From assembly GCF_026210795.1 (NCBI RefSeq), contig NC_089435.1, positions 5,270,001 through 5,334,000 of the forward strand: DNA of 64,000 bases, given 5' to 3'. The position numbers were made by a program, and so were the translations under genes. Of this stretch, positions 1 to 64,000 are shown piece after piece. The number at the start of each line of letters is the position of its first letter. The first letter of the stretch is position 1. The DNA comes from Rhizophagus irregularis. Taxonomy: Eukaryota. A model generated the notes under the pieces. The model was given only the letters and a program-made list of their open reading frames with translations. It had not been told where the DNA came from and searched no databases.

Positions 1-568
1 AGATACCGGTATATGTCTTCGGCTTCCTTAAAGTCTCCAAGAGTCCGGCGTTTCCTTCAAAAGAAAAGAAGTCCGGAGACTACTAAAGTGAAACTTTTTA
101 ATCCGTTTCTGCATGTTGCAGATTATATTCCGAACGTTGGACGAGCTTGCCAGAAGTTAGAAATTTGATTTCGAGTTAAATATTTGGTTCTTCAAAAGGT
201 GTGATAAAAATTTATTTATTTAAAGTATTGTAAGAAAAAAGTTAAAAAAAAATTAACTTTAAAGTGTAAAAAAAAAAAGTTTATCAATTAAAAAAAAGAT
301 CAAAGATTTTTGTGGGAATAGAAATAATTACATGCCGTAAATTATTCCAATGACCTATCAGACTACTGATAGGTATAATAAAATTTTCTGATATTTTAAT
401 GATATGTCTTTAAAAAATCAGATTTTTTTCATAAAATATTATTAAACATTTCGGATTACCGATACTTGTAAATGTTTAATATTGCCTATCATGCCATATC
501 GGGTTTCTGATTATTTCCTGATATTTGACCAATACGTTATTACCCGATATTTCATCATTTGACCAGTG
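1..568. mobile_element. End of a non-autonomous DNA transposon with a CACTGGTCAAA terminus (CACTA/CMC-like), inserted in the hAT gene
   Basis: TTTGACCAGTG ends at 568, exactly where hAT similarity stops. Repeated (A)CCGATA/TATCGG motifs lie at 340-560. The same terminus and motifs recur from 56116. Confidence 0.55.
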
Positions 569-2476
569 ATTCTTTTTTTGATCAATTCCATAAAATCCAA
601 GTTCAGTTTTTGAATTGGATTTCCAATACAAAATTAATTTGCACATGGATTCTAGTTTATCCACATTAAGATTTAAGCGACGTTTATGAAATAGCCATCC
701 TAAAGTCGAAAATCCACGTTCGCAAGTTGCTGAGTTAGGACATATTGCAAATAGATAACTTGCAATTCTTGGCAGGACATCTGGTTCTGGTTCGGTATTA
801 ATATATTTCCACCAATTCACGGGATTATCTTTAGCAAAACCGATATCTAGGTCAAATGGCTCTTGCTCATTAATATATTTCTGTATTTGATCACATAAAG
901 TTTCAGCTTCGTAACGGTCGAAACCTAAATTTTTCCCGATTGAAGCTGCACATTTGATAATTCTCATGAGGGCGCATTTTTTAAGTGGCGCGTTTCTAAA
1001 TCTGGGATCCATAAAAAAACAAGTAATATACTTATCATCATCGAATTCATCAAATCTTTCATTTATTACTTTGATACAATGACTTCGGAATGCAGGATTT
1101 AATGATTTGGGTAACTTTTTTAATGTAGCTGCAAGTCTTGCCAAGCTCAGGAAACAATCTGCAAGTGTAGCTCTTCTCGATTCTAATGAAAGTACCGCTT
1201 TTCTTAGAGGATCCAGAACAAACCCAAGAACTCGTAAATTTGAAAAAAAATTTCTCGATTGAATAATCGGTTTTATTTTATCATTTGTTAGCACTTTATC
1301 GTGATCGCTGGCCATTTCTTCTAGTGCTGATTCCAAATTTATTACTGAATTTACGGATTCACTAGCAGTAGTCCAGCGTGTCTTGCAATATAATTTTAAT
1401 CCTCCTCCACTAATTCCTTTTTCTTTAATTATTTGAGCAAGTTTTGCATTAGCCTGATGAGAACTTCTAAAAAAGGTTGTCAAAATATTAACACGTTTTA
1501 ATAAACGTTCCCCAAACTTCTCCTTGACGATGTCGCATGCAATTAAATTGATAGAATGTGCAACGCATCGCACATTCTCAATCTTTGGATGATTCTCATG
1601 TATAATTTTTCGTGCATTACGAACATTGGCCGCATTATCGGAAACTACAGCACATATTCGATCTTCTCCAATACCTTCTATAACCTTTTCAATTACCGTA
1701 ACTAGATATTCTGCAGTGTGCGAATTTTCAGACAAATCAGAAAGTTGATAAAGATATTCTTTACGCGACGGAGTCATTACAATGAAGTTCCAAATTGAAC
1801 GATGTGTACCAGACGTCCAACCATCAAAGGCTAAATTATAAATTAATATTATATAGTAAGTAAGATTAAATAAAAATGACGTATGATAGCCTATTTAATT
1901 TAACAAACCTAACGTTAAATTCGTTTCCTTTTCAAGCTCAGAATTAACTTTGAAGTTCACTTGAGCTAATTCACGTTCAAGTAGTTGATTTACTAATACT
2001 TCCCTTGTTGGTGTATTGTACCCGGCATTAAGCTCTTTTATAAAATTGATGAAAAAGGGATGTTCCACTACTCTAAACGCAATTCCGCACGCAATAAAAA
2101 ATTTAACTAATGCACGATTAATTCGTGTACATCTTTGTTCGTTAAGCTCTGTTGAATCACGGTAATCATCCATGTTACTTTGACCTTCAGAGTATTTTCT
2201 TTTTTTGGATGACTTGGACTTATCTTGCCGTTCCATTACTTTAGTCATATACCTTCTAACAACTGCTGCTGGCGCATCTGGACAATGGTTTGAAAGATGC
2301 TCTTCAAGCTTTCAAACTTCACCGCGTGACCACGTATTCTTACAGTACTTGCAGGAGGCGGCAAATTTGCCAGAACCAACAGCTTCTCCTTTATTAATAT
2401 CTTCCCAAATGCTATTAGGTGGCCGACCTCCTCTATTTTTCATTTTAATGGGTGAATCTTCTATGTGATCAGTCAT
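569..2476 (-). pseudogene. hAT transposase (BED finger, RNase H-like core, C-terminal dimerisation region), disrupted
   Basis: ATG at 2476. BED finger IWE..CKYC..HLSNHC has one in-frame TGA. An intron at ~1832-1908 joins LTL to AFDGWT. Motifs SDNAAN, RCVAHSINL, TRW and SATCERGFS are present. The 3' end is cut at 568. Confidence 0.9.
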
Positions 2477-2990
2477 TTGAAATAGTTTATTATTAATATT
2501 ATTATTAAGAAAACGGAAGAAAGTAAAAGAAACTTTAGTTCAGTGTTAAAGGAGATGACGGAATTGGGTTTATTAAATGCATATTACGCATTTTCCTTTA
2601 ATGAATATAAGCCCCTTAAAAAAAACTGTAAAAACGTGTAATATCATAATATTAATATGGGAGTTAGAAATGAAAATTCTAACACTAGATAAAGCTTAAA
2701 AGAACTAAGATGACGGTAAAATATTGAAGTTTAATCTTTTATCTGTAGATTATTTGATCATCTAAATTATATTATTAATTGGTGTAACTTGGCGTAACTA
2801 TATGCAAATCTTATGATCAACTATGCCGAAACTACGGAGAAACCTATTATAGAGGTTTCGGCATGTTTCGGCAGTTTCGCAATTTTGACAGGTTTCGCAG
2901 TTTTGGCGTTTCGGCGTTTCGGCACTATATAAGAGGTTTCGCACCTTTCGGCATTAGGCCGAAACACGGTTTTGCGACAAGCAACCCTTA
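569..2990 (-). mobile_element. hAT element, 5' end and body
   Basis: Terminus TAAGGGTTGCTTGTC (reverse strand) ends at 2990, with GTTTCGGCA subterminal repeats at 2850-2970. Same TIR family as 19331 and 52279. Confidence 0.75.
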
Positions 2991-3174
2991 ATTAATATTA
3001 TACAAAATATTTTGTTAGGTACTAGTTCACAACATATAAAGTTACAATAATATTATAATATAAAAATATAAAATAATAATCAACTTATAAGTTATAAATA
3101 GTTTTCTAATAAATAAATAATATAAATTTCCTTTTCGTTTAATTATTATAGTATATATATTAAGCACTTATAGT

Positions 3175-4150
3175 AGGACCCAGAAATATATATATAGGGG
3201 TCAAGTAGCGAAAATTTTTTTTTACTATGAGCTATATGCAGAGACTTTTTATATGAGTAGTACGCATAATTGACACCTGATATTGAAAATCCTGCAAAAA
3301 TATGCAAATAAAATTTCAGATATTAAGTTATTAATTATTTTATCATGGCTTTTATATTATTTATAAAACCAAATACTAATGTGAAAAAATAGAATTTACC
3401 ATTTTTTTAATAATATTTTTCTAAAATTTCACTTTTTAACTCTTAGAAATTTCTTTCAATTTATACTAAATATTACAATGCTGTTAGTACGTACAGTAAA
3501 TATATTACAGTCGACTCTGGTTATAACGAACTTGTTTGTACCGAAACCTCGCTATACCGAATCATAATTTCCAGAACCGATTTTTTATAAATAATTTCAC
3601 TGGATATAACGAACTTTTATAATAAAACACTATATAACGCATCTGAACCAAACTTAACCAGCCCCTATATATCAGCTATATAATAACTTTATACTTTTTA
3701 TAACGAACGGTCATGTGACTATATAGTAGTTCAGGCCAATTTTATAGTGCTGGCCAGAATTACTAGTAATTTTTTCAAAAATTTATGTTAAAAGAAATTA
3801 TAATTTTGGCCAGCATTACAAATTTGGCCTAAATTACCTATAAAGAAAACTAGTTTGGTATATTATATAACGAATTCACTATATACTGAACTAAACCTCC
3901 TAGAACGGAAGGTTCATTATATCCAGAGTTGACTGTATATATATAAGATTAGCCAAATTTAGGCTAAAAACACGTAAACTAATTTTTTACATATAAAAAT
4001 TTTGATAAAAAATATGCAATCTTGATGATCTAACTATAGATGAAAATTCTAAAATTGTATGCAAATTATAACTTTACTTCATCTAATTTCACTATGATGG
4101 TGACGTATCTGTATACCCTACATACCCCTGTATATATATTTCTGGGTTCT
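3175..4150. mobile_element. Non-autonomous element with AGGACCCAGAAATATATATA termini
   Basis: TIRs at 3175 and 4150; 8-bp TSD CTTATAGT/TTTATAGT. Confidence 0.75.
3508..3935. mobile_element. Tc1/mariner-pogo-type MITE nested in the 3175-4150 element
   Basis: TIR CAGTCGACTCTGGTTATAACGAAC / GTTCATTATATCCAGAGTTGACTG with TA on both sides. Confidence 0.85.
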
Positions 4151-4569
4151 TTTATAGTGATTTATTTATTTCTTTAGTAATCAAAAACAAAGAAAAAAAA
4201 AGCCAAAATGCTTGAAATGTTAATTTGCTAAACCAGTTCAGTTTAAGTTCATCAGTTTAATACAGCTTTAAGTTTAAGCTTTTTTGAAAAAATAAGCTTT
4301 CAAGCGATTGAACTTATTATATTAGTTAAACACAAATATATTATATAGTTAGACTAGATTTATATAAGCGAGTTTGTAAGCCTGCTTATCTATTTCATTA
4401 TATAATAAATCTTAATCAGATTATATTGGAGCTTGAGATTTATTTTTATTTATATTTGATTTTTTATATCTATATTATTTAAATACATATTTGCTAAAGT
4501 TTTATTGATTTTTCAAATAATTTTTAATAATATTTGTTTCATACCAAATTTTAAGGCAGAGGTACAGAC

Positions 4570-4795
4570 ATGACTCGCTTACTTATAAGATAGGTTACCC
4601 CCAGGCTCAAGCGTAAAAATCATATATAAAATTCTTTGCAGATCCTACTATAAAAGGAAATTTTATATTACATTGTTATGATTTTTTTCTTTTTTAGCTA
4701 ATTAACCAATAGAATTTAAGAAAAAAGTAAGGTAAAAACTAGTAGTAAAGAGCCAATTTTCTATGGTGACCTTTATTATAAGTAAGCAGGGTCCT
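4570..4795. mobile_element. ~230-bp MITE (AGGACCCTGCTTACTTATA family)
   Basis: Near-identical to 5210-5441 and to the inverted copy at 19895-20120; left end degenerate. Confidence 0.75.
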
Positions 4796-4849
4796 GCTTG
4801 CATGAACATTTTCTGTTGATAACCAGTTTCAGATTGGACTAATTGTATG

Positions 4850-5083
4850 AGGACCCAGAAATATATATATAGGGGTCAGGTGATGAAAAAAATTTTTTAC
4901 TATGAGCTATACACATTTTTTCAGGGCTGAAATTATGATAATGTCAGTCGGTTACTATAATAGGAAATAAAATTCTGACTGAAATTATCAAAAATTATCT
5001 AAAAAAGGAAAGATTTTCATGATTTTTTTAGTTCAAAATACGCAAACTCAAACCTGACTCTTTTATATATATTTCTGGATCCT
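4850..5083. mobile_element. MITE with AGGACCCAGAAATATATATA termini
   Basis: TIRs plus a perfect 8-bp TSD ATTGTATG. Confidence 0.9.
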
Positions 5084-5209
5084 ATTGTATGTTTGGCGAC
5101 TGAAAAAATTTGCTCATTAAGAATATTTTTTGTGGCAAAGGTTACAAGATTGTTATTATCAATATCATCAACAAAGTTCCAAATAAAATTAATTTTTTGC
5201 CGTTTTGAC

Positions 5210-5441
5210 AGGATCTTGCTTACTTATAAGATAGTCGTCCCCACGTTCCTAAGCGTAAAAATCATATATAAAATTCTTTGCAGATTCTACTATAAAAGGA
5301 AATTTTATGTTACATTATTATGATTTTTTTCTTTTTTAGCTAATTAACTAATAGAATTTAAGAAAAAAGTAAGGTAAAAACTATTAGTAAAGGGCCAATT
5401 TTCTACAGTGACCTTTATTATAAATAAGTAAGTAGGGTCCT
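5210..5441. mobile_element. ~230-bp MITE (AGGACCCTGCTTACTTATA family)
   Basis: TIRs plus a perfect 8-bp TSD GTTTTGAC. Confidence 0.9.
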
Positions 5442-5514
5442 GTTTTGACATATGTTTTGTAATAGATTTGGATGAAGTTAATGCAATTTTATTTGTGTTA
5501 TCAGGCGGCGTATC

Positions 5515-5749
5515 CAGTGTTTATTTTTCACTGTGCGGCATGTGCGTACACATACGATCAGAATTTTGCGCACACCTTTTTTAGAAAAGATACAGAGACA
5601 CACAAAAAATTTTGAAATATCCTTATACGATTGGGCGCATATGTATTACAGCGCCATATATAGTATAGCCATACCACTTTGCCGCACAGTAAGACTCAAT
5701 AAATTGTGCGCTATCTGCACAGTAACTTTTTATCAAAAAATTAACACTG
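5515..5749. mobile_element. hAT-type MITE
   Basis: CAGTGTT...AACACTG termini with a perfect 8-bp TSD GGCGTATC. Confidence 0.85.
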
Positions 5750-6917
5750 GGCGTATCATTATTTATTAATGTAACATTGTAATTATTATTTATTAAATTT
5801 ATTTCTGTAAGATTTGTATTATCATCAGTAATAAGAAAAAATGCATTAGTATCATATTCTAAAATTTCATTGTCAGTCATTTGGATTTATTAGAAAAAAT
5901 TATGATGAGTGAAACTAAAGTTATTTTGGTCAACTGCATTATATATACTTTTTTAAGTTTATACTAACAAAAGTATTAAGCAAGCTCAAAGCACGTTTAA
6001 AAGCATATTAAAGCTTATTGAAAAAAGCTTGTAATTAAACTCAGTTTAAATATGCTTTGTTGAAGCAATTTAACATTCCTATAAAACGCCCAAAATGTAC
6101 CATTAACTAATAATAAATAAATGTCACGTAATGTATTGTACAGTTGTACTGTACAACTGTACATCATAATTTTTGCCAAACAAAATTTCGGCCAAAATTA
6201 CAAAATCACGTAAAGGTGAAAAATCTTGGGGCAATGCTGAGAAAGATGATTTACCCAGTATCACCCCAAGATTTCTAAGTAAAATTCTGCCCACATAACC
6301 GATGATGTTTAAAGGAGTGTAAAAAAATATTTTTTTGCCACTAAAAATTTTCCAAATTCCCAGAATACTAACTAGCCTAGCATTATTCTAAAAAAAGCAC
6401 TGGTCACATGACCATGTAAAAATCATTACATCCGTCACACTTCTTAGTGTTTCATTGTTTATATTTATCTGAGGGACTTAGTTTTTTTCAAGTTGATAAA
6501 AACTTATTCGTCACACATTATCTGTCCCACACTGTTCACGTGACTGTGCATAATTCCGCATAATGCCGGCCACAAGTGCTTTTTTTTTGGGATAACGCTA
6601 GGGTAGTTAATACTTATGAAAAAATGAAAACGGTGAGGTGTGACACGAGATGACATTTTATGCAGGTCACGTGGGGTCAAAAATCTTGGGAAGATCAATT
6701 AAATGTCACTCGTTCCTTATATGGTGATGACGATGTGATAATTAAAACAGATCACGTGATCGAAGAATTTGGATTGTTTATATGGTGCAGCTATAATTTA
6801 AAATCTTCACAAATTATCTAAATCGTACTTTATACTGCACAAAAAATTTATCTTCAATGCTTTGATTAATTATATTTATTTATAAGTGTAAAAATTTTAC
6901 AAATCCTAATAAATATA

Positions 6918-8378
6918 TTACATATTATCACTATTATTAGACTGACTCCACATTCCACGTCCAGCCTTACGCTGTTCTTCAGCTAATTTTTTAAACATAT
7001 CCATTGTATTTTGTTCTTTTGATTGATATGCAATAGCCTTTTCCTGTAAACTTGCTGCTTTTTCCGCTTTATAAGATTGTTTTTGCTTTTCTCGTGCATC
7101 TCTTGCTCGTTTATGAGCTGCGAATCTGCGAAAATATATATTAAATTAATATTCGCACAGTGACATATATAAACTATGTAATTACCTCGATTGAAAATCA
7201 TCGTCACCCATCAAATCCCTATCGTTTAATTCAACATCCGGACTTACTTCTCTTCGATGATATGCATTCTTGGCCCTCTTTTTTTCTATAATAGCTTCTC
7301 TCCCTATATAAGATAAAACGATACTTATTAGCTTAATAAACATTTAATTACCATAAATAACTAAACTTACCCGTTTCTCTTGGTACTAATTCATCAAGAG
7401 TGGCCTCATGCGTTTTTTTAAAATCTTTAAGTTCTTTCTTTTTCAACGCACGTTCATAACGTTCCCTATCTTCCTGATCCATTTCTACGGACTCGGAACA
7501 AGGTGAACATTTACAGTATATTTGATAATTATTTAAAAAAATTAGCGATGAACGAGATTTCAATGCAATTTAAATACGATCGCAACAATCTCACCTTCTT
7601 CATATCCACCCTTCGATAATGAAGGTGGCATTATCGGACCTAAAAGAAAGAAACATTGAATATTCAATATTACAAAAAAAAAACTTTGAATTTTATTACT
7701 TACCAATAGATCTTTTAGATGTTGTATCAATTTTGTTATTTCCAGATCTCATTTGAACTTCCATTGCAAAATTAGTATTAGTCTGTCTATCTACAGAATG
7801 TTTAATGGTATCAATTTCATCTTGATTAATTTTTAAATTTTTCCACTTGTATCGAGTCGTTTCTGAACTCGTTAATTGCGAAGAACGTATCCCATCATAA
7901 TATTTTTCTAATATCAATAAGTGTGATTCGAGTTATTAACGCGAATAAAAATTTAAATGCTAAACGATGTTACTTACTATCCAATTTATGTTTATTCCAA
8001 GCACTAACAAATTTTTTAAAATAACGATGTGCCTGTTCAGAACTCAATTCATCAAAGAACTTATCTTTATCTTCCCTCAACCAAGTACGAAACTCTGTTG
8101 ACTTTGAGAAATAATCATCTACAGAAATCGCTATTATAAACATAAGGAGTTAGCTAAATTCTTAAAATACGTACAAGCGTGTACGCACATTTAAAATCTT
8201 TCAGCGAAGAAACTTCTGACTCGGTATCTGAACGTTGACGTTTGTGACTCTTTTTTTTATGTTTCTTTTCTTTTCGAGAACTATATTCATGTTCGCTATC
8301 GTCTCTCGAATGAACACGATGACTCTTTGGACGAGGCGACGCAGATCGTGACAGATCGTAACCAAGATGGGAAGACAT
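6918..8378 (-). CDS. Multi-exon conserved eukaryotic protein with an RS/K-rich N-terminus and a style cell-cycle inhibitor 1 (SCI1)-like domain
   Basis: Manual splicing joins the ORF pieces: MSSHLGY...SVDDYFSKSTEFRTWLREDKDKFFDELSSEQAHRYFKKFVSAWNKHKLDKKYYDGI...ATLDELVPRETGREAIIEKKR...MFKKLAEEQRK. About 7 exons, no internal stops noticed. Family call is from motif recall. Confidence 0.8.
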
Positions 8379-9452
8379 TTTAACAAGCTTTTACCTAAAT
8401 AATTTGCAATCTCCCGAGTATTTATATAAACTGTTGGCATTATTGCACCAATCAAAAGTGATTATAATTATGACTAAAAAAAATTGTCGCATTCTCTCAC
8501 GCTTAGATAATAAATCTTCATCTTATATCTTTTTTGAAGCTTATATAAAGGAAAATCAAGAACCCAGCCACATCTGAGCAACCAAAAATTTTTTATTTTT
8601 TTTATTTCCTTCATTTATTTCGGTTTATTTAAACTGAAAATTTTTTATTTTTTTTATTTTCTTCATTTATTTCGGTTAGCAACAATGTGCTGATTCCAAT
8701 TCATTTTATAATAAATTGGGATATTATTCACGTTTCAATGAATAATGTACGGTGCTCTTGTAGGCCTTGTGTTTGGTTCGTCGCAGGTGTCGCACTGTCG
8801 CAGGTGCCGTAGCTCATACGACAATGCTTATCTCCTTATCTTTTTTCCCAGCAAGATATTAAGTGTGTAGGAGTATATAAAAGTTCAGCCAACTTTCTCG
8901 CGCAAAAACAAGGTATGTACAATATATGCCAGAAGTTATGTATACATGGGACAAGTTTTTCTAGGAAAATGAAATATGACCATCCCCACTGGTTGCTTCA
9001 TTGGAATCCTACATAATAATATTAATCTAACGATTCAATTTCCCATTCAAAATAAGTTTGACTTAAAGCAATTATAATAAAACTACTAATCATAAATTTT
9101 TGATTCTTTTAGTTAAAAGATGAAAATTGAATCAGTGGTTAAAGAAAAATTTAATTGTTAAATAATCACTATTTCATATATAAAAGGTATTTTTATATAT
9201 AAAATAGTGATTTTTTAACAATTGATTTCTCCTTAACTACTGATCCAATTTTGCTTGTTTTTGATCCTTTTAATTAGAAGAATTCAAATTTATTATTAAA
9301 TTTGTGATTTAAAATTAAATATTTTAATCATTTTTTCAAAATTTCAATTCTTAATTTTGACTAATTTTTATTAAATAATAATTATAATCATGTATTTTTT
9401 CCAAAAAAAATTCCCAATTCTTGGAAATTTTGCACAATTTCAAATTAAATTT

Positions 9453-9884
9453 GGGTATTGCTAAATATCACCAGTGGTGATTGTCACCACACACTTAATT
9501 CTGGCCGAAAATTATAATTTTGGCCAGAGTTAAAAAACACATTGGAAATTTTTTTTCAAAAATTTCAATTTAAATAATAAATGTGTAAAACAAACCCGAG
9601 TAGATACTAATCACACTAAAATTTTGAAAATTTGACTAAAAAAAATCTTTTTTAAAACAAAAAATTGTATTTTGCTTATAAAATCAAACTTTTCTATTTT
9701 TTTCAAAAACTATCTAAACAACAGCCTTTATAATCTAAGGTAAACATATTTTACCCATAAATTTACATATAGTAATAATATTTACATTATAATTAGAATA
9801 ATATCTTAGTCAAAAATTTTTGAAAATTCAAAAAAATATTTTACATGTGGTGATGATCACCACTGGTAATATTTAGCAATACCC
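9453..9884. mobile_element. MITE with ~40-bp TIRs starting GGG (Mutator/Merlin-like)
   Basis: GGGTATTGCTAAATATCACCAGTGGTGAT / ATCACCACTGGTAATATTTAGCAATACCC; TSD TTAAATTT. Confidence 0.85.
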
Positions 9885-10834
9885 TTAAATTTTTTACCTT
9901 TGAAAATCACCCTTTTTGAATTGAAAACTGTGGTTTGTATTATAAATGTTTATAAAAACTGTTACATTAAGAATTTAAAAAAAACAGGTGACATAAAAAA
10001 AATGTTAAATTTCTTTTTTTTAATATATATAACATGTTAAAATAAGATTTAACTTTTATTATCTATTACTTATAGGTGCAATCAGAATTTCTTAATTATG
10101 GCATTTTGGCATTATGACATGTCATAAATAATGCTGTAACTGTAATAAAATACTGTAATCAAGGGGAAGTATCTATGTAAATCATTTTTTACTAATGGCA
10201 ATGGCTAATTGAAAATGATTGACATACAAATTACATGACTGATTCAAACAAACAAAATTCACTTTTTTATTATAAAATTTATAAAATCAATAAAATAAAA
10301 TTTATAAAATTATATAAGTTTTTTTCTTTTATTGTTTAAAATAATATTTTCATATAATGTGTTTTGCTTCTTTCTCAGCATTATTTTCTAGTCCAATAAT
10401 TACTGACTTGAAGGAAAAGTTTTCAGTTAAGGCTGCTATTTTTTGAAGTTGAAAGTTCAAAACTATAAAACCTTTAGCATAAAGTTCGTCTATGACTAAG
10501 GATGGGCCCTCAAATGATTTTTCAAATCTGCAATATTGCAGATTTTGGAGTCAAATTGCAGTTAGTAATCCGCAATTCCACAATTCTGATTGGCTAATAT
10601 TTTTAAATAATAAATTATTTTTTAAACGTTTATAATGATAAATAAATAAAAATATTTTTTAAATCAATATAATAAATTTATTTATTTATTTATTTATTTG
10701 TTTATCATTCGTCTTAAACATAGACTGATATTTTTCTAAATTGCATAACTGTGCCGTTTCTTAGAAAAAATTCTGGACAATTTTGTCCATTTTTAAAATA
10801 AGTCTTCCTGTTATATATATTTTTATCAAGCAAC

Positions 10835-11620
10835 CCTATAAAAAGAAAAGAAATGTTAGTGACGTTTCTTTTTAAAGAAAATTAGCAACAAACATCTTTT
10901 TCTTCGGTTCTCCCTTACCTCAATTTCAAAATTCTGGTTGTGTCTTTAATTATTAAACCCTACGAAAAGAAAAAAAAATAAATTAATTAAATTTATCAAA
11001 AAAAAATAATGAAAATTTTCCGGTCCTCCCTTACCTCAATCCAGAATTCTGGTCATACTTTTCGTCTAGCAACTCTACAAAAACGAAAAAAAAAATAAAT
11101 TAGTGAAAATTATTTAAAAAAAGTAACAAAATCCCTTCCCGGTGGCCCTCCCTTATCTCAATTCCAGAAGTTTGGTCACGCTTTTCATTTGGCAACTCTA
11201 CAAAAATGAAAAAAAAATAAATTAGTTTGAAAATATTAAAAAAAAAAGCAATAAAAACCCTTCCTGGTCCTTCCTTACTTTAATTTCAAAAGTCCAGTCA
11301 TGCTTTTTTTCCGGCAACTCAACAAAAACAAAAAAAAATAAATTAGTTATTAAAAAAAATAACGAAAACCCTTCCTAGTCTTCCCTTATCTTGAGCTTTT
11401 CATCCGGTAACACTACAAAAATGAAAAAAAAATAAATTAAAAAAAAATAACAAAAATTCTTTCCGGTCCTTCTCTTACCTCAATTTCAAAAGTTCGGCCA
11501 TACTTTTCGTCCGGCAACTCTACAAAATCAAAAAAAAAAAATAAATTTATTAAAAAAACAACTTGCTGTCCAGTTTCTCCTTATCTACATGACTCCATTT
11601 TAAAAAGTTCAGTCATAATT
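10835..11620 (-). repeat. Tandem ~120-bp intron/micro-exon array (~6-7 units)
   Basis: Plus strand repeats CCTTACC...CTAC(A/G)AAAA, i.e. GTAAGG donors and T-rich TAG acceptors on the minus strand, around ~40-nt exons. Confidence 0.7.
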
Positions 11621-12229
11621 TTTGTCTGGAAACTTCAATAAAAAAGAAAAAGAGATCATCAGATGATTTGTATTACGCAATTCATTTGATAATCTGTGTC
11701 GGACTGGCAGACTATAATTGGTAAATCTGCAAATCTGCAAATATTCTGCAATTTTGTAAAGTACCGCAATAGGCTCCGGATAATTATAATAGAGGTCATA
11801 TACAAAATAAGTATAAAATTTTGTATTTTTAATTAAAAGGTTATATGAAAAAAACGTATATTTTAAGAAAATGTTATATGCAAAAATAGTATATTACAAA
11901 AATAGGTTATAGTAAAAAAAAGTATAAAATTTTAAATAAAAATTTAAGGTCATATATAAGCTTTATTATAAAAGGGTATATTCGAAAATAAAATGATTAA
12001 CGTATGCCATAAGTCAAATAATCAAAAAGATATAAATCAATAATCTGCGGATAATCAGTTAATCAGATATTACTTTAATTGTATTAAAAACATGAGTAAA
12101 ACGCGCATGTTAAATTAATAATAACGCGTATTTTATAATTTGAAAATAGCATCTTTTCTTTCTTTCTTATCATTTAAAATAAAACATCACAGGTGCTTAT
12201 TTCATTTTCCAATACGTTATAAAAAATGA

Positions 12230-15200
12230 TAATAAAAGTGTTAATGAAAACCTTTTTAATATCAACAAATTTCTTTCCGTAAACCTTCCTCCCAATATTT
12301 ATACTGTTCAAAATTATGCTTCAGCTATTGATGTATCTAATATTTTTTCCATTACTTTTAATGCTCCTTTTGAAACTCTTCTTCCGTTAGCTAGAATTGA
12401 TACTGCTGCTGAAAAGATTCTTCATCTTCAATATCCATACTTAACTCCTGCAATAGTTTTTTCTGATGGAAATTGCTTATTAAATTCTCTCTCTTTAATT
12501 TTTACTGGAAACCAAACATCTGCATTACAATTTAGATTGGCCATGGTTATAGAATTAATGAAACATGCAGATTTCTATCTTAGTCAAAATTTTTTTGAAG
12601 AAGATTATTATTTTTCTGATGCAGCTTTAAATTCAGCTAAAAGTAATTCAAATACACAAGTTACATATAATAAAGAAAAAGAGTATATAAGTGAAATTCT
12701 CTATATGTCTAAATCACATCAGTTTTGTTCAATTATTGGAATTTATGGATTAGCATCAGTAATTCAAAGACCAATAATGTCAATATATCCACCAACCATT
12801 TTCCAATTGATTAGTACTTTATATCATAAATTAATCGAGCCACGAATTAAAGCTTATGACGAATATATTACAATAATGTGGACATCTTCAAATGGAAAAT
12901 AGAATATTAATAATCCTTTGCCATAAATGAATCATTTTGTTCTAATTTTTAAATTGAATTCATCATTTCCTTTTGTAAAATCTAAAAAAAAATGAGTGTG
13001 AACGCAAATTGGATGTTAAAATGCAAGATTCGCAACTTAACAATGAAGATAGTACAGAAAAGTGTGATGAAAAATATAAAAGTAACAATTTATTGGATGA
13101 TGATGGTAATGTATTATCAGATGATGGTGATAATGTATCATCAGATGATAATGGTAATATATTATCAGATGATGGTGATAATGTATTATCAGATAATGAT
13201 AACGATATATTACCATCAATATCATCTGATACATCAGATAACAAAAAAAAACCAAAAAATCAAGTTCATGCTAAGCAAAAACGAATAACCAAATTGGACC
13301 AAATTAAGGTAGTTCTATTTATTTTATTTAAATTAAATTTTATTTATTAATTAATTAATTAAAATTTAATTCTACTTAGAATAAAAATTTACAAAGACAT
13401 CCAATAGTTAATAAAATTATCACTCGTAATAAAGTTCAGCGTAAATGTGGAAAGATTATCAAGTTACACCAAGCTTATAACTCCCAAAATTTGGAAATAT
13501 ATAGTAAAACTGGTAGCTGTTTATTGATAAAAGGAACACATCCACTTACAGATTACTTTACTACGATTACTACAAAATCAGGAAATTCATATGTTAGATT
13601 AAGAGAAAAGAAACATGTAAAGTATTTGCAAAGAATTGGTGGAGTTATTCATTATGGTGGTGCACCACGTATTAAAATATTGGGAAAGGAGTTATTTCCA
13701 AAAAAATTTAAAAAAAACTTTAGTTGAAAAAGACTAACAAGTAAAGAAACAGCACAATTAGAAAATGAGTTAGCTGCAAGAGCAAAGTGGTATAATGACT
13801 TTAGTGCTGGTTGTATTCGAAGTATGGAATGTGAAATTCTAACAGTAAATAAAGAAAATATTTGTAATAAATGTATGGAATTAAATAGTGATAAAAATTT
13901 AAAGGTAATTACAAACTTACAATTTTAAAATTTATTAAAAAATTTTACATATTAATTTGTATATTTTATTTAAATTAGAATGTTATTATACGACCAATTC
14001 CACAAATAGAGAATCGGAAATTTATACCAAAATATTTGGTTAAAAAGAATCCTATCGTTAAATATTTAAAGGATTCTAGTCTCAATTAGAGATGCGATCC
14101 GAAATCCGAAAATTCGGATCATCCGCCAATCCATCCGATCCGAACGGATAATGGATGCATCCGGATGGATTAAGGATATCCGTTTTAATCCGAAACAGCA
14201 TCCAATGATCGTAGAGAGATGCACAATAGCTCATTCGAATCGTCGTAATGAGACGATTTGAATGAGCTATTGTGCATCTCTGTACGATCACTGGATGCCG
14301 AGATATTCGGCAAAACGTCAAACATCGGCATTTTCATTTTACGATTATGCAAAATTTTACGTTGCCGAATATCTCGGCATCCAGTGATCGTACAGAGATG
14401 CACAATAGCTCATTCGAATCGTCTCAATGCAACGAATCGAATGAGCTATAGTGCATCCCTGTACGATCGTTGGATGCCGAGATATTCGGCAAAATGTCAA
14501 AAATCGGCATTTTTTATTTATGATACTACCGATTTTTGACGGTTTGCCGAATATCTCGGCATCCAACGATCGTACAGGGATGTACAATAGCTCATTCGAT
14601 TCGTTGCATTGAGACGATTCGAATGAGCTATTGTGCATCTCTGTACGATCACTGGATGCCGAGATATTCGGCAAAACGTAAAATTTTGCATGATCGTAAA
14701 ATAAAAATGCCGATGTTTCACGTTTTGCCAATTATCTCGGCATCCAGTGATCGTACAGAGATGTATTATAGCTCATTCGATTCGTCTAAATGCAACGATT
14801 CGAATGAGCTATAGTGCATCTCTATACGATCGTTGGATGCAAAGATACCCAAAAATTTGAAGTTAATCCGGATTATCCGGATTTAATCCTATGATAATCC
14901 GGATTGATCCGTGCGGATCACGGATTGTAAAATTTCATCCGGATCGCATCTCTAGTCTCAATGAACTCTATTATTCAATAGATTTAGCACAAGATTCTGA
15001 CTCATCATTTTGGGTAATATTAGCAGAAAAAAGACGCCAAGGAGTATTTAAAAATAAAAAAATTTTTGAAGGGTTATGTAAAATAATGGTAGAAATAGCA
15101 GATCGTGAATAGAGAAATAAAGGAAATCAAAATTTAAAATATCCAGAAAATTTTGCAAATTTTACAACTATTTTAGCATCATTTGGAATAAGAGAATATG

Positions 15201-18111
15201 AAATGTTTAAACAAAATTTAGCTAAACAAACACTTCGTAATATTAGGTAAATATTTTATTATATATTAATATTGATTATTAATCTAACCAAATTAAATTT
15301 ACATTACGCCTTTTTAGATTACATCATGCACAATCAGATGAATCAATTAGTAATACAGATATTTGTTATGAAAATATGATGCGATTTAAAAAATTTGCTG
15401 ATTCATTAAATTATAACGGACCTGTTGCCACCATGACGGATAATACGAAATTAAAAGAAAGTCTTAGTTATTCAGCAACTTTAGGTTGTGTTATTGGATC
15501 AACCTTATCAGTTTCTGAAACAAAAGTATCAAATTATGAAGAAGTTATTACAATCATTGATAAAATAAAGGTTGAAAATACTATAGCAAAACAAGTTCAA
15601 ATTTATTTACTTCAGGTATTTGTTTTTAATGGTGCAATTTATTTCAATTCTACATTTTTAAATTTTAAATATTACTAATATCTAAATTTTTTTTAGATTC
15701 CCTTACCCAAAATTCCACCGATAGTTATTGGTTTAATTCCAAATAATAATAAAGAAAAAGCTGCTGATATTTTTGCTTATCATCAAAAAGTTTTACAATA
15801 TGCAGCGCAATTGAAGATTAATATTGTATCATTTGGTTCAGATGGAGCAGCAAATGAATTCAATGCACAATTAATGTTAATGAGTACATCAACTACTGAA
15901 AATATTATTTTTGAAGATCAATTGTACAATATAAAGTTTAAATGTCCTGTTTTTCCTGGAATCGGCCCAGAAATTCGTATCTAAGATGCTAAACATGGAA
16001 AAAAGAGTGAGAGAAATGCATTATTTTCTGGTGCTAGATTGCTTACTTTAGGAACTGGAATAGCAAGATATGATCAAATACTTACACTTAGTAAAATGTC
16101 TGATAGTGTACTTTATATATGTGATGTTGAAAATACTGATCGGTAGGATGATGGTGTGGCCTATCAAATTTTTTGTTCAGCATTTTTAGAACAAGTATAT
16201 GATCAAAATGGTTCACAAGATCCTAATAAACATGGTTTATTTATTTATCTTTTTGTAATTGGTGAATAATTTTAATTAATTGATTGATTACTTATTTATT
16301 TATAATTATTAAACTAATATAAATATATAAATTTAATTTTTTAGGTGAGTTGATTGATGCATATCAAAATCATACTATTTCACATAAAGAAAAGTGCCGA
16401 ATGGTTATGTTAGCTTATTTTTTTCTTTATATGTGGAATAATCATATTGAGCAAATTCAAAAAGATCATCCAGATATTATTGATATAAGAAAAAACTTTC
16501 TTGCGCCTCAAACATTTAAAATACTTATCAGTTTAGCAGAATCGTTGGTGAATTTCTGTTAGTAAATTTATATTTATTAAATATATATTATAATGAAATT
16601 TATAATTTTTTAAAGATTTTACTAATATTGGCATATCGAGATTATTATCCAACTGTTCCGTTATGCACATGGATTCACAGTTCAGAACTATATGAACATT
16701 TTTTTGGATTAAGTTGACAACTACGTAATGATTTTACTTTTGGAAATCTGATAAAAATAATTCCAAAAATTAATCATATGTTTCATATTTATACTGATGT
16801 ATCTTTAGCAAAGATATACAGTGAAAAAACTTCAGCAGAAGGTAATTAGTTTAATTAACATATTTTTATTTATAATATATCTGATATACTTATTTATTGG
16901 TTTATTTAATATTAGGTTATATAGTGAATTATTATGAAGATACCATAGCTGATAATATTGGTAATTTATTAGCATATCCCACAAATGAAGAAATGCATTT
17001 AATTATTCATGAATCTCATGAACAGGCAATTGCATTTGCTCAAATTCTAGAATTTGTTGGGTACAATTGTACAAAAATCTTTTTTACGGTAGATCATTTA
17101 ATACATATATATTATTTTATGAAAACGATATACTAGATGAAAATTTAAATCAGGATGACGATAAAATGGAAAAAGCTGATAATTCTGAATCAGATGAAAT
17201 TAGCAAGGCTGCAGATTTGGTTAACATATGTAATATTAATATTTTTAATTCGGGAGATGATGATAATTTAATTATAAAACAAAGTCAGGCAGAAATAAAT
17301 TTAATGTATAATCAATCAGATAAAATAATTACTCAAGATGATGAAACAACATTTCAAACCGGAATTATATTATCATCAGGTAAATTAGATATTAAAATTT
17401 TAGTATTACAGCGCCGTAAACATGAATCTTATTCTAGTCAAAGAATGGAGAGAATTCAAGTGACACAAAGATTTCAAACGGAATTAAATTTTAATCCTAA
17501 TAAGGTTAATAATATTATAGCTTTGAATCAAAATAATGGTGCGAGATCTAGAATTTTAAGAGTAAAGAGATGGCAAAGTAGAAATCGTTTAGAAACATTA
17601 GAAAGAATACTTCATGCTCCAGGTAATAAATTTTTACAATTTATTAAATTTATTACTAAATATATATTTATTAAATTTAATTTATTTTTTAGCCTTGCCA
17701 AGAATTTGCGTTGCAAACATTACTCCAGAAGATCCTGCCAAAAGTGGTGGTTATGCATTTGCTCTTCTAGGGTCAAAAATTTATCTCGTCCGGTTCTTGG
17801 CAATATATCGTCAATCATCAAATTACTATTCTTATGTTGATGATAATGTTACTTGTATTGATTCACTTTCCTATATTTCTGTATGTGTTTATGAAGAAAG
17901 AGTACCAAATATTTTTGGATGTTTTTCAATAGCCAGTCCTAAATATATCTTATACTCGCACATTTCTAGCAATTCCATCATTTATTATCTAGGAAATTGC
18001 GAAACATGTAAAGAAAATATGGGATTTATTATAGTTGGAAAAAGAGAAATGGAAATTTATAATTTTTTTAATTCAGTAAAAGACAAATTACAATTAATAT
18101 TAAATAAATAA
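12230..18111 (+). pseudogene. Multi-exon OTU/vertnin-like domain plus P-like DDE transposase, with several stops
   Basis: OTU-like SDGNCLLNSLS...ASVIQRPIMSIYP...NHFV at 12460-12950. Transposase motifs TMTDNTKLK, SFGSDGA, DAKHGKK (DxxH) and SSELYEHFFG. Multiple GT-AG introns. Start position uncertain. Confidence 0.7.
14087..14954. mobile_element. hAT MITE with internal palindromic repeats, inserted in the P-like transposase
   Basis: TIR TAGAGATGCGATCCG with a perfect 8-bp TSD GTCTCAAT; about four palindromic units at ~180-bp period inside. Confidence 0.92.
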
Positions 18112-18565
18112 ATGACAAAATTTTAATGCAAATATATATTTAAGTCATATGACAAAAAAGTATATTTTAATGTTATATAAAGGTTATAGGATAAAAGCGT
18201 ATAATAAAATGGTTAAATTTATGTATATTTTTTTTGAATTTTTATTAGTATCATGGATATGACCTCTATTATAATTATCTGAGGTCCTACCGCAATTGTA
18301 CTGCAATTGAATTGCGGTACTTTAGATCATTTGCGGAATTGCGAAATATTTGCGGAATTGCAAATAATTGCGAATTGCAGATTTGCAGATATTTAGACTT
18401 CAAAATCCGCAATGTTCTGCAATACCGCAAATCGCAATTATTCTGCAATTGCCTATTTGCAGCGTCATCCTTATCTATGACATATAATGTATTATCTTTA
18501 TTTTTCAATTTACATTTAAAAGGCTTATTATAAACTGGTAATTCTGAAAGTCCTAATTCATTTAC

Positions 18566-19186
18566 TAGTGTTGTTATCAGCCCGGTTCGGTCCGACTTGA
18601 AGCTAAAGTCAAGTCGCGCTGATAAAAAGTTAAGCCGAACCAAGCCGAACTGAATCGACTTGAAAACTCAAGTCAAACCAAGCCGAACCGTGTTGTGGCG
18701 GGCCAATGGGGCCGATTGACACTGCAATATCACGTGACATTACACAAAATTCCAAAAAAGGAAATTTTATTATCCACGAAAATTGAAACTTTGAGTTACA
18801 CAAATTTCCAAAAAAGGAAATTTACATGCAGATCATTTAATTCCGGCTGGAATTAAAGGTCTATTAATTCGGCAGAAATATGTATGTTACACGAAATTCC
18901 AAAAAAAGGCAATTTTATTTTTTACGAAAATTAAAATTTTGGATTACATGATATTCCAAAATAGGAAATTTATGTGTAGATCATTTAATTCCGGCTGAAA
19001 TTAGGATTTATATCCCATCGGCTCCATCGGTCCCATCAGCCCGCTGCAACTCAAGTCGAACCAAGTCGCGACTTGAAATTATCAAGTCGAACCAAACCGA
19101 TTCGGCTTTAAGCTAGAAGTCAAGCCGAATTGATCCCATCAGCCCGGTTTGGCCCGGTTCAGCTTGACTTGGACTTAACAACACTA
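18566..19186. mobile_element. hAT MITE
   Basis: TAGTGTTGTTA...TAACAACACTA with a perfect 8-bp TSD TCATTTAC. Confidence 0.9.
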
Positions 19187-19894
19187 TCATTTACTCTTTT
19201 TTACTGAAATATTCAAATCTAAAATAATATCTTAACGATATCATTATGAGATCATAACAATTTTATGATGATTTTCTAAAATGATAACATATTGATATAG
19301 TTACGACTCTCTTAACAATAACGTAATAATTAAAGTTGCTTGCCAAAATTAAAGAGTTTCAACATGTCAAAATAGTCAAAACTATTTCGACATTTTGACA
19401 ATGGCCTTCTGATTTGTCGAAATGCCGTAATAATTTTAATATATCAAAATCGTTTTGGCATTTTGACATAGTATATCATATGATATACATATAGTTTCAG
19501 CATTACTCTATTCGGTTAGGATTGGTCAATTATACTGATCATCAATAATCAATATATAAAAAAAAATTTTTTTTTTTATTTTTGTTATTTTTGTATAGAC
19601 ACTGAACTGGATAAACTTGGACATGGATAAATTTGGACATGGATAACATGGACATTAAGATAAGTGGGTATTCTTTTTTAAATTTATTATAACTTAAGAA
19701 ACATTTTCTAACGAAAAATGAAATATTATAGGGATACCAGTTTTCTTGGAATTGATGAAACTGGAATTTACATACAGACGGATAGGTAAAAAGAAGGTTT
19801 TTTTAAAAAAATTTTAATGTTTTAAGAAACGTTTTTAACGTTTCTTTTTTTCTTTTTTTTTGTTTGTAGGGATACCAGCTTCTTGGTATTGGAC

Positions 19895-20120
19895 AGGACC
19901 CTGCTTACTTATAATAAAGGTCACCGTAGAAAATTAGCTCTTTACTAATAGTTTTTACCTTACTTTTTTCTTAAATTCTATTGGTTAATTAGCTAAAAAG
20001 GAAAAAAATCATAATAATGTAACATAAAATTTCCTTTTATAGTAGGATTTGCAAAGAATTTTATATATGATTTTTACCTTAAGCCTGAAGGTGACTTATC
20101 TTATAAGTAAGCAGTGTCCT
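19895..20120. mobile_element. ~230-bp MITE (AGGACCCTGCTTACTTATA family), inverted copy
   Basis: TIRs; TSD TATTGGAC/TATTAGAC. Confidence 0.85.
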
Positions 20121-20780
20121 TATTAGACTTAAAACGAAATGATACCTAAAAAAGAAAGGTTAAGTCTTTTTTTGTTGCTTCTTTCGTTTCTATACTAACT
20201 CGTTACTAATGTCTTTCTTTCTTTTTTAGATCTTTGTCTTTAGTATTTTAAGAACAAAGATTTGGTGAAAGGTGAGTGAAATGAAGGATTTTTTTAATTA
20301 TCTTTGGTTATAGAACGTTTACTAATGTTCTATATATTTTTTTGTAGTAATAACTTCTTAGAGACAAAATCAGTATTTGAACGTGAAATATAAATGTGGG
20401 TTTTACTTTTCTTTGGTTACAAAATGTTTGCTAACGTTTTTTCCTTATTTTTTTTGTAGTGACAACTTTTTGGAAATAAAATTGACATTTATGTCACAAT
20501 GTGTCCAAGGAGTTTTTATAAAAAAAATGTCATAATCTTATTTTATATATCACGAGAGTGATATTTTAATTTATAAGTATAAAGATAATGAGGGTTGCCT
20601 ATTATGAGATGTTTTATGTAATTTCAACGATAAATTTGTGTAATTTTAATTTATTTTAATCATTTCAGTTAGGAAAATTTTGCAATATTAATTAAATTAA
20701 AAATCGTCATCATTCCAAAAAATTTGTTTTTACAACATGTCATTTTTTGATAAAAAAAAATTTTTTTATTCTCTATAAAA

Positions 20781-22690
20781 ATGATTACTAATAAACGCAA
20801 AGAAGGTTGTTCGCAGAATGAAGTATAGGAGCATTATACGCAAGGTGAGCATGATTCAGAAGGGCATGCAAATGGAACTTGTAAATTTTGTAAAAAAATT
20901 TTTAGCAGAAATAATGTGTCTACATTATAGAGACATATTGCAAACCATTATTCAAATGCCCCACCTCACTTAATTCAAAATTATCAAAAAGTATTTGAAG
21001 AGAAAGCAAACAATAATAATAAAAAAAGAAAATTTTCTAATCAAACATTTTTATATGATTATCACGATGCTGATGAATTACTTCAAAGAAGAATTGATAG
21101 AATCAACAGAGCTTTGTTAAAGTTCTTTGTATGTTATAAAATATCTTTTGTATAGTAGAATCACCATTTTTTACAGATTTTATCAATAAATTTAACATTG
21201 CATATGACCCTCCATTTCGGGAACTATTGGCCAATCGCTTATTTGAAGATGAATTAGGGAATGTTAATTCTAAAATTCATAAAGAATTGCAAATGTCAGA
21301 CAATTTAACACTAAGTATGTTACTTAAAAAAAATTTTTAATGAAAATCTGTTGATAACTTGATATATTTAATTTATATTTAATTTTTAATATTAGCTTTA
21401 GACAGGTGGTCATCTTCTAACTATAGATCTATATGGAATTTTACTATACTAACTCCAAATAGAAAAGAATATATATTTCAATTTTCTGATCTATTTAGTG
21501 ATTCACATACTGGGGAATATATTGCGGAAAAGAAGATGTTATCAATCGAGTTGGAGTATCAAAATTTTCAGCTATTGTCAGTGATAATGGATCTAATGTT
21601 CAAAAAGCACGTGAATTAACTGAAAAAAAATTTCCAAACATAATAAATGTTCGATGCATTTCACACTATATAAACTTAATGTTATGTGACATAGTTCAAC
21701 ATCCATTCGCTAATAAACTCCTAAAAAAAGTGAATATTTTAGTAACATTCTTTAGAAATAATACTAAAGCAGGTAAAAATATTTTAAACTTAAATGTAAT
21801 AATTTATTTTATCACTTGGCTACTAATTGGTATTTAGGATTTTTTTTGCCAGTTATAAACTGGCAGACTAATTAGTATATCTAGGATGATAAAAAAGTTA
21901 TTTACTGATCTAGTTTAATATATAAATGGGTTTCGGATGATAACCCATTTATATACTACTAGATTAGTAAATAACTAATACTTAATAATTGCTAAATTGA
22001 ATTTTTTTTTTTTTACAAAAAAAAATTACTGTAGATGCTAAGTTCTAGGAACTTTTAAATACAATGAATATTAAAGGTGGCGTGATCGTGCTTTACTGCA
22101 AAATAAGGTAGACGACTGCTTATAAAAGCATTGATGATATTTTGAAAGTGAAAGCTGTTCTAGAAAATATAAGTAAAACTAATTTTATTATTTATACTAT
22201 TATTATATGAATAATAAATTTTTCTATAGATGGCAGCCAACCACTCAGATTTATTAACAAATGATAAAATTAAACCTATCATTTGTTCGTGAAATTTTTT
22301 TAATGAGTTGAAGGTTCTTGGATTTGTTCAAAATCCATTGTGTAAAGCTGTGTTAGCATTAGAAAGGAGAGAAGCTGATTTAAGCGATTGTTACTTAGAA
22401 TTAGCTTGAATTTCTCTTGCAATAAAAAAATTACCACGTCAAGTTTATTCAGAATTTCATAATTATTGTATTGAAAAAATTAATGCACGTTTCAATGAAT
22501 TTGATGATAATGATTACTTGCTGGCATTTTTTTTGAACCCTCTTTTCCAAGGTATTGATTTATTTATTTATTTTATTTATTATTATTTTGACTCACTATA
22601 ATAATTAAATAATACTAAAATTAAATATATTTAATTAGCCGAACCTCTAAAACATGGAATTTAGACACAAATAGTTAAATATGCTAACAT
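20781..22690 (+). pseudogene. hAT transposase pseudogene, paralogue of 569-2476
   Basis: MITNKRKEG..CKFCK BED finger, INRALLKFF, SDNGSNV, RCISHYINL, LTNDKIKPII and RFNEFDDNDY; many stops and frameshifts. Confidence 0.88.
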
Positions 22691-22782
22691 ATCAAATATA
22701 CCTAAAAATTGGATTCCTGATATTTAAACGATTAGTCACTAATATGTAACACTGAATCAATCTTACACATATCGGGTACCGA

Positions 22783-24016
22783 TGTAAACGGCCGAATATC
22801 AAGCACGAAAAGAAGATAAAATTCAACCGCCAAATGTAATTATTAAGTATTAAGAACGAACAAATTAATCGTGGATTGGCGTAGATGGATAAATAATTAG
22901 CCGAAAAGGATAAACATTTAAGAAGAGTAATGATCTGCATGACGTAATATTTATTGAATGATTGACAAAGAACCAATAGGATAAATAGAGTCGATCATTT
23001 GCGGCTTAGCGATCTTTACAAGAACGATAAGAAAGAATAATTATAAGCCACGAAAGATAGATTATAAGCAAAATATATAAAGTGGATTAAAAGAACATAT
23101 AAAATAATGTCGGAAAGATTAAAGAACACAAAATAATATAAAAGATAATATGAAAAGATGGCATAAAGATGGAATATAAAAGATAACATATTAAAAAGAA
23201 CATATATAAAAGATAACACAGCCACAAAAGATGAATTATATCTTTACGACATAATATTTGAAAGATTATTTTAAAGAGAAGATAGCACAGCCATAAAAGA
23301 TGGGTTATAAATTATTTCTTTACGATGTAATATTCAGATAATAGAAAAGATAATATATAAAATAATATATAAGATAGCATATTAAAAGATAGCGTATTTA
23401 AAATATAGATAGTATATTAGAAAGATAGTTCAAAGATAATATGTAAAGAACATGAAAGATAGTATATAGATAGAATAGAAAGTAGCATAAAAATTGTATA
23501 TATAGAGAACGGAATTCAAAGTAATTCCATAGTTCGCATCCACAGAACTCAATAAAATATAAGTTTCGTTTAATTATTTGTTAATGAAGTTTAATATTAA
23601 TTAAAGGTAATAGGTTCGCCCTAAACTTTAATTAATGTTTGATTAATTAATTTTAATTAATGAAAATTTAAGAAGAATTAAATATATGTTTTGAAAAGTG
23701 ATAATTCGTAGCGAGAGCTATCGAAGTTTGAAATTAAAGGTAAAAGTGGATATAATTTGAGGAAAGAGACGTATATTTTATTTTATATCGTTTAATGTTT
23801 TGTATTACTAACACTATTTATTTTATGAACCAAGAATGTTGTTGTACGTTGTTCGCTGATGTTGTTGTTTGTTAATTATGTTTTGATCACGTGCTTGTTC
23901 GTTTAATTGTTCGTTCGTTCGTTTGTTTGTTCGTTCATTCGTTCGTTCGACCATGAGAATGCCCGTTCGATGTGGCAACCTTGTAAATTGATGACAGGGG
24001 GAATTGGGGGATCTCA
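22783..24016 (+). repeat. 5' LTR (1234 bp)
   Basis: TGTAAACGGCC...GGGATCTCA; only two substitutions versus the 3' LTR noticed by eye. Confidence 0.97.
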
Positions 24017-24018
24017 TA

Positions 24019-24032
24019 TGGTGCATGCTCGC
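24019..24032 (+). promoter_or_regulatory. Putative primer-binding site
   Basis: TGGTGCATGCTCGC begins 2 nt after the LTR. TGG is complementary to tRNA CCA; the primer tRNA is not established (Gly-like acceptor possible). Confidence 0.6.
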
Positions 24033-25587
24033 AAGAAAGGAAATGATCATCATCACATGATTATTATTAATATGAAAATTTAATTTCGTTGGTAAGTCAC
24101 TGATAGGTATTATTAATCAATATTTTATTTTAGAATTTATTTTTAGATTTCAGGTTTTGACGAGTTCAAAAGGAACCAATAAATCAATAAGGATTTAACG
24201 AGTTAAAAACTTGAAAAGGTGAAAGATTGGAGTTTGAAGTTGTGCAAGTAATCACTTAATCGATAGAAAGCACAAGAATGTTTCTTTCGGGAATAAAGTA
24301 CCTGAGAAATTTCATAAGGAGATGTAGAAGTTAAAGATAAATTTTGGAATAAAGATTAATAATGGGAGAACACCAATGTATTATCCGGGGTTCATCTGTG
24401 TGGTATGGGTTACCTCTGAGTTTGGATTTTGGATAAATGCTCAAGATTGGAAAATTTTTATTCTTCGACATTAAAGATTATAACGTATGGGTTACGTCAA
24501 ATCTGGATACCCAGCTCAATAAATGCGCAAATTGCTTTGGGGACGGAAAATGAAGATTGTAAAGACACCTACTATCAAGAAACATTGAATGGATAAAATA
24601 GGACAAACCTGAAAACTGTCGTGCTTTTATTCCAATGTGGGGTATCTCCAGCGGGTAAAAGATAGAGATAAGCTCAGTATAGGTCAGGAAGATAAGTTGG
24701 TTAGACGAGTTTTGAGGATAGCAGATGACTTTTGAAACTGGATTTTGGAAGGTTAGATTCACCCGTTGAGAAACGAGTCGGCCAACGAAGAAGGAAAAAA
24801 CGGACACGTTGTATTGTTACAGGTCCTAGGCTACATTTCAGATGAGGGTTCCTGGTGTAGTGTCCTAGTTCACGCTCTCACTACAATGTTCCGTTAAAAG
24901 AAGAAAAAATAGAAGGATATTTACACATTAACGAGCCGTATAATGAACATTACGTGCAGTATTTAATAATAGAGTAAAATCCGAAAAGAAGGACATTTAT
25001 TTAAAAGAAGAACATTTATTTGAAAAGAAGGATATTTATTTGAAAAGAACGACATTTTGTGTGTTATAGATTAATTTATATAATATAGAATATATAGTAA
25101 GAAGGATTTATATGGACGATAAGAAAGATTGGAAATTCGCAAACCTTAAAAGTTACGAAAATTTTGAAGTTTGTGATATGTGAAATTATGGATCTTGGTG
25201 ACAAAAAGATGTGACAAAAAGAGGTGATAAGTGAAACTATGAATCACGGTGACGAAAAGATGTGACATGTGAAATTATGGAAATCGGTGATAAAAGATAA
25301 ATTTTAGGGCGCAGTAAAAACCTCCGCAGCCTGAGGAGATTGTGGACTTAGAAAAATTTTTGAAATTTTATGGCGCAGTAAAAATTAATAGTAAAATATA
25401 GCGTAGTAAATATATAGAACTGAAAGATGGAATTTAAAGATTGAGAGAAGTAATCTATTTGAAGATAAAAAGAATGTTTAGAAGATCAAAAATAGAAACG
25501 ATAAGAGTGAAATATATATATATATAGAGAGAGGAGTCCGATTGAAATTCTGGATGGATATTCATGGCAATTTAACTAAAGCATACA

Positions 25588-28500
25588 ATGGAATGGTACC
25601 ATCAATGGGAAAGCGAATATAGAACACATAAAGAAGAACACGAATTAGGAACGGAAGAATTGGACGAATGTTTAAATTGTGAATTATGTTATCCAATAGT
25701 AAATGAACCAATAGTATTCAAGAAATTTTGGGACGCATTATTTAAATTTGAAGATGCAATAATAATATATAATGACGTAACAATTAAGGGAGTATTAGAT
25801 TTATTAAGTATGAACAATTCAGAAAGAGAGGATACAATACATAAAGGAAAATGCAGAGATATAATGGATAGAATAACAGAATCAATAAGATATAGAATAC
25901 AACCAAAGATGAAAGAAAAAGGATTACGAACAATTATATTAGTAATTGTAAGAGATTGTATTGAAAGAAATCTGGAGAATGAAGTATTTGATAGATTAAT
26001 TGGAAATCCTGAATTAATAGAACACAAATATATTTTGGAAGATTGGGATGTTGAAAGAAGGTTTGAAAAATTTTGGCAATGGTATAGAATCACATCGAAA
26101 GAAATTGGACCATTACGAGTAAAGATAGGAGCAATAAAGACATTTAGGGAATTACTATATGAAGAAGAAGGAATAGCTATGAATGAAGAGAAAGTAAAGG
26201 AACTAATGTCCGATGTAGAATATGAGAACATACATATAGAAAATGTTCATGAATATCATAGGAATATGGTACAAAAGATAATAAGAATATTTATAGATAC
26301 TAGGGGTTTTACAAAAGAACCAGAAGATTCAGAAAGTGAAGATAGTCCAGCAAGTTACGAGTTGGAAAATGATTCTGAGGAAGAATTAGAGATAATAATA
26401 GGAGACAAATCATGGAAATTTAGTGAATTAAGAAGAAGGTCAAATGTTATGGATAAAGATCAACTGAGGTACATTTGGAAGATAGGAATAAAGTTGATGA
26501 TAGAAATGGATATATTGGTAACGAGAATATTTATGGACAAAATTCAAGAGGTAGAGGAATTGGATGAAAGAGAAAAAGAATTGAGGATAAAAGAATGGTT
26601 AGAAAAAGAAACAATAATGTGTGAAAAATGTGGTAATAGAAGGTTCGAAATGGACGAAGCGGATAGCGAGTGCGGGGAATGTGTTAAAGAAGCGCAGAAG
26701 AATGAACAAGATGAGCTAATAGAATTAAGAAACAACTTAGAAAAATTGGGATATGAAATAGATGTGTCAGAAATTCAAAGAATGAAGAGTTTTGGGGTAA
26801 ATAATCGAATAATGGTAACTAAAGAATTTGTGGAAGAATATATGGAAGTGATAGATTTGGAAGATAAAGAATTAAGAAAAGAAATCCATAAGTGGTTAAA
26901 CAAGAATACAACTTGGTGCGAAAGATGTGAAATAAGATGGATGAATGATATGTTTAGATTAGGATGGATGGATGATATGTCTAGAGTAAGAGGAATGGTA
27001 TGCAAAGATTGTGAAGAAGAAAATATCGATGAAATTGATGATCGGGTAAAAAGATTACAGAAGATTTTTGAAGATATTGGAACAATAATAACTGAAGAAG
27101 AATTGTTGAGATTAACTAGTATGGGATATACAGATGGAGAAATTTTAGATAAAGAATTCATTGAAATCTTTCAAGAAAATAAAAATAAGTCGGAAAAAGA
27201 ATTGAAGAAAAAGTTAGATAAGTTGTTGAAAGGACAAACAGGAACAATAGATAGTGAAGAAAGTGGCGAAAGAAGCGATAATGAAGAATCAGAAGAAGAT
27301 AATACAGATGATTCAGAAAAGATTGGAGAAATATTAAGTCCGGATGAAAGATGGGATGAAGATATTGAAAATTTTAACGAAGAAGAATTTGAAGATGAAG
27401 TTGAAAATGTTATAAATAGAGGGGATAGCGACTTAAGTCAAAACTCAGATACGAATAGTTCATTAAATATTAAAAATTCTGACAACGAAAGTGAATTATC
27501 TGATTACAATTTACAAGATTTATTTCAAGAGAATATATTGAAGATGGCAACTGAGGGTCAAATAAAAAGAGTGATAGAAAATGCTTTAGGTTTTCCAGCA
27601 AATACTTTGAACGCAGCAGTAGGAGCAGGAGGAAGTTTGATAGAAAGGATCGAAAATGCAGGGAACGAAGCAGGAGGAACAATTAGTATACCACTCTTTT
27701 ATGGAAGAGAAGATGAAGATGTTACTGATTGGGTTAGACAATTCGAGGTAGCATTTGCAGCAGTCGGAAAAGCAGCGGGGGCTAATGGCGTAAGACAAGC
27801 GGTATACGCAGCAGCACATTTAAGAGGGGCAGCAGCACAATGGTATAATGAAATGAAAGAAGTAAATGCGGGAAACTTAGTGAATTGGGCAGATGCAGAT
27901 AATGATAATGATTTAAAGCATAGAATAAAAAGAAGATTTACCAGAGAGGATGTTAGAAGAAAGAAAATGCTAGAATTAAGAAAAACCCGACAAGAAACAA
28001 GTGAAAGTGTTGAAGAATATACAAGAAGATTTAGACAAATATTAAGAATAGCAACTAGAGGACATGCCTTAGCAGACGAATATCAAGTAGATTTTTATAT
28101 TGAAGGATTAGAACCAACAATAGGGTATCAAGTTAGAAGACAGAATCCAGCGAACTTAAATGGGGCGATAGAAATAGCAGTAAGGGAAGAAGGTGCGAAA
28201 GACGAATTTTTAAGAAAAGCAATAGGAACGTCAATTAGTACGAAGATAGACATCGGAAAAGACGATAATAGACAAAATATGTTCGCAAAACCATTGAACG
28301 AAAATTATGAGGACGAATTAGCTGAAATGTTTAAAGAAAAGGCAAAAATCAGTAAATTAGAAGCACAAATAGCAAGTATGGAGAGAAGATTAAATAACGA
28401 TAATAGGAATAGGTATCGATCAAATATGGGAAGGAGATTAAATAATGGTAATAGGAATAGTTATCAACCAAATCAGATTAGGGTACCAACATGTTACGGA

Positions 28501-29181
28501 TGTAATAGAGTGGGGCATTATAAGAATAATTGTCCTGAAGGAAGGAATGCAAGATTAAATATGATAGACGAATATGATGATCAAGAAGAATACTATTATG
28601 ATGAATATGGATACGAGGAACCACAATACGGTGAAATGTATTATACACAAGGCTATTACGATGATTATGAAGATAGAGAATTAAATTATCATAGTGAATT
28701 ATACGCAAAAGATGACGCAGTAAAAGGAAGAAGACAATCAAGAAGAACGAGTCCAATAGTGGGATATAAAAACAATGATGAAGGAAGAAATTTACAAGAA
28801 GAATTAAGAGAAGCAGGAAATAGAATGGATGATAGAGAAATACCAACTGGTACAACAGCACCAAATTATATACCTGAACGAACTGAACAAAATGGGGATA
28901 GACCAATGGGACCAAAAGGAATGAGGTGGAGTAATAAAAGGCAAGCTTATTACGACCCAACAGAAGGACTAAGAAAATGGAGAGAAGCAGGAGGACCAAC
29001 AAAGCCCAGAGAATATGGACCAAGACTAACTGACGGAATACCACCTTATGACATTGTGGAAGATGTGAAAAATTGTAGAGCGAATATAACATATGGACAA
29101 TTAGTAAACGGGAATCCTAAGTACCATAAACAATTAAGAGAAGGAACATATAGACCAAGAAGTATAAACGAGAAAAATTGA
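25588..29181 (+). CDS. gag: Gag with a ~650-aa N-terminal extension
   Basis: 1197-aa ORF; retrotransposon gag region (IPLFYGREDEDVTDWVRQFE...LRGAAAQWY...RQETSESVEEY) and CCHC knuckle CYGCNRVGHYKNNC. Confidence 0.92.
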   Translation: MEWYHQWESEYRTHKEEHELGTEELDECLNCELCYPIVNEPIVFKKFWDALFKFEDAIIIYNDVTIKGVLDLLSMNNSEREDTIHKGKCRDIMDRITESIRYRIQPKMKEKGLRTIILVIVRDCIERNLENEVFDRLIGNPELIEHKYILEDWDVERRFEKFWQWYRITSKEIGPLRVKIGAIKTFRELLYEEEGIAMNEEKVKELMSDVEYENIHIENVHEYHRNMVQKIIRIFIDTRGFTKEPEDSESEDSPASYELENDSEEELEIIIGDKSWKFSELRRRSNVMDKDQLRYIWKIGIKLMIEMDILVTRIFMDKIQEVEELDEREKELRIKEWLEKETIMCEKCGNRRFEMDEADSECGECVKEAQKNEQDELIELRNNLEKLGYEIDVSEIQRMKSFGVNNRIMVTKEFVEEYMEVIDLEDKELRKEIHKWLNKNTTWCERCEIRWMNDMFRLGWMDDMSRVRGMVCKDCEEENIDEIDDRVKRLQKIFEDIGTIITEEELLRLTSMGYTDGEILDKEFIEIFQENKNKSEKELKKKLDKLLKGQTGTIDSEESGERSDNEESEEDNTDDSEKIGEILSPDERWDEDIENFNEEEFEDEVENVINRGDSDLSQNSDTNSSLNIKNSDNESELSDYNLQDLFQENILKMATEGQIKRVIENALGFPANTLNAAVGAGGSLIERIENAGNEAGGTISIPLFYGREDEDVTDWVRQFEVAFAAVGKAAGANGVRQAVYAAAHLRGAAAQWYNEMKEVNAGNLVNWADADNDNDLKHRIKRRFTREDVRRKKMLELRKTRQETSESVEEYTRRFRQILRIATRGHALADEYQVDFYIEGLEPTIGYQVRRQNPANLNGAIEIAVREEGAKDEFLRKAIGTSISTKIDIGKDDNRQNMFAKPLNENYEDELAEMFKEKAKISKLEAQIASMERRLNNDNRNRYRSNMGRRLNNGNRNSYQPNQIRVPTCYGCNRVGHYKNNCPEGRNARLNMIDEYDDQEEYYYDEYGYEEPQYGEMYYTQGYYDDYEDRELNYHSELYAKDDAVKGRRQSRRTSPIVGYKNNDEGRNLQEELREAGNRMDDREIPTGTTAPNYIPERTEQNGDRPMGPKGMRWSNKRQAYYDPTEGLRKWREAGGPTKPREYGPRLTDGIPPYDIVEDVKNCRANITYGQLVNGNPKYHKQLREGTYRPRSINEKN

Positions 29182-29694
29182 CTACACTCGGTGGGAACTA
29201 TGAAAGATGAAGAGAAAAGAACTACAGCGATGAGAACGGAATTAGAAGTTGAAGATCAATTAGTGAGTGTAATAATAGATACCGGAGCAGCAGTAAGCGT
29301 GATAACAGATAAATTAAGAAGAAGATTGAATATACCTATATTTGGAAAAAGTAAATTTAGATGTACAATAGCAAATGGGCAAAAGATAGCAGCATTAGGA
29401 AAGGCAAATATAACTTTAAGATACAAAGATGAATTAGAGATATTAAGAGACGTTGAAGTAATCGATTCAGAAGAGGAGGATCTAATTTTGGGAAATGATA
29501 TATGGAAGCTGTATAATGCAAAAATAAATTTCGAAGATCATACCTTAAGAATAGAAGAACGGGGAGAAATAATAACGATCCCAGTAGGATATGAAAGAGA
29601 AGCAATATATGAAAGCGAAGAGAGCGAGGACGATGAAGAATATGAAAGTAACGATGAGGGAGAGGTATTCAAAATGCACCAGAATTTTAAATAG
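29182..29694 (+). CDS. Retroviral-like aspartic protease, in frame with gag after a single TGA
   Basis: VIIDTGAAVSVI and LILGND motifs. Confidence 0.92.
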   Translation, partial: LHSVGTMKDEEKRTTAMRTELEVEDQLVSVIIDTGAAVSVITDKLRRRLNIPIFGKSKFRCTIANGQKIAALGKANITLRYKDELEILRDVEVIDSEEEDLILGNDIWKLYNAKINFEDHTLRIEERGEIITIPVGYEREAIYESEESEDDEEYESNDEGEVFKMHQNFK

Positions 29695-29729
29695 AGAGTC
29701 TTGGCTCTGAAGAGAGAGAGACGGAAAAG

Positions 29730-31817
29730 ATGCTTAAACCTAGTGAAAAATTTATGCAGAAATTAAGTATAGGGAAAGTGGAAGAACCAATTTGGGAAAA
29801 TATGGTAAAATTATTATTAAAATACCAAGATATTTTGGAATATGACAAAGAAATAGAAGGAAGAACAAAAGCGGCGCAACATGAGATAAAAATAAAAGAT
29901 GGGGTAGAACCAATAAAGCAAAGAAGATACAAAGAAACAGATGAGAAGGCAAAATTTATAAGTGAAGAAGTAGATAAATTATTAAGACAAGGAAGGATAA
30001 GAAAATCAAAGAGTCCGTGGAGTTCACCGGTTACATTAGCAGGAAAGAAAACAGGAAAATATAGATTTTGTATTGATTACAGAAAGTTAAACAAGATAAC
30101 TATAATGGATAGTTTTCCTTTACCAAGGATGGATGAATTGTTAGACAAATATAGAAAAGCAAAATGGTTTTCAAGTATAGATTTAGCGGCGGGATTTAAT
30201 CAAGTAGAAATGAAAGAAGAAGACAAAGAAAAAACAGCATTTGTATGTTCAAAGGGATTATTTGAATATAATGTAATGCCGTTCGGTTTAACGAACGCAC
30301 CAGCAACATTTCAGAGATTAATGGATGAAATATTAGAAGAATACATAAACGATTTTGTGGTAGTATATATCGATGATATTATGATATATTCAGAAAATTT
30401 AAAAGACCATATGGAACATGTGGAAAAAGTATTAAAGAAGCTACAGGAGAATAATTTGATAATAAAATTAAAGAAATGTAGATTTTTGGAAAGAAATATA
30501 GAATTTTTAGGACATATAGTAGGAAATGATGGATTAAGGCCAGACGATAAAAAGATAGAAAAGATAAAAGAAATGAAGGCACCAACAACAGTGAAAGAAG
30601 TTAGATCATTTTTAGGACTTTGCTCATATTACAGAAAATTTGTGAAGAATTTTTCAAAGATAGCAAGACCAATAAGTGATTTGAGAAAGAAGGGAATACC
30701 TTTTATTTGGGGAAGAGAACAACAAGAAGCGTTTGAAAAATTGAAAGAAAAGTTAATACAATATCCAATATTGCGACATCCAGATTGGAAGAAAGAATTT
30801 TTATTAATAACAGATGCATCAGGAAAAGGATTAGGCGCAGTATTGAGTCAAAAAGATGAAAAAGGAAAAGAAGTAGTAATAGCATATGCAAGTAGAAGTT
30901 TATTACCAGCGGAAGAAAATTATCCGATAACAGAGTTGGAATGTTTAGGAATAGTTTGGGGAATCCAACATTTTCATAAATATTTAATCGATAGAAAATT
31001 TAAAGTAATAACAGATCACAGTGCATTAAAGGGATTAATGAATGCGAAGATACCAAAAGGAAGAAGAGCAAGATGGGTAATGGAATTACAGCAATATAAT
31101 TTTGAAGTAGTACACAGGTCGGGAAAAGAAAACACGAACGCTGACGCATTAAGTAGATTATTAAAGATAGTGGAGGAACAACCAGAAATAGTAATAATCG
31201 ACGGAGTAGACGGATTGGGAAAAACAAGTATAGTACAAAATTTAATTGGAGAATGGGAAAAACAAGGATTAAAAGTAAGATTCAATACTTATAAAAGAAG
31301 AAGAAAAGATAAAGATGAATTTCACGAATCAAAGATGGATACAGAATGGAAATTCAGAAAAGAAGTAGTGGAACAAATAAATAGAAGAATGTTAGAATAT
31401 GATGAAGATACAGATATAATAATTTTAGACAAATCACCATATTGTGAATATTATTATCAAAAGACGAAAAGTTTTGACAGAGGGTTAATTACTCCACATG
31501 GAAATCATGAGATGGAAAAAGAAATATTTAGATTGAAAGAAACAATAGATAAATCAATAGTGATATTTTTAGAAAAAGATGGCAATGTATGTTGGGAAAA
31601 TTACATTGGAAGAGAAACAAAGAAAACGGAAAAATCATCATATCCAACATTAAAAAAGGATGAATATTTGGACATGGTTAAAATGTTTGAAGAAAATCAG
31701 AGCGTATACAAATATACCAAAAGATACAGTCGAGTAAAAGTTAAAAATGACAATAGTAGTTGGAGAAAAGTATTTAAAGAGGTGGAAAAATGGAGAATGG
31801 TTAAAGAAATTTTATGA
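29730..31817 (+). CDS. pol: Pol: reverse transcriptase, RNase H and a thymidylate/dNMP-kinase-like P-loop domain
   Basis: SPWSSP, RFCIDYRKLN, MPFGLTNAPATFQ, YIDD, TDAS, TDH and NADALSR, followed by IIDGVDGLGKTS...IILDKSPY. Confidence 0.93.
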   Translation: MLKPSEKFMQKLSIGKVEEPIWENMVKLLLKYQDILEYDKEIEGRTKAAQHEIKIKDGVEPIKQRRYKETDEKAKFISEEVDKLLRQGRIRKSKSPWSSPVTLAGKKTGKYRFCIDYRKLNKITIMDSFPLPRMDELLDKYRKAKWFSSIDLAAGFNQVEMKEEDKEKTAFVCSKGLFEYNVMPFGLTNAPATFQRLMDEILEEYINDFVVVYIDDIMIYSENLKDHMEHVEKVLKKLQENNLIIKLKKCRFLERNIEFLGHIVGNDGLRPDDKKIEKIKEMKAPTTVKEVRSFLGLCSYYRKFVKNFSKIARPISDLRKKGIPFIWGREQQEAFEKLKEKLIQYPILRHPDWKKEFLLITDASGKGLGAVLSQKDEKGKEVVIAYASRSLLPAEENYPITELECLGIVWGIQHFHKYLIDRKFKVITDHSALKGLMNAKIPKGRRARWVMELQQYNFEVVHRSGKENTNADALSRLLKIVEEQPEIVIIDGVDGLGKTSIVQNLIGEWEKQGLKVRFNTYKRRRKDKDEFHESKMDTEWKFRKEVVEQINRRMLEYDEDTDIIILDKSPYCEYYYQKTKSFDRGLITPHGNHEMEKEIFRLKETIDKSIVIFLEKDGNVCWENYIGRETKKTEKSSYPTLKKDEYLDMVKMFEENQSVYKYTKRYSRVKVKNDNSSWRKVFKEVEKWRMVKEIL

Positions 31818-31955
31818 TCGAGGGGGATTTACACCAAGAATAGTAATTAAAGGAAAAGAGGTATTCGATAAGACCCGAGTTCGATTCAATTAGAATTATT
31901 ATGAACGAGACCCGAGTTCGATTCTTTTAAAGTTATTTGTGAGGTCACAAATAGC

Positions 31956-31969
31956 GAAGAGGGGGATAA
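31956..31969 (+). promoter_or_regulatory. Polypurine tract
   Basis: GAAGAGGGGGATAA abuts the 3' LTR. Confidence 0.85.
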
Positions 31970-33203
31970 TGTAAACGGCCGAATATCAAGCACGAAAAGA
32001 AGATAAAATTCAACCGCCAAATGTAATTATTAAGTATTAAGAACGAACAAATTAATCGTGGATTGGCGTAGATGGATAAATAATTAGCCGAAAAGGATAA
32101 ACATTTAAGAAGAGTAATGATCTGCATGACGTAATATTTATTGAATGATTGACAAAGAACCAATAGGATAAATAGAGTCGATCATTTGCGGCTTAGCGAT
32201 CTTTACAAGAACGATAAGAAAGAATAATTATAAGCCACGAAAGATAGATTATAAGCAAAATATATAAAGTGGATTAAAAGAACATATAAAATAATGTCGG
32301 AAAGATTAAAGAACACAAAATAATATAAAAGATAATATGAAAAGATGGCATAAAGATGGAATATAAAAGATAACATATTAAAAAGAACATATATAAAAGA
32401 TAACACAGCCACAAAAGATGAATTATATCTTTACGACATAATATTTGAAAGATTATTTTAAAGAGAAGATAGCACAGCCATAAAAGATGGGTTATAAATT
32501 ATTTCTTTACGATGTAATATTCGGATAATAGAAAAGATAATATATAAAATAATATATAAGATAGCATATTAAAAGATAGCGTATTTAAAATATAGATAGT
32601 ATATTAGAAAGATAGTTCAAAGATAATATGTAAAGAACATGAAAGATAGTATATAGATAGAATAGAAAGTAGCATAAAAATTGTATATATAGAGAACGGA
32701 ATTCAAAGTAATTCCATAGTTCGCATCCACAGAACTCAATAAAATATAAGTTTCGTTTAATTATTTGTTAATGAAGTTTAATATTAATTAAAGGTAATAG
32801 GTTCGCCCTAAACTTTAATTAATGTTTGATTAATTAATTTTAATTAATGAAAATTTAAGAAGAATTAAATATATGTTTTGAAAAGTGATAATTCGTAGCG
32901 AGAGCTATCGAAGTTTGAAATTAAAGGTAAAAGTGGATATAATTTGAGGAAAGAGACGTATATTTTATTTTATATCGTTTAATGTTTTGTATTACTAACA
33001 CTATTTATTTTATGAACCAAGAATGTTGTTGTACGTTGTTCGCTGATGTTGTTGTTTGTTAATTATGTTTTGATCACGTGCTTGTTCGTTTAATTGTTCG
33101 TTTGTTCGTTTGTTTGTTCGTTCATTCGTTCGTTCGACCATGAGAATGCCCGTTCGATGTGGCAACCTTGTAAATTGATGACAGGGGGAATTGGGGGATC
33201 TCA
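31970..33203 (+). repeat. 3' LTR (1234 bp)
   Basis: Direct repeat of 22783-24016. Confidence 0.97.
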
Positions 33204-35319
33204 CCGATATGCAAAATATTTATTTATTGTATTTGTATTATATAATCCAAAGAGGTATATTAAAATTATTACTAAAAAAGTATTTTAATATTAAAGATAA
33301 TCGTTTATTCATATAAAACCCCTTATTTTCAATTTTTTTTTATTTTTTCTAATATCACGAATAACTGACAAAAATATTAAAAATATACATACCGTATTTT
33401 GTGGGCTACAGTACCCCCCCTATACACAGTATTTTACACAAATTTTTTTTTGGATTTTTTAAATACCCAGATTATACATGTAGCTGAAACCTCTATGAAG
33501 CTAAACAGGGTTTCAGACTTTCAGTAATTTAATTATAATAAATTATAATAAATTATTAAAAACTATCCAAAAATCCATCTAAAACTCCAAAGACTTTATA
33601 TTATAGTTTCGGCTGGATGTAGAGATTAATTTTTATCATTTTTTAACTTAATTTTGATTTAAAGATGTGGCTAAAAATCACGTGAAAAAGTTTTGGCTAC
33701 AAGTATAACCCAGATATTTCGCACAGAGACATTCGATTTTTAACCTCTAAAATTTATAAAATATCTGAGGTACAACACTAGAAAAAAAAATATATACACT
33801 GTATAATATCCGGGTATTTATTATCAACTTTATTTATTATATATGATATTACAATATGCAATACATTGTTAAAATCCTTTATATTATTTCCTAAATTCTC
33901 TCAATATAGAACATTATTTTTCATCAGAAGTTAGTTCTTGATTTTGATTTCCATCTTCTCCACTACTATCATTACCACCATTATTTTCTTTACTCTTACC
34001 TTTATCTGTTTCAATTTCCCACTCATTTTCATAATCATTTTCTTCGGTATTCATTTTCTTCATCATCTGAATTATTTATATCTACCTCATCATCATCCTT
34101 CGGCATGTCCAGTAACTTATCATAATCAAATAAATCATTATCTTCTGAATCATCAGTATTTGTTGAAACTTCACAACATTTGAAAAACCTTCTAATAAGA
34201 TCTTCATCAACATCATCCTATGATTCCTTGACTCATGTTGCAACTGTTGAATAGGAAGGTCTTTTAATCCTTCTGGCTGGAATAAGAGCATGAATGGTAG
34301 AAGACATCCAATTATTATATCATTTTTTAACCTGCAAATTATAAATAAATGTTAACAAAAATCAAAGAATTTATAAATAAAATATGCTAAATTGCTAACA
34401 ATAAAAAATTTTAAAGAATTATATACAATTTTTACCTTAGCATCAGCAAGTTTGAAAAGTGTTGATTCACACCAGTATACGCGTTGATCAACACCAGCTA
34501 GTTGTTCAACGCGATTAATAATATTAATCAACACCCGTATACTGGAGTATATTAACGCTTAATGTTAATATACGCGTCATTCAACTCTAATGTGTAGTTC
34601 AACACATTATACATTGTTGTTTAACGCACTGTATATTAACACATACTATACTATTTTAATTAAATTAAATTATATTTATTTTTATTCACCTTAGGAATCG
34701 AACCAAATACCTCAACTTACACTATTAATTATTTCACGATCTAACCACTGCACTATTTAATTTAAGTATATATTTATATATATTAAACTTAATATTTAAA
34801 AAAAAAATTATTTCGGCAATTGCGTAATGTACTCTTATCATGTGTATCACGTGATACTAGACTTAATAATTACCGCTGCGGCAGTGCTGCGGCTGCGGTA
34901 TAGCAAAAAAAAAAATTAAGCTTTTTTTGGCAAAGCTTAATTTTTTTTGCTTTTTCCTCTTCGTTCTCCCCTTCCCTTTTGTTTTCCCATTACTCTTTCG
35001 TTCTTCCCTTCCTTCTCCCCTTCCTTTCATTTTCTCATTATCCTTTCGCTCTCCCCTTCATCCCTATAAAAAGTTCTATCCGTTATTTCTGTAAAAACCC
35101 GTAAAAATGAGCCTTTCACAGATCCATTCACGGAAAATGATAAATTCCGTAATAAAAGGTTATTAATTCTGGACCTTTTACGGAAGAAAGATGAAATATA
35201 AGAAATGGATTAACTTTCCCTTTCGTTCTCTCCTTCCCTTTTATTTTCCCATTACCCTTTCATCCCATTTTCCCCTTTACTTTCCCCTTTACTTTCCCCT
35301 TTCACTTTCCATTTCACAT

Positions 35320-36045
35320 TCTTTAACGAAACGTCAAAAAACGTTTCGAAAATAATTTTTTTCATATTGTTTTAATCGGAACGTTGGCTAACATTCTGAT
35401 TTTTTTTTTTATTTCATTTTTTAGCGAAACGTTAAAAAATGTTTCGAAATACATTTTTATTTCATATTTTTTTAATCGGAACGTTGGCTAACGTTCCGAT
35501 TTTTTTTGTTTTTTCATTCTTTAACAAAACGTTTTTTAACGTTTCGAAGCATTTCTTTTTTTAACTTTTTTAATCGGAACGTTAGCTAACGTTCCGATTT
35601 TTTATTTTATTTCATTTTTTTATTTACAAAACGTTTTTTAACGTTTTGAAACTTTTTTTTTAATTTTTTTTTAATCAGAACGTTAGCTAACGTTCCAATT
35701 TTTTTTATATTTTATTTTTTTACGAAACATTTTTTAACGTTTCATAATATGATTTTTTTTTCATATTTTTTTAATCGGAACGTTAGCTAACGTTCTGATT
35801 TTTTTATATTTTATTTTTTTACAAAACGTTTTTTAATGTTTTGTAATAATATTTTTTTTTTTCACATTTTTTTAATCGGAACGTTAGCTAACGTTCCAAT
35901 TTTTTTTATATTTTATTTTTTTACGAAACGTTTTTTAACGTTTCGTAATAATATTTTTTTTCACATTTTTTTAATCGGAACGTTAGCTATAACGTTCTGA
36001 TTTTTTTTCATTTCATTTTTTAACAAAACGTCAAAAAACGTTCGT
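35320..36045. repeat. Tandem ~120-bp repeats with palindromes CGGAACGTTAGCTAACGTTCCG and GAAACGTT..AACGTTTC
   Basis: About six units, flanked by TTCCC/TTTCG low-complexity tracts. Confidence 0.85.
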
Positions 36046-36456
36046 TCTCCCTTTTTGTTATTTTCCCCTTTCCCTTTTCATTCCGTTCTTCCTATTCCCC
36101 TTCGTTTTCCCCTTTCCCTTTACGAATATTGAGAAAAAATCATTTTTTAAAAGTGTTTCTGTATTATTTTTTTCTTGAAAAAAGTAAATTTATTAAGTAA
36201 AATAAATTATAGAAAACTTTTTAAATATACATAAAAAATCTCTTTATTTGAGATTTTGATATAAAAAAATAATTTAGCAATTAAAACGCGTCTTTCCCTT
36301 TCGTTATCCCTTCCCCTTTTCATTTTTCCCATTTTTATTTCGTTTCTTCCTTTTCCCTTTCGTTCTCCCTTCCCCTTTCGTTATCTTCTTTCCCTTTTCG
36401 TTATCCCCTTCCATTTTCGTTTTCCCTTTCCCTTTCGTACTCCCGTTTCCCAAATG

Positions 36457-38000
36457 GTAAGTTTCAAAGCGTTCGCTTCAAAACTTTTTTTTTAATTTTA
36501 TTTTTTATTGTTTATGAGGGAACGTTTCTAACGTTTCCTTTGGTTTTTTTTTGTAGGACCTTCGTTATTGTACTTCGGAGCGAAATGGTGAGTTTCGAAG
36601 CGTTTCACTTTGAAACTTTTTTTTTTAAAGTTTTTTTTTAATTAGGAAACATTACTGACGTTTCCTGTATTTTTTTGTAGGTCTTTTGGCTCGTTTTCAG
36701 TTCGAAATATTGAAAACGGTAAGTTTTGAAGCGTTCGCTTCAAAACTCTTAAAATTATTTTTTATCTTTTAGGAAACATTACTAATGTTTCTATATTTTT
36801 TTTGTAGGTTTTTGGCGTGTTCGATTCAGTATATTGAAAACAGTAAGTTTTTGACACGTCGAAACTTTAAAAAAAAAAAATATTTTTTTAAATTACTTTT
36901 TAGGAAACATTTCTAACGTTTTGATACTTTTTTTTTATAGGCCTTTCAGTGTGTTTGACCTCAGAAAACGAAATGGTAAGTTTCGAAGCGTTCGCTTCGA
37001 AACTTTTATTATTTTTTTTAATTTCTTTTAGGAAACGTTTCTAACGTTTCCTTTCTTTTTTTTGTGTAGGGATTTTGGTGACTTTGGAAAACTTGGAAAC
37101 GAAAGTTAAGTTTTTAAAGCTTTCGTTATAAAATGTTTTTTTTTTACTTTTTTATAAGGAACGTTTCTAACATTTCCTTTATTTTTTTTTGTAGGTCTTT
37201 CGTTATTTTTGGCTTTGGAAAACGGGAAATGAAAGGGTAAGTTTTAGCTTCGAAACTTTTTTAAAAATTTTTTTTTTAATTCTTTTTTTGTAAGGAAACG
37301 TTTCTAACGTTTCCTTTCCTTTCTTTTTGTGTAGGATTTACGGTATTCGACTGAAATGGTAAGTTTCACTTTGAAACTTATTATTTTTTTTTATTACTTT
37401 TAGAAAACGTTTACTAACGTTTCCTTTCTTTTTGTAGGTTCGGAAATATCTGGTATTGGATACGGGTCCTGAAACGGTAAGTTTCGTTTGCAATGAAACT
37501 TCCGTTTTTTTGTTTTTTTTCTTTAAAAAACGTTCTAACTTAACGTTTATCTTTTTTTTGTAGGTTCAAGAATATGGTTTTGGATATGGGTCATGAAACG
37601 GTAAGTTTCGTTCGCTACGAAACTTCTGTTGTTCTTTTTTTATTTCTTTTTAATTAGGAAATGTTTACTGACATTTCCTTTTTCTTTTATTTAGGTTTCG
37701 GGAATTCATATCTTGGTTAGTTGTTGTAGATTCAGCCGTTTCGAATTCGGAAACTTAGATTTGGTAAGTTTTGCGAAATATTTTTTTTTGTTTTTTTTTT
37801 AATATAAACGCTTGCTAATGTCTCTTGATTATTTTTTGTAGGTTTAAGCTCGTCTTCAACTGGAAACTTGAAATGGTAAGTTTCGTCGCGAAACTATATA
37901 TATATGTTTTTAATAGAAACGTTTCTAACGTTTCCTTTTTCTTTTTTGTAGATAGGCTTGGATCAGATTGTGTAAGTTTCATTAACGAAACTTTTATTTG
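36457..38000 (+). repeat. Tandem intron/micro-exon array (~12 units, ~130-bp period)
   Basis: Repeated GTAAGTTTCGAAGCGTTCGCTTCGAAAC...AGGAAACGTTTCTAACGTTTCCT...TTTTGTAG separated by variable exons, e.g. 36557-36587, 36681-36718, 36808-36842, 36941-36975. Confidence 0.85.
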
Positions 38001-40014
38001 TGTTTTTTTTATTTGAAATCCCACCTTGTTATTGTTGTGTCACCAGAGGCGCTTTGTCAACGGAAATTTAGTACGTTGATCGCTTAAAAATCTGCGGCAA
38101 TCCAATTATAACAAGAGGAATTAAATTTTTTAGATAATGTATTTGTATTATTTGTATTTTACAATAAATTTATAATATTTACAATTAAATTTTATATGTT
38201 AAATAATATACAATAAATTATGTTAATAAATTACTATAAAGTTAACTATTGTACAAACCATTGCTATACGCGTTTTTAATATCAATATACGCGTTTTTAT
38301 ACATTGTATACACGTTTTTAAACTATCGTTGTTTTACTACGTGTAGTTTTACATTTAAATTGGTGTTGTTTTACGCGTTTTTAAACATTTTTAAGTAGCG
38401 TTGATTGACAAAGGGTTTGTTTCCCTACGTTTTTTGGCGTTGAACAACACATGGCATTTTTTAACAATTTATACGCCTGTTTAAAACTTGCTGATGAGCT
38501 TTAAAGCTTTTGTTAATTGCAATATTTAATGGTTGCAATTTAAATGTGCAACCACCTGGAATTATGGCAATATTTGTATTTTTTTCTACCAACCGATTTT
38601 TAACAGAACTTATAATATGACTACGAAAAGAATCCAAAACCAGTAAGGAATGTGAATTACTAAAAGGGTTTCTTGAGATCCATACAGTTTCAATCCACCA
38701 TAGCATTTCCTTTTCATTCATCCATCTTTTTTCATTAGCTTGTATATGAATACCATATGGAAAATTTTCTTTTGGCACATTTTTCAATTTAAAAATGCAA
38801 ACTGCTAGAAGCTTACTGCCATCAGCTATACATACAAGCAGGGTTGGGAAATGTACTGTACTGAGTTTTTTTAGTATAAGTACATTTTTTTATATAAATT
38901 ACAGAGGTATTTTTAATCATATATACCCTGATTTTAAGTGGTCCAGTGATTAGATTTCAATAAAATTAAGCTTATTAGATTCGTCTCAATGAGAGGAATT
39001 TAATAGTATTTATTTTATCATAAATAAATAAATATTGACAGAGTTAGCATTTGAAGTAACTTTATTAAATATATGGTATTTAAAATTTTAAGTACAATGT
39101 ACTAATTGTACTGTACTGTACTGTACTGTACTGTACTAAAATTTTACCTTGTACGTCATATTTTAAGCTGCTGTCATGCAAGTCTACTTTATAAAAGATG
39201 ACATTCATGGCGCGTAGTATGAATGCTGACTGTTTTTGTGCCCTTATGGTCTATAGTGAAATTACTTGGCAAATCAAACCATAGTAGTGTCTCATCTATA
39301 TTACCTATATATTTTAATGGATAGTCATGCTGAATCCTTCTATATAAAATATAATTCAAAAAAACGTTTTGTTTTTCAATTAAATCTAATGGTAATTGTT
39401 ATGCTATAGTTATTTTACGACATTTACTAAGATTATATTTTCCTAAAAAACCACTTAGCCATTTATTTGAAAATTTAAATGAAGTGATATTTGGATTATT
39501 TGCTAAAAAATCCTGATTTCTAGACAACGTAATAGCTTTTTTGGTAATCATTTTTTGAGTAACAGGATTTTGATTCGTTTTTTTTTCACAAATCCACGTA
39601 AATAAATCATCTTCTAAATCTGGATATTTGGCAGATTTACCCGAAAGAAGCTTAAGAAAGGACCCCAGATATCTAATATAAAGGTCATAATAAACTTTTG
39701 GCCAAAAATACCTCTTTTTGCTGAAACTCGAAAAATCGTTTTTTGTAAATATCTCAGCATCCAGTGATTCAATTTTAATGAAATATTTTTTATTTTGTAG
39801 CCCTCATTTAGCTCTACAATTTAAAAAAAAAGTTCATTAAATTTGGACCACTGGATGCCGAGATATTTACAAAAAACGATTTTTTGAACTCCTGAAAAAT
39901 GGGCCAATCTGCCGAAAGTGTGACTTGAACTCTTTCTTGTAGATCCTTGGTCAAAAATTTCACGAAAGAAATTTTTACTCTTCGTATTAACACATCTCTT
40001 ATTTTACTACTAAA

Positions 40015-42170
40015 ATGCCTCCCAAAGGTAACAAAAAAGCTGGCAATAACCCTAACAGGGGACCTGCCAAGTGACAAGACAAACGAAACAAAAATAAAGA
40101 CTCTGGCTCTGACGTTTCGAACTCAGATAATGAACAAACAAACAATAAAAACAACCCTTCCAAACGTACCCGTACGCTTCCAGATAATCCTATGGAAGAA
40201 GACTACGTCGCCGACTCAGCGGCTGACGCTGGAGGTAGCAATACTACTCCTTCTCAACAAAATAATGCTGACAATTTTACGTCTCCTCCTCCCAAAGATA
40301 CTACTGCGCCTTCTGCGCCTGGTTCTGTCGTGTCTGGTACCGACGTGTCCATGCATGCTCCAAAAGACAAAGAAACTTCCCCCTTAGACGCGTCTCCTAA
40401 TAAGGATATTATGGATACCAATAATACTTCTCCTCTTCCCCTTGACACGCCCACTATTTCCATTCTTAGGTATGATTATCAGGCTGCTGCGGCGCCTAAT
40501 ACTTCCCCTGAATTTGTCAAAAAGTATCCTACCAATCGGGCTATGATTGACGCTGTCAATAATCTCCTTTTGAAAACTTATCACTCTTACACTGGCCGTG
40601 CTCGTATGTCTGGTTCTGGTGACCTCAAAAGATTGGTCATTCATTTTAATTCAACTACTGAACGTGATGCCTGCCTTTCTCTCCAACATGATGATCTTGC
40701 CGATCTCAAATTCTTTCTGTATGACCCTCAGCAACTCCGAACTGATGAAGATCTCTGGGCTATTCAAGTTACTGACATCCCGTTTTTCATCAAAAAGGAT
40801 GATATTATTGCTCTTTTTAAAAAATATGGTAACATACAATCCTGTCGCCTCCATACACGTGCCAACACTAAAGTCCAGCAAGCTCGTATCATTTATGATG
40901 ATGCTTCCTCCATCCAACATTTCATAAATAAACAGTGGGCGATTTATTGTTATTCCACTTGTTTACGCATTACGCCTTGCTCTCTCTCCCTCGATCAAAA
41001 GAAATCACGGCGTGAATTCATCGCTGTTTTATCTCAGCTCCCTTCTAACACAAAAGATGTGCATTTAGCGCCCTTAGTACGATCAATTGGCGCTATGGCC
41101 GTCAATATCCCCCTATCTCTTAATTTTTACAAACCTAAATGATGGGCTTACATCACCTTTAAATCATAACAAATGATGGACACCGCAATGGAACAATCAA
41201 TCGTTCTGCAAGGTCATAGGCTCCAATGGGAACTCCCGGAGAATACAAATAAGCTTTGCCATAGATGTGGCAAACTTGGCTGCGCTCTTACTGCATGCCC
41301 ATTGAACAATTCTCGAGGTTGCTCACGCACCCGTAACCCTGTTGCACACTTAAAAGAACGTTTCAAAATTGGACAATCGAATAACTCTAACTCTTCTGCC
41401 AATCAAAGTAGACATCGTTCCCGTTCTCAATCCAAAGATCGTTCTAATTCTCGACAACATAATCATTTAGCCAGTCATACTGGACAGAACAATAATAATA
41501 CCAATAATATTTCCTCGCCCAATTTTTCTACTTCCGATAATTCTACCCAATCTGCACAACGACCTCGATTTAATGAGCGTAAAGGCAAAGACCGTTCAGT
41601 TTCCTTTTCCACTTCCCAACGTAATAGTACCTCTACTCCCAACTCATCTGGCCATAAACCTCCTTTGGTGGATCTTAATTGTCCCCAAATTCAGGAGATT
41701 CTCTCGGTGCTTAGAAGCCTTCAAGATGATATGGCTAGTGTACATGCTAGAATTTATGCTCTTGAATTAGCTGATCAGAGAATGTCTCAGCTCGAACTTC
41801 GTGTTTTTGGACATATGCAAGATGATGTTCTCCCACCTGATTCCAATGATTCCTCACATATGCTTGTTGACAACCACCAACGCACCCCCCTTATATAACA
41901 CAATCCAACTCGCCCACTTCGTACAAGCCTTTTTCTGGCCCGGTTCTCCCTCTCCCATCGGTTCCTGTCTTCCGTTCCACCATTTCCTTCTTTCCCATCC
42001 CCGAAACTGCTGATGAAGTTACCATTAATAAAGAACGTGCTGAAATTTATTCCTTTCAACGATCTTTAGATAACAAATTCGATCACCTATCCAGCTCTAT
42101 TGAAAGATTTATTAGCTCCATTTCTGGTGGCTCTTCCTCGGACTTAGTCAATAAGACTTCGTCTGATTAA
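40015..42170 (+). pseudogene. LINE ORF1 (RRM-like domains, degenerate Zn knuckle, coiled coil)
   Basis: ATG at 40015; IQVTDIPFF..FKKYGNI, CHRCGKLG; internal stops and a frameshift. Confidence 0.8.
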
Positions 42171-42217
42171 TTTGTTATCCTTCTCTTTCACCCCGCAGTT
42201 TTTATCATAGTGTTATA

Positions 42218-45200
42218 ATGATGAATGATAATATAGATTATGATACCTTTGTGCGAAATCCCCCCAACCCCGTTGATTTTAGTGATATTTTTAATGATCT
42301 TTTATCTGATACTTTATTTTCTTCCTCTTCTTCTACTTCCCCCATTCCCAATTCTTTTAACATTTCTTCCTTTAATGTTAATGGTCTTAAAACTCCTGGT
42401 CAAGGTTCCTTTAAAATGGACCAAATTTCTTCTTTCTTTTTACAAAATCATATTTCCTTTGGCAGTATTGTTGATACTCATCTATCGCCTAAACAAATGA
42501 AATTTTTATCTAAACGAGTTTGTGATTATACCATATGGGCCGATCCTTGGAATCTAATTTTTTTACACAAAAATAATTTTATTAAAGCAAATATAAATTA
42601 TCATTTATATAAGAATAATAAATTTATACTAGATAATGCAAAAAAAACTAATTAATTATATAATTTTTAATTTTTTTTTAATATAAGATATCATTAAAAT
42701 TTAAAAGATCAAATATAACTCTCATGACAAAATCATTGATAATTCTTCGTAGAAATAAGCTATACAAATAAATTTACATTCATTTGAAAGAGAAAATCGA
42801 GATCTATCTAATGAATCTAAAATCAAGTGAATTGAATCACTAGTTGTTCAGTAATCACGTTCAGTATATTTATTGAATTTTATCTAAATTTGATCATTAA
42901 TTACTTCACATGTAGTGATTCAATTTGAATGATCTTTGCTCCCTAAGGTGATGCCAACTTTTATCTTTAAAATAAATTTAAAATAATTCGTTTAATATAT
43001 GTAGATGTTTAGGAATCATCAATTATATTATTAATATAAAATTTTATAAGTTTGATAAAATCTGATATAAAAAAATTTATTAAATACCTGTAGATGCAAG
43101 CTACACGAATGAAATTATATTCATTTGAAAGAGAAAATTGAGGTCTATCTAATAAGCCTAAAATCGAATGAATTGAATCACTGGATTGTGAATAATTACG
43201 TCTAATATATTTATTTTTAATTTTTAAATTTGATTTGACTTTGATCGTTAATTACGCCTCATCCAGTGATCCAATTTTCCTGATCTTTGATTCTTACGAT
43301 AGAGCAAATTCTCAGCTTTCAAATGAATGTAAAATGATGACGTTAGCATATCTCCAGGAATAATAATGCACGATTTTGTCACCTGCATAAAGTCCGATCT
43401 GAAAATTTTATTTCTTACCAAAAAATGCTTTCATAAGAGAATCCCAAATTCTTTTACTTTATTTAAAAGATTTTATTTGCCATTTAAGGATTTTAGTAGA
43501 ATAAATCTAATAAAATAATTTTAAAAGATAAAAAACAAATATATAATTAGTTATTTTGAAAAAAAAAGAATATCTTATTATTCATTTTACAACTATTTTA
43601 CATCATAATTATTTTTTATTTGCATGTATTTTATATAAAGAAAAAACAATAAATTAAAGCTAAAAATTATGAAAAAATATGTCTTATCTATGTATATAAA
43701 ATATTAAGTTTTTTCTTTTACTTACCACTTAAAAATAACTGCTATATTTGCTTATAAACTTTTTTGTCATATTTAATAAAAGTGAATAGAAAAATGATGG
43801 AAAAGTGATGGGCAGTGATGGGGAAAAAGAAGTGGTTATTACCGTTATTTTTGAATATTGATTAAAAAAATTTTTTTTATTTTTTATTAAATCTGAGTTA
43901 CGTAAATATGTAACACATATTTAATTTAGATTTGTGTAATGTTAATCTTACTAAAATATTAAATTTTTATAAAAATCTTAATTTAGACTAATTCCAAAAA
44001 TCGGCACATATGCTTCTTTTCATTCTGATTTGGATTCCACCAAACACGGCCGGTCTTCTGGTGGTGTTTCTTTATTCATACATAACTCGTTAGCCACTCA
44101 TGTTCAATTTTATTAATCCCATTCCTCCTGAATTCTTTCTGTAGACTTGTTTTTTAAAGGCAATGTTAAATTGCGTATATTTGTCGTCTATATCCCACCT
44201 ACAAATGATCTAGTTCTTCGTTACGAAGTCATTGATCAATTAATTTCTCTAATTTCCCAAACTTCTTCACAAAACTTTCACCATGCTATTTGCGGTGATT
44301 TCAATATGAATTTAGAGAAATATTACTCTATTTTTTTGCATCAACCTCAGGTTGCTGCTAAACGAATTCACAAATTGTTTCACTATTTGCTTTCTCATAA
44401 TTATGAGGACTGCATTCCCTTTAATTTATCCGGTACCTTAGGTACTTATCATCATTTGGATACTATTACCCGTATTGACTTTGTTTGGTCTTGTCCACTT
44501 CTTCGCCAATATTTGTTAACAGCTTCTATTTTTGATGCTCATGATTTACACATTTCTGACCATAACCTTATTATTACATATTTTGATGTTTCATTATTAT
44601 CAGATGCTATTAAATCTGCACGAGCTCGTCAAATTGGTCGTAATACTCGACATGTTTTTAAATATGATTCTATTTCTACTGAACAGTGGACTGTTTTTGC
44701 TGATGATTTGGATAAATTATGTCCAATTGATCCACTTATTTTTGACGCTTGGCCTCTCAATCAGAAGTGTGAATATCTCCATTCTAGGATTATCAAAGCT
44801 GCTAATTCCGCCTTACCTTCAATTACTGTGGGCAATACTTATGTTCCAAAAAAGCCTAAAGACTTGGAAAGTTTATGCCAATCTTATAGATTTTTGTCTA
44901 AAGTGGCTAAGACTATCCGTTTTCTTCACAAGACCCCTACATTATATTCTATTCATCATGAAACCAAGTGGTCTTCATATTATATACGTCTTAATAATAT
45001 TTTATCCTTTTATAAACAAACCTTTGTTACGCCTATTATTTTTCCTCTCTTTCTTCGAGATGCAAGAATTGATGATTTTGCCAATTTACTTCAAATTCTA
45101 GAAAATATGACTTTGCTTTTGCAAAGTCTTCTTTTGCTTAAAGAAAAAGAATTTCAAGCCTTTTCTATCCAGGCTAAAATTGATGCTCGGAATGATAACT

Positions 45201-48200
45201 TCACCAATGATATTTCCACTTTTATTGAATCTGCTTTGTCACAAACCAGACAACAAATTGTTCTTGATCGTGTTTTCATTGATCATCCAACACACCCTAC
45301 TTTATTAACTTCTCCAGATGCTATTGATCAAGAAGTTATTGAACATTTTCAAAACTTTGTTCCAATTACTTCTACTCTTCCATCTTCCATACAGGAATTA
45401 CCTGAACGATGGTCTAATGCTTATGCACCATTTGCTGATGTTTCTCCAGCTATTTTTGATTCACTAATGGATCCTCCTACCCTTGATGAATGGTCCTTAA
45501 CAATTTCCTTCATGCCTAATGATAAAGCCCCAGGACCTTCCATAATCTCGTATGAGATGTTAAAACACCTAGGTCCTTCTGCTTCTGCTCTGCTTTTCAA
45601 CTTGATTTGCGCCTGTTTATCAGACACAAATATCCCTGACTTATGGAGACAAGCTACTGTCTTTCCTATTCCCAAACCGCATGAATGGAAGTGCTAACTC
45701 AAAAATACTCGTCCTATTACTTTATTGGAGGTGATTTGCAAGGCTTTGGTTAAGCTCTTTTACAATCGTCTCGCTCCTTTGCTCGCCTCCCACCATGTTC
45801 TTCAAGGTGGTAATTTCGCAGGTTTACCTGGGGGTTCCTACCGTGATCCTATTATTACTCTGGAATCCATCATCCATGACTCAGTAGTCACTAAACAACC
45901 TTTATGGATCCTCTCCCAAGACATTTCAAAAGCATTTGATTCTGTAGATTTATCTATGTTGCGTTTTGCTCTTTAACGTTTACGTTTGCCTCAAAATGCA
46001 ATTCAATTCTTACTCTCTTTATTTATGTCACGTTCTAACCGTGTCATTACTGCACATGGCCCTACTCCACCATATAGAGTTAGAATTGGAATAGACCAAG
46101 GTGAAGTTATCTCTCCGCTTTTATGGGTTATTTATTTAGACCTTCTACTTACAACTCTTAAACATGAGAAGAAAGACCCTTATTGTTTGGTCTCTCCATT
46201 GGCTCCCTATACTGTTTTATCAAATTCTTGCTCTCCGGACGTTTTAGAAATTAATAATTTGGTGTTCATGGATGATTCTACTTTAATCTCTTCTTCTAAA
46301 GAAGGAATGGAACATATGTTGTCTATTACTGAAGAATTTTATTGTTTAAACAACACCTCAGCCAACCATAACAAATATGTTTTAGCCACTAATGCAATTG
46401 CTGCTTCTCGAGATTTGTCTCCTATAGCCTTTAATTTTATCGCTCAACTCCACGCCCAACATTATTGTTACTCCTATCCCTATGTCCTCATCTTTCCGGT
46501 TTTTAGGAGTTTGGTTTAATATTAACGGCTCTAGAAACTTTATCCGACAACAACTTAAACGAGAATGTAATTCTTTCTCTGCAATTCTTCGCTCTGCGAA
46601 ATTGACTGTTCAACAAGTGGTGTATCTTTATAATACTGTCTTGATCCCGAAATTGGATTTTTGAATGCAAGTCACACATTTATCTGAGGCTGAATGTTCC
46701 ACTATTACTTCTTCAGTTCGTGCTCTAGTTAAACACAAGGCCAAATTATCACGCTCTGTTCCTAATGTGGTGTTATATTTAACACATGCTTTGGGTTTGA
46801 TCAATTTATTTTCATTTCAACAACAAAGTCATTTTACTAATTTATTTTTGTTAGCAAATTCTTCTTCTGTTTTTATGAAATCATTATTCAATTATAGGTT
46901 GCGATTTATTCAATTTTATTGTTTAATTCCTATTTCTCCTTTGATGGTTTTGGATTGGACTTGTTGGTCTTCTCTTATAATTTTTAAACAAGATTATATC
47001 GCTAATACTCTAGCTTCATTACTCTCAACTCCCTTTCATTTGTCACACGCTAATCTATCATCTGTGCCTGATTTAACCTACCCCAATGGCCATACTCCCA
47101 TTTATCAATGTCTTTCTTTGGATGTATTTAAAGCCAATTTAACAAGACTTCGAAAACGCGGCCTTTTTTACTTTTCGCAACTTTTGACACCTCAAGGAAC
47201 ACATTTGCTCTCTTGGTCTGTCATATATGTTAATTCTGTTCAAAAGCGTGATAATGCCCGTCTTTCCAATTGGTACAAAAATCTCTCCACTAATGTCACG
47301 ATTCCAGATAAACCTGGTTTGTTAAAAGACCAATTTATGGCTGAACAACGACCTGTGAGCCAGATTGCAAAAGAACTTGCTCCTTGCATTCCTCCTTCTG
47401 GTTATAAGAAGAATTGGATTGTCACGATGAATGATGATGGCTTGGAAAACAGATCCAGATCCAACCCAAACGCTTCACATGTACTATTGTACATTGGATT
47501 TCAGACTGCTTATCTCATTCGAGCGATTTGATTATTCTACAACCTTGTCCTGGCTGCAATTTAAATATAAATAAATCTTCCTATTCAAAGAAATCAGTTG
47601 CTACTGGTTCTGTTTCCTGCTCTTATTCAGCCTCTCTTCGTCAGTCATGGATCTTACCTATGAAGAAATCATCTATTTTGATTCACACATCCAGCTTGAT
47701 TGCTACGGTGTCGTGAGTGGAAATCATGGATTTTGTTACTTCTTTTTGTAATCCTTCAGTTCGCTTGATGCCTGCTGCTGATCTTTCTCATACTTCCTTT
47801 AATACTGTTGACAGGACTTTGCCTACTCCACATTTGCTTACGGCTGGCGATGTTGCTGCTTCATCATCGGTCGTGTTTTCTCCAGACTCTTAATATATCT
47901 TTTACACTGATGGTTCTCTTATCAATTTAAGAACGTGTGATATTTCTATAGGATGGGGCTGGGTTCAAATTGTCAAGGATTCTGGCTTTCTTAATTCTAT
48001 TGCCACTTACAGTATAAGCGGGTATTATTCGTGATTGGCCTTCCTTTTCACGAGCCGAAGCTGCTGCTATTTATGCAGCTTTATCAGCCTCTCCTGCCAA
48101 CTCTGTAGTTCATATTTATACAGACTCACAGTCTTCCATCGAGGGTTTGAAACATTGTTTCTTATCTGATTATTCAGATACTCGTCTTTATTATAAGACT

Positions 48201-49346
48201 ACCAATTTTGAACTTTAGGCCATCATTCAACAACTGATTGTGAATAAACAACTTTCAGTTTTACCTTTCAAGGTTAAAGCTCACTCTAATTTTTATTGGA
48301 ATGACTTCGCTGACTCTCTTGCCAATACTGCCCATACATCTGACGATGCTATTCTTATCTTCCGCCTCGACCTTGCTGCAGTTCATGATTATATTATGAC
48401 TTATGATGACGTAATTTGTGAATCCAACCCAAGACATCTGTTTAAACAATATCATCAGATGTTGTATATGAAAGACCTTTTAGCTCTTTCTCGCTTCCGT
48501 TTTATTTCTCTTTTAACAGATCCATCCTATTACGTGGTTGATTGGGCTATTACTTGGTACACGTTAATGTTCCAACCTAAATTTGATAATTCCTTCACCA
48601 AGGAAAATGTCTCTAGACATCACACATTGAAATTCCAACTCTTTCTGAAAAACTTACCTACTTTAGAATCGCTGAAAAGGACACGACCTGATTTATACAT
48701 AGAGATTCTTACCTGTCGTTCTTGTGAAGACCACCTAGAAGATTTTATGCATTTATTTTTATGCAAAAAACGCCACGTCAAATTACACCAAATTTTAACA
48801 TCATATCTCCACCATCTTACCCAAAAAATTAAAGAAGCGGGTGATAATGCCAATTGCGATTACTCTTCTCTAGTTGATAAAGTTACTTCCCTTCCTTGCT
48901 GGACTTTCTCATCTAACAACTGGTCTTCCTATAGTCTTGTCCGTGGCTGTTTGCCTACCACCTTTCTGGAAGTTTTTAAAAACTTAGGTATTCCTCGCCT
49001 CACTGCTATGAATGTGGTTGCTGCCATACATAACAATTTTGTCAACAAATTCCGTAAACAAATTTGGAATCCGCGTTCATATGATAAAGGATTATGGGAA
49101 CGTGCGATAAACATTTTTTCGAAACTTAAACAATCTCCAAGGCCTAAAGGTTTGCCCAAATCTTCTTATTTACCTTACTCGTCTTTACCACCTCTGACCC
49201 ATGTTGATTCACGTGACTCTGGAACCGATTGGTTAAAAAACTTGATGCAATATGGATTATCTTGGTTTAATCACATTTCAGGTTTTATGGGTCGTCTAAC
49301 GGTGCTACTTAATAACCGCTTTTGCAGGATGGAGTGTCGATTTTAA
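42218..49346 (+). pseudogene. LINE ORF2 (APE endonuclease, RT, RNase H, C-terminal Zn finger), interrupted
   Basis: APE: SFNVNGL, GDFN, RIDFVW, SDH. RT: KAPGP, RPITL, DISKAFDSV, QGEVISPLL, FMDD. RNase H: YTDGS, RAE, TDSQ, VKAHS..NDFADSLA. Zn finger: CRSC..EDFMHLFLC. Confidence 0.92.
42532..44012. mobile_element. Non-autonomous TIR element inserted in the LINE endonuclease region
   Basis: CATATGGGCCGATCCTTGGAAT / ATTCCAAAAATCGGCACATATG; APE coding sequence resumes after 44012; no clear TSD. Confidence 0.8.
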
Positions 49347-49981
49347 TAGTGGGCGCGTCATTCGTTATTTTGTTAGCATAGTTGCTTCCACTTTGGTTGG
49401 AATATATCAGGGGAGATCTAGGAAGTGTTAGTATTAGCGAATTTTCTTTTGAACTTTCTTTTAATTTTAATTTCTTTCTAGGAGACTATATAGCTTTGTT
49501 TTTAGTTAGTTTTTATTTTATTTTCTTTTTCTTATATGTAATTTTGTAAAGTTTGATAAATAATTAATAAAGATAAAGGCTACTATGCCATGTTTGCCCG
49601 AAAGTGTGACTTAGTGATCATCTCCCGTTGGGCTCTGCCCATTTTTTCCCAAGAAGACATGGATGAAAAATATGAGGATTTTTTGCCTTGAGTGATAGTA
49701 AAAGGACTTTTCGACGTTATATGAAGTTATTACCAAGATCTTTAGTTTCGCTCCAGACTCTTTACGGCTTATATTGAGTTAGGACCATTATGTGAGTTTT
49801 GGAGTTACCAATACTGTAAGATGGCAGTTCCATACAAACGTTTTTCTGGGCTTTCTGAAAGGTTAAAAGTAGTGCGTTTTGGTTCCTACACCTTTAAAGT
49901 CTAACTGGCCAAGTGGTTCGCAGGCTGGACAAGTATTTCTTGGAAGGAGCTCCTGACCAACATATTTCTTACTAGTTGATG

Positions 49982-50432
49982 TATAGTTGCCGCCGAAATT
50001 ATTATTACGGTTACGGCACGTGCCGTAATCACCGTAATTAAAAACCGTAAACCGTAATTGCCGTAATGCCGTAATGCCGTAATTTAACTCGGACCGCCGT
50101 AATGCCATTAAAGTGGTAATATGCCGTAAATAAATAAGACTAAACTTAATTTCAGCCGTTCGTAATGCCCGGTCAACTTTTTTATCACGTTATATCACGT
50201 GACGTTACACTAATTTCCAAAAAAGGAAATTTTGTCCCCAATAAATCAAAGAAATGGGTTACGCAAGGTTACACAAGTTTCTAAAAAAGGAGATATTTTT
50301 GCCGATCATTTGGTATTGTTCAAGTCACGTGATCATAATTAATTACGGCATTTTATTACGGTTACGGCATTATTTACGACATATGCCGTAATGCCGAAAT
50401 GCCGTAATTAGGGAATTTCGACGGCACCTATA
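49982..50432. mobile_element. MITE with TATAG termini (P- or hAT-like)
   Basis: TATAGTTGCCGCCGAAATT / AATTTCGACGGCACCTATA with a perfect 8-bp TSD AGTTGATG; GCCGTAAT repeats. Confidence 0.88.
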
Positions 50433-51289
50433 AGTTGATGTTATTAACGGGGAGTTAGTCTTCTAAAATAAGGAGACGGAGTTGAGGTGTATGTTTGGTG
50501 ATTTTTACTCAGGTTTTTCTCATTGCACTTTGAGTTTTCCTGAGGTTTATGTTTTTATTTTATGCTTTTTGTTTTTCTTGGTCACTTTTTTCAGTATAAC
50601 CTTATTTTCTTTAGGATGGGGGGATACTGGAAAATTTGATCGTCATAGTGGCTTGGTGTTACTAATTTTAAAATCGATGATCACTCGAATGATAAGGGGG
50701 TGACAGGTTGGATACCGCAGTTTTTGTAGTATGCCGATCATGGTGGTCACATGTTGGACTATCATTAGATTGACTTATCTAGATAGATTTTAGGCCAAAG
50801 GATTGTTCTCAATGAGGTGGGTGTCTTCTGTTAAGGATTGTTCGAAATAAGATGGGTGTCCATATTAGGATTGCACGACACTAAAAAGTTCCCTGAGGTC
50901 TTTTTGAAATAGGTTTGTTATTCATAGTACATAGTCAAATATGGGAAATTGAATTTTGTGTATTTTTGATAGCGCTAATGGTATTTGGCAATGGGATTCT
51001 TTAATCTTTAAATGTAGTGGGGATCTCGCTGGATACGTATAACATAGTCGATTCTACCAGGTTTGAGATATAATTTGGAGGGTAGCCATAGTTATTTATA
51101 TAGAGAGGATGTTGGATTTATAATCTTAGCATTTCTTTTTATGTATTTCTGGAAGATTATTGTTCTTGTATTAGATTAGTTATGCACTTTGTTGCAGTTT
51201 TTTTTTAAATACCTGGTATTCTCTAAAGTAACTTGTGGCAAAAATTAATAAAATTTAAGCGCAGCTTTGTTAAACCAAAAGTGTGACTT

Positions 51290-51962
51290 AACTCTTTCTT
51301 GTAGATCCTTGGTCAAAAATTTCGCAGAAGAAATTTTTATCTCTTCGTACTAATACAACCTTATATTCTACTACCATAACTAATAAAAGTGCTAATAAAG
51401 CTGGCAGCAACCCGAAAAGGGCCCTGCTAAGCGCAAAGATAATCGAAACAATAACAATAAAGACTCTGGCTCTGATATTTCAAACTCTGATATCGAACAA
51501 ATAAACAATAAAAACAACCCTCCAAACGTACCGTACGCTCTCTAAAAATTCCATGGAAGAAGACTTCGTCGCCGACTCAGCGGCTGATGCTGGAAAAAGC
51601 AATACTACTCCTCCTCAATAAAATAATACTGATAATTTTTCATCTCCTCCTCCCAAAGATACTGCTGCGCCTGCTGCGCCTGGTTCTGTCACATCTGGTA
51701 CTGACGCGTCCATGCATATTCCAAAGGACAAAAAAACTTCCCCCTAGACGCGTCTCCTAATAAGGATATTATAGATACCAATGATACCATTCTTAGGCGT
51801 GATTATCAGACTGCTGCAGCGCCTAATGCTTCTCCTGAATTTGTTAAAAAATATCCTACCAATCAAGGTATGATTGATGCTGTCAACAACCTCCTTTTAG
51901 AAACTTGCCATTCATATACTGGCTGTGCCCGCATCTCTAGTTCAGGTGACTCTAAAAGACTG
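51290..51962 (+). mobile_element. Second copy of the LINE: 5' UTR and start of ORF1, truncated
   Basis: Colinear with 39927-40632; cut where CATCAGAAAA begins at 51963. Confidence 0.9.
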
Positions 51963-52278
51963 CATCAGAAAATTTTTTGGGAAGCAGATCTGCGCAGATT
52001 TTCAGAAATTATATCTACGCAGATCTTATACCCTAGTGCAAAACATTAAAGGAAAAATCCAATAAAAAACTGCGCAGATTTTATAAATAAACAAAGTTCT
52101 GCGCAGATTTTTAAATAAAAAACCTTCGAAATACCTCAGCAATTTTTTTCAGTAAAAATCTGCATCACAATAATACAAATTAATTTATTGCATTAATTAC
52201 TAATTTATTTATATAATCAAAATTACTTTTTTATTATATATTAACAAGTTTACAAATACAATTGAAATCTATTACTAG

Positions 52279-52522
52279 TAAGGTTGCTTGTCTAAACCTC
52301 TTCAAAATCCTACGATTAGTTTCGTCAAAATTTTACTATAGATTTATTATAGTTTCGGCAGAGTTTCGGCAGTTTCGGCATTTATAATAAGTTTCAGCAG
52401 TTTCGCCTTTCTCCAAAGTTTTGCCAGTTTTTTAATATAACTTTAATATAGTTTCAGCAGAATTTCGCTTTTCGTCAAAACACCATCTTGTCTAAACCCC
52501 TAGGTTTCAGCAAGCAACTTTA
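52279..52522. mobile_element. hAT MITE of the TAAGGTTGCTTG family
   Basis: TIRs with a perfect 8-bp TSD ATTACTAG; GTTTCGGCA repeats. Confidence 0.9.
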
Positions 52523-52639
52523 ATTACTAGTCATTGCTATTCATCATCTCTTTACTGTATATTTACATGTTGTTAATGGTTTGGAACATTGTTCCAGTTG
52601 GTTTGATTCTAACAAACAATTAGCAAAATGGAAAAAAAA

Positions 52640-55600
52640 TCTATACAAAAATAAAGGAAAAACGAACATTAGTATAAAGTTCGTAAAATTCGTTAAAAAA
52701 AAGTAAAAGGATTTCAAAGTAATTACCTTAAATATTACTTTGAAATTTTGTTCAGAAACCCGTCTAAAGTCATAGGACCTAAAAAAATTGAACGTTAATT
52801 AACGTTCATCAAATAATTTATTAAAAAAATAAACTTTCAACAGTTTTACCTTCAAAAATGAGTCTGGAGCTATACTTCAGTGTTCTGGACGTACAAAATA
52901 TAAAAATGAACGTTAGATAAATTAAAAAAATATAAAAAAATTAAAGAATTTCAAAGTTTACCTTTGAAATTTACGTCTGAAAAACCATAGACCTATAAAA
53001 CCTATAAAAAAAATACAAATGAAACGTTAATCAATGTTTTACTAAATAAAATTAAAAACTTTCGAAGATTATACTTTCGAAATGATGTCCAGAGTACTTT
53101 CGGTGTTCTGGACTTACAAAAAATAAGAACGACATTCGTTAAATAAAATAAAAAAAATAAAAAAAATTTTAAATTTTGAAGTTTTAACCTTCGAAATTCC
53201 ATTATGTCTGGAAAGCCAATAACCTATAAAAAGAGAAAATTGAAACGTTAGCCAACGTTTCATTAAATAAAAAAAAACTAATAGAATTTTAAAGTTTTAC
53301 TTTTGAAATTCCATCCAGACAAAAACAGGAGAGCTGAAACCTTAAAAAAAAGAGAAAGACAAAACATTAATAACATTTTGCTAAAATAAAACAAAAAACA
53401 GAATTTCAAAGTTTACCTTTGAAATTCTGTCCAAGAGGCATCCAGAAAGCCGAAAATCTACAAAAAAAAGAAAACTGAAACGTTAATAATGTTTCGTTTA
53501 AATAAAATAAAAATAAATATTAGTTTCGTAACAAAAAGTTCATTACAAAACTTACCATGTTAAAATCCAGACGAGCTGAAACCCTAAAAAAAAAGAATAA
53601 AAGAACATTAGAAAAATGTTCTTTAACCTTTATAAAATTAAAAAATATATATATATAATTTCGCAATAAGATGTTGCGAAACTTATCATTTTCATTTTGG
53701 GAATCTTTGGAGTACCAAAACTACAAAAAAGAATAAAGAACGTTAGAAACGTTCTTTTATAAAATAAAAAAATATAAGTTTTGTAATGAAAAATTCATTA
53801 CGAAACTTACCCTCTCTTAATATCCAAGAAAAAAAAATTTGAAAGTTAGTCTTTCGGCTTTCTTTACCTAAAAAAAAAAGAAATACGAACGTTAGTTAAC
53901 ATTCGTCAATAAATTAATTAAAAAAAAATAATTTCAAAGGTTTTACTTTCAAATGAGTCTGGAACATACTTTCGGCGTTCTGAACCTAAAAAAAATAAAA
54001 TAACGAAATGTTAGTAAAATGTTCGTTAAAGAAAATCAAAAATAAAAAACTTCAAAGTGCTATTACCTTCGAAGTTCTTCTAAGTTCTCCAAATGGAAGT
54101 TCAGAACCTAAAAATAATAAAAAATGAACGTTAGTATAATGCTCGTTAAAGAAAAATAAAACAAAAAGAAACTTTGAAGTGTTATACCTTTGAAGTTCTT
54201 TCAAATGGAGCCAGAATCTAAAAAATAAAAGAAAAATGAATGTTAATAGAATATTTGTTAAAGAAAAATAAAAAAAAAGAATTTTGAAGTGTTATTATCT
54301 TTGAAGTTCTTTCAAATGGAGCTGAAACCTAAAAAATAAAAGAATACGAACGTTAGTAGAATGTTCGTTAAAGAAAAAAATCACAAAAAAATATATATAA
54401 AGAATTTGAAGGTTTACCTTCAAATTCTTTCATCCAGTAGCCAGAGAACCAAAACCTTACAAAAAAAATACCTGAAACATTAGTAAACATTTCGTAAATT
54501 AAAAGTAACAAAAAAAAATAAGAATTTTGAAGGTTTACCTTCGAAATCCTTCTAAATGTGAACAGGAACCTAAAAAAATAAATGAAAGCTGAACATTAAT
54601 AAAAAAAATACAAAAAAAACACGTTTCAAAAATATACTTTCCATTCTATCAATCCAAAGCGCAAAGTTAATGCCAACACCTACAAAAGAAAGAAAAAAAA
54701 ATTAAATAAAATTTTTTAAATAAAAAAGTTTCAAAGCCTTCCGCTTCAAAACTTGCCAATCCAAAAACCCAGGAATCGAAAGCTGATACCTACAAAAGAA
54801 AGAATAAAAATTGTTAAAATTTTTTGACGATTTTTTTATAAAAAAAGTTTTGAAACTTAATGCATAAAACCTTCGATCCAAGAACTGATGCTAATACCTA
54901 CAAAAGAAAGAAAGAAAGAAAAATTTAATAAAATTTCTCAAGAAAAAATATTTTAAAAAAAAGTTTCGAAGCAAATGCTTCGAAACTTACCAATCTAAAG
55001 CTTGGGACCGATACTGATACCTATAAAAGAATAAAGAAAATTAAATAAAATTACATTTAAAAAAAGTTTCGAAACTTCACTTTAAAACTTACCGATTAAA
55101 AGTCTAAAGATCTGCCGATACTTACAAAGAAAGAAAAAAAAATTAATATAATTTCTTAAAAAAAAAAAATTAAAAAAAGTAGTTTCAAAACTCTCACTTC
55201 GAAACTTACTTATCAAGAATTAAGAACCGAAGCCGATGCCTACCTACAAAAAGATGAAAAAAAAATTTAGTTGAAGTTTTTTTAATTTTTTAAAGAAAGT
55301 TTCAAAGCGAAAAAAAGCTTCGAAACTTACCAATTCAAACCTGAGGACTGATGTTGACACCTACAAAAATGAACATTTAGTAACGTTTCGTTAAAAGTAA
55401 AGATACAAAAAATATAAAAAAAAATTCGAAGGGTTTTACCTTCGAATTTTAGTCTAGAGCCGTTTTTCGGTATCTGAGATATAAAAATAATAAAAAATGA
55501 ACGTTAGCGATGTTCGTTAAACAAAAATATAATAAAAAAATTTCAAAGGTAAAGATTTTACCTTTGAAATAAGAGTCTGGAGCTGTTCTTCGGCATCCAG

Positions 55601-55990
55601 GACCTAAAAGTTTGATAAAACGAACGTTAGTGACGTTCGTTAAATAAAAAATAAAAAATTATTATTTTTTTTTAAAATAAATTAAAAAAAAAATTATTAT
55701 TATTTTTAAAAAAAAAATAAATTAAGATTCAGAGGTAAGCATACCTCCGAATTCCAACTAAAATCATCGATAGATTCTATCTAGAACTTATATAATATAA
55801 AAAAAAATAATTTTTTTTTTTAAAAAATAAATTAAGATTCGGAGGTAAGCATACCTCTGAATTCCAATATCTTTGATAGGTTCCATCTAGAACTTATATA
55901 ATATAATAAAAAATTATTATTTTTTTTAAAAAAATAAATTAAAATTCAGAAATTAATATACCTTCGAATTTTAGGAATCTATATAATATA
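52640..55990 (-). repeat. Long tandem intron/micro-exon array (roughly 25-28 units, ~120-bp period)
   Basis: Plus strand repeats (C)TTACC-[variable]-CCTA(C/T/A)AAAA-...AACGTTAG...; the reverse complement gives GTAA donors, CTAAC branch sites and T-rich TAG acceptors. Confidence 0.82.
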
Positions 55991-56115
55991 AAAAAAAATA
56001 ATTTTTTTTTTAAAAAATAAATTAAGATTCGGAGATAAGCATACCTCAGTAGTATGAAAATCCCAGTTCTGGCTCAGCACCACCATATAATCTAATTACT
56101 ACCACTTTCATATAA

Positions 56116-57100
56116 CACTGGTCAAAATTAATACTATCGGGTACCTATCGGGTACCTGATATGTGTACAATATATGTGATATATGTGTATGATATTTAAC
56201 AATGCTACACATATCAGGTATCCGATATGTGTAGTAGAAATGTAGAAAAACGGTGACACATCATGTACATATCACATATACATCTTACACATATCGGGTA
56301 GTTAAATATCGGTCACATATCATAGACTTATTGGGTATCCGATATATTATGATATATATCATATAGATATCATACAGATATCATACAGATATCAGACGGA
56401 TAGATATAGGATAATGATTTTGTATTAATACTAGTAGATTTATAATTTAATTCAGGCAAAAAAATTATAAAATGCAATCATAATTTATATATTTTTTTAA
56501 TTTTAATTCAAAACTTTATTACAATTTAAATTTATTTACACTTTTTAATTAAAAAAAAACAATTATACTAATTATACTTGAATACTTGAATAAATATATA
56601 TAATATATAACTTCTACTAAAAGTAGCATAAAAATAAAATCACTTGTTTGCTTATACCTGTTTGATTATTTAAAAGAAGCATTAATGATAAATATATTAG
56701 TAAGAGAAAAGAGAATGTTATTAAAAAATATTAGTATAGATATATAAATATAGAAAATATTAGTAGAAACATTAGCAGAAAGAAAAAGTTAGTAGAATAA
56801 AAAATGTTAGTAGAAAGAGAACGTATATCAGTAGTAATATAATATTAATAGAAAATATTAAATAGTAAAAATGTTAATATAGTAGAAAAAAATAATAAAA
56901 AATATATTAGTAGGAGTTGATCATCCTATCTCAGTAGTTGGTTACTGAGACCCTCATTAAGCCTGAGTATGGTGAGGTCGCAGGTTCGATTCCCATAATC
57001 ATGGAAATAAAAAGAATTTTACTGCGGACGCTACTACTAATAGCGTGAAAAAGTATAATTTAAATTAATTTGAAATACGCGTTATTATAAAAAATTTTCT
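56116..57100. mobile_element. Left part of a CACTGGTCAAA-terminus element
   Basis: CACTGGTCAAAA at 56116 followed by TATCGGGTACC repeats, as at 340-568 and 22690-22782; right boundary uncertain. Confidence 0.5.
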
Positions 57101-58958
57101 TATATTCACTTTGAGAAGAGAAGAGAAAATTTCTTTAAAAACAAATAAACAAACTACAAATTAAAAAATTGTAAATAACACACGCAAAATCAATCATGCA
57201 ATTAAAACACTTATTGTTGATTTTCGTCTTTACTATTGTTTTAGCGAGTAAATAATCACCTTAAAAAAAATTTTCTTTTTTACTAAATGAATTCTTAATA
57301 ATAATTTGATTCATTATATTGACACAGATGCAGCACCATTTGATCCTAACAATAAGATGGCCTCAGATGTAGATTGCATATCAACAGACTTTGAGAATTG
57401 TTACCGTATAACAGGGGCAGTATGATACAGATTTCAGAGGTTTTGACCTTATACCCCCCACCATTGCGTGAGTTTTATTAGTTTTATTATTAGTAGATAT
57501 GTATAAAACTTATATAATAATTGGGTATTTATCATGAGTAATACTTAGGTATTATTAAAGTATTTTAAATAATAAATCGGTAGAAAATGGGAGTTCTTTT
57601 TTGTAGGGTACTGTGCATGGGGGGGGTTACTGTGGCCCGCAAAATACGGTATTTCGTCAAACACTACTGATCTACTGCATTTTGGTAAAGCATTTTAATA
57701 AAGAAGCTCGTTATCTATAATTGAAAATTAATTTGTAAAAACTAATACCTATTACCGATCGTGCTCGTCATGATTGTCTTTTCGGCTGTAAAATATATAA
57801 TGAAATTAAATGAACTAGAAGCATCAAAGCGCCAGATGAAAATGTGTTTACTGAATTGTGACATAAAATATCACATTCGATCAGTATGTGTGTGTGTATT
57901 GAATAGTACGAAAAAATTTTTGTGCCATACTCTTTTTATCGGCAACTGTATATATTTCGAACCTGACGCACGCAATGATAAAACAAAAAATAGATAAATA
58001 AATAAATAAAAGCGATTACACATATACATGCATGTATTATAATAAATAAATAATAAACAAATATAAATATATAATAAAAGCATTCTCATTAATTTGTTTA
58101 TTAGAATTATTAAAAAATCAATGAAATCATTTCTATTATAATCTTTTTTTATTCAATTTGAATTGACCGATTCATGATCAATACGGATACAGAGCCACAA
58201 TATTATGGTAGTAAAATATATAGTATACTAGTATTCATAATTATAAATTCAAATATATATATTATCATTAAAACATTTGATCGATATTTCAAGCAATTTG
58301 CTCATCCCATATCAATTTTAATTGAACATGGCGCAACACAGAAAAACATGGCAAAATACGCTTATACACATCCCTTACTTCTCCCTCATTTTCACATTAT
58401 TAATTTAAAATGACTTTGAAAATTTTAACACGGCGGCGCAATTATGAAAATGAAGTATAATATCAAGAGTGATCCCTGTAGGACTATTTTATTTTTTATC
58501 TTGCTAACTCCAGAATTTATACTACAAATCTTAGATACAAGTGAAAATTGGGTAATGGATGAGGTCAAAAATCTGGTGTATGAGATTATCATAGTTAGCA
58601 ATATTAACAATAAAAAAGAAATTTTTCCAAACTGTAAGAAAACAATGAATTAGTATGGTGCAGAGACTCGCATTAAAATGATCTAGATACGCATATCCCT
58701 TCCCTTGAAAGCATGTCATATACATATTTCACTTAATTGCAAAAAAATCACTGCTAATATGTTATATTACATAAAATTTTTGCTTTGGGTGCGTAATGTA
58801 AAATTAAATTTGCATATATCTTTTTATTACATTAATTATAGAGAAATAAGATAATTAAAACAAACACTATAAATGACTATATAAAATAAATCCGCATTAA
58901 TGTTTATTTATTCTTTTTCTTTTTTTTTCTTTTTTCACCACCTTTTTTTGATGCTTCC

Positions 58959-60173
58959 TTAATTTTCTTGTTGGTTCAAGACTACCTGTTGAATTTGAAA
59001 TAGGTCAATAGTAAAGTTACCAAGAGTAACTGTTGGGGGAACAATGGGGACATATCCAGCAGCAGCAGGAATCGTCGGCGGGTCCCAGAAAACTGCATTT
59101 ACTGGGATAATTATTTGAAATGCGGGGATATTAGGAGCATTACAACCAGAGAGGTGAGCATTGTCTGTTGGATGTCCTAATTGGTGAGTACCGAAATCCC
59201 ACTAAAATATATTGAGGTTATTAAGACGTTTTGATCAAAAATAAAAATTATAAATTAGCATCTTACCGTTAAATATCCAGGTACTCCTTGCTGAAATAAC
59301 ATCGCTGTCATTGATCTGTAGAAACGTCCTTGCAGATCCCGCGTTGTCCTTTTTTCATGAAATTTAATACCAAGTACATATCTTACATAAACTTGATTTA
59401 GCCAATTTTGGCATTTATTTCTCAAGTTACCAATACTTTGTGTATTGGCTACTTCACAAATAATTCGAGCATGTGGATTCCCCTAGACGAAAAATATTAA
59501 TGTTAGAAAATCGTAAATCAAATATCAGGTATTACAAATCTAAAAAAAATACATTTTTATCTCCAGGAGGAGGGCCAGGGTATGGAACAATAGGTTGTTG
59601 GACATGATTCCCATTTGGTTTAACCATAACATCCGAAGCTATGAATTGTCCCATTACAGTAGGATTAAAATGGACTAAAAGAGGGATGTAAAATATTTGA
59701 GAATCAATTATATATAGATTGAGAACCAAATATACTAGAGGAGTTCTCTTACATCCATCACCGGATACACTTATTGGTTTGTTAAGAATGACTCCGCCAT
59801 TTGCAATGTTAAAATAGTCTTGGAGCAACTCGACAACAGCATTATGTTCTGGGTCGCTCATATCGATCACATACACGTCACCATTAGTTCTATGTTCGTA
59901 TTTGTACCCAGAAGATTCTTTACGTTGAAGAAAATTATTGTACTCTTCTGCAGTTATTTTTGAGCCAATCTTACAAGGAAAACTGTCATTCATACAAGTT
60001 AATACTGAACAGATATAAAATAACTTGTGTATGATGCCCACTCACCTGCTTTCACTTAGTGGTTCGTCTTTTATTTCTGGATGTGGTTTAAGTAGTTTCT
60101 TTAAATTTTTTAGAGTCTCCTTCGCTAACCACACACCAGGAATATAATGTAAACGATGATTTCGACTAGACAT
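58959..60173 (-). CDS. Five-exon Uma2 / PD-(D/E)XK restriction-endonuclease-like protein
   Basis: Spliced product MSSRNHRLHY...ITAEEYNNFL..YKYE..GDVYVIDMSDPEH..IASDVMVKP..ARIICEVANTQ..VRYVLGIKF..WDFGT..FTIDLFQIQQVV; GT-AG introns; no stops noticed. Confidence 0.78.
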
Positions 60174-63100
60174 TTTGGATACTTCTAAAGGGTAATATTT
60201 TTTTCGTAATTATAATGATAAATGTGATCCGATTTCGCATCAATTGCAAAATTTATTTCTAAAAATACAATTTTGCTAGTCGTAATTGTGTCCTTAAAAT
60301 GTTATTAACTAACTTATTGGGTTACTCCTTGAAATAATAAACTCCTGATTACTGATAAATGGATAATTGTGATCCGATTTCAGAACAATTAATATCAGTA
60401 TTTATTATTTCGTTAAAAAATTTGTGCTACAAATCAATTTTTTTGATGATGTAATGCCACAAGTACTGTTGTACTGTACAACGCTCGAATTTTTCGTGTA
60501 ACTGAGTTCCGAAGAAATAAACCTTTCACGCCACGCCGAAATTGCTACATATTTGAAAGGTAAGTGTAGCACAAAATGTCTTCAGAGTCCGGCTATTAAT
60601 TTACTTAATTTGCTAGGAAACTAATTTTTCAAAAAAAACCATTTAGATATAAATATCGGCCTGTTTTCCTTTATCTGAATAATTTACCGCAGTTGTGGCG
60701 CAGTTTCAAGGTTTGAATTCTCTGATGTTCTAAGTTGTTCTAAGTTTTGCGAACGTCGGGTATTATATATATGAAAGAGAGTGGTGATATATTTTCTAAA
60801 ACCAAAATATAAGAGCAACCAGTACTTTCGTATTGATATAGAACAAGAGAAATGAGGTGTATTCTTTAGCACTATTTATACGAAATCTGTTGAAAGTGAA
60901 TAAATAATAGTTTCCACTGCGGCACTAGGTGATAAATAATGCTATATTTCTCTTTTATTTGGTCGTAGGAGTTATGTTTACAACAAATGTCCTGGATTTT
61001 TAACTACAGAGAAAGAAGCAACTCGCTCGAAAGAAAAAGAATCAGTTGATAAGTTATTTCTTTTGTATGCAGTGGTACAAAAAGTACGAAATAACAGAAT
61101 TACGTATTTTGTGCTCCTTGTGCTCCAAGTGGAATATTACTTGTGGTGGGACAGATAAAAAATATCATTTACGTAACGTTACTAACGTGATATGTACACT
61201 ATTTCACCTTTTTTATATTTTTTTTCTCGCAGTTGAGCAGTTTTATGATCAAAGTATTTCTTGTTGCTCTCCAAAGCGAACATATATATTAGCGAACATA
61301 TATATTGTATTCGATGAATGTAATATATGACAAGAATATTTACTTTGGAGTAATCCTCGTACTATTATTAGAATCTGAACGTACATGGAATCCATATAGA
61401 TTTGCGAAGTTACTGGAGTATCCCGAGTGGTAAAAATTTCGGAGCTAGACGAGTGCTAGACGGATAGAAAAGTTAACAAATAGGATCAGAGTATTTATTC
61501 ATAGAATAGTTTTCGATGGAGCTCTGAAATTGCAAACATGAAATGATTTCACTATAATTACAGTAAGTATTGTACTAGCTCATTGGCATGGTGTCTAATA
61601 TTAAGTGTCATCTGTATTCTGTTTCAGTGAGTCATATTTTATTCTCTTCGGTTTGTGCGGGTTCTCACTTAATCACTTTTAATAACTTGTATGCAAGCGA
61701 TAACTATGCTTTGTGGCTTAGCTTACACGAAATATAGTATGTATATCAATTACAATTACGTGACTACTTTCTGAACAATTAGTCCTTCATGTGTGTTGAT
61801 GCGAAGGTATGGTGCTTACGACTTGATGTAACAATTATCAGGGTCCGTACAACTTTCGTTTTACGGATATTCTCCTTTTTCTTCCAAACTCGTTTATCTC
61901 ACTCCAACTTGTTTTTATTCGTTCAAGCTAAAACGTTTTATGTTCACGCAACAAGTTTTGAGATGCTTGCGTTAGCGAAAAAGATTAAGAAGATACTACC
62001 CTATGTAATTTTTACGTAAAGAAGAAGAGTTACATCTCGACGAGATGACTTGAAATTAATTCGCAAGCTAAAGTCAAGTTTTCTCAAGATACACGAATGA
62101 TTTTGAACTACATGGAGTGGAGTTGGGGCTTGCAACAGTTCCCGTGGCTTTCGCCAACGAATGCAGAGAAAAAAATCTTCATTGTTCTCATACAAAAATA
62201 AGACTTAAAAGGGTTTTCAAAATATGCGAAAAGATGTGTGAATAACAGACATACCAGAATCTACACCAAGTAAGACTTTTTTGTATATTATCTTGATCGC
62301 AGCATTCTTTTGATACAACATAACTAATACAAGTATTTTGCTTATTTATGAAAAGAAATTCATAACATAGATGATGAGGACGGGGCTTTGTTGCACTGTA
62401 TTATGACTCAGACTAAGCAATATGGGAAGGGTCTTGAGCGATTCGCTGTGAATATATTTCAGTTATCATCCACTCATATATCCGTATGGTCAAAACTTGT
62501 CTGTTATCGGAAAAAGGAATTTCACTAAATCCGTAATTCAAAGTAGCTGATGAAGAAAATATTTGATGCATTGGTTACACAATCAAGCATTTAGGAGTTA
62601 TTTCCAATGCTGCTTTTGGTAAAGAATATGACTTATAATGTGTCTAAAAAAAGCAACCAGCAGACTCAGTCTGTGGAAATGCCACAATGAGAAGGAATAA
62701 AACGAGAAATGATATGTCATAGACGGTAATTATTTTTAACGGATGGATTTTAATATCAACAGCAAAATTACAAATAGTAATTCTGTTATTTCCTGCACCG
62801 AACACATAGTGTTAAGTGGTCCCATCAGATAACGCCCAGTGTCATGGCACTAAGCTCCTGGTAGTATAGAACACACCGCTTCCCCCTTATCTTGGGTTTC
62901 GATAGAGAAGTAAGTAGTTTTTGCACTACAATAATAATATGTATTTATTTAATTCGATTTGCCCTATGAACGTAGGTTCCTAGAACCCCTCCTCTACGCT
63001 TTAGCGCCCTTCAGGTAATTTCAGTCATAGACTGCTCAAAGAGCACTTCCTTCGAAAGGTCCATAAATGGACTGGAATGGGTCGAGGGCCTCCTCGTTCC

Positions 63101-64000
63101 TCGAAAAATCATAGGGATTTTTTGCGACCATTGATCTACTTCGTACCCTCCGGGTATTAATCATAACGTATAAATGATCGTCATCACAAACCCATTAATG
63201 GGTACTTCTCTTCTAGATGGAATCTAGGGCAAGATGCTCAGTTCATAGAGTCGGAGACTGGGGCTATGCCCAAAAATGTAAATACGTGTTTATGGATGAT
63301 ATCGTTGATATTAGTATCTTCCCTTGGCCAGAGATGAAAACTTACTTGGAATAAAGTTCACATTAAAATACGTCTGCGAAAAAATGTAGTCATTCGTTGA
63401 TCCAAGATATTTGGAAAGATGCATAGGATATGAATCAACGTGATAATAAGGAGGTAAAATACATCTCGCTATCATTATGTGTTTTCATATTATCCAACAA
63501 TAGATACTGACTGATTTTTTTATGTATTTCGTGATCACAATTAAAGGTGGGTAATGAACAGAAATATGACGTGTAAGCTTGCCCAGTGTCATATGACATC
63601 GATCCTTAAGGGTCCTATGTCATGTGTTCATAGATAACTGAAACACGGAAAATGTAATTTATTATGTATATAGCAAGAAGCTCATTTGGCATTTATTTTA
63701 ATAAACCATAATGGACTAACTATTATGTGAAGAGCAATTTTTCATTACATGCTTATAAAGAGCGTGAATATTTGATTTAACTGTATCGATATTAAAATAG
63801 ATTGAAGTTTGTTGTGATTGTATTCAATTTTTTATGAAGTGTTACTTTGTAGAAAAAATCGAATCCATGGATACCAGTGCTTCGTGAGAGAATTGTATAC
63901 AAGTTTTTGCGTTCTTCGACAGAGTGATCGTATTGCGATGTTCATATACCTAAAAGGTACAAAGTAGAACGGGTTTGTTCCTTTAGGTTCTATAACAAGT

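Follow-up and report, generated by a model that had tools for sequence, protein, structure and literature searches.

Each insertion of an introner-like element places a single intron at a new site, and the coding genes that receive them are unrelated. Tandem-repeat arrays occur within DNA transposons as the internal repeats of CACTA elements and the central repeats of Helitrons, and the inside-out snoRNA host genes GAS5 and UHG are non-coding, with many short exons and introns that are better kept than those exons. In the fungus Blumeria hordei, spliced lncRNAs derived from transposons have a mean of 2.3 exons, and those with more than five make up less than 1.9%, according to the part of the report cited here (PMC10648671).

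We analysed a window of 64,000 nucleotides from Rhizophagus irregularis (NC_089435.1, positions 5,270,001 to 5,334,000), a stretch of AT-rich DNA crowded with hAT, Gypsy, pogo and LINE transposons. The window contains two tandem arrays whose unit is a micro-exon followed by a predicted U2 intron (Table 1). Array 1 spans positions 36457-37951 on the forward strand and comprises 12 complete GT..AG units of 76-100 nt each, with a 13th donor at 37972, in agreement with the initial annotation, which had counted about 12 units. The exons measure 31, 38, 35, 35, 35, 42, 24, 39, 37, 69, 34 and 20 nt (range 20-69), and the exon bases that flank the introns are mostly G on both sides. Donors read GTAAGT in 11 of 13 cases and GTGAGT in one; the GTRAGT-like consensus originally described is therefore present in 12 of 13, the donor of unit 6 being degenerate. 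A YTRAY branch motif occurs in all 12 introns (8 CTAAC, 2 CTGAC and 2 CTAAT), with its A positioned 21-28 nt upstream of the AG end. The T-rich TAG acceptor is likewise present in 12 of 12, and the order of branch motif, pyrimidine tract and YAG is the same throughout. We regard this anatomy as practically certain. On balance we favour the interpretation of the locus as a non-coding tandem array of exons and U2 introns within a non-autonomous transposon, likely transcribed and spliced, and perhaps helping the element by way of an efficiently processed RNA.

Table 1. Coordinates of the arrays, the carrier transposon and adjoining features (window positions)
Feature	Position	Strand	Remarks
Host pogo transposase, decayed 3' part, continuing past the element's left end	34190..34438	-	read by eye
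Non-autonomous TIR DNA transposon, 4056 bp	34441..38496	.	16-nt TIRs, 15/16 matching; AG duplicated on both sides (2-bp TSD); no ORF of 120 aa inside
Left TIR, start CATCAGC	34441..34456	+	preceded by AG at 34439-34440
Left subterminal region	34478..34577	.	two TACGCGT motifs
100-bp tandem array, ~7 copies, 82% matches	35317..36031	.	internal control; AACGTT-loop-AACGTT hairpins and T tracts as in array 1, without donor or acceptor
CT-rich tract and predicted first exon	36292..36456	+	possible promoter region, inferred; not general among relatives
Array 1, 12 predicted U2 introns	36457-36556, 36588-36680, 36719-36807, 36843-36940, 36976-37069, 37105-37194, 37237-37334, 37359-37437, 37477-37563, 37601-37694, 37764-37841, 37876-37951	+	micro-exons between
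Exon 13 (20 nt), then 13th donor with short hairpin	37952..38133	+	acceptor uncertain: 38046 or 38133
Three AATAAA motifs, predicted transcript 3' end	38163..38230	+	
Right subterminal region	38267..38378	.	three TACGCGT motifs
Right TIR, 15/16 matching	38481..38496	-	followed by AG at 38497-38498
Host pogo/Tc5 transposase, 5' part, interrupted by the element	38497..39803	-	HTH_Tnp_Tc5 and DDE_1 matches
Array 2, same kind as array 1	52641..56099	-	at least 20 units by script, ~28 by eye; two donor-hairpin types

Mean pairwise identity is 0.69 among the introns of array 1 (0.51 when shuffled) and 0.49 among its exons (0.40 when shuffled). The earlier statement that exons vary more than introns thus holds for introns taken whole, but not for the intron middle, which at +0.08 over shuffles is no better kept than the exons at +0.09. 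The excess resides in the donor (+0.48), the branch hairpin (+0.29) and the T tract with its AG (+0.21). Splice signals conserved no better than the rest of the unit had been named as the mark of an ordinary minisatellite; here all three of these segments exceed both the exons and the intron middle. Stops interrupt the joined exons in all three frames, two of which had been read before over the first exons with the same outcome, and the longest frame starting at an ATG has 60 aa.

The carrier of array 1 is the non-coding TIR element that had been proposed, and its ends and target duplication are listed in Table 1. Elements of the CACTA/CMC superfamily have TIRs beginning CAC(TA/TG), a TSD of 2-3 bp and subterminal repeats; the 2-bp TSD and subterminal motifs of the 4056-bp element fit this description, whereas its CATC start does not. 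Matching ends were not found on the two Tnp2 elements that carry arrays (loci L045 and L017, below). In a near-identical, DNA-like run (X15) a contig leaves the right TIR into a different flank, and the element ends have a far higher summed depth than the unique pieces do, pointing to several copies of the element. The element also houses a 100-bp tandem array that is younger than array 1 and lacks splice sites, so the hairpins can spread without them. A short high-copy insert at 35063-35173 within the element is heavily covered in DNA and RNA runs and has many different flanks.

Array 2 lies on the opposite strand. Its last exon (50 nt, 52570-52620, reverse strand) is strongly kept in loci L032, L034, L050 and L052, whose arrays are otherwise different; it folds into two small stems, yet no compensatory change was found in the five sequences. 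The end of another element, at 56116-56420, begins with CACTG, has GATATGTG-type subterminal repeats and abuts the 5' end of the array. Decayed tRNA-like sequences with A- and B-box motifs are located at 34688-34755 (reverse strand) and approximately 56925-56995 (forward strand), each upstream of an array on the opposite strand. ARAGORN called no tRNA, these two sequences included, and the same arrangement was not found among the metagenome loci described below.

Several other features of the window were recorded. A MITE-like hairpin of 184 bp at 39716-39899, with 76-nt arms that are 84% complementary, sits just upstream of the pogo HTH frame and yields spurious miRNA-family matches. The Gypsy element at 22782-33203 is bounded by 1235-bp LTRs with 99.8% identity. 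At the end of its pol frame, where no integrase is visible, weak Pfam matches (E ~0.008) point to a P-loop thymidylate-kinase-like domain. Palindromic units of about 180 bp form an array at 14198-14847 that is a 650-bp inverted repeat, and a weak match to an OTU-like protease (E 4e-4) occurs at 12183-12899, near transposase-like frames at 15283-18111. For the protein encoded at 59535-60041, the identity is 81% with a protein of Rhizophagus clarus and 73% with one of R. irregularis.

Related loci were collected from metagenomes using a pattern made of the branch hairpin and the acceptor, with the donor absent from the pattern. The scan returned 74 loci, of which seven were dropped by eye as chance matches or as lacking array context (L008, L013, L030, L036, L061, L062 and L063) and 18 as near-duplicates, leaving 49 distinct loci on DNA fragments from soil. 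At least one full unit is present in 46 of these, at least two in 37 and at least three in 28. The exact 29-nt donor-hairpin pattern had no match in the metagenomes, and the branch-acceptor motif had none among viral contigs. A Pfam scan covering 62 of the 115 listed ORFs placed hAT matches beside arrays in seven loci, Tnp2 in two, Plavaka in one and Tet_JBP in one, and two of the proteins neighbouring arrays gave fungal leads. Arrays occur in either orientation, with the array strand opposite to the Pfam-match ORF in 7 of 12 loci. In L074 an intron has been interrupted by the nested hAT element, so adjacency alone is no proof of carriage. In L052 the array is enclosed by TIRs, with both ends about 70% like those of the 4056-bp element, units like those of array 2 and no visible TSD; in L045 the array lies downstream of a second gene, inside a Tnp2 element whose ends read CACTAG; in L011 it is the sole interior of a 1.1-kb TIR-bounded element; and in L015 and L017/L071 it lies upstream of an ORF on the same strand. 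Exon+intron arrays are real and widespread in DNA transposons, presumably those of mycorrhizal fungi.

L071 also bears an exon+intron array of an unrelated intron type, and one such array has exons of 45 and 42 nt. In this arrangement (L071 3405-4153 and 6551-8080; L017 2962-4491; L048 1854-3311) an array of the second kind precedes both a Tnp2 transposase and a dioxygenase frame of TET/JBP type, and L048 likewise combines an array with a Tet_JBP frame. At L044 an intact 943-aa frame without a Pfam match (130-2958) is convergent with the array. The CT-rich upstream tract was rejected as a general promoter, being found in 1 of 19 loci tested, though it is visible by eye at L026.

The unit of amplification is the micro-exon together with its intron, copied by tandem duplication. 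Similarity reaches at least 75% in 22 of 63 pairs of adjacent exons, compared with 7 of 2000 between-locus pairs, and the median identity of exons between loci is 0.43. Exons of the window match only neighbouring exons, save for a single 13-nt match at chance level; away from the arrays, a search of 284 kb gave only chance-level matches of 13-22 nt. A CRISPR-like reading, implied when the locus was called a repeat-spacer array, is excluded because the exons are duplicated from their neighbours and match nothing else in the 284 kb searched. The proposal that the array acts as a source of introner-like introns gained no support: units duplicate together with their exon, and neither in the window nor in the 49 loci was a lone unit recognised within a coding gene.

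Splice signals recur in the relatives on the expected strand. Of 199 units, 168 have a strong donor, where shuffles predict 67.5; it precedes the branch site by 25-95 nt, with a median of 52. A YAG lies within 12-45 nt of 122 of 142 non-seed hairpins but of only 7 of 29 antisense ones, and donor and YAG occur together at 99 of 142 compared with 3 of 29 antisense. Because the non-seed units arose by duplication from seed units, they depend on the search pattern, and in these counts only the donor and the loop variation are independent of it. When hairpins are defined in a strand-symmetric way, the loop ends in CT in 52 of 82 on the sense strand and in 0 of 82 on the other, while loop length and sequence vary. 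The array signals are near consensus (G|GTAAGT), and TACTAAY occurs in 21 of 82 hairpins. The 5' halves of the introns differ by family, being hairpin-bearing, G-rich or plain, and many families have no donor hairpin. Exon lengths divide into 28, 35 and 35 of 98 by remainder modulo 3 (p=0.61); they ignore reading phase, from which we conclude that the product is non-coding. A protein-coding micro-exon repeat was rejected on the closed joined frames and the phaseless exon lengths, and protein searches with read-through frames of related arrays matched no annotated spliced protein. From family to family the exons and the 5' halves of the introns are exchanged for others, while donor, branch motif, T tract and acceptor retain their order, spacing and strand, and this persistence across unrelated arrays suggests selection for splicing. 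The initial picture of a transposon-borne, non-coding sequence with units built as U2 introns is strengthened by these signals.

Three RNA runs yielded 729, 744 and 945 reads on the array 1 stretch, of which 91-98% diverge from it beyond the aligned part and so come from other copies. No GT..AG junction was present among the 15 joints listed (48 further joints are unlisted), in reads that come from other copies with different exons, to which spliced reads could not have aligned. Intron sequence of relatives is present in polyA libraries, again in reads from other copies. Judged from the splice signals, the arrays are quite probably spliced.

The introns of array 1 form two separate stems of 7-12 bp, with the intron ends unpaired. 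Folding is stronger than in shuffles for 9 of 12 introns (z -2.4 to -6.1) and not for units 4, 6 and 11; given these lost hairpins and the poor donor of unit 6, this copy may be decaying. RNAalifold recovers a donor stem and a branch stem, with changes on both sides in 4 of 15 pairs, and both the donor and the branch A are paired within the predicted stems. The donor hairpin as first quoted is exact in unit 5 only, other stems being shorter, and the branch site had been placed at the apex of its hairpin, where its CT does lie in the loop but the branch A itself belongs to the 3' arm of the stem. Covariation had been suggested earlier as a check on the stems. Compensated CpG pairs in the branch stem number 17 against about 7 expected (11 against 4.0, p=1e-4; 6 against 2.9, p=0.07), spread across many loci with L052 over-represented, and non-compensating cross-arm doubles number 8 against 6.9 (5 against 3.1; 3 against 3.8). 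Selection at the RNA level predicts that G-U is favoured over A-C in stems, but the G-U to A-C counts (19:23, 12:6, 11:12 and 21:31) do not favour G-U, and selection of this kind was rejected. Since pairs are compensated without a G-U excess, the hairpins look like DNA palindromes rather than released RNAs, and strand-symmetric copying from arm to arm fits the pattern better than RNA selection.

In the interpretation that we favour, splicing of the array transcript would likely leave a non-coding RNA about 0.7-0.8 kb long. The hairpins would be DNA palindromes kept perfect by arm-to-arm copying, and splicing would strip them out of the mature RNA. The element may gain because its transcript becomes an efficiently processed RNA instead of a silencing target; this benefit, and any role in silencing, is the weakest step, and we offer it tentatively and with more doubt than confidence. 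A bolder version, which we think rather unlikely, is that unrelated superfamilies of Glomeromycotan DNA transposons share and exchange a "splicing cassette", a self-amplifying exon+intron minisatellite selected purely to be spliced, with spliceosome marks on the element's RNA controlling host silencing. If true, transposons would possess a counter-defence that consists solely of introns and has neither a protein nor an RNA product.

The same units could instead form a neutral minisatellite, in which slippage and unequal exchange, acting at palindromes and T tracts, multiplied an ordinary intron and exon from an old transposon UTR or gene. The signals would then seem conserved through common descent and the faster decay of CpG-rich exons, and any splicing would be a by-product. 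Whole units do duplicate, a splice-less sister array lies in the same element, the stems show no G-U excess and change mostly by CpG transitions, and no spliced read appeared among RNA reads, which came from other copies. We nevertheless consider this account unlikely, because exons (median 0.43 between loci) and 5' intron halves are unrelated across families, yet donor, spacing and strand persist, and because an unrelated intron type has built its own exon+intron array in L071. Another idea takes the arrays for long untranslated regions (5' or 3') of transposon genes, or for what is left of their coding micro-exon repeats after erosion, with the gene lost from this copy. Same-strand arrays upstream of an ORF in L015 and L017/L071, the array downstream of a second gene in L045 and the 45- and 42-nt exons of the other intron type in L071 would suit it; the opposite orientation of array and Pfam-match ORF in 7 of 12 loci, the random exon phase and the content of L011, which is an array only, make it very doubtful.

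Two further accounts give the hairpins a function of their own. Release of the introns as structured RNAs, whether snoRNA-, mirtron- or introner-like, had been raised at the outset along with small RNAs, and would be in keeping with introns that are more alike than exons and carry two hairpins with compensated pairs. We find it barely credible. Searches of both arrays against Rfam gave below-threshold matches only, one of them near array 2 at E 0.09; box C and a 3' ACA each occur in 0 of 12 array 1 introns; G-U is not favoured in stems of only 7-12 bp with unpaired intron ends; and no unit was found inserted alone in a gene. A snoRNA host gene was rejected on the missing C/D and H/ACA boxes and Rfam match. 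A mirtron is an intron made of one long hairpin that serves as a Dicer substrate, and was rejected for introns with two separate short stems. Alternatively, the donor and branch hairpins could stall the spliceosome and feed transcripts into siRNA production, as SCANR does in Cryptococcus, so that the element limits its own activity. The pairing of donor and branch A within predicted stems and the intron-containing reads of relatives in polyA runs are compatible with such self-silencing, as are the stalled-spliceosome pathway described in the cited part of the Cryptococcus work (PMC5851062) and the Argonaute-loaded small RNAs of R. irregularis, again from the part cited (10.1101/2021.03.30.436303). 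However, the splice signals are near consensus rather than weak, the stems have no RNA-level signature and the donor hairpin is missing in many families, and we judge this account improbable.

About two-thirds of Rhizophagus repeats are unclassified, as given in the part of the source cited (PMC11075540), and among these the arrays can be recognised and appear to be common. Gene finders would likely render them as false multi-exon orphan genes. If the arrays are spliced, they show introns being multiplied in tandem where there is no protein to protect, and they offer a direct means of testing, in a fungus that has both RNAi and DNA methylation, whether the density of splicing itself governs the silencing of transposons. 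We found no description of such arrays in the literature; supplements and repeat libraries lay outside the search and may hold the elements as unnamed consensus sequences.

The locus shares features with each of the known systems while differing from all of them. CACTA and Helitron repeats are similar in forming a minisatellite between the ends of a non-autonomous element, whereas each unit of the arrays comprises a whole exon and intron whose splice signals are strand-specific. GAS5 and UHG resemble the arrays in their many short non-coding exons and in introns kept better than exons, but the arrays have no C/D or H/ACA boxes or Rfam match, and conservation is limited to the splice signals and the palindrome. 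Fungal introner-like elements and sister (stw)introns are comparable families of similar spliceosomal introns with internal symmetry, as described in the part of the source cited (PMC8469720); unlike introner-like elements, the arrays stay head to tail within transposons and duplicate with an exon. Glomhopper Crypton elements are intron-rich transposon sequences from the same group, the Glomeromycota, but their introns sit in the recombinase gene, and the main text, in the part cited, does not contain the word hairpin (PMC13465315). SCANR ties the splicing of transposon RNA to silencing and so provides a logic for a selective benefit, although, in the part of the report cited, it is a defence by which the host, Cryptococcus, acts against coding transcripts that are spliced poorly (PMC5851062). 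The Blumeria hordei lncRNAs are alike in being fungal non-coding transcripts with introns arising within transposons, often antisense to the transposon gene, again from the part cited; the arrays differ from them in having 12 to at least 20 related introns produced by tandem duplication, exons of 20-70 nt and splicing that is predicted only (PMC10648671).

Follow-up and report, generated by a model that had tools for sequence, protein, structure and literature searches.

On the minus strand of the analysed stretch of DNA (the window, 64 kb in length), 29 hand-curated units follow one another from 56082 down to 52640, each composed of a micro-exon and an intron-like segment. The array as a whole (52640..56082) is frame-less, was delimited by curation and pattern scanning, and is real. 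Its units were very probably genuine introns that multiplied locally or segmentally as exon–intron modules, with their splice signals selected in active parent elements. With more reserve, we favour the explanation that the stretch represents a dead, transposon-borne and non-coding intron array that was once spliced, and whose hairpins would have masked its splice signals and thereby slowed its own splicing.

Splice signals and hairpin blocks

The 29 donor positions lie between 56044 and 52726, and the last of the 29 acceptors is located at 52640 (minus strand). Donors were GT in 24 of the 29 units, GC in one and AT in three, with one further donor disrupted; 28 of 29 acceptors showed AG. A branch-like YTRAY motif was present at most 45 nt from the intron end in 24/29 units (exact CTAAC in nine) and absent from three of the four type-C units as well as from two type-B units (hairpin types are described below). 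Intron length ranged from 66 to 141 nt with a median of 80 nt, and internal exons measured 17–57 nt. A strict pattern of donor, branch, T-tract and YAG matched 16 units on the minus strand and none on the plus strand, compared to a mean of 0.66 and a maximum of 4 matches in 200 dinucleotide shuffles. The array shows the signals of spliceosomal (U2-type) introns at intron-like spacing. A first-pass annotation of this DNA had counted roughly 25–28 units that keep donor, branch and acceptor; the 29 curated units and a strict-pattern count far above the shuffles bear this out.

Ten coding-gene introns of the window, roughly picked and with some imprecise boundaries, matched the array in size, nine of them being 64–95 nt long. 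These control introns held two CpGs, versus 52 in the array introns, and their folding z-score fell below –2 in one of ten donor windows and in one of ten branch windows. Exon identity in the array amounted to 53% for adjacent pairs and 47% for other pairs at a shuffle baseline of 43%, and in the type-A units (n = 15), those stem and splice columns that lie outside CpGs were conserved in 12–15 of 15; the selection of units by hand via their splice signals bears on such contrasts in signal conservation. Since the exons are near random similarity while the splice signals are retained, the units most likely once were real introns. An origin from a 5′-UTR with ATG avoidance lacked support: the array contained 13 ATG versus 13.2 in dinucleotide shuffles, and p = 0.03 was reached only against mononucleotide shuffles.

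Three unrelated hairpin designs were found, each of which overlaps the donor. In type A, the donor lies within the loop of a stem that joins exon and intron. The stem of type B begins at +3 of GTAAGT, and in type C the donor is paired inside the stem. Many units possess an additional stem whose 3′ arm holds the branch motif, and stems reach about 15 bp in some units. As the first-pass annotation had described, the three geometries occur in blocks, which follow the order C4–A2–B7–A6–B3–A7 from 5′ to 3′ (all minus strand). Block C (55604..56082) comprises four units with a stem across the exon–intron border and a paired donor, three of them without branch motif; its 5′-most unit has no left arm and may be truncated. 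This third stem type had been placed at 55730–55870, where it is indeed present, but it reaches as far as 56044 and the array is slightly longer than stated. Block A1 (55361..55603) consists of two units in which a TTCGAAG/CTTCGAA stem encloses the donor within its loop. It is followed by the seven units of block B1 (54570..55360), which carry intronic stems, one GC donor and two lost donors, the branch hairpin being mostly absent. Block A2 (53868..54569) combines donor-in-loop stems with branch-point hairpins in six units, one of which has lost its donor. The three units of block B2 (53458..53867) have intronic stems with differing inner sequences as well as branch hairpins, and one donor is lost; block A3 (52641..53457) contains seven units with one acceptor lost. 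Complementarity of the stems, proposed as a general feature, held for part of the units: the folding z-score was below –2 in only 16/29 donor windows and 6/29 branch windows, and six of 15 type-A cores were fully Watson–Crick paired.

Carrier element, neighbours and related copies

The array points toward a probable PlavakaB-type end (51963..52170), recognized by the terminus rule given in the accessible text of PMC12730594 and composed of CATCAG plus subterminal CTGCGCAGAT repeats (three exact, one imperfect). The CATCAG terminus at 51963, as previously annotated, is present and cuts a LINE 5′ fragment (51275..51962, plus strand, 80% like 39912–40635) exactly at this position. Two pieces lie between the array and the CATCAG end. 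One is a hAT-type MITE (52279..52522), a secondary insertion with TAAGGTTGCTTG-type ends and the 8-bp target duplication ATTACTAG, which is covered by many RNA reads. The other is a short tRNA-like (B-box) piece (52567..52619, plus strand) that reads leave on both sides and that probably represents a truncated SINE-like copy. With the MITE subtracted, the distance from the last acceptor to the CATCAG end is about 0.4 kb; the corresponding value for the sister array introduced below is 0.5 kb. Across the window, neither the B-box motif (4 versus 4.3 expected) nor the pogo-end motif (9 versus 6.9 expected) exceeded chance, and ARAGORN detected no tRNA genes.

A partner end of the array's element was not found within the 64-kb window. 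Likewise, no Pfam match to a Plavaka transposase was obtained in 17 stop-free frames, nor subsequently in 55 flanking frames out of 67 candidates. The absence of the transposase from the window fits a non-autonomous or broken copy; its gene may also lie beyond the window. PlavakaB elements are characterized by 5′-CATCA..TGATG-3′ ends and 2- or 3-bp target duplications, according to the text available of PMC12730594, and Plavaka elements are described as prevalent in Rhizophagus irregularis in the accessible part of PMC11075540. Judging from the sequence, the carrier of the array is likely a PlavakaB-type DNA transposon; we grade this membership as likely because it relies on one end only, without a transposase. 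The window is AT-rich and dense in coding pieces of hAT, Ty3/Gypsy, pogo and LINE elements. For a coding fragment near the array, a protein search gave 26 hits, of which one carried an organism name, a Rhizophagus irregularis protein of 49% identity; an arbuscular mycorrhizal fungus is accordingly the probable host. Smaller intron clusters occur in other transposon types of the window, and the feature may thus not be specific to Plavaka.

A complete sister element is located at 34441..38496, flanked by the terminal inverted repeats CATCAGCAAGTTT and a 2-bp target duplication (AG). With a length of 4.06 kb, it sits in a pogo transposase gene, parts of which were found on both sides. Its CATCA..TGATG ends and the 2-bp duplication represent the PlavakaB signature. 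Inside the element lie a satellite of hairpins and an intron array of type B, and Pfam recognized no gene in it. The sister array (36457..37990, plus strand) comprises 12 curated exons and 11 complete introns all ending in TAG, is frame-less as well and is oriented toward its element end. In the satellite (35317–36031), a branch-type hairpin has been amplified without splice sites. We also considered that both arrays might reside in the arms of a single pogo element (inverted pair 33389/57652); this was rejected, since the sister array turned out to have arrived with its own insertion, which interrupts the pogo gene.

A pattern scan of metagenomes revealed two 1-kb contigs with related type-B arrays, one of which shares the upstream region of the sister array; the same kind of scan yielded no hits in viral contigs and none in prokaryote genomes. 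A search of sequencing runs recovered part of the stretch in 18 of 24 entries, with no RNA run among the entries listed. Together with RNA reads from related copies, the sister array and the two metagenome contigs substantiate the earlier suggestion of a family-level system.

Stem decay, covariation and RNA reads

Type-A stems had undergone changes at 23 of 30 CpGs, 22 of which led to TG or CA. Among stems decayed in both arms, five of nine were complementary, which equals the 50% chance rate. CpG methylation of transposons is reported for R. irregularis in the accessible text of 10.1101/2021.03.30.436303. Given the CpG decay and a complementarity that is only at chance, the apparent compensation in type A is explained by mutation bias. 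CpG decay mimics compensatory change, a warning for covariation readings. The inner stems of type B vary yet stay paired (AAGC/GCTT, AGGC/GCCT, CAAC/GTTG, TAAT/ATTA). Here, 76 of 80 positions were paired versus a swap mean of 63.3 (maximum 74 in 20,000 swaps), in a test that pooled both arrays with L001 and L002, used 20 of 29 hairpins (inner part of at least 10 nt) and ignores kinship. When counted as six distinct stems, 21 of 24 positions were paired versus 16.0 (p = 0.006). Covariation of the kind that the first-pass annotation proposed to look for appears only in the inner stems of type B. According to the accessible part of PMC8794818, stems can be created and repaired by template switching in one step and without selection; template switching could be an alternative source of the type-B covariation. 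Singly decayed stems showed nine G–U versus eight A–C pairs in a hand tally. As G–U pairs were not in excess over A–C, nothing ties the stems to RNA of the minus strand.

The array copy is decaying, as seen from the CpG-type decay and from the loss of four of 29 donors and one of 29 acceptors. The assumption that structure and splice signals are being maintained finds no support in this copy, in which most type-A CpGs are changed, signals are lost, and the downstream part holds both the hAT MITE and the SINE-like piece; moreover, no spliced junction was listed for the 3′ half.

RNA evidence was obtained from reads of four runs aligned to 51900–54200, i.e. the 3′ half of the array. Two of these were polyA runs (400 and 415 reads), one was of uncertain kind (357 reads) and one was a contig set (30). 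Reads at least 99% alike were rare, numbering 17/400, 10/415, 20/357 and 2/30, respectively, and 68–87% of the reads ran on into unlike sequence. The scarcity of near-identical reads and the frequent transition into unlike sequence suggest that most reads come from relatives. The array copy itself may be silent or absent in the sampled RNA. The polyA runs covered the array, the third run hardly did so, and X22, labelled as non-polyA, showed almost no depth on it. Across the four runs, none of the eight joints listed for 51900–54200 was of the GT..AG type. Loose read ends showed an acceptor or donor beside an exon and were thus unspliced (polyA, related copies), and a 217-nt contig from a run only guessed to be RNA matched 52765–52981 exactly in unspliced form. 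Both mate directions were present and the libraries look unstranded, so that A-rich RNA of antisense orientation, or DNA, may be the source of the aligned reads. Since spliced RNA of diverged relatives is unalignable, the predominance of reads with retained introns is in part a product of the method. Among 40 differences listed, beyond which there were 176 more, 20 fell inside the array, 16 of them in introns; five restored a CpG, two destroyed one, and one converted TTAAC to CTAAC. Sequence of the family is present in polyA libraries with introns retained, and splicing is neither demonstrated nor excluded by these reads.

Competing explanations and significance

In the explanation we favour, a non-coding unit in a PlavakaB-type arm would grow by duplicating modules of exon plus intron. 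U1 pairs with the donor in a register from –3 to +6. Folding predictions suggest that the donor stems (types A, B and C) would pair part of this region and that the branch hairpin would pair the branch A, and this overlap with the U1 site and the branch A predicts slow splicing. By analogy with the stalled spliceosomes of Cryptococcus, RNA that is spliced slowly and retains its introns could act as a signal in self-regulation, adjusting how the host silences the family through small RNAs or methylation; of the conceivable uses we find this the most plausible, yet doubtful. It appears unlikely that Plavaka-type elements in general carry a dedicated many-intron RNA whose splice sites are all masked by hairpins and which would act as a splicing brake setting the silencing response of the host. 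The part of this splicing-brake reading in which gene-less 4-kb elements would essentially be such an intron module between two ends is, to us, just as unlikely.

Neutral, functionless amplification is one alternative. A few hairpin-bearing UTR introns of a transposon would have been tandemly multiplied through slippage promoted by the hairpins, template switching would have re-paired the stems, and the splice signals would persist by descent. The occurrence of like units in blocks, the slightly closer similarity of adjacent exons (53% versus 47%), the chance-level compensation and heavy CpG decay of type A, the satellite of the sister element, whose hairpins are not accompanied by splice sites, and the small, similar clusters that other transposons in the window contain all agree with this scenario, as does the making of stems by template switching described in the accessible part of PMC8794818. 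However, drift should erode exons and signals equally, whereas the exons have diverged and the GT/AG/branch spacing stays, and three different stem designs all coincide with the donor; we therefore rate neutral amplification as a serious, if rather unlikely, alternative. A DNA-level control array, in which CpG-centred palindromes (TTCGAA, AACGTT) would be methylation-sensitive sites for an element-encoded, TnpA- or PAG3-like protein and introns would merely house them, is quite improbable in our estimation. Its appeal stems from observed/expected CpG ratios that stand at 1.57 for the array, 2.04 for its sister and 4.94 for the satellite versus 1.03 for the window as a whole, as well as from the tandem inverted repeats adjoining PAG3 in red-algal Plavaka (10.1101/2025.02.11.637652) and the motif clusters of Spm elements bound by TnpA (10.64898/2026.08.24.746577), as far as the accessible texts of both sources go. 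Yet the spacer between the outer arms varies from 3 to 17 nt and the inner sequence varies while remaining paired, a pattern more in line with a folded strand than with a fixed duplex site. Furthermore, the palindromes are in register with donor and branch, the T-tract and AG would be left unexplained, and no candidate binding protein was found in the window.

Small-RNA host genes have conserved introns and free exons, and the same pattern in the array, together with the length that some of its stems attain (up to about 15 bp), would be compatible with a host transcript of disposable exons from whose introns small hairpin RNAs are released in a mirtron- or snoRNA-host-like manner. This is very unlikely: an Rfam scan of the whole window gave no matches, no stem links both intron ends, and the stems of types A and C cross the exon–intron border, so that splicing would destroy them. 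A protein-coding micro-exon gene making variable proteins seems more remote still. The exons of schistosome MEGs are very short, frame-symmetric and coding, and the many small consecutive exons of the array resemble them, as does a stop-free run of 103 codons, the longest in the joined exons. Array exons, however, are neither frame-symmetric nor coding: exon lengths modulo 3 are distributed 10/9/9 with no shared reading frame, no open spliced frame exists, and stops occur in all three frames of the joined exons (10, 19 and 16; sister array 6, 4 and 5), which largely refutes this option. A protein search with an unspliced 69-residue frame of the array, a weak test, revealed no relative. Equally far-fetched is a CRISPR-like acquisition array with polarized addition of units, for which constant flanks and short variable inserts might speak. 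The polarity envisaged by the first-pass annotation did not materialize, as neither best-partner identity (rho = 0.09, p = 0.65) nor CpG retention (rho = 0.12, p = 0.53) followed position along the array, leaving no age gradient, and foreign spacers were missing too. Exons match units of the same array, and several find their best partner in a distant unit (4/27, 18/27, 25/18), indicating segmental duplicates and not foreign captures. Introners are homologous structured introns that exist in many copies and are dispersed in unrelated genes. The array shares homologous structured introns with them and differs in that its units are tandem, its exons related and its stems local, the latter extending across the exon border in two of the types. 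The ten roughly picked coding-gene introns of the window lack the CpG stems. A literature search for introners in Glomeromycota retrieved no paper.

Among known mobile elements, PlavakaB of the CMCT clade (Kojima 2025, PMC12730594) comes closest, sharing the CATCA..TGATG ends and 2-bp duplication that are complete in the sister, whereas a single end was found here. In contrast to PlavakaB, a transposase or accessory gene was not found with the array, and an internal non-coding intron array is not described in the accessible text of that paper, a term search of whose supplement returned no match to Rhizophagus or Glomus. An internal tandem inverted-repeat array is also known from red-algal Plavaka with PAG3 (accessible text of 10.1101/2025.02.11.637652). 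Those repeats, however, are proposed to serve a ParB-like protein as sites on the DNA, whereas full intron-like units with stems on donor and branch point are present here. In Cryptococcus neoformans, spliceosomes stalled on transposon introns signal RNAi (Dumesic et al. 2013, as summarised in the accessible part of PMC6232588). A silencing signal that arises from transposon introns with poor splicing might offer a works-like model for the array, although in Cryptococcus ordinary introns of transposon mRNAs are read by the host, while the elements studied here have a putative dedicated array of 12–29 introns. Among the papers listed by our literature searches, none appeared to describe a comparable array, and the word 'intron' is absent from the accessible text of PMC11075540 and 10.1101/2021.03.30.436303; Repbase or published TE libraries may hold consensus sequences. 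On sequence grounds, the array appears to be an undescribed variant of the internal repeat arrays known in Plavaka/CMC transposons, with a putative function.

Two-thirds of the transposons in mycorrhizal fungi are reported as unclassified in the accessible part of PMC11075540, and the array helps repeat classification in these organisms. Splicing efficiency is one proposed cue by which a host might distinguish the RNA of transposons from its own transcripts (PMC6232588, accessible text). With 12–29 short introns and three designs of donor hairpin, the arrays would provide a natural series in which manipulation of this cue by a mobile element can be tested. If only neutral amplification was at work, the array would still be a clear case of intron multiplication via tandem duplication in a frame-free transcript.

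Satellite and tRNA-like segments near the arrays

The sister element, which carries a plus-strand intron/micro-exon array, also contained a satellite with a 100-bp unit (35317–36031). This satellite was built of AACGTT hairpins resembling the branch hairpin, a stem with the branch-point motif in its 3′ arm, but lacked splice sites, and its CpG observed/expected ratio was 4.94. In L002, a metagenome contig with a related intron array, the upstream region was the same as in the sister element and this satellite was absent.

Two tRNA-like segments with an exact B-box, at 34694–34760 (−) and 56920–57000 (+), were each located upstream of one array and on the strand opposite to it. ARAGORN called no tRNA for either segment, and counts of the B-box motif showed no excess over chance. 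A further tRNA-like piece of 53 nt (52567–52619, +) exhibited high read depth. The reads covering it shared one common upstream flank and had many differing downstream flanks, as expected of a short SINE-like element.

Further intron and micro-exon clusters

A third intron/micro-exon array of about 6–7 units, each of approximately 120 nt, was observed at 10830–11632 (−). Its sequence differed from that of the other arrays and was purine-rich 3′ of the donor, and it was oriented divergently to a cluster (12183–18111) of an OTU-like gene and a gene that we take to be transposase-like; the latter yielded no Pfam match. A palindromic tandem repeat (14198–14847; unit 179 bp, 3.6 copies) has inserted into the coding region of this cluster. 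Upstream of a hAT transposase gene, a few introns bearing branch-point hairpins are grouped together with micro-exons (19700–20480, +); this small cluster harbours a MITE and possibly represents 5′-UTR introns.

Surrounding mobile elements

The Ty3/Gypsy element at 22782–33203 is very recent, its 1235-bp LTRs being 99.8% identical. Judging from motifs, RNase H in its pol frame appears to be continued by a kinase-like tail, and no integrase match was found among the frames scanned. Within the LINE, an inverted/tandem region (42725–43381) separated its two coding parts. A long palindrome (39728–39887) lay immediately 5′ of the first frame of the LINE. Finally, 24 kb of nested insertions were enclosed by a 55-bp inverted pair, 84% alike (33389–33442 and 57598–57652), which looks like pogo-type ends.
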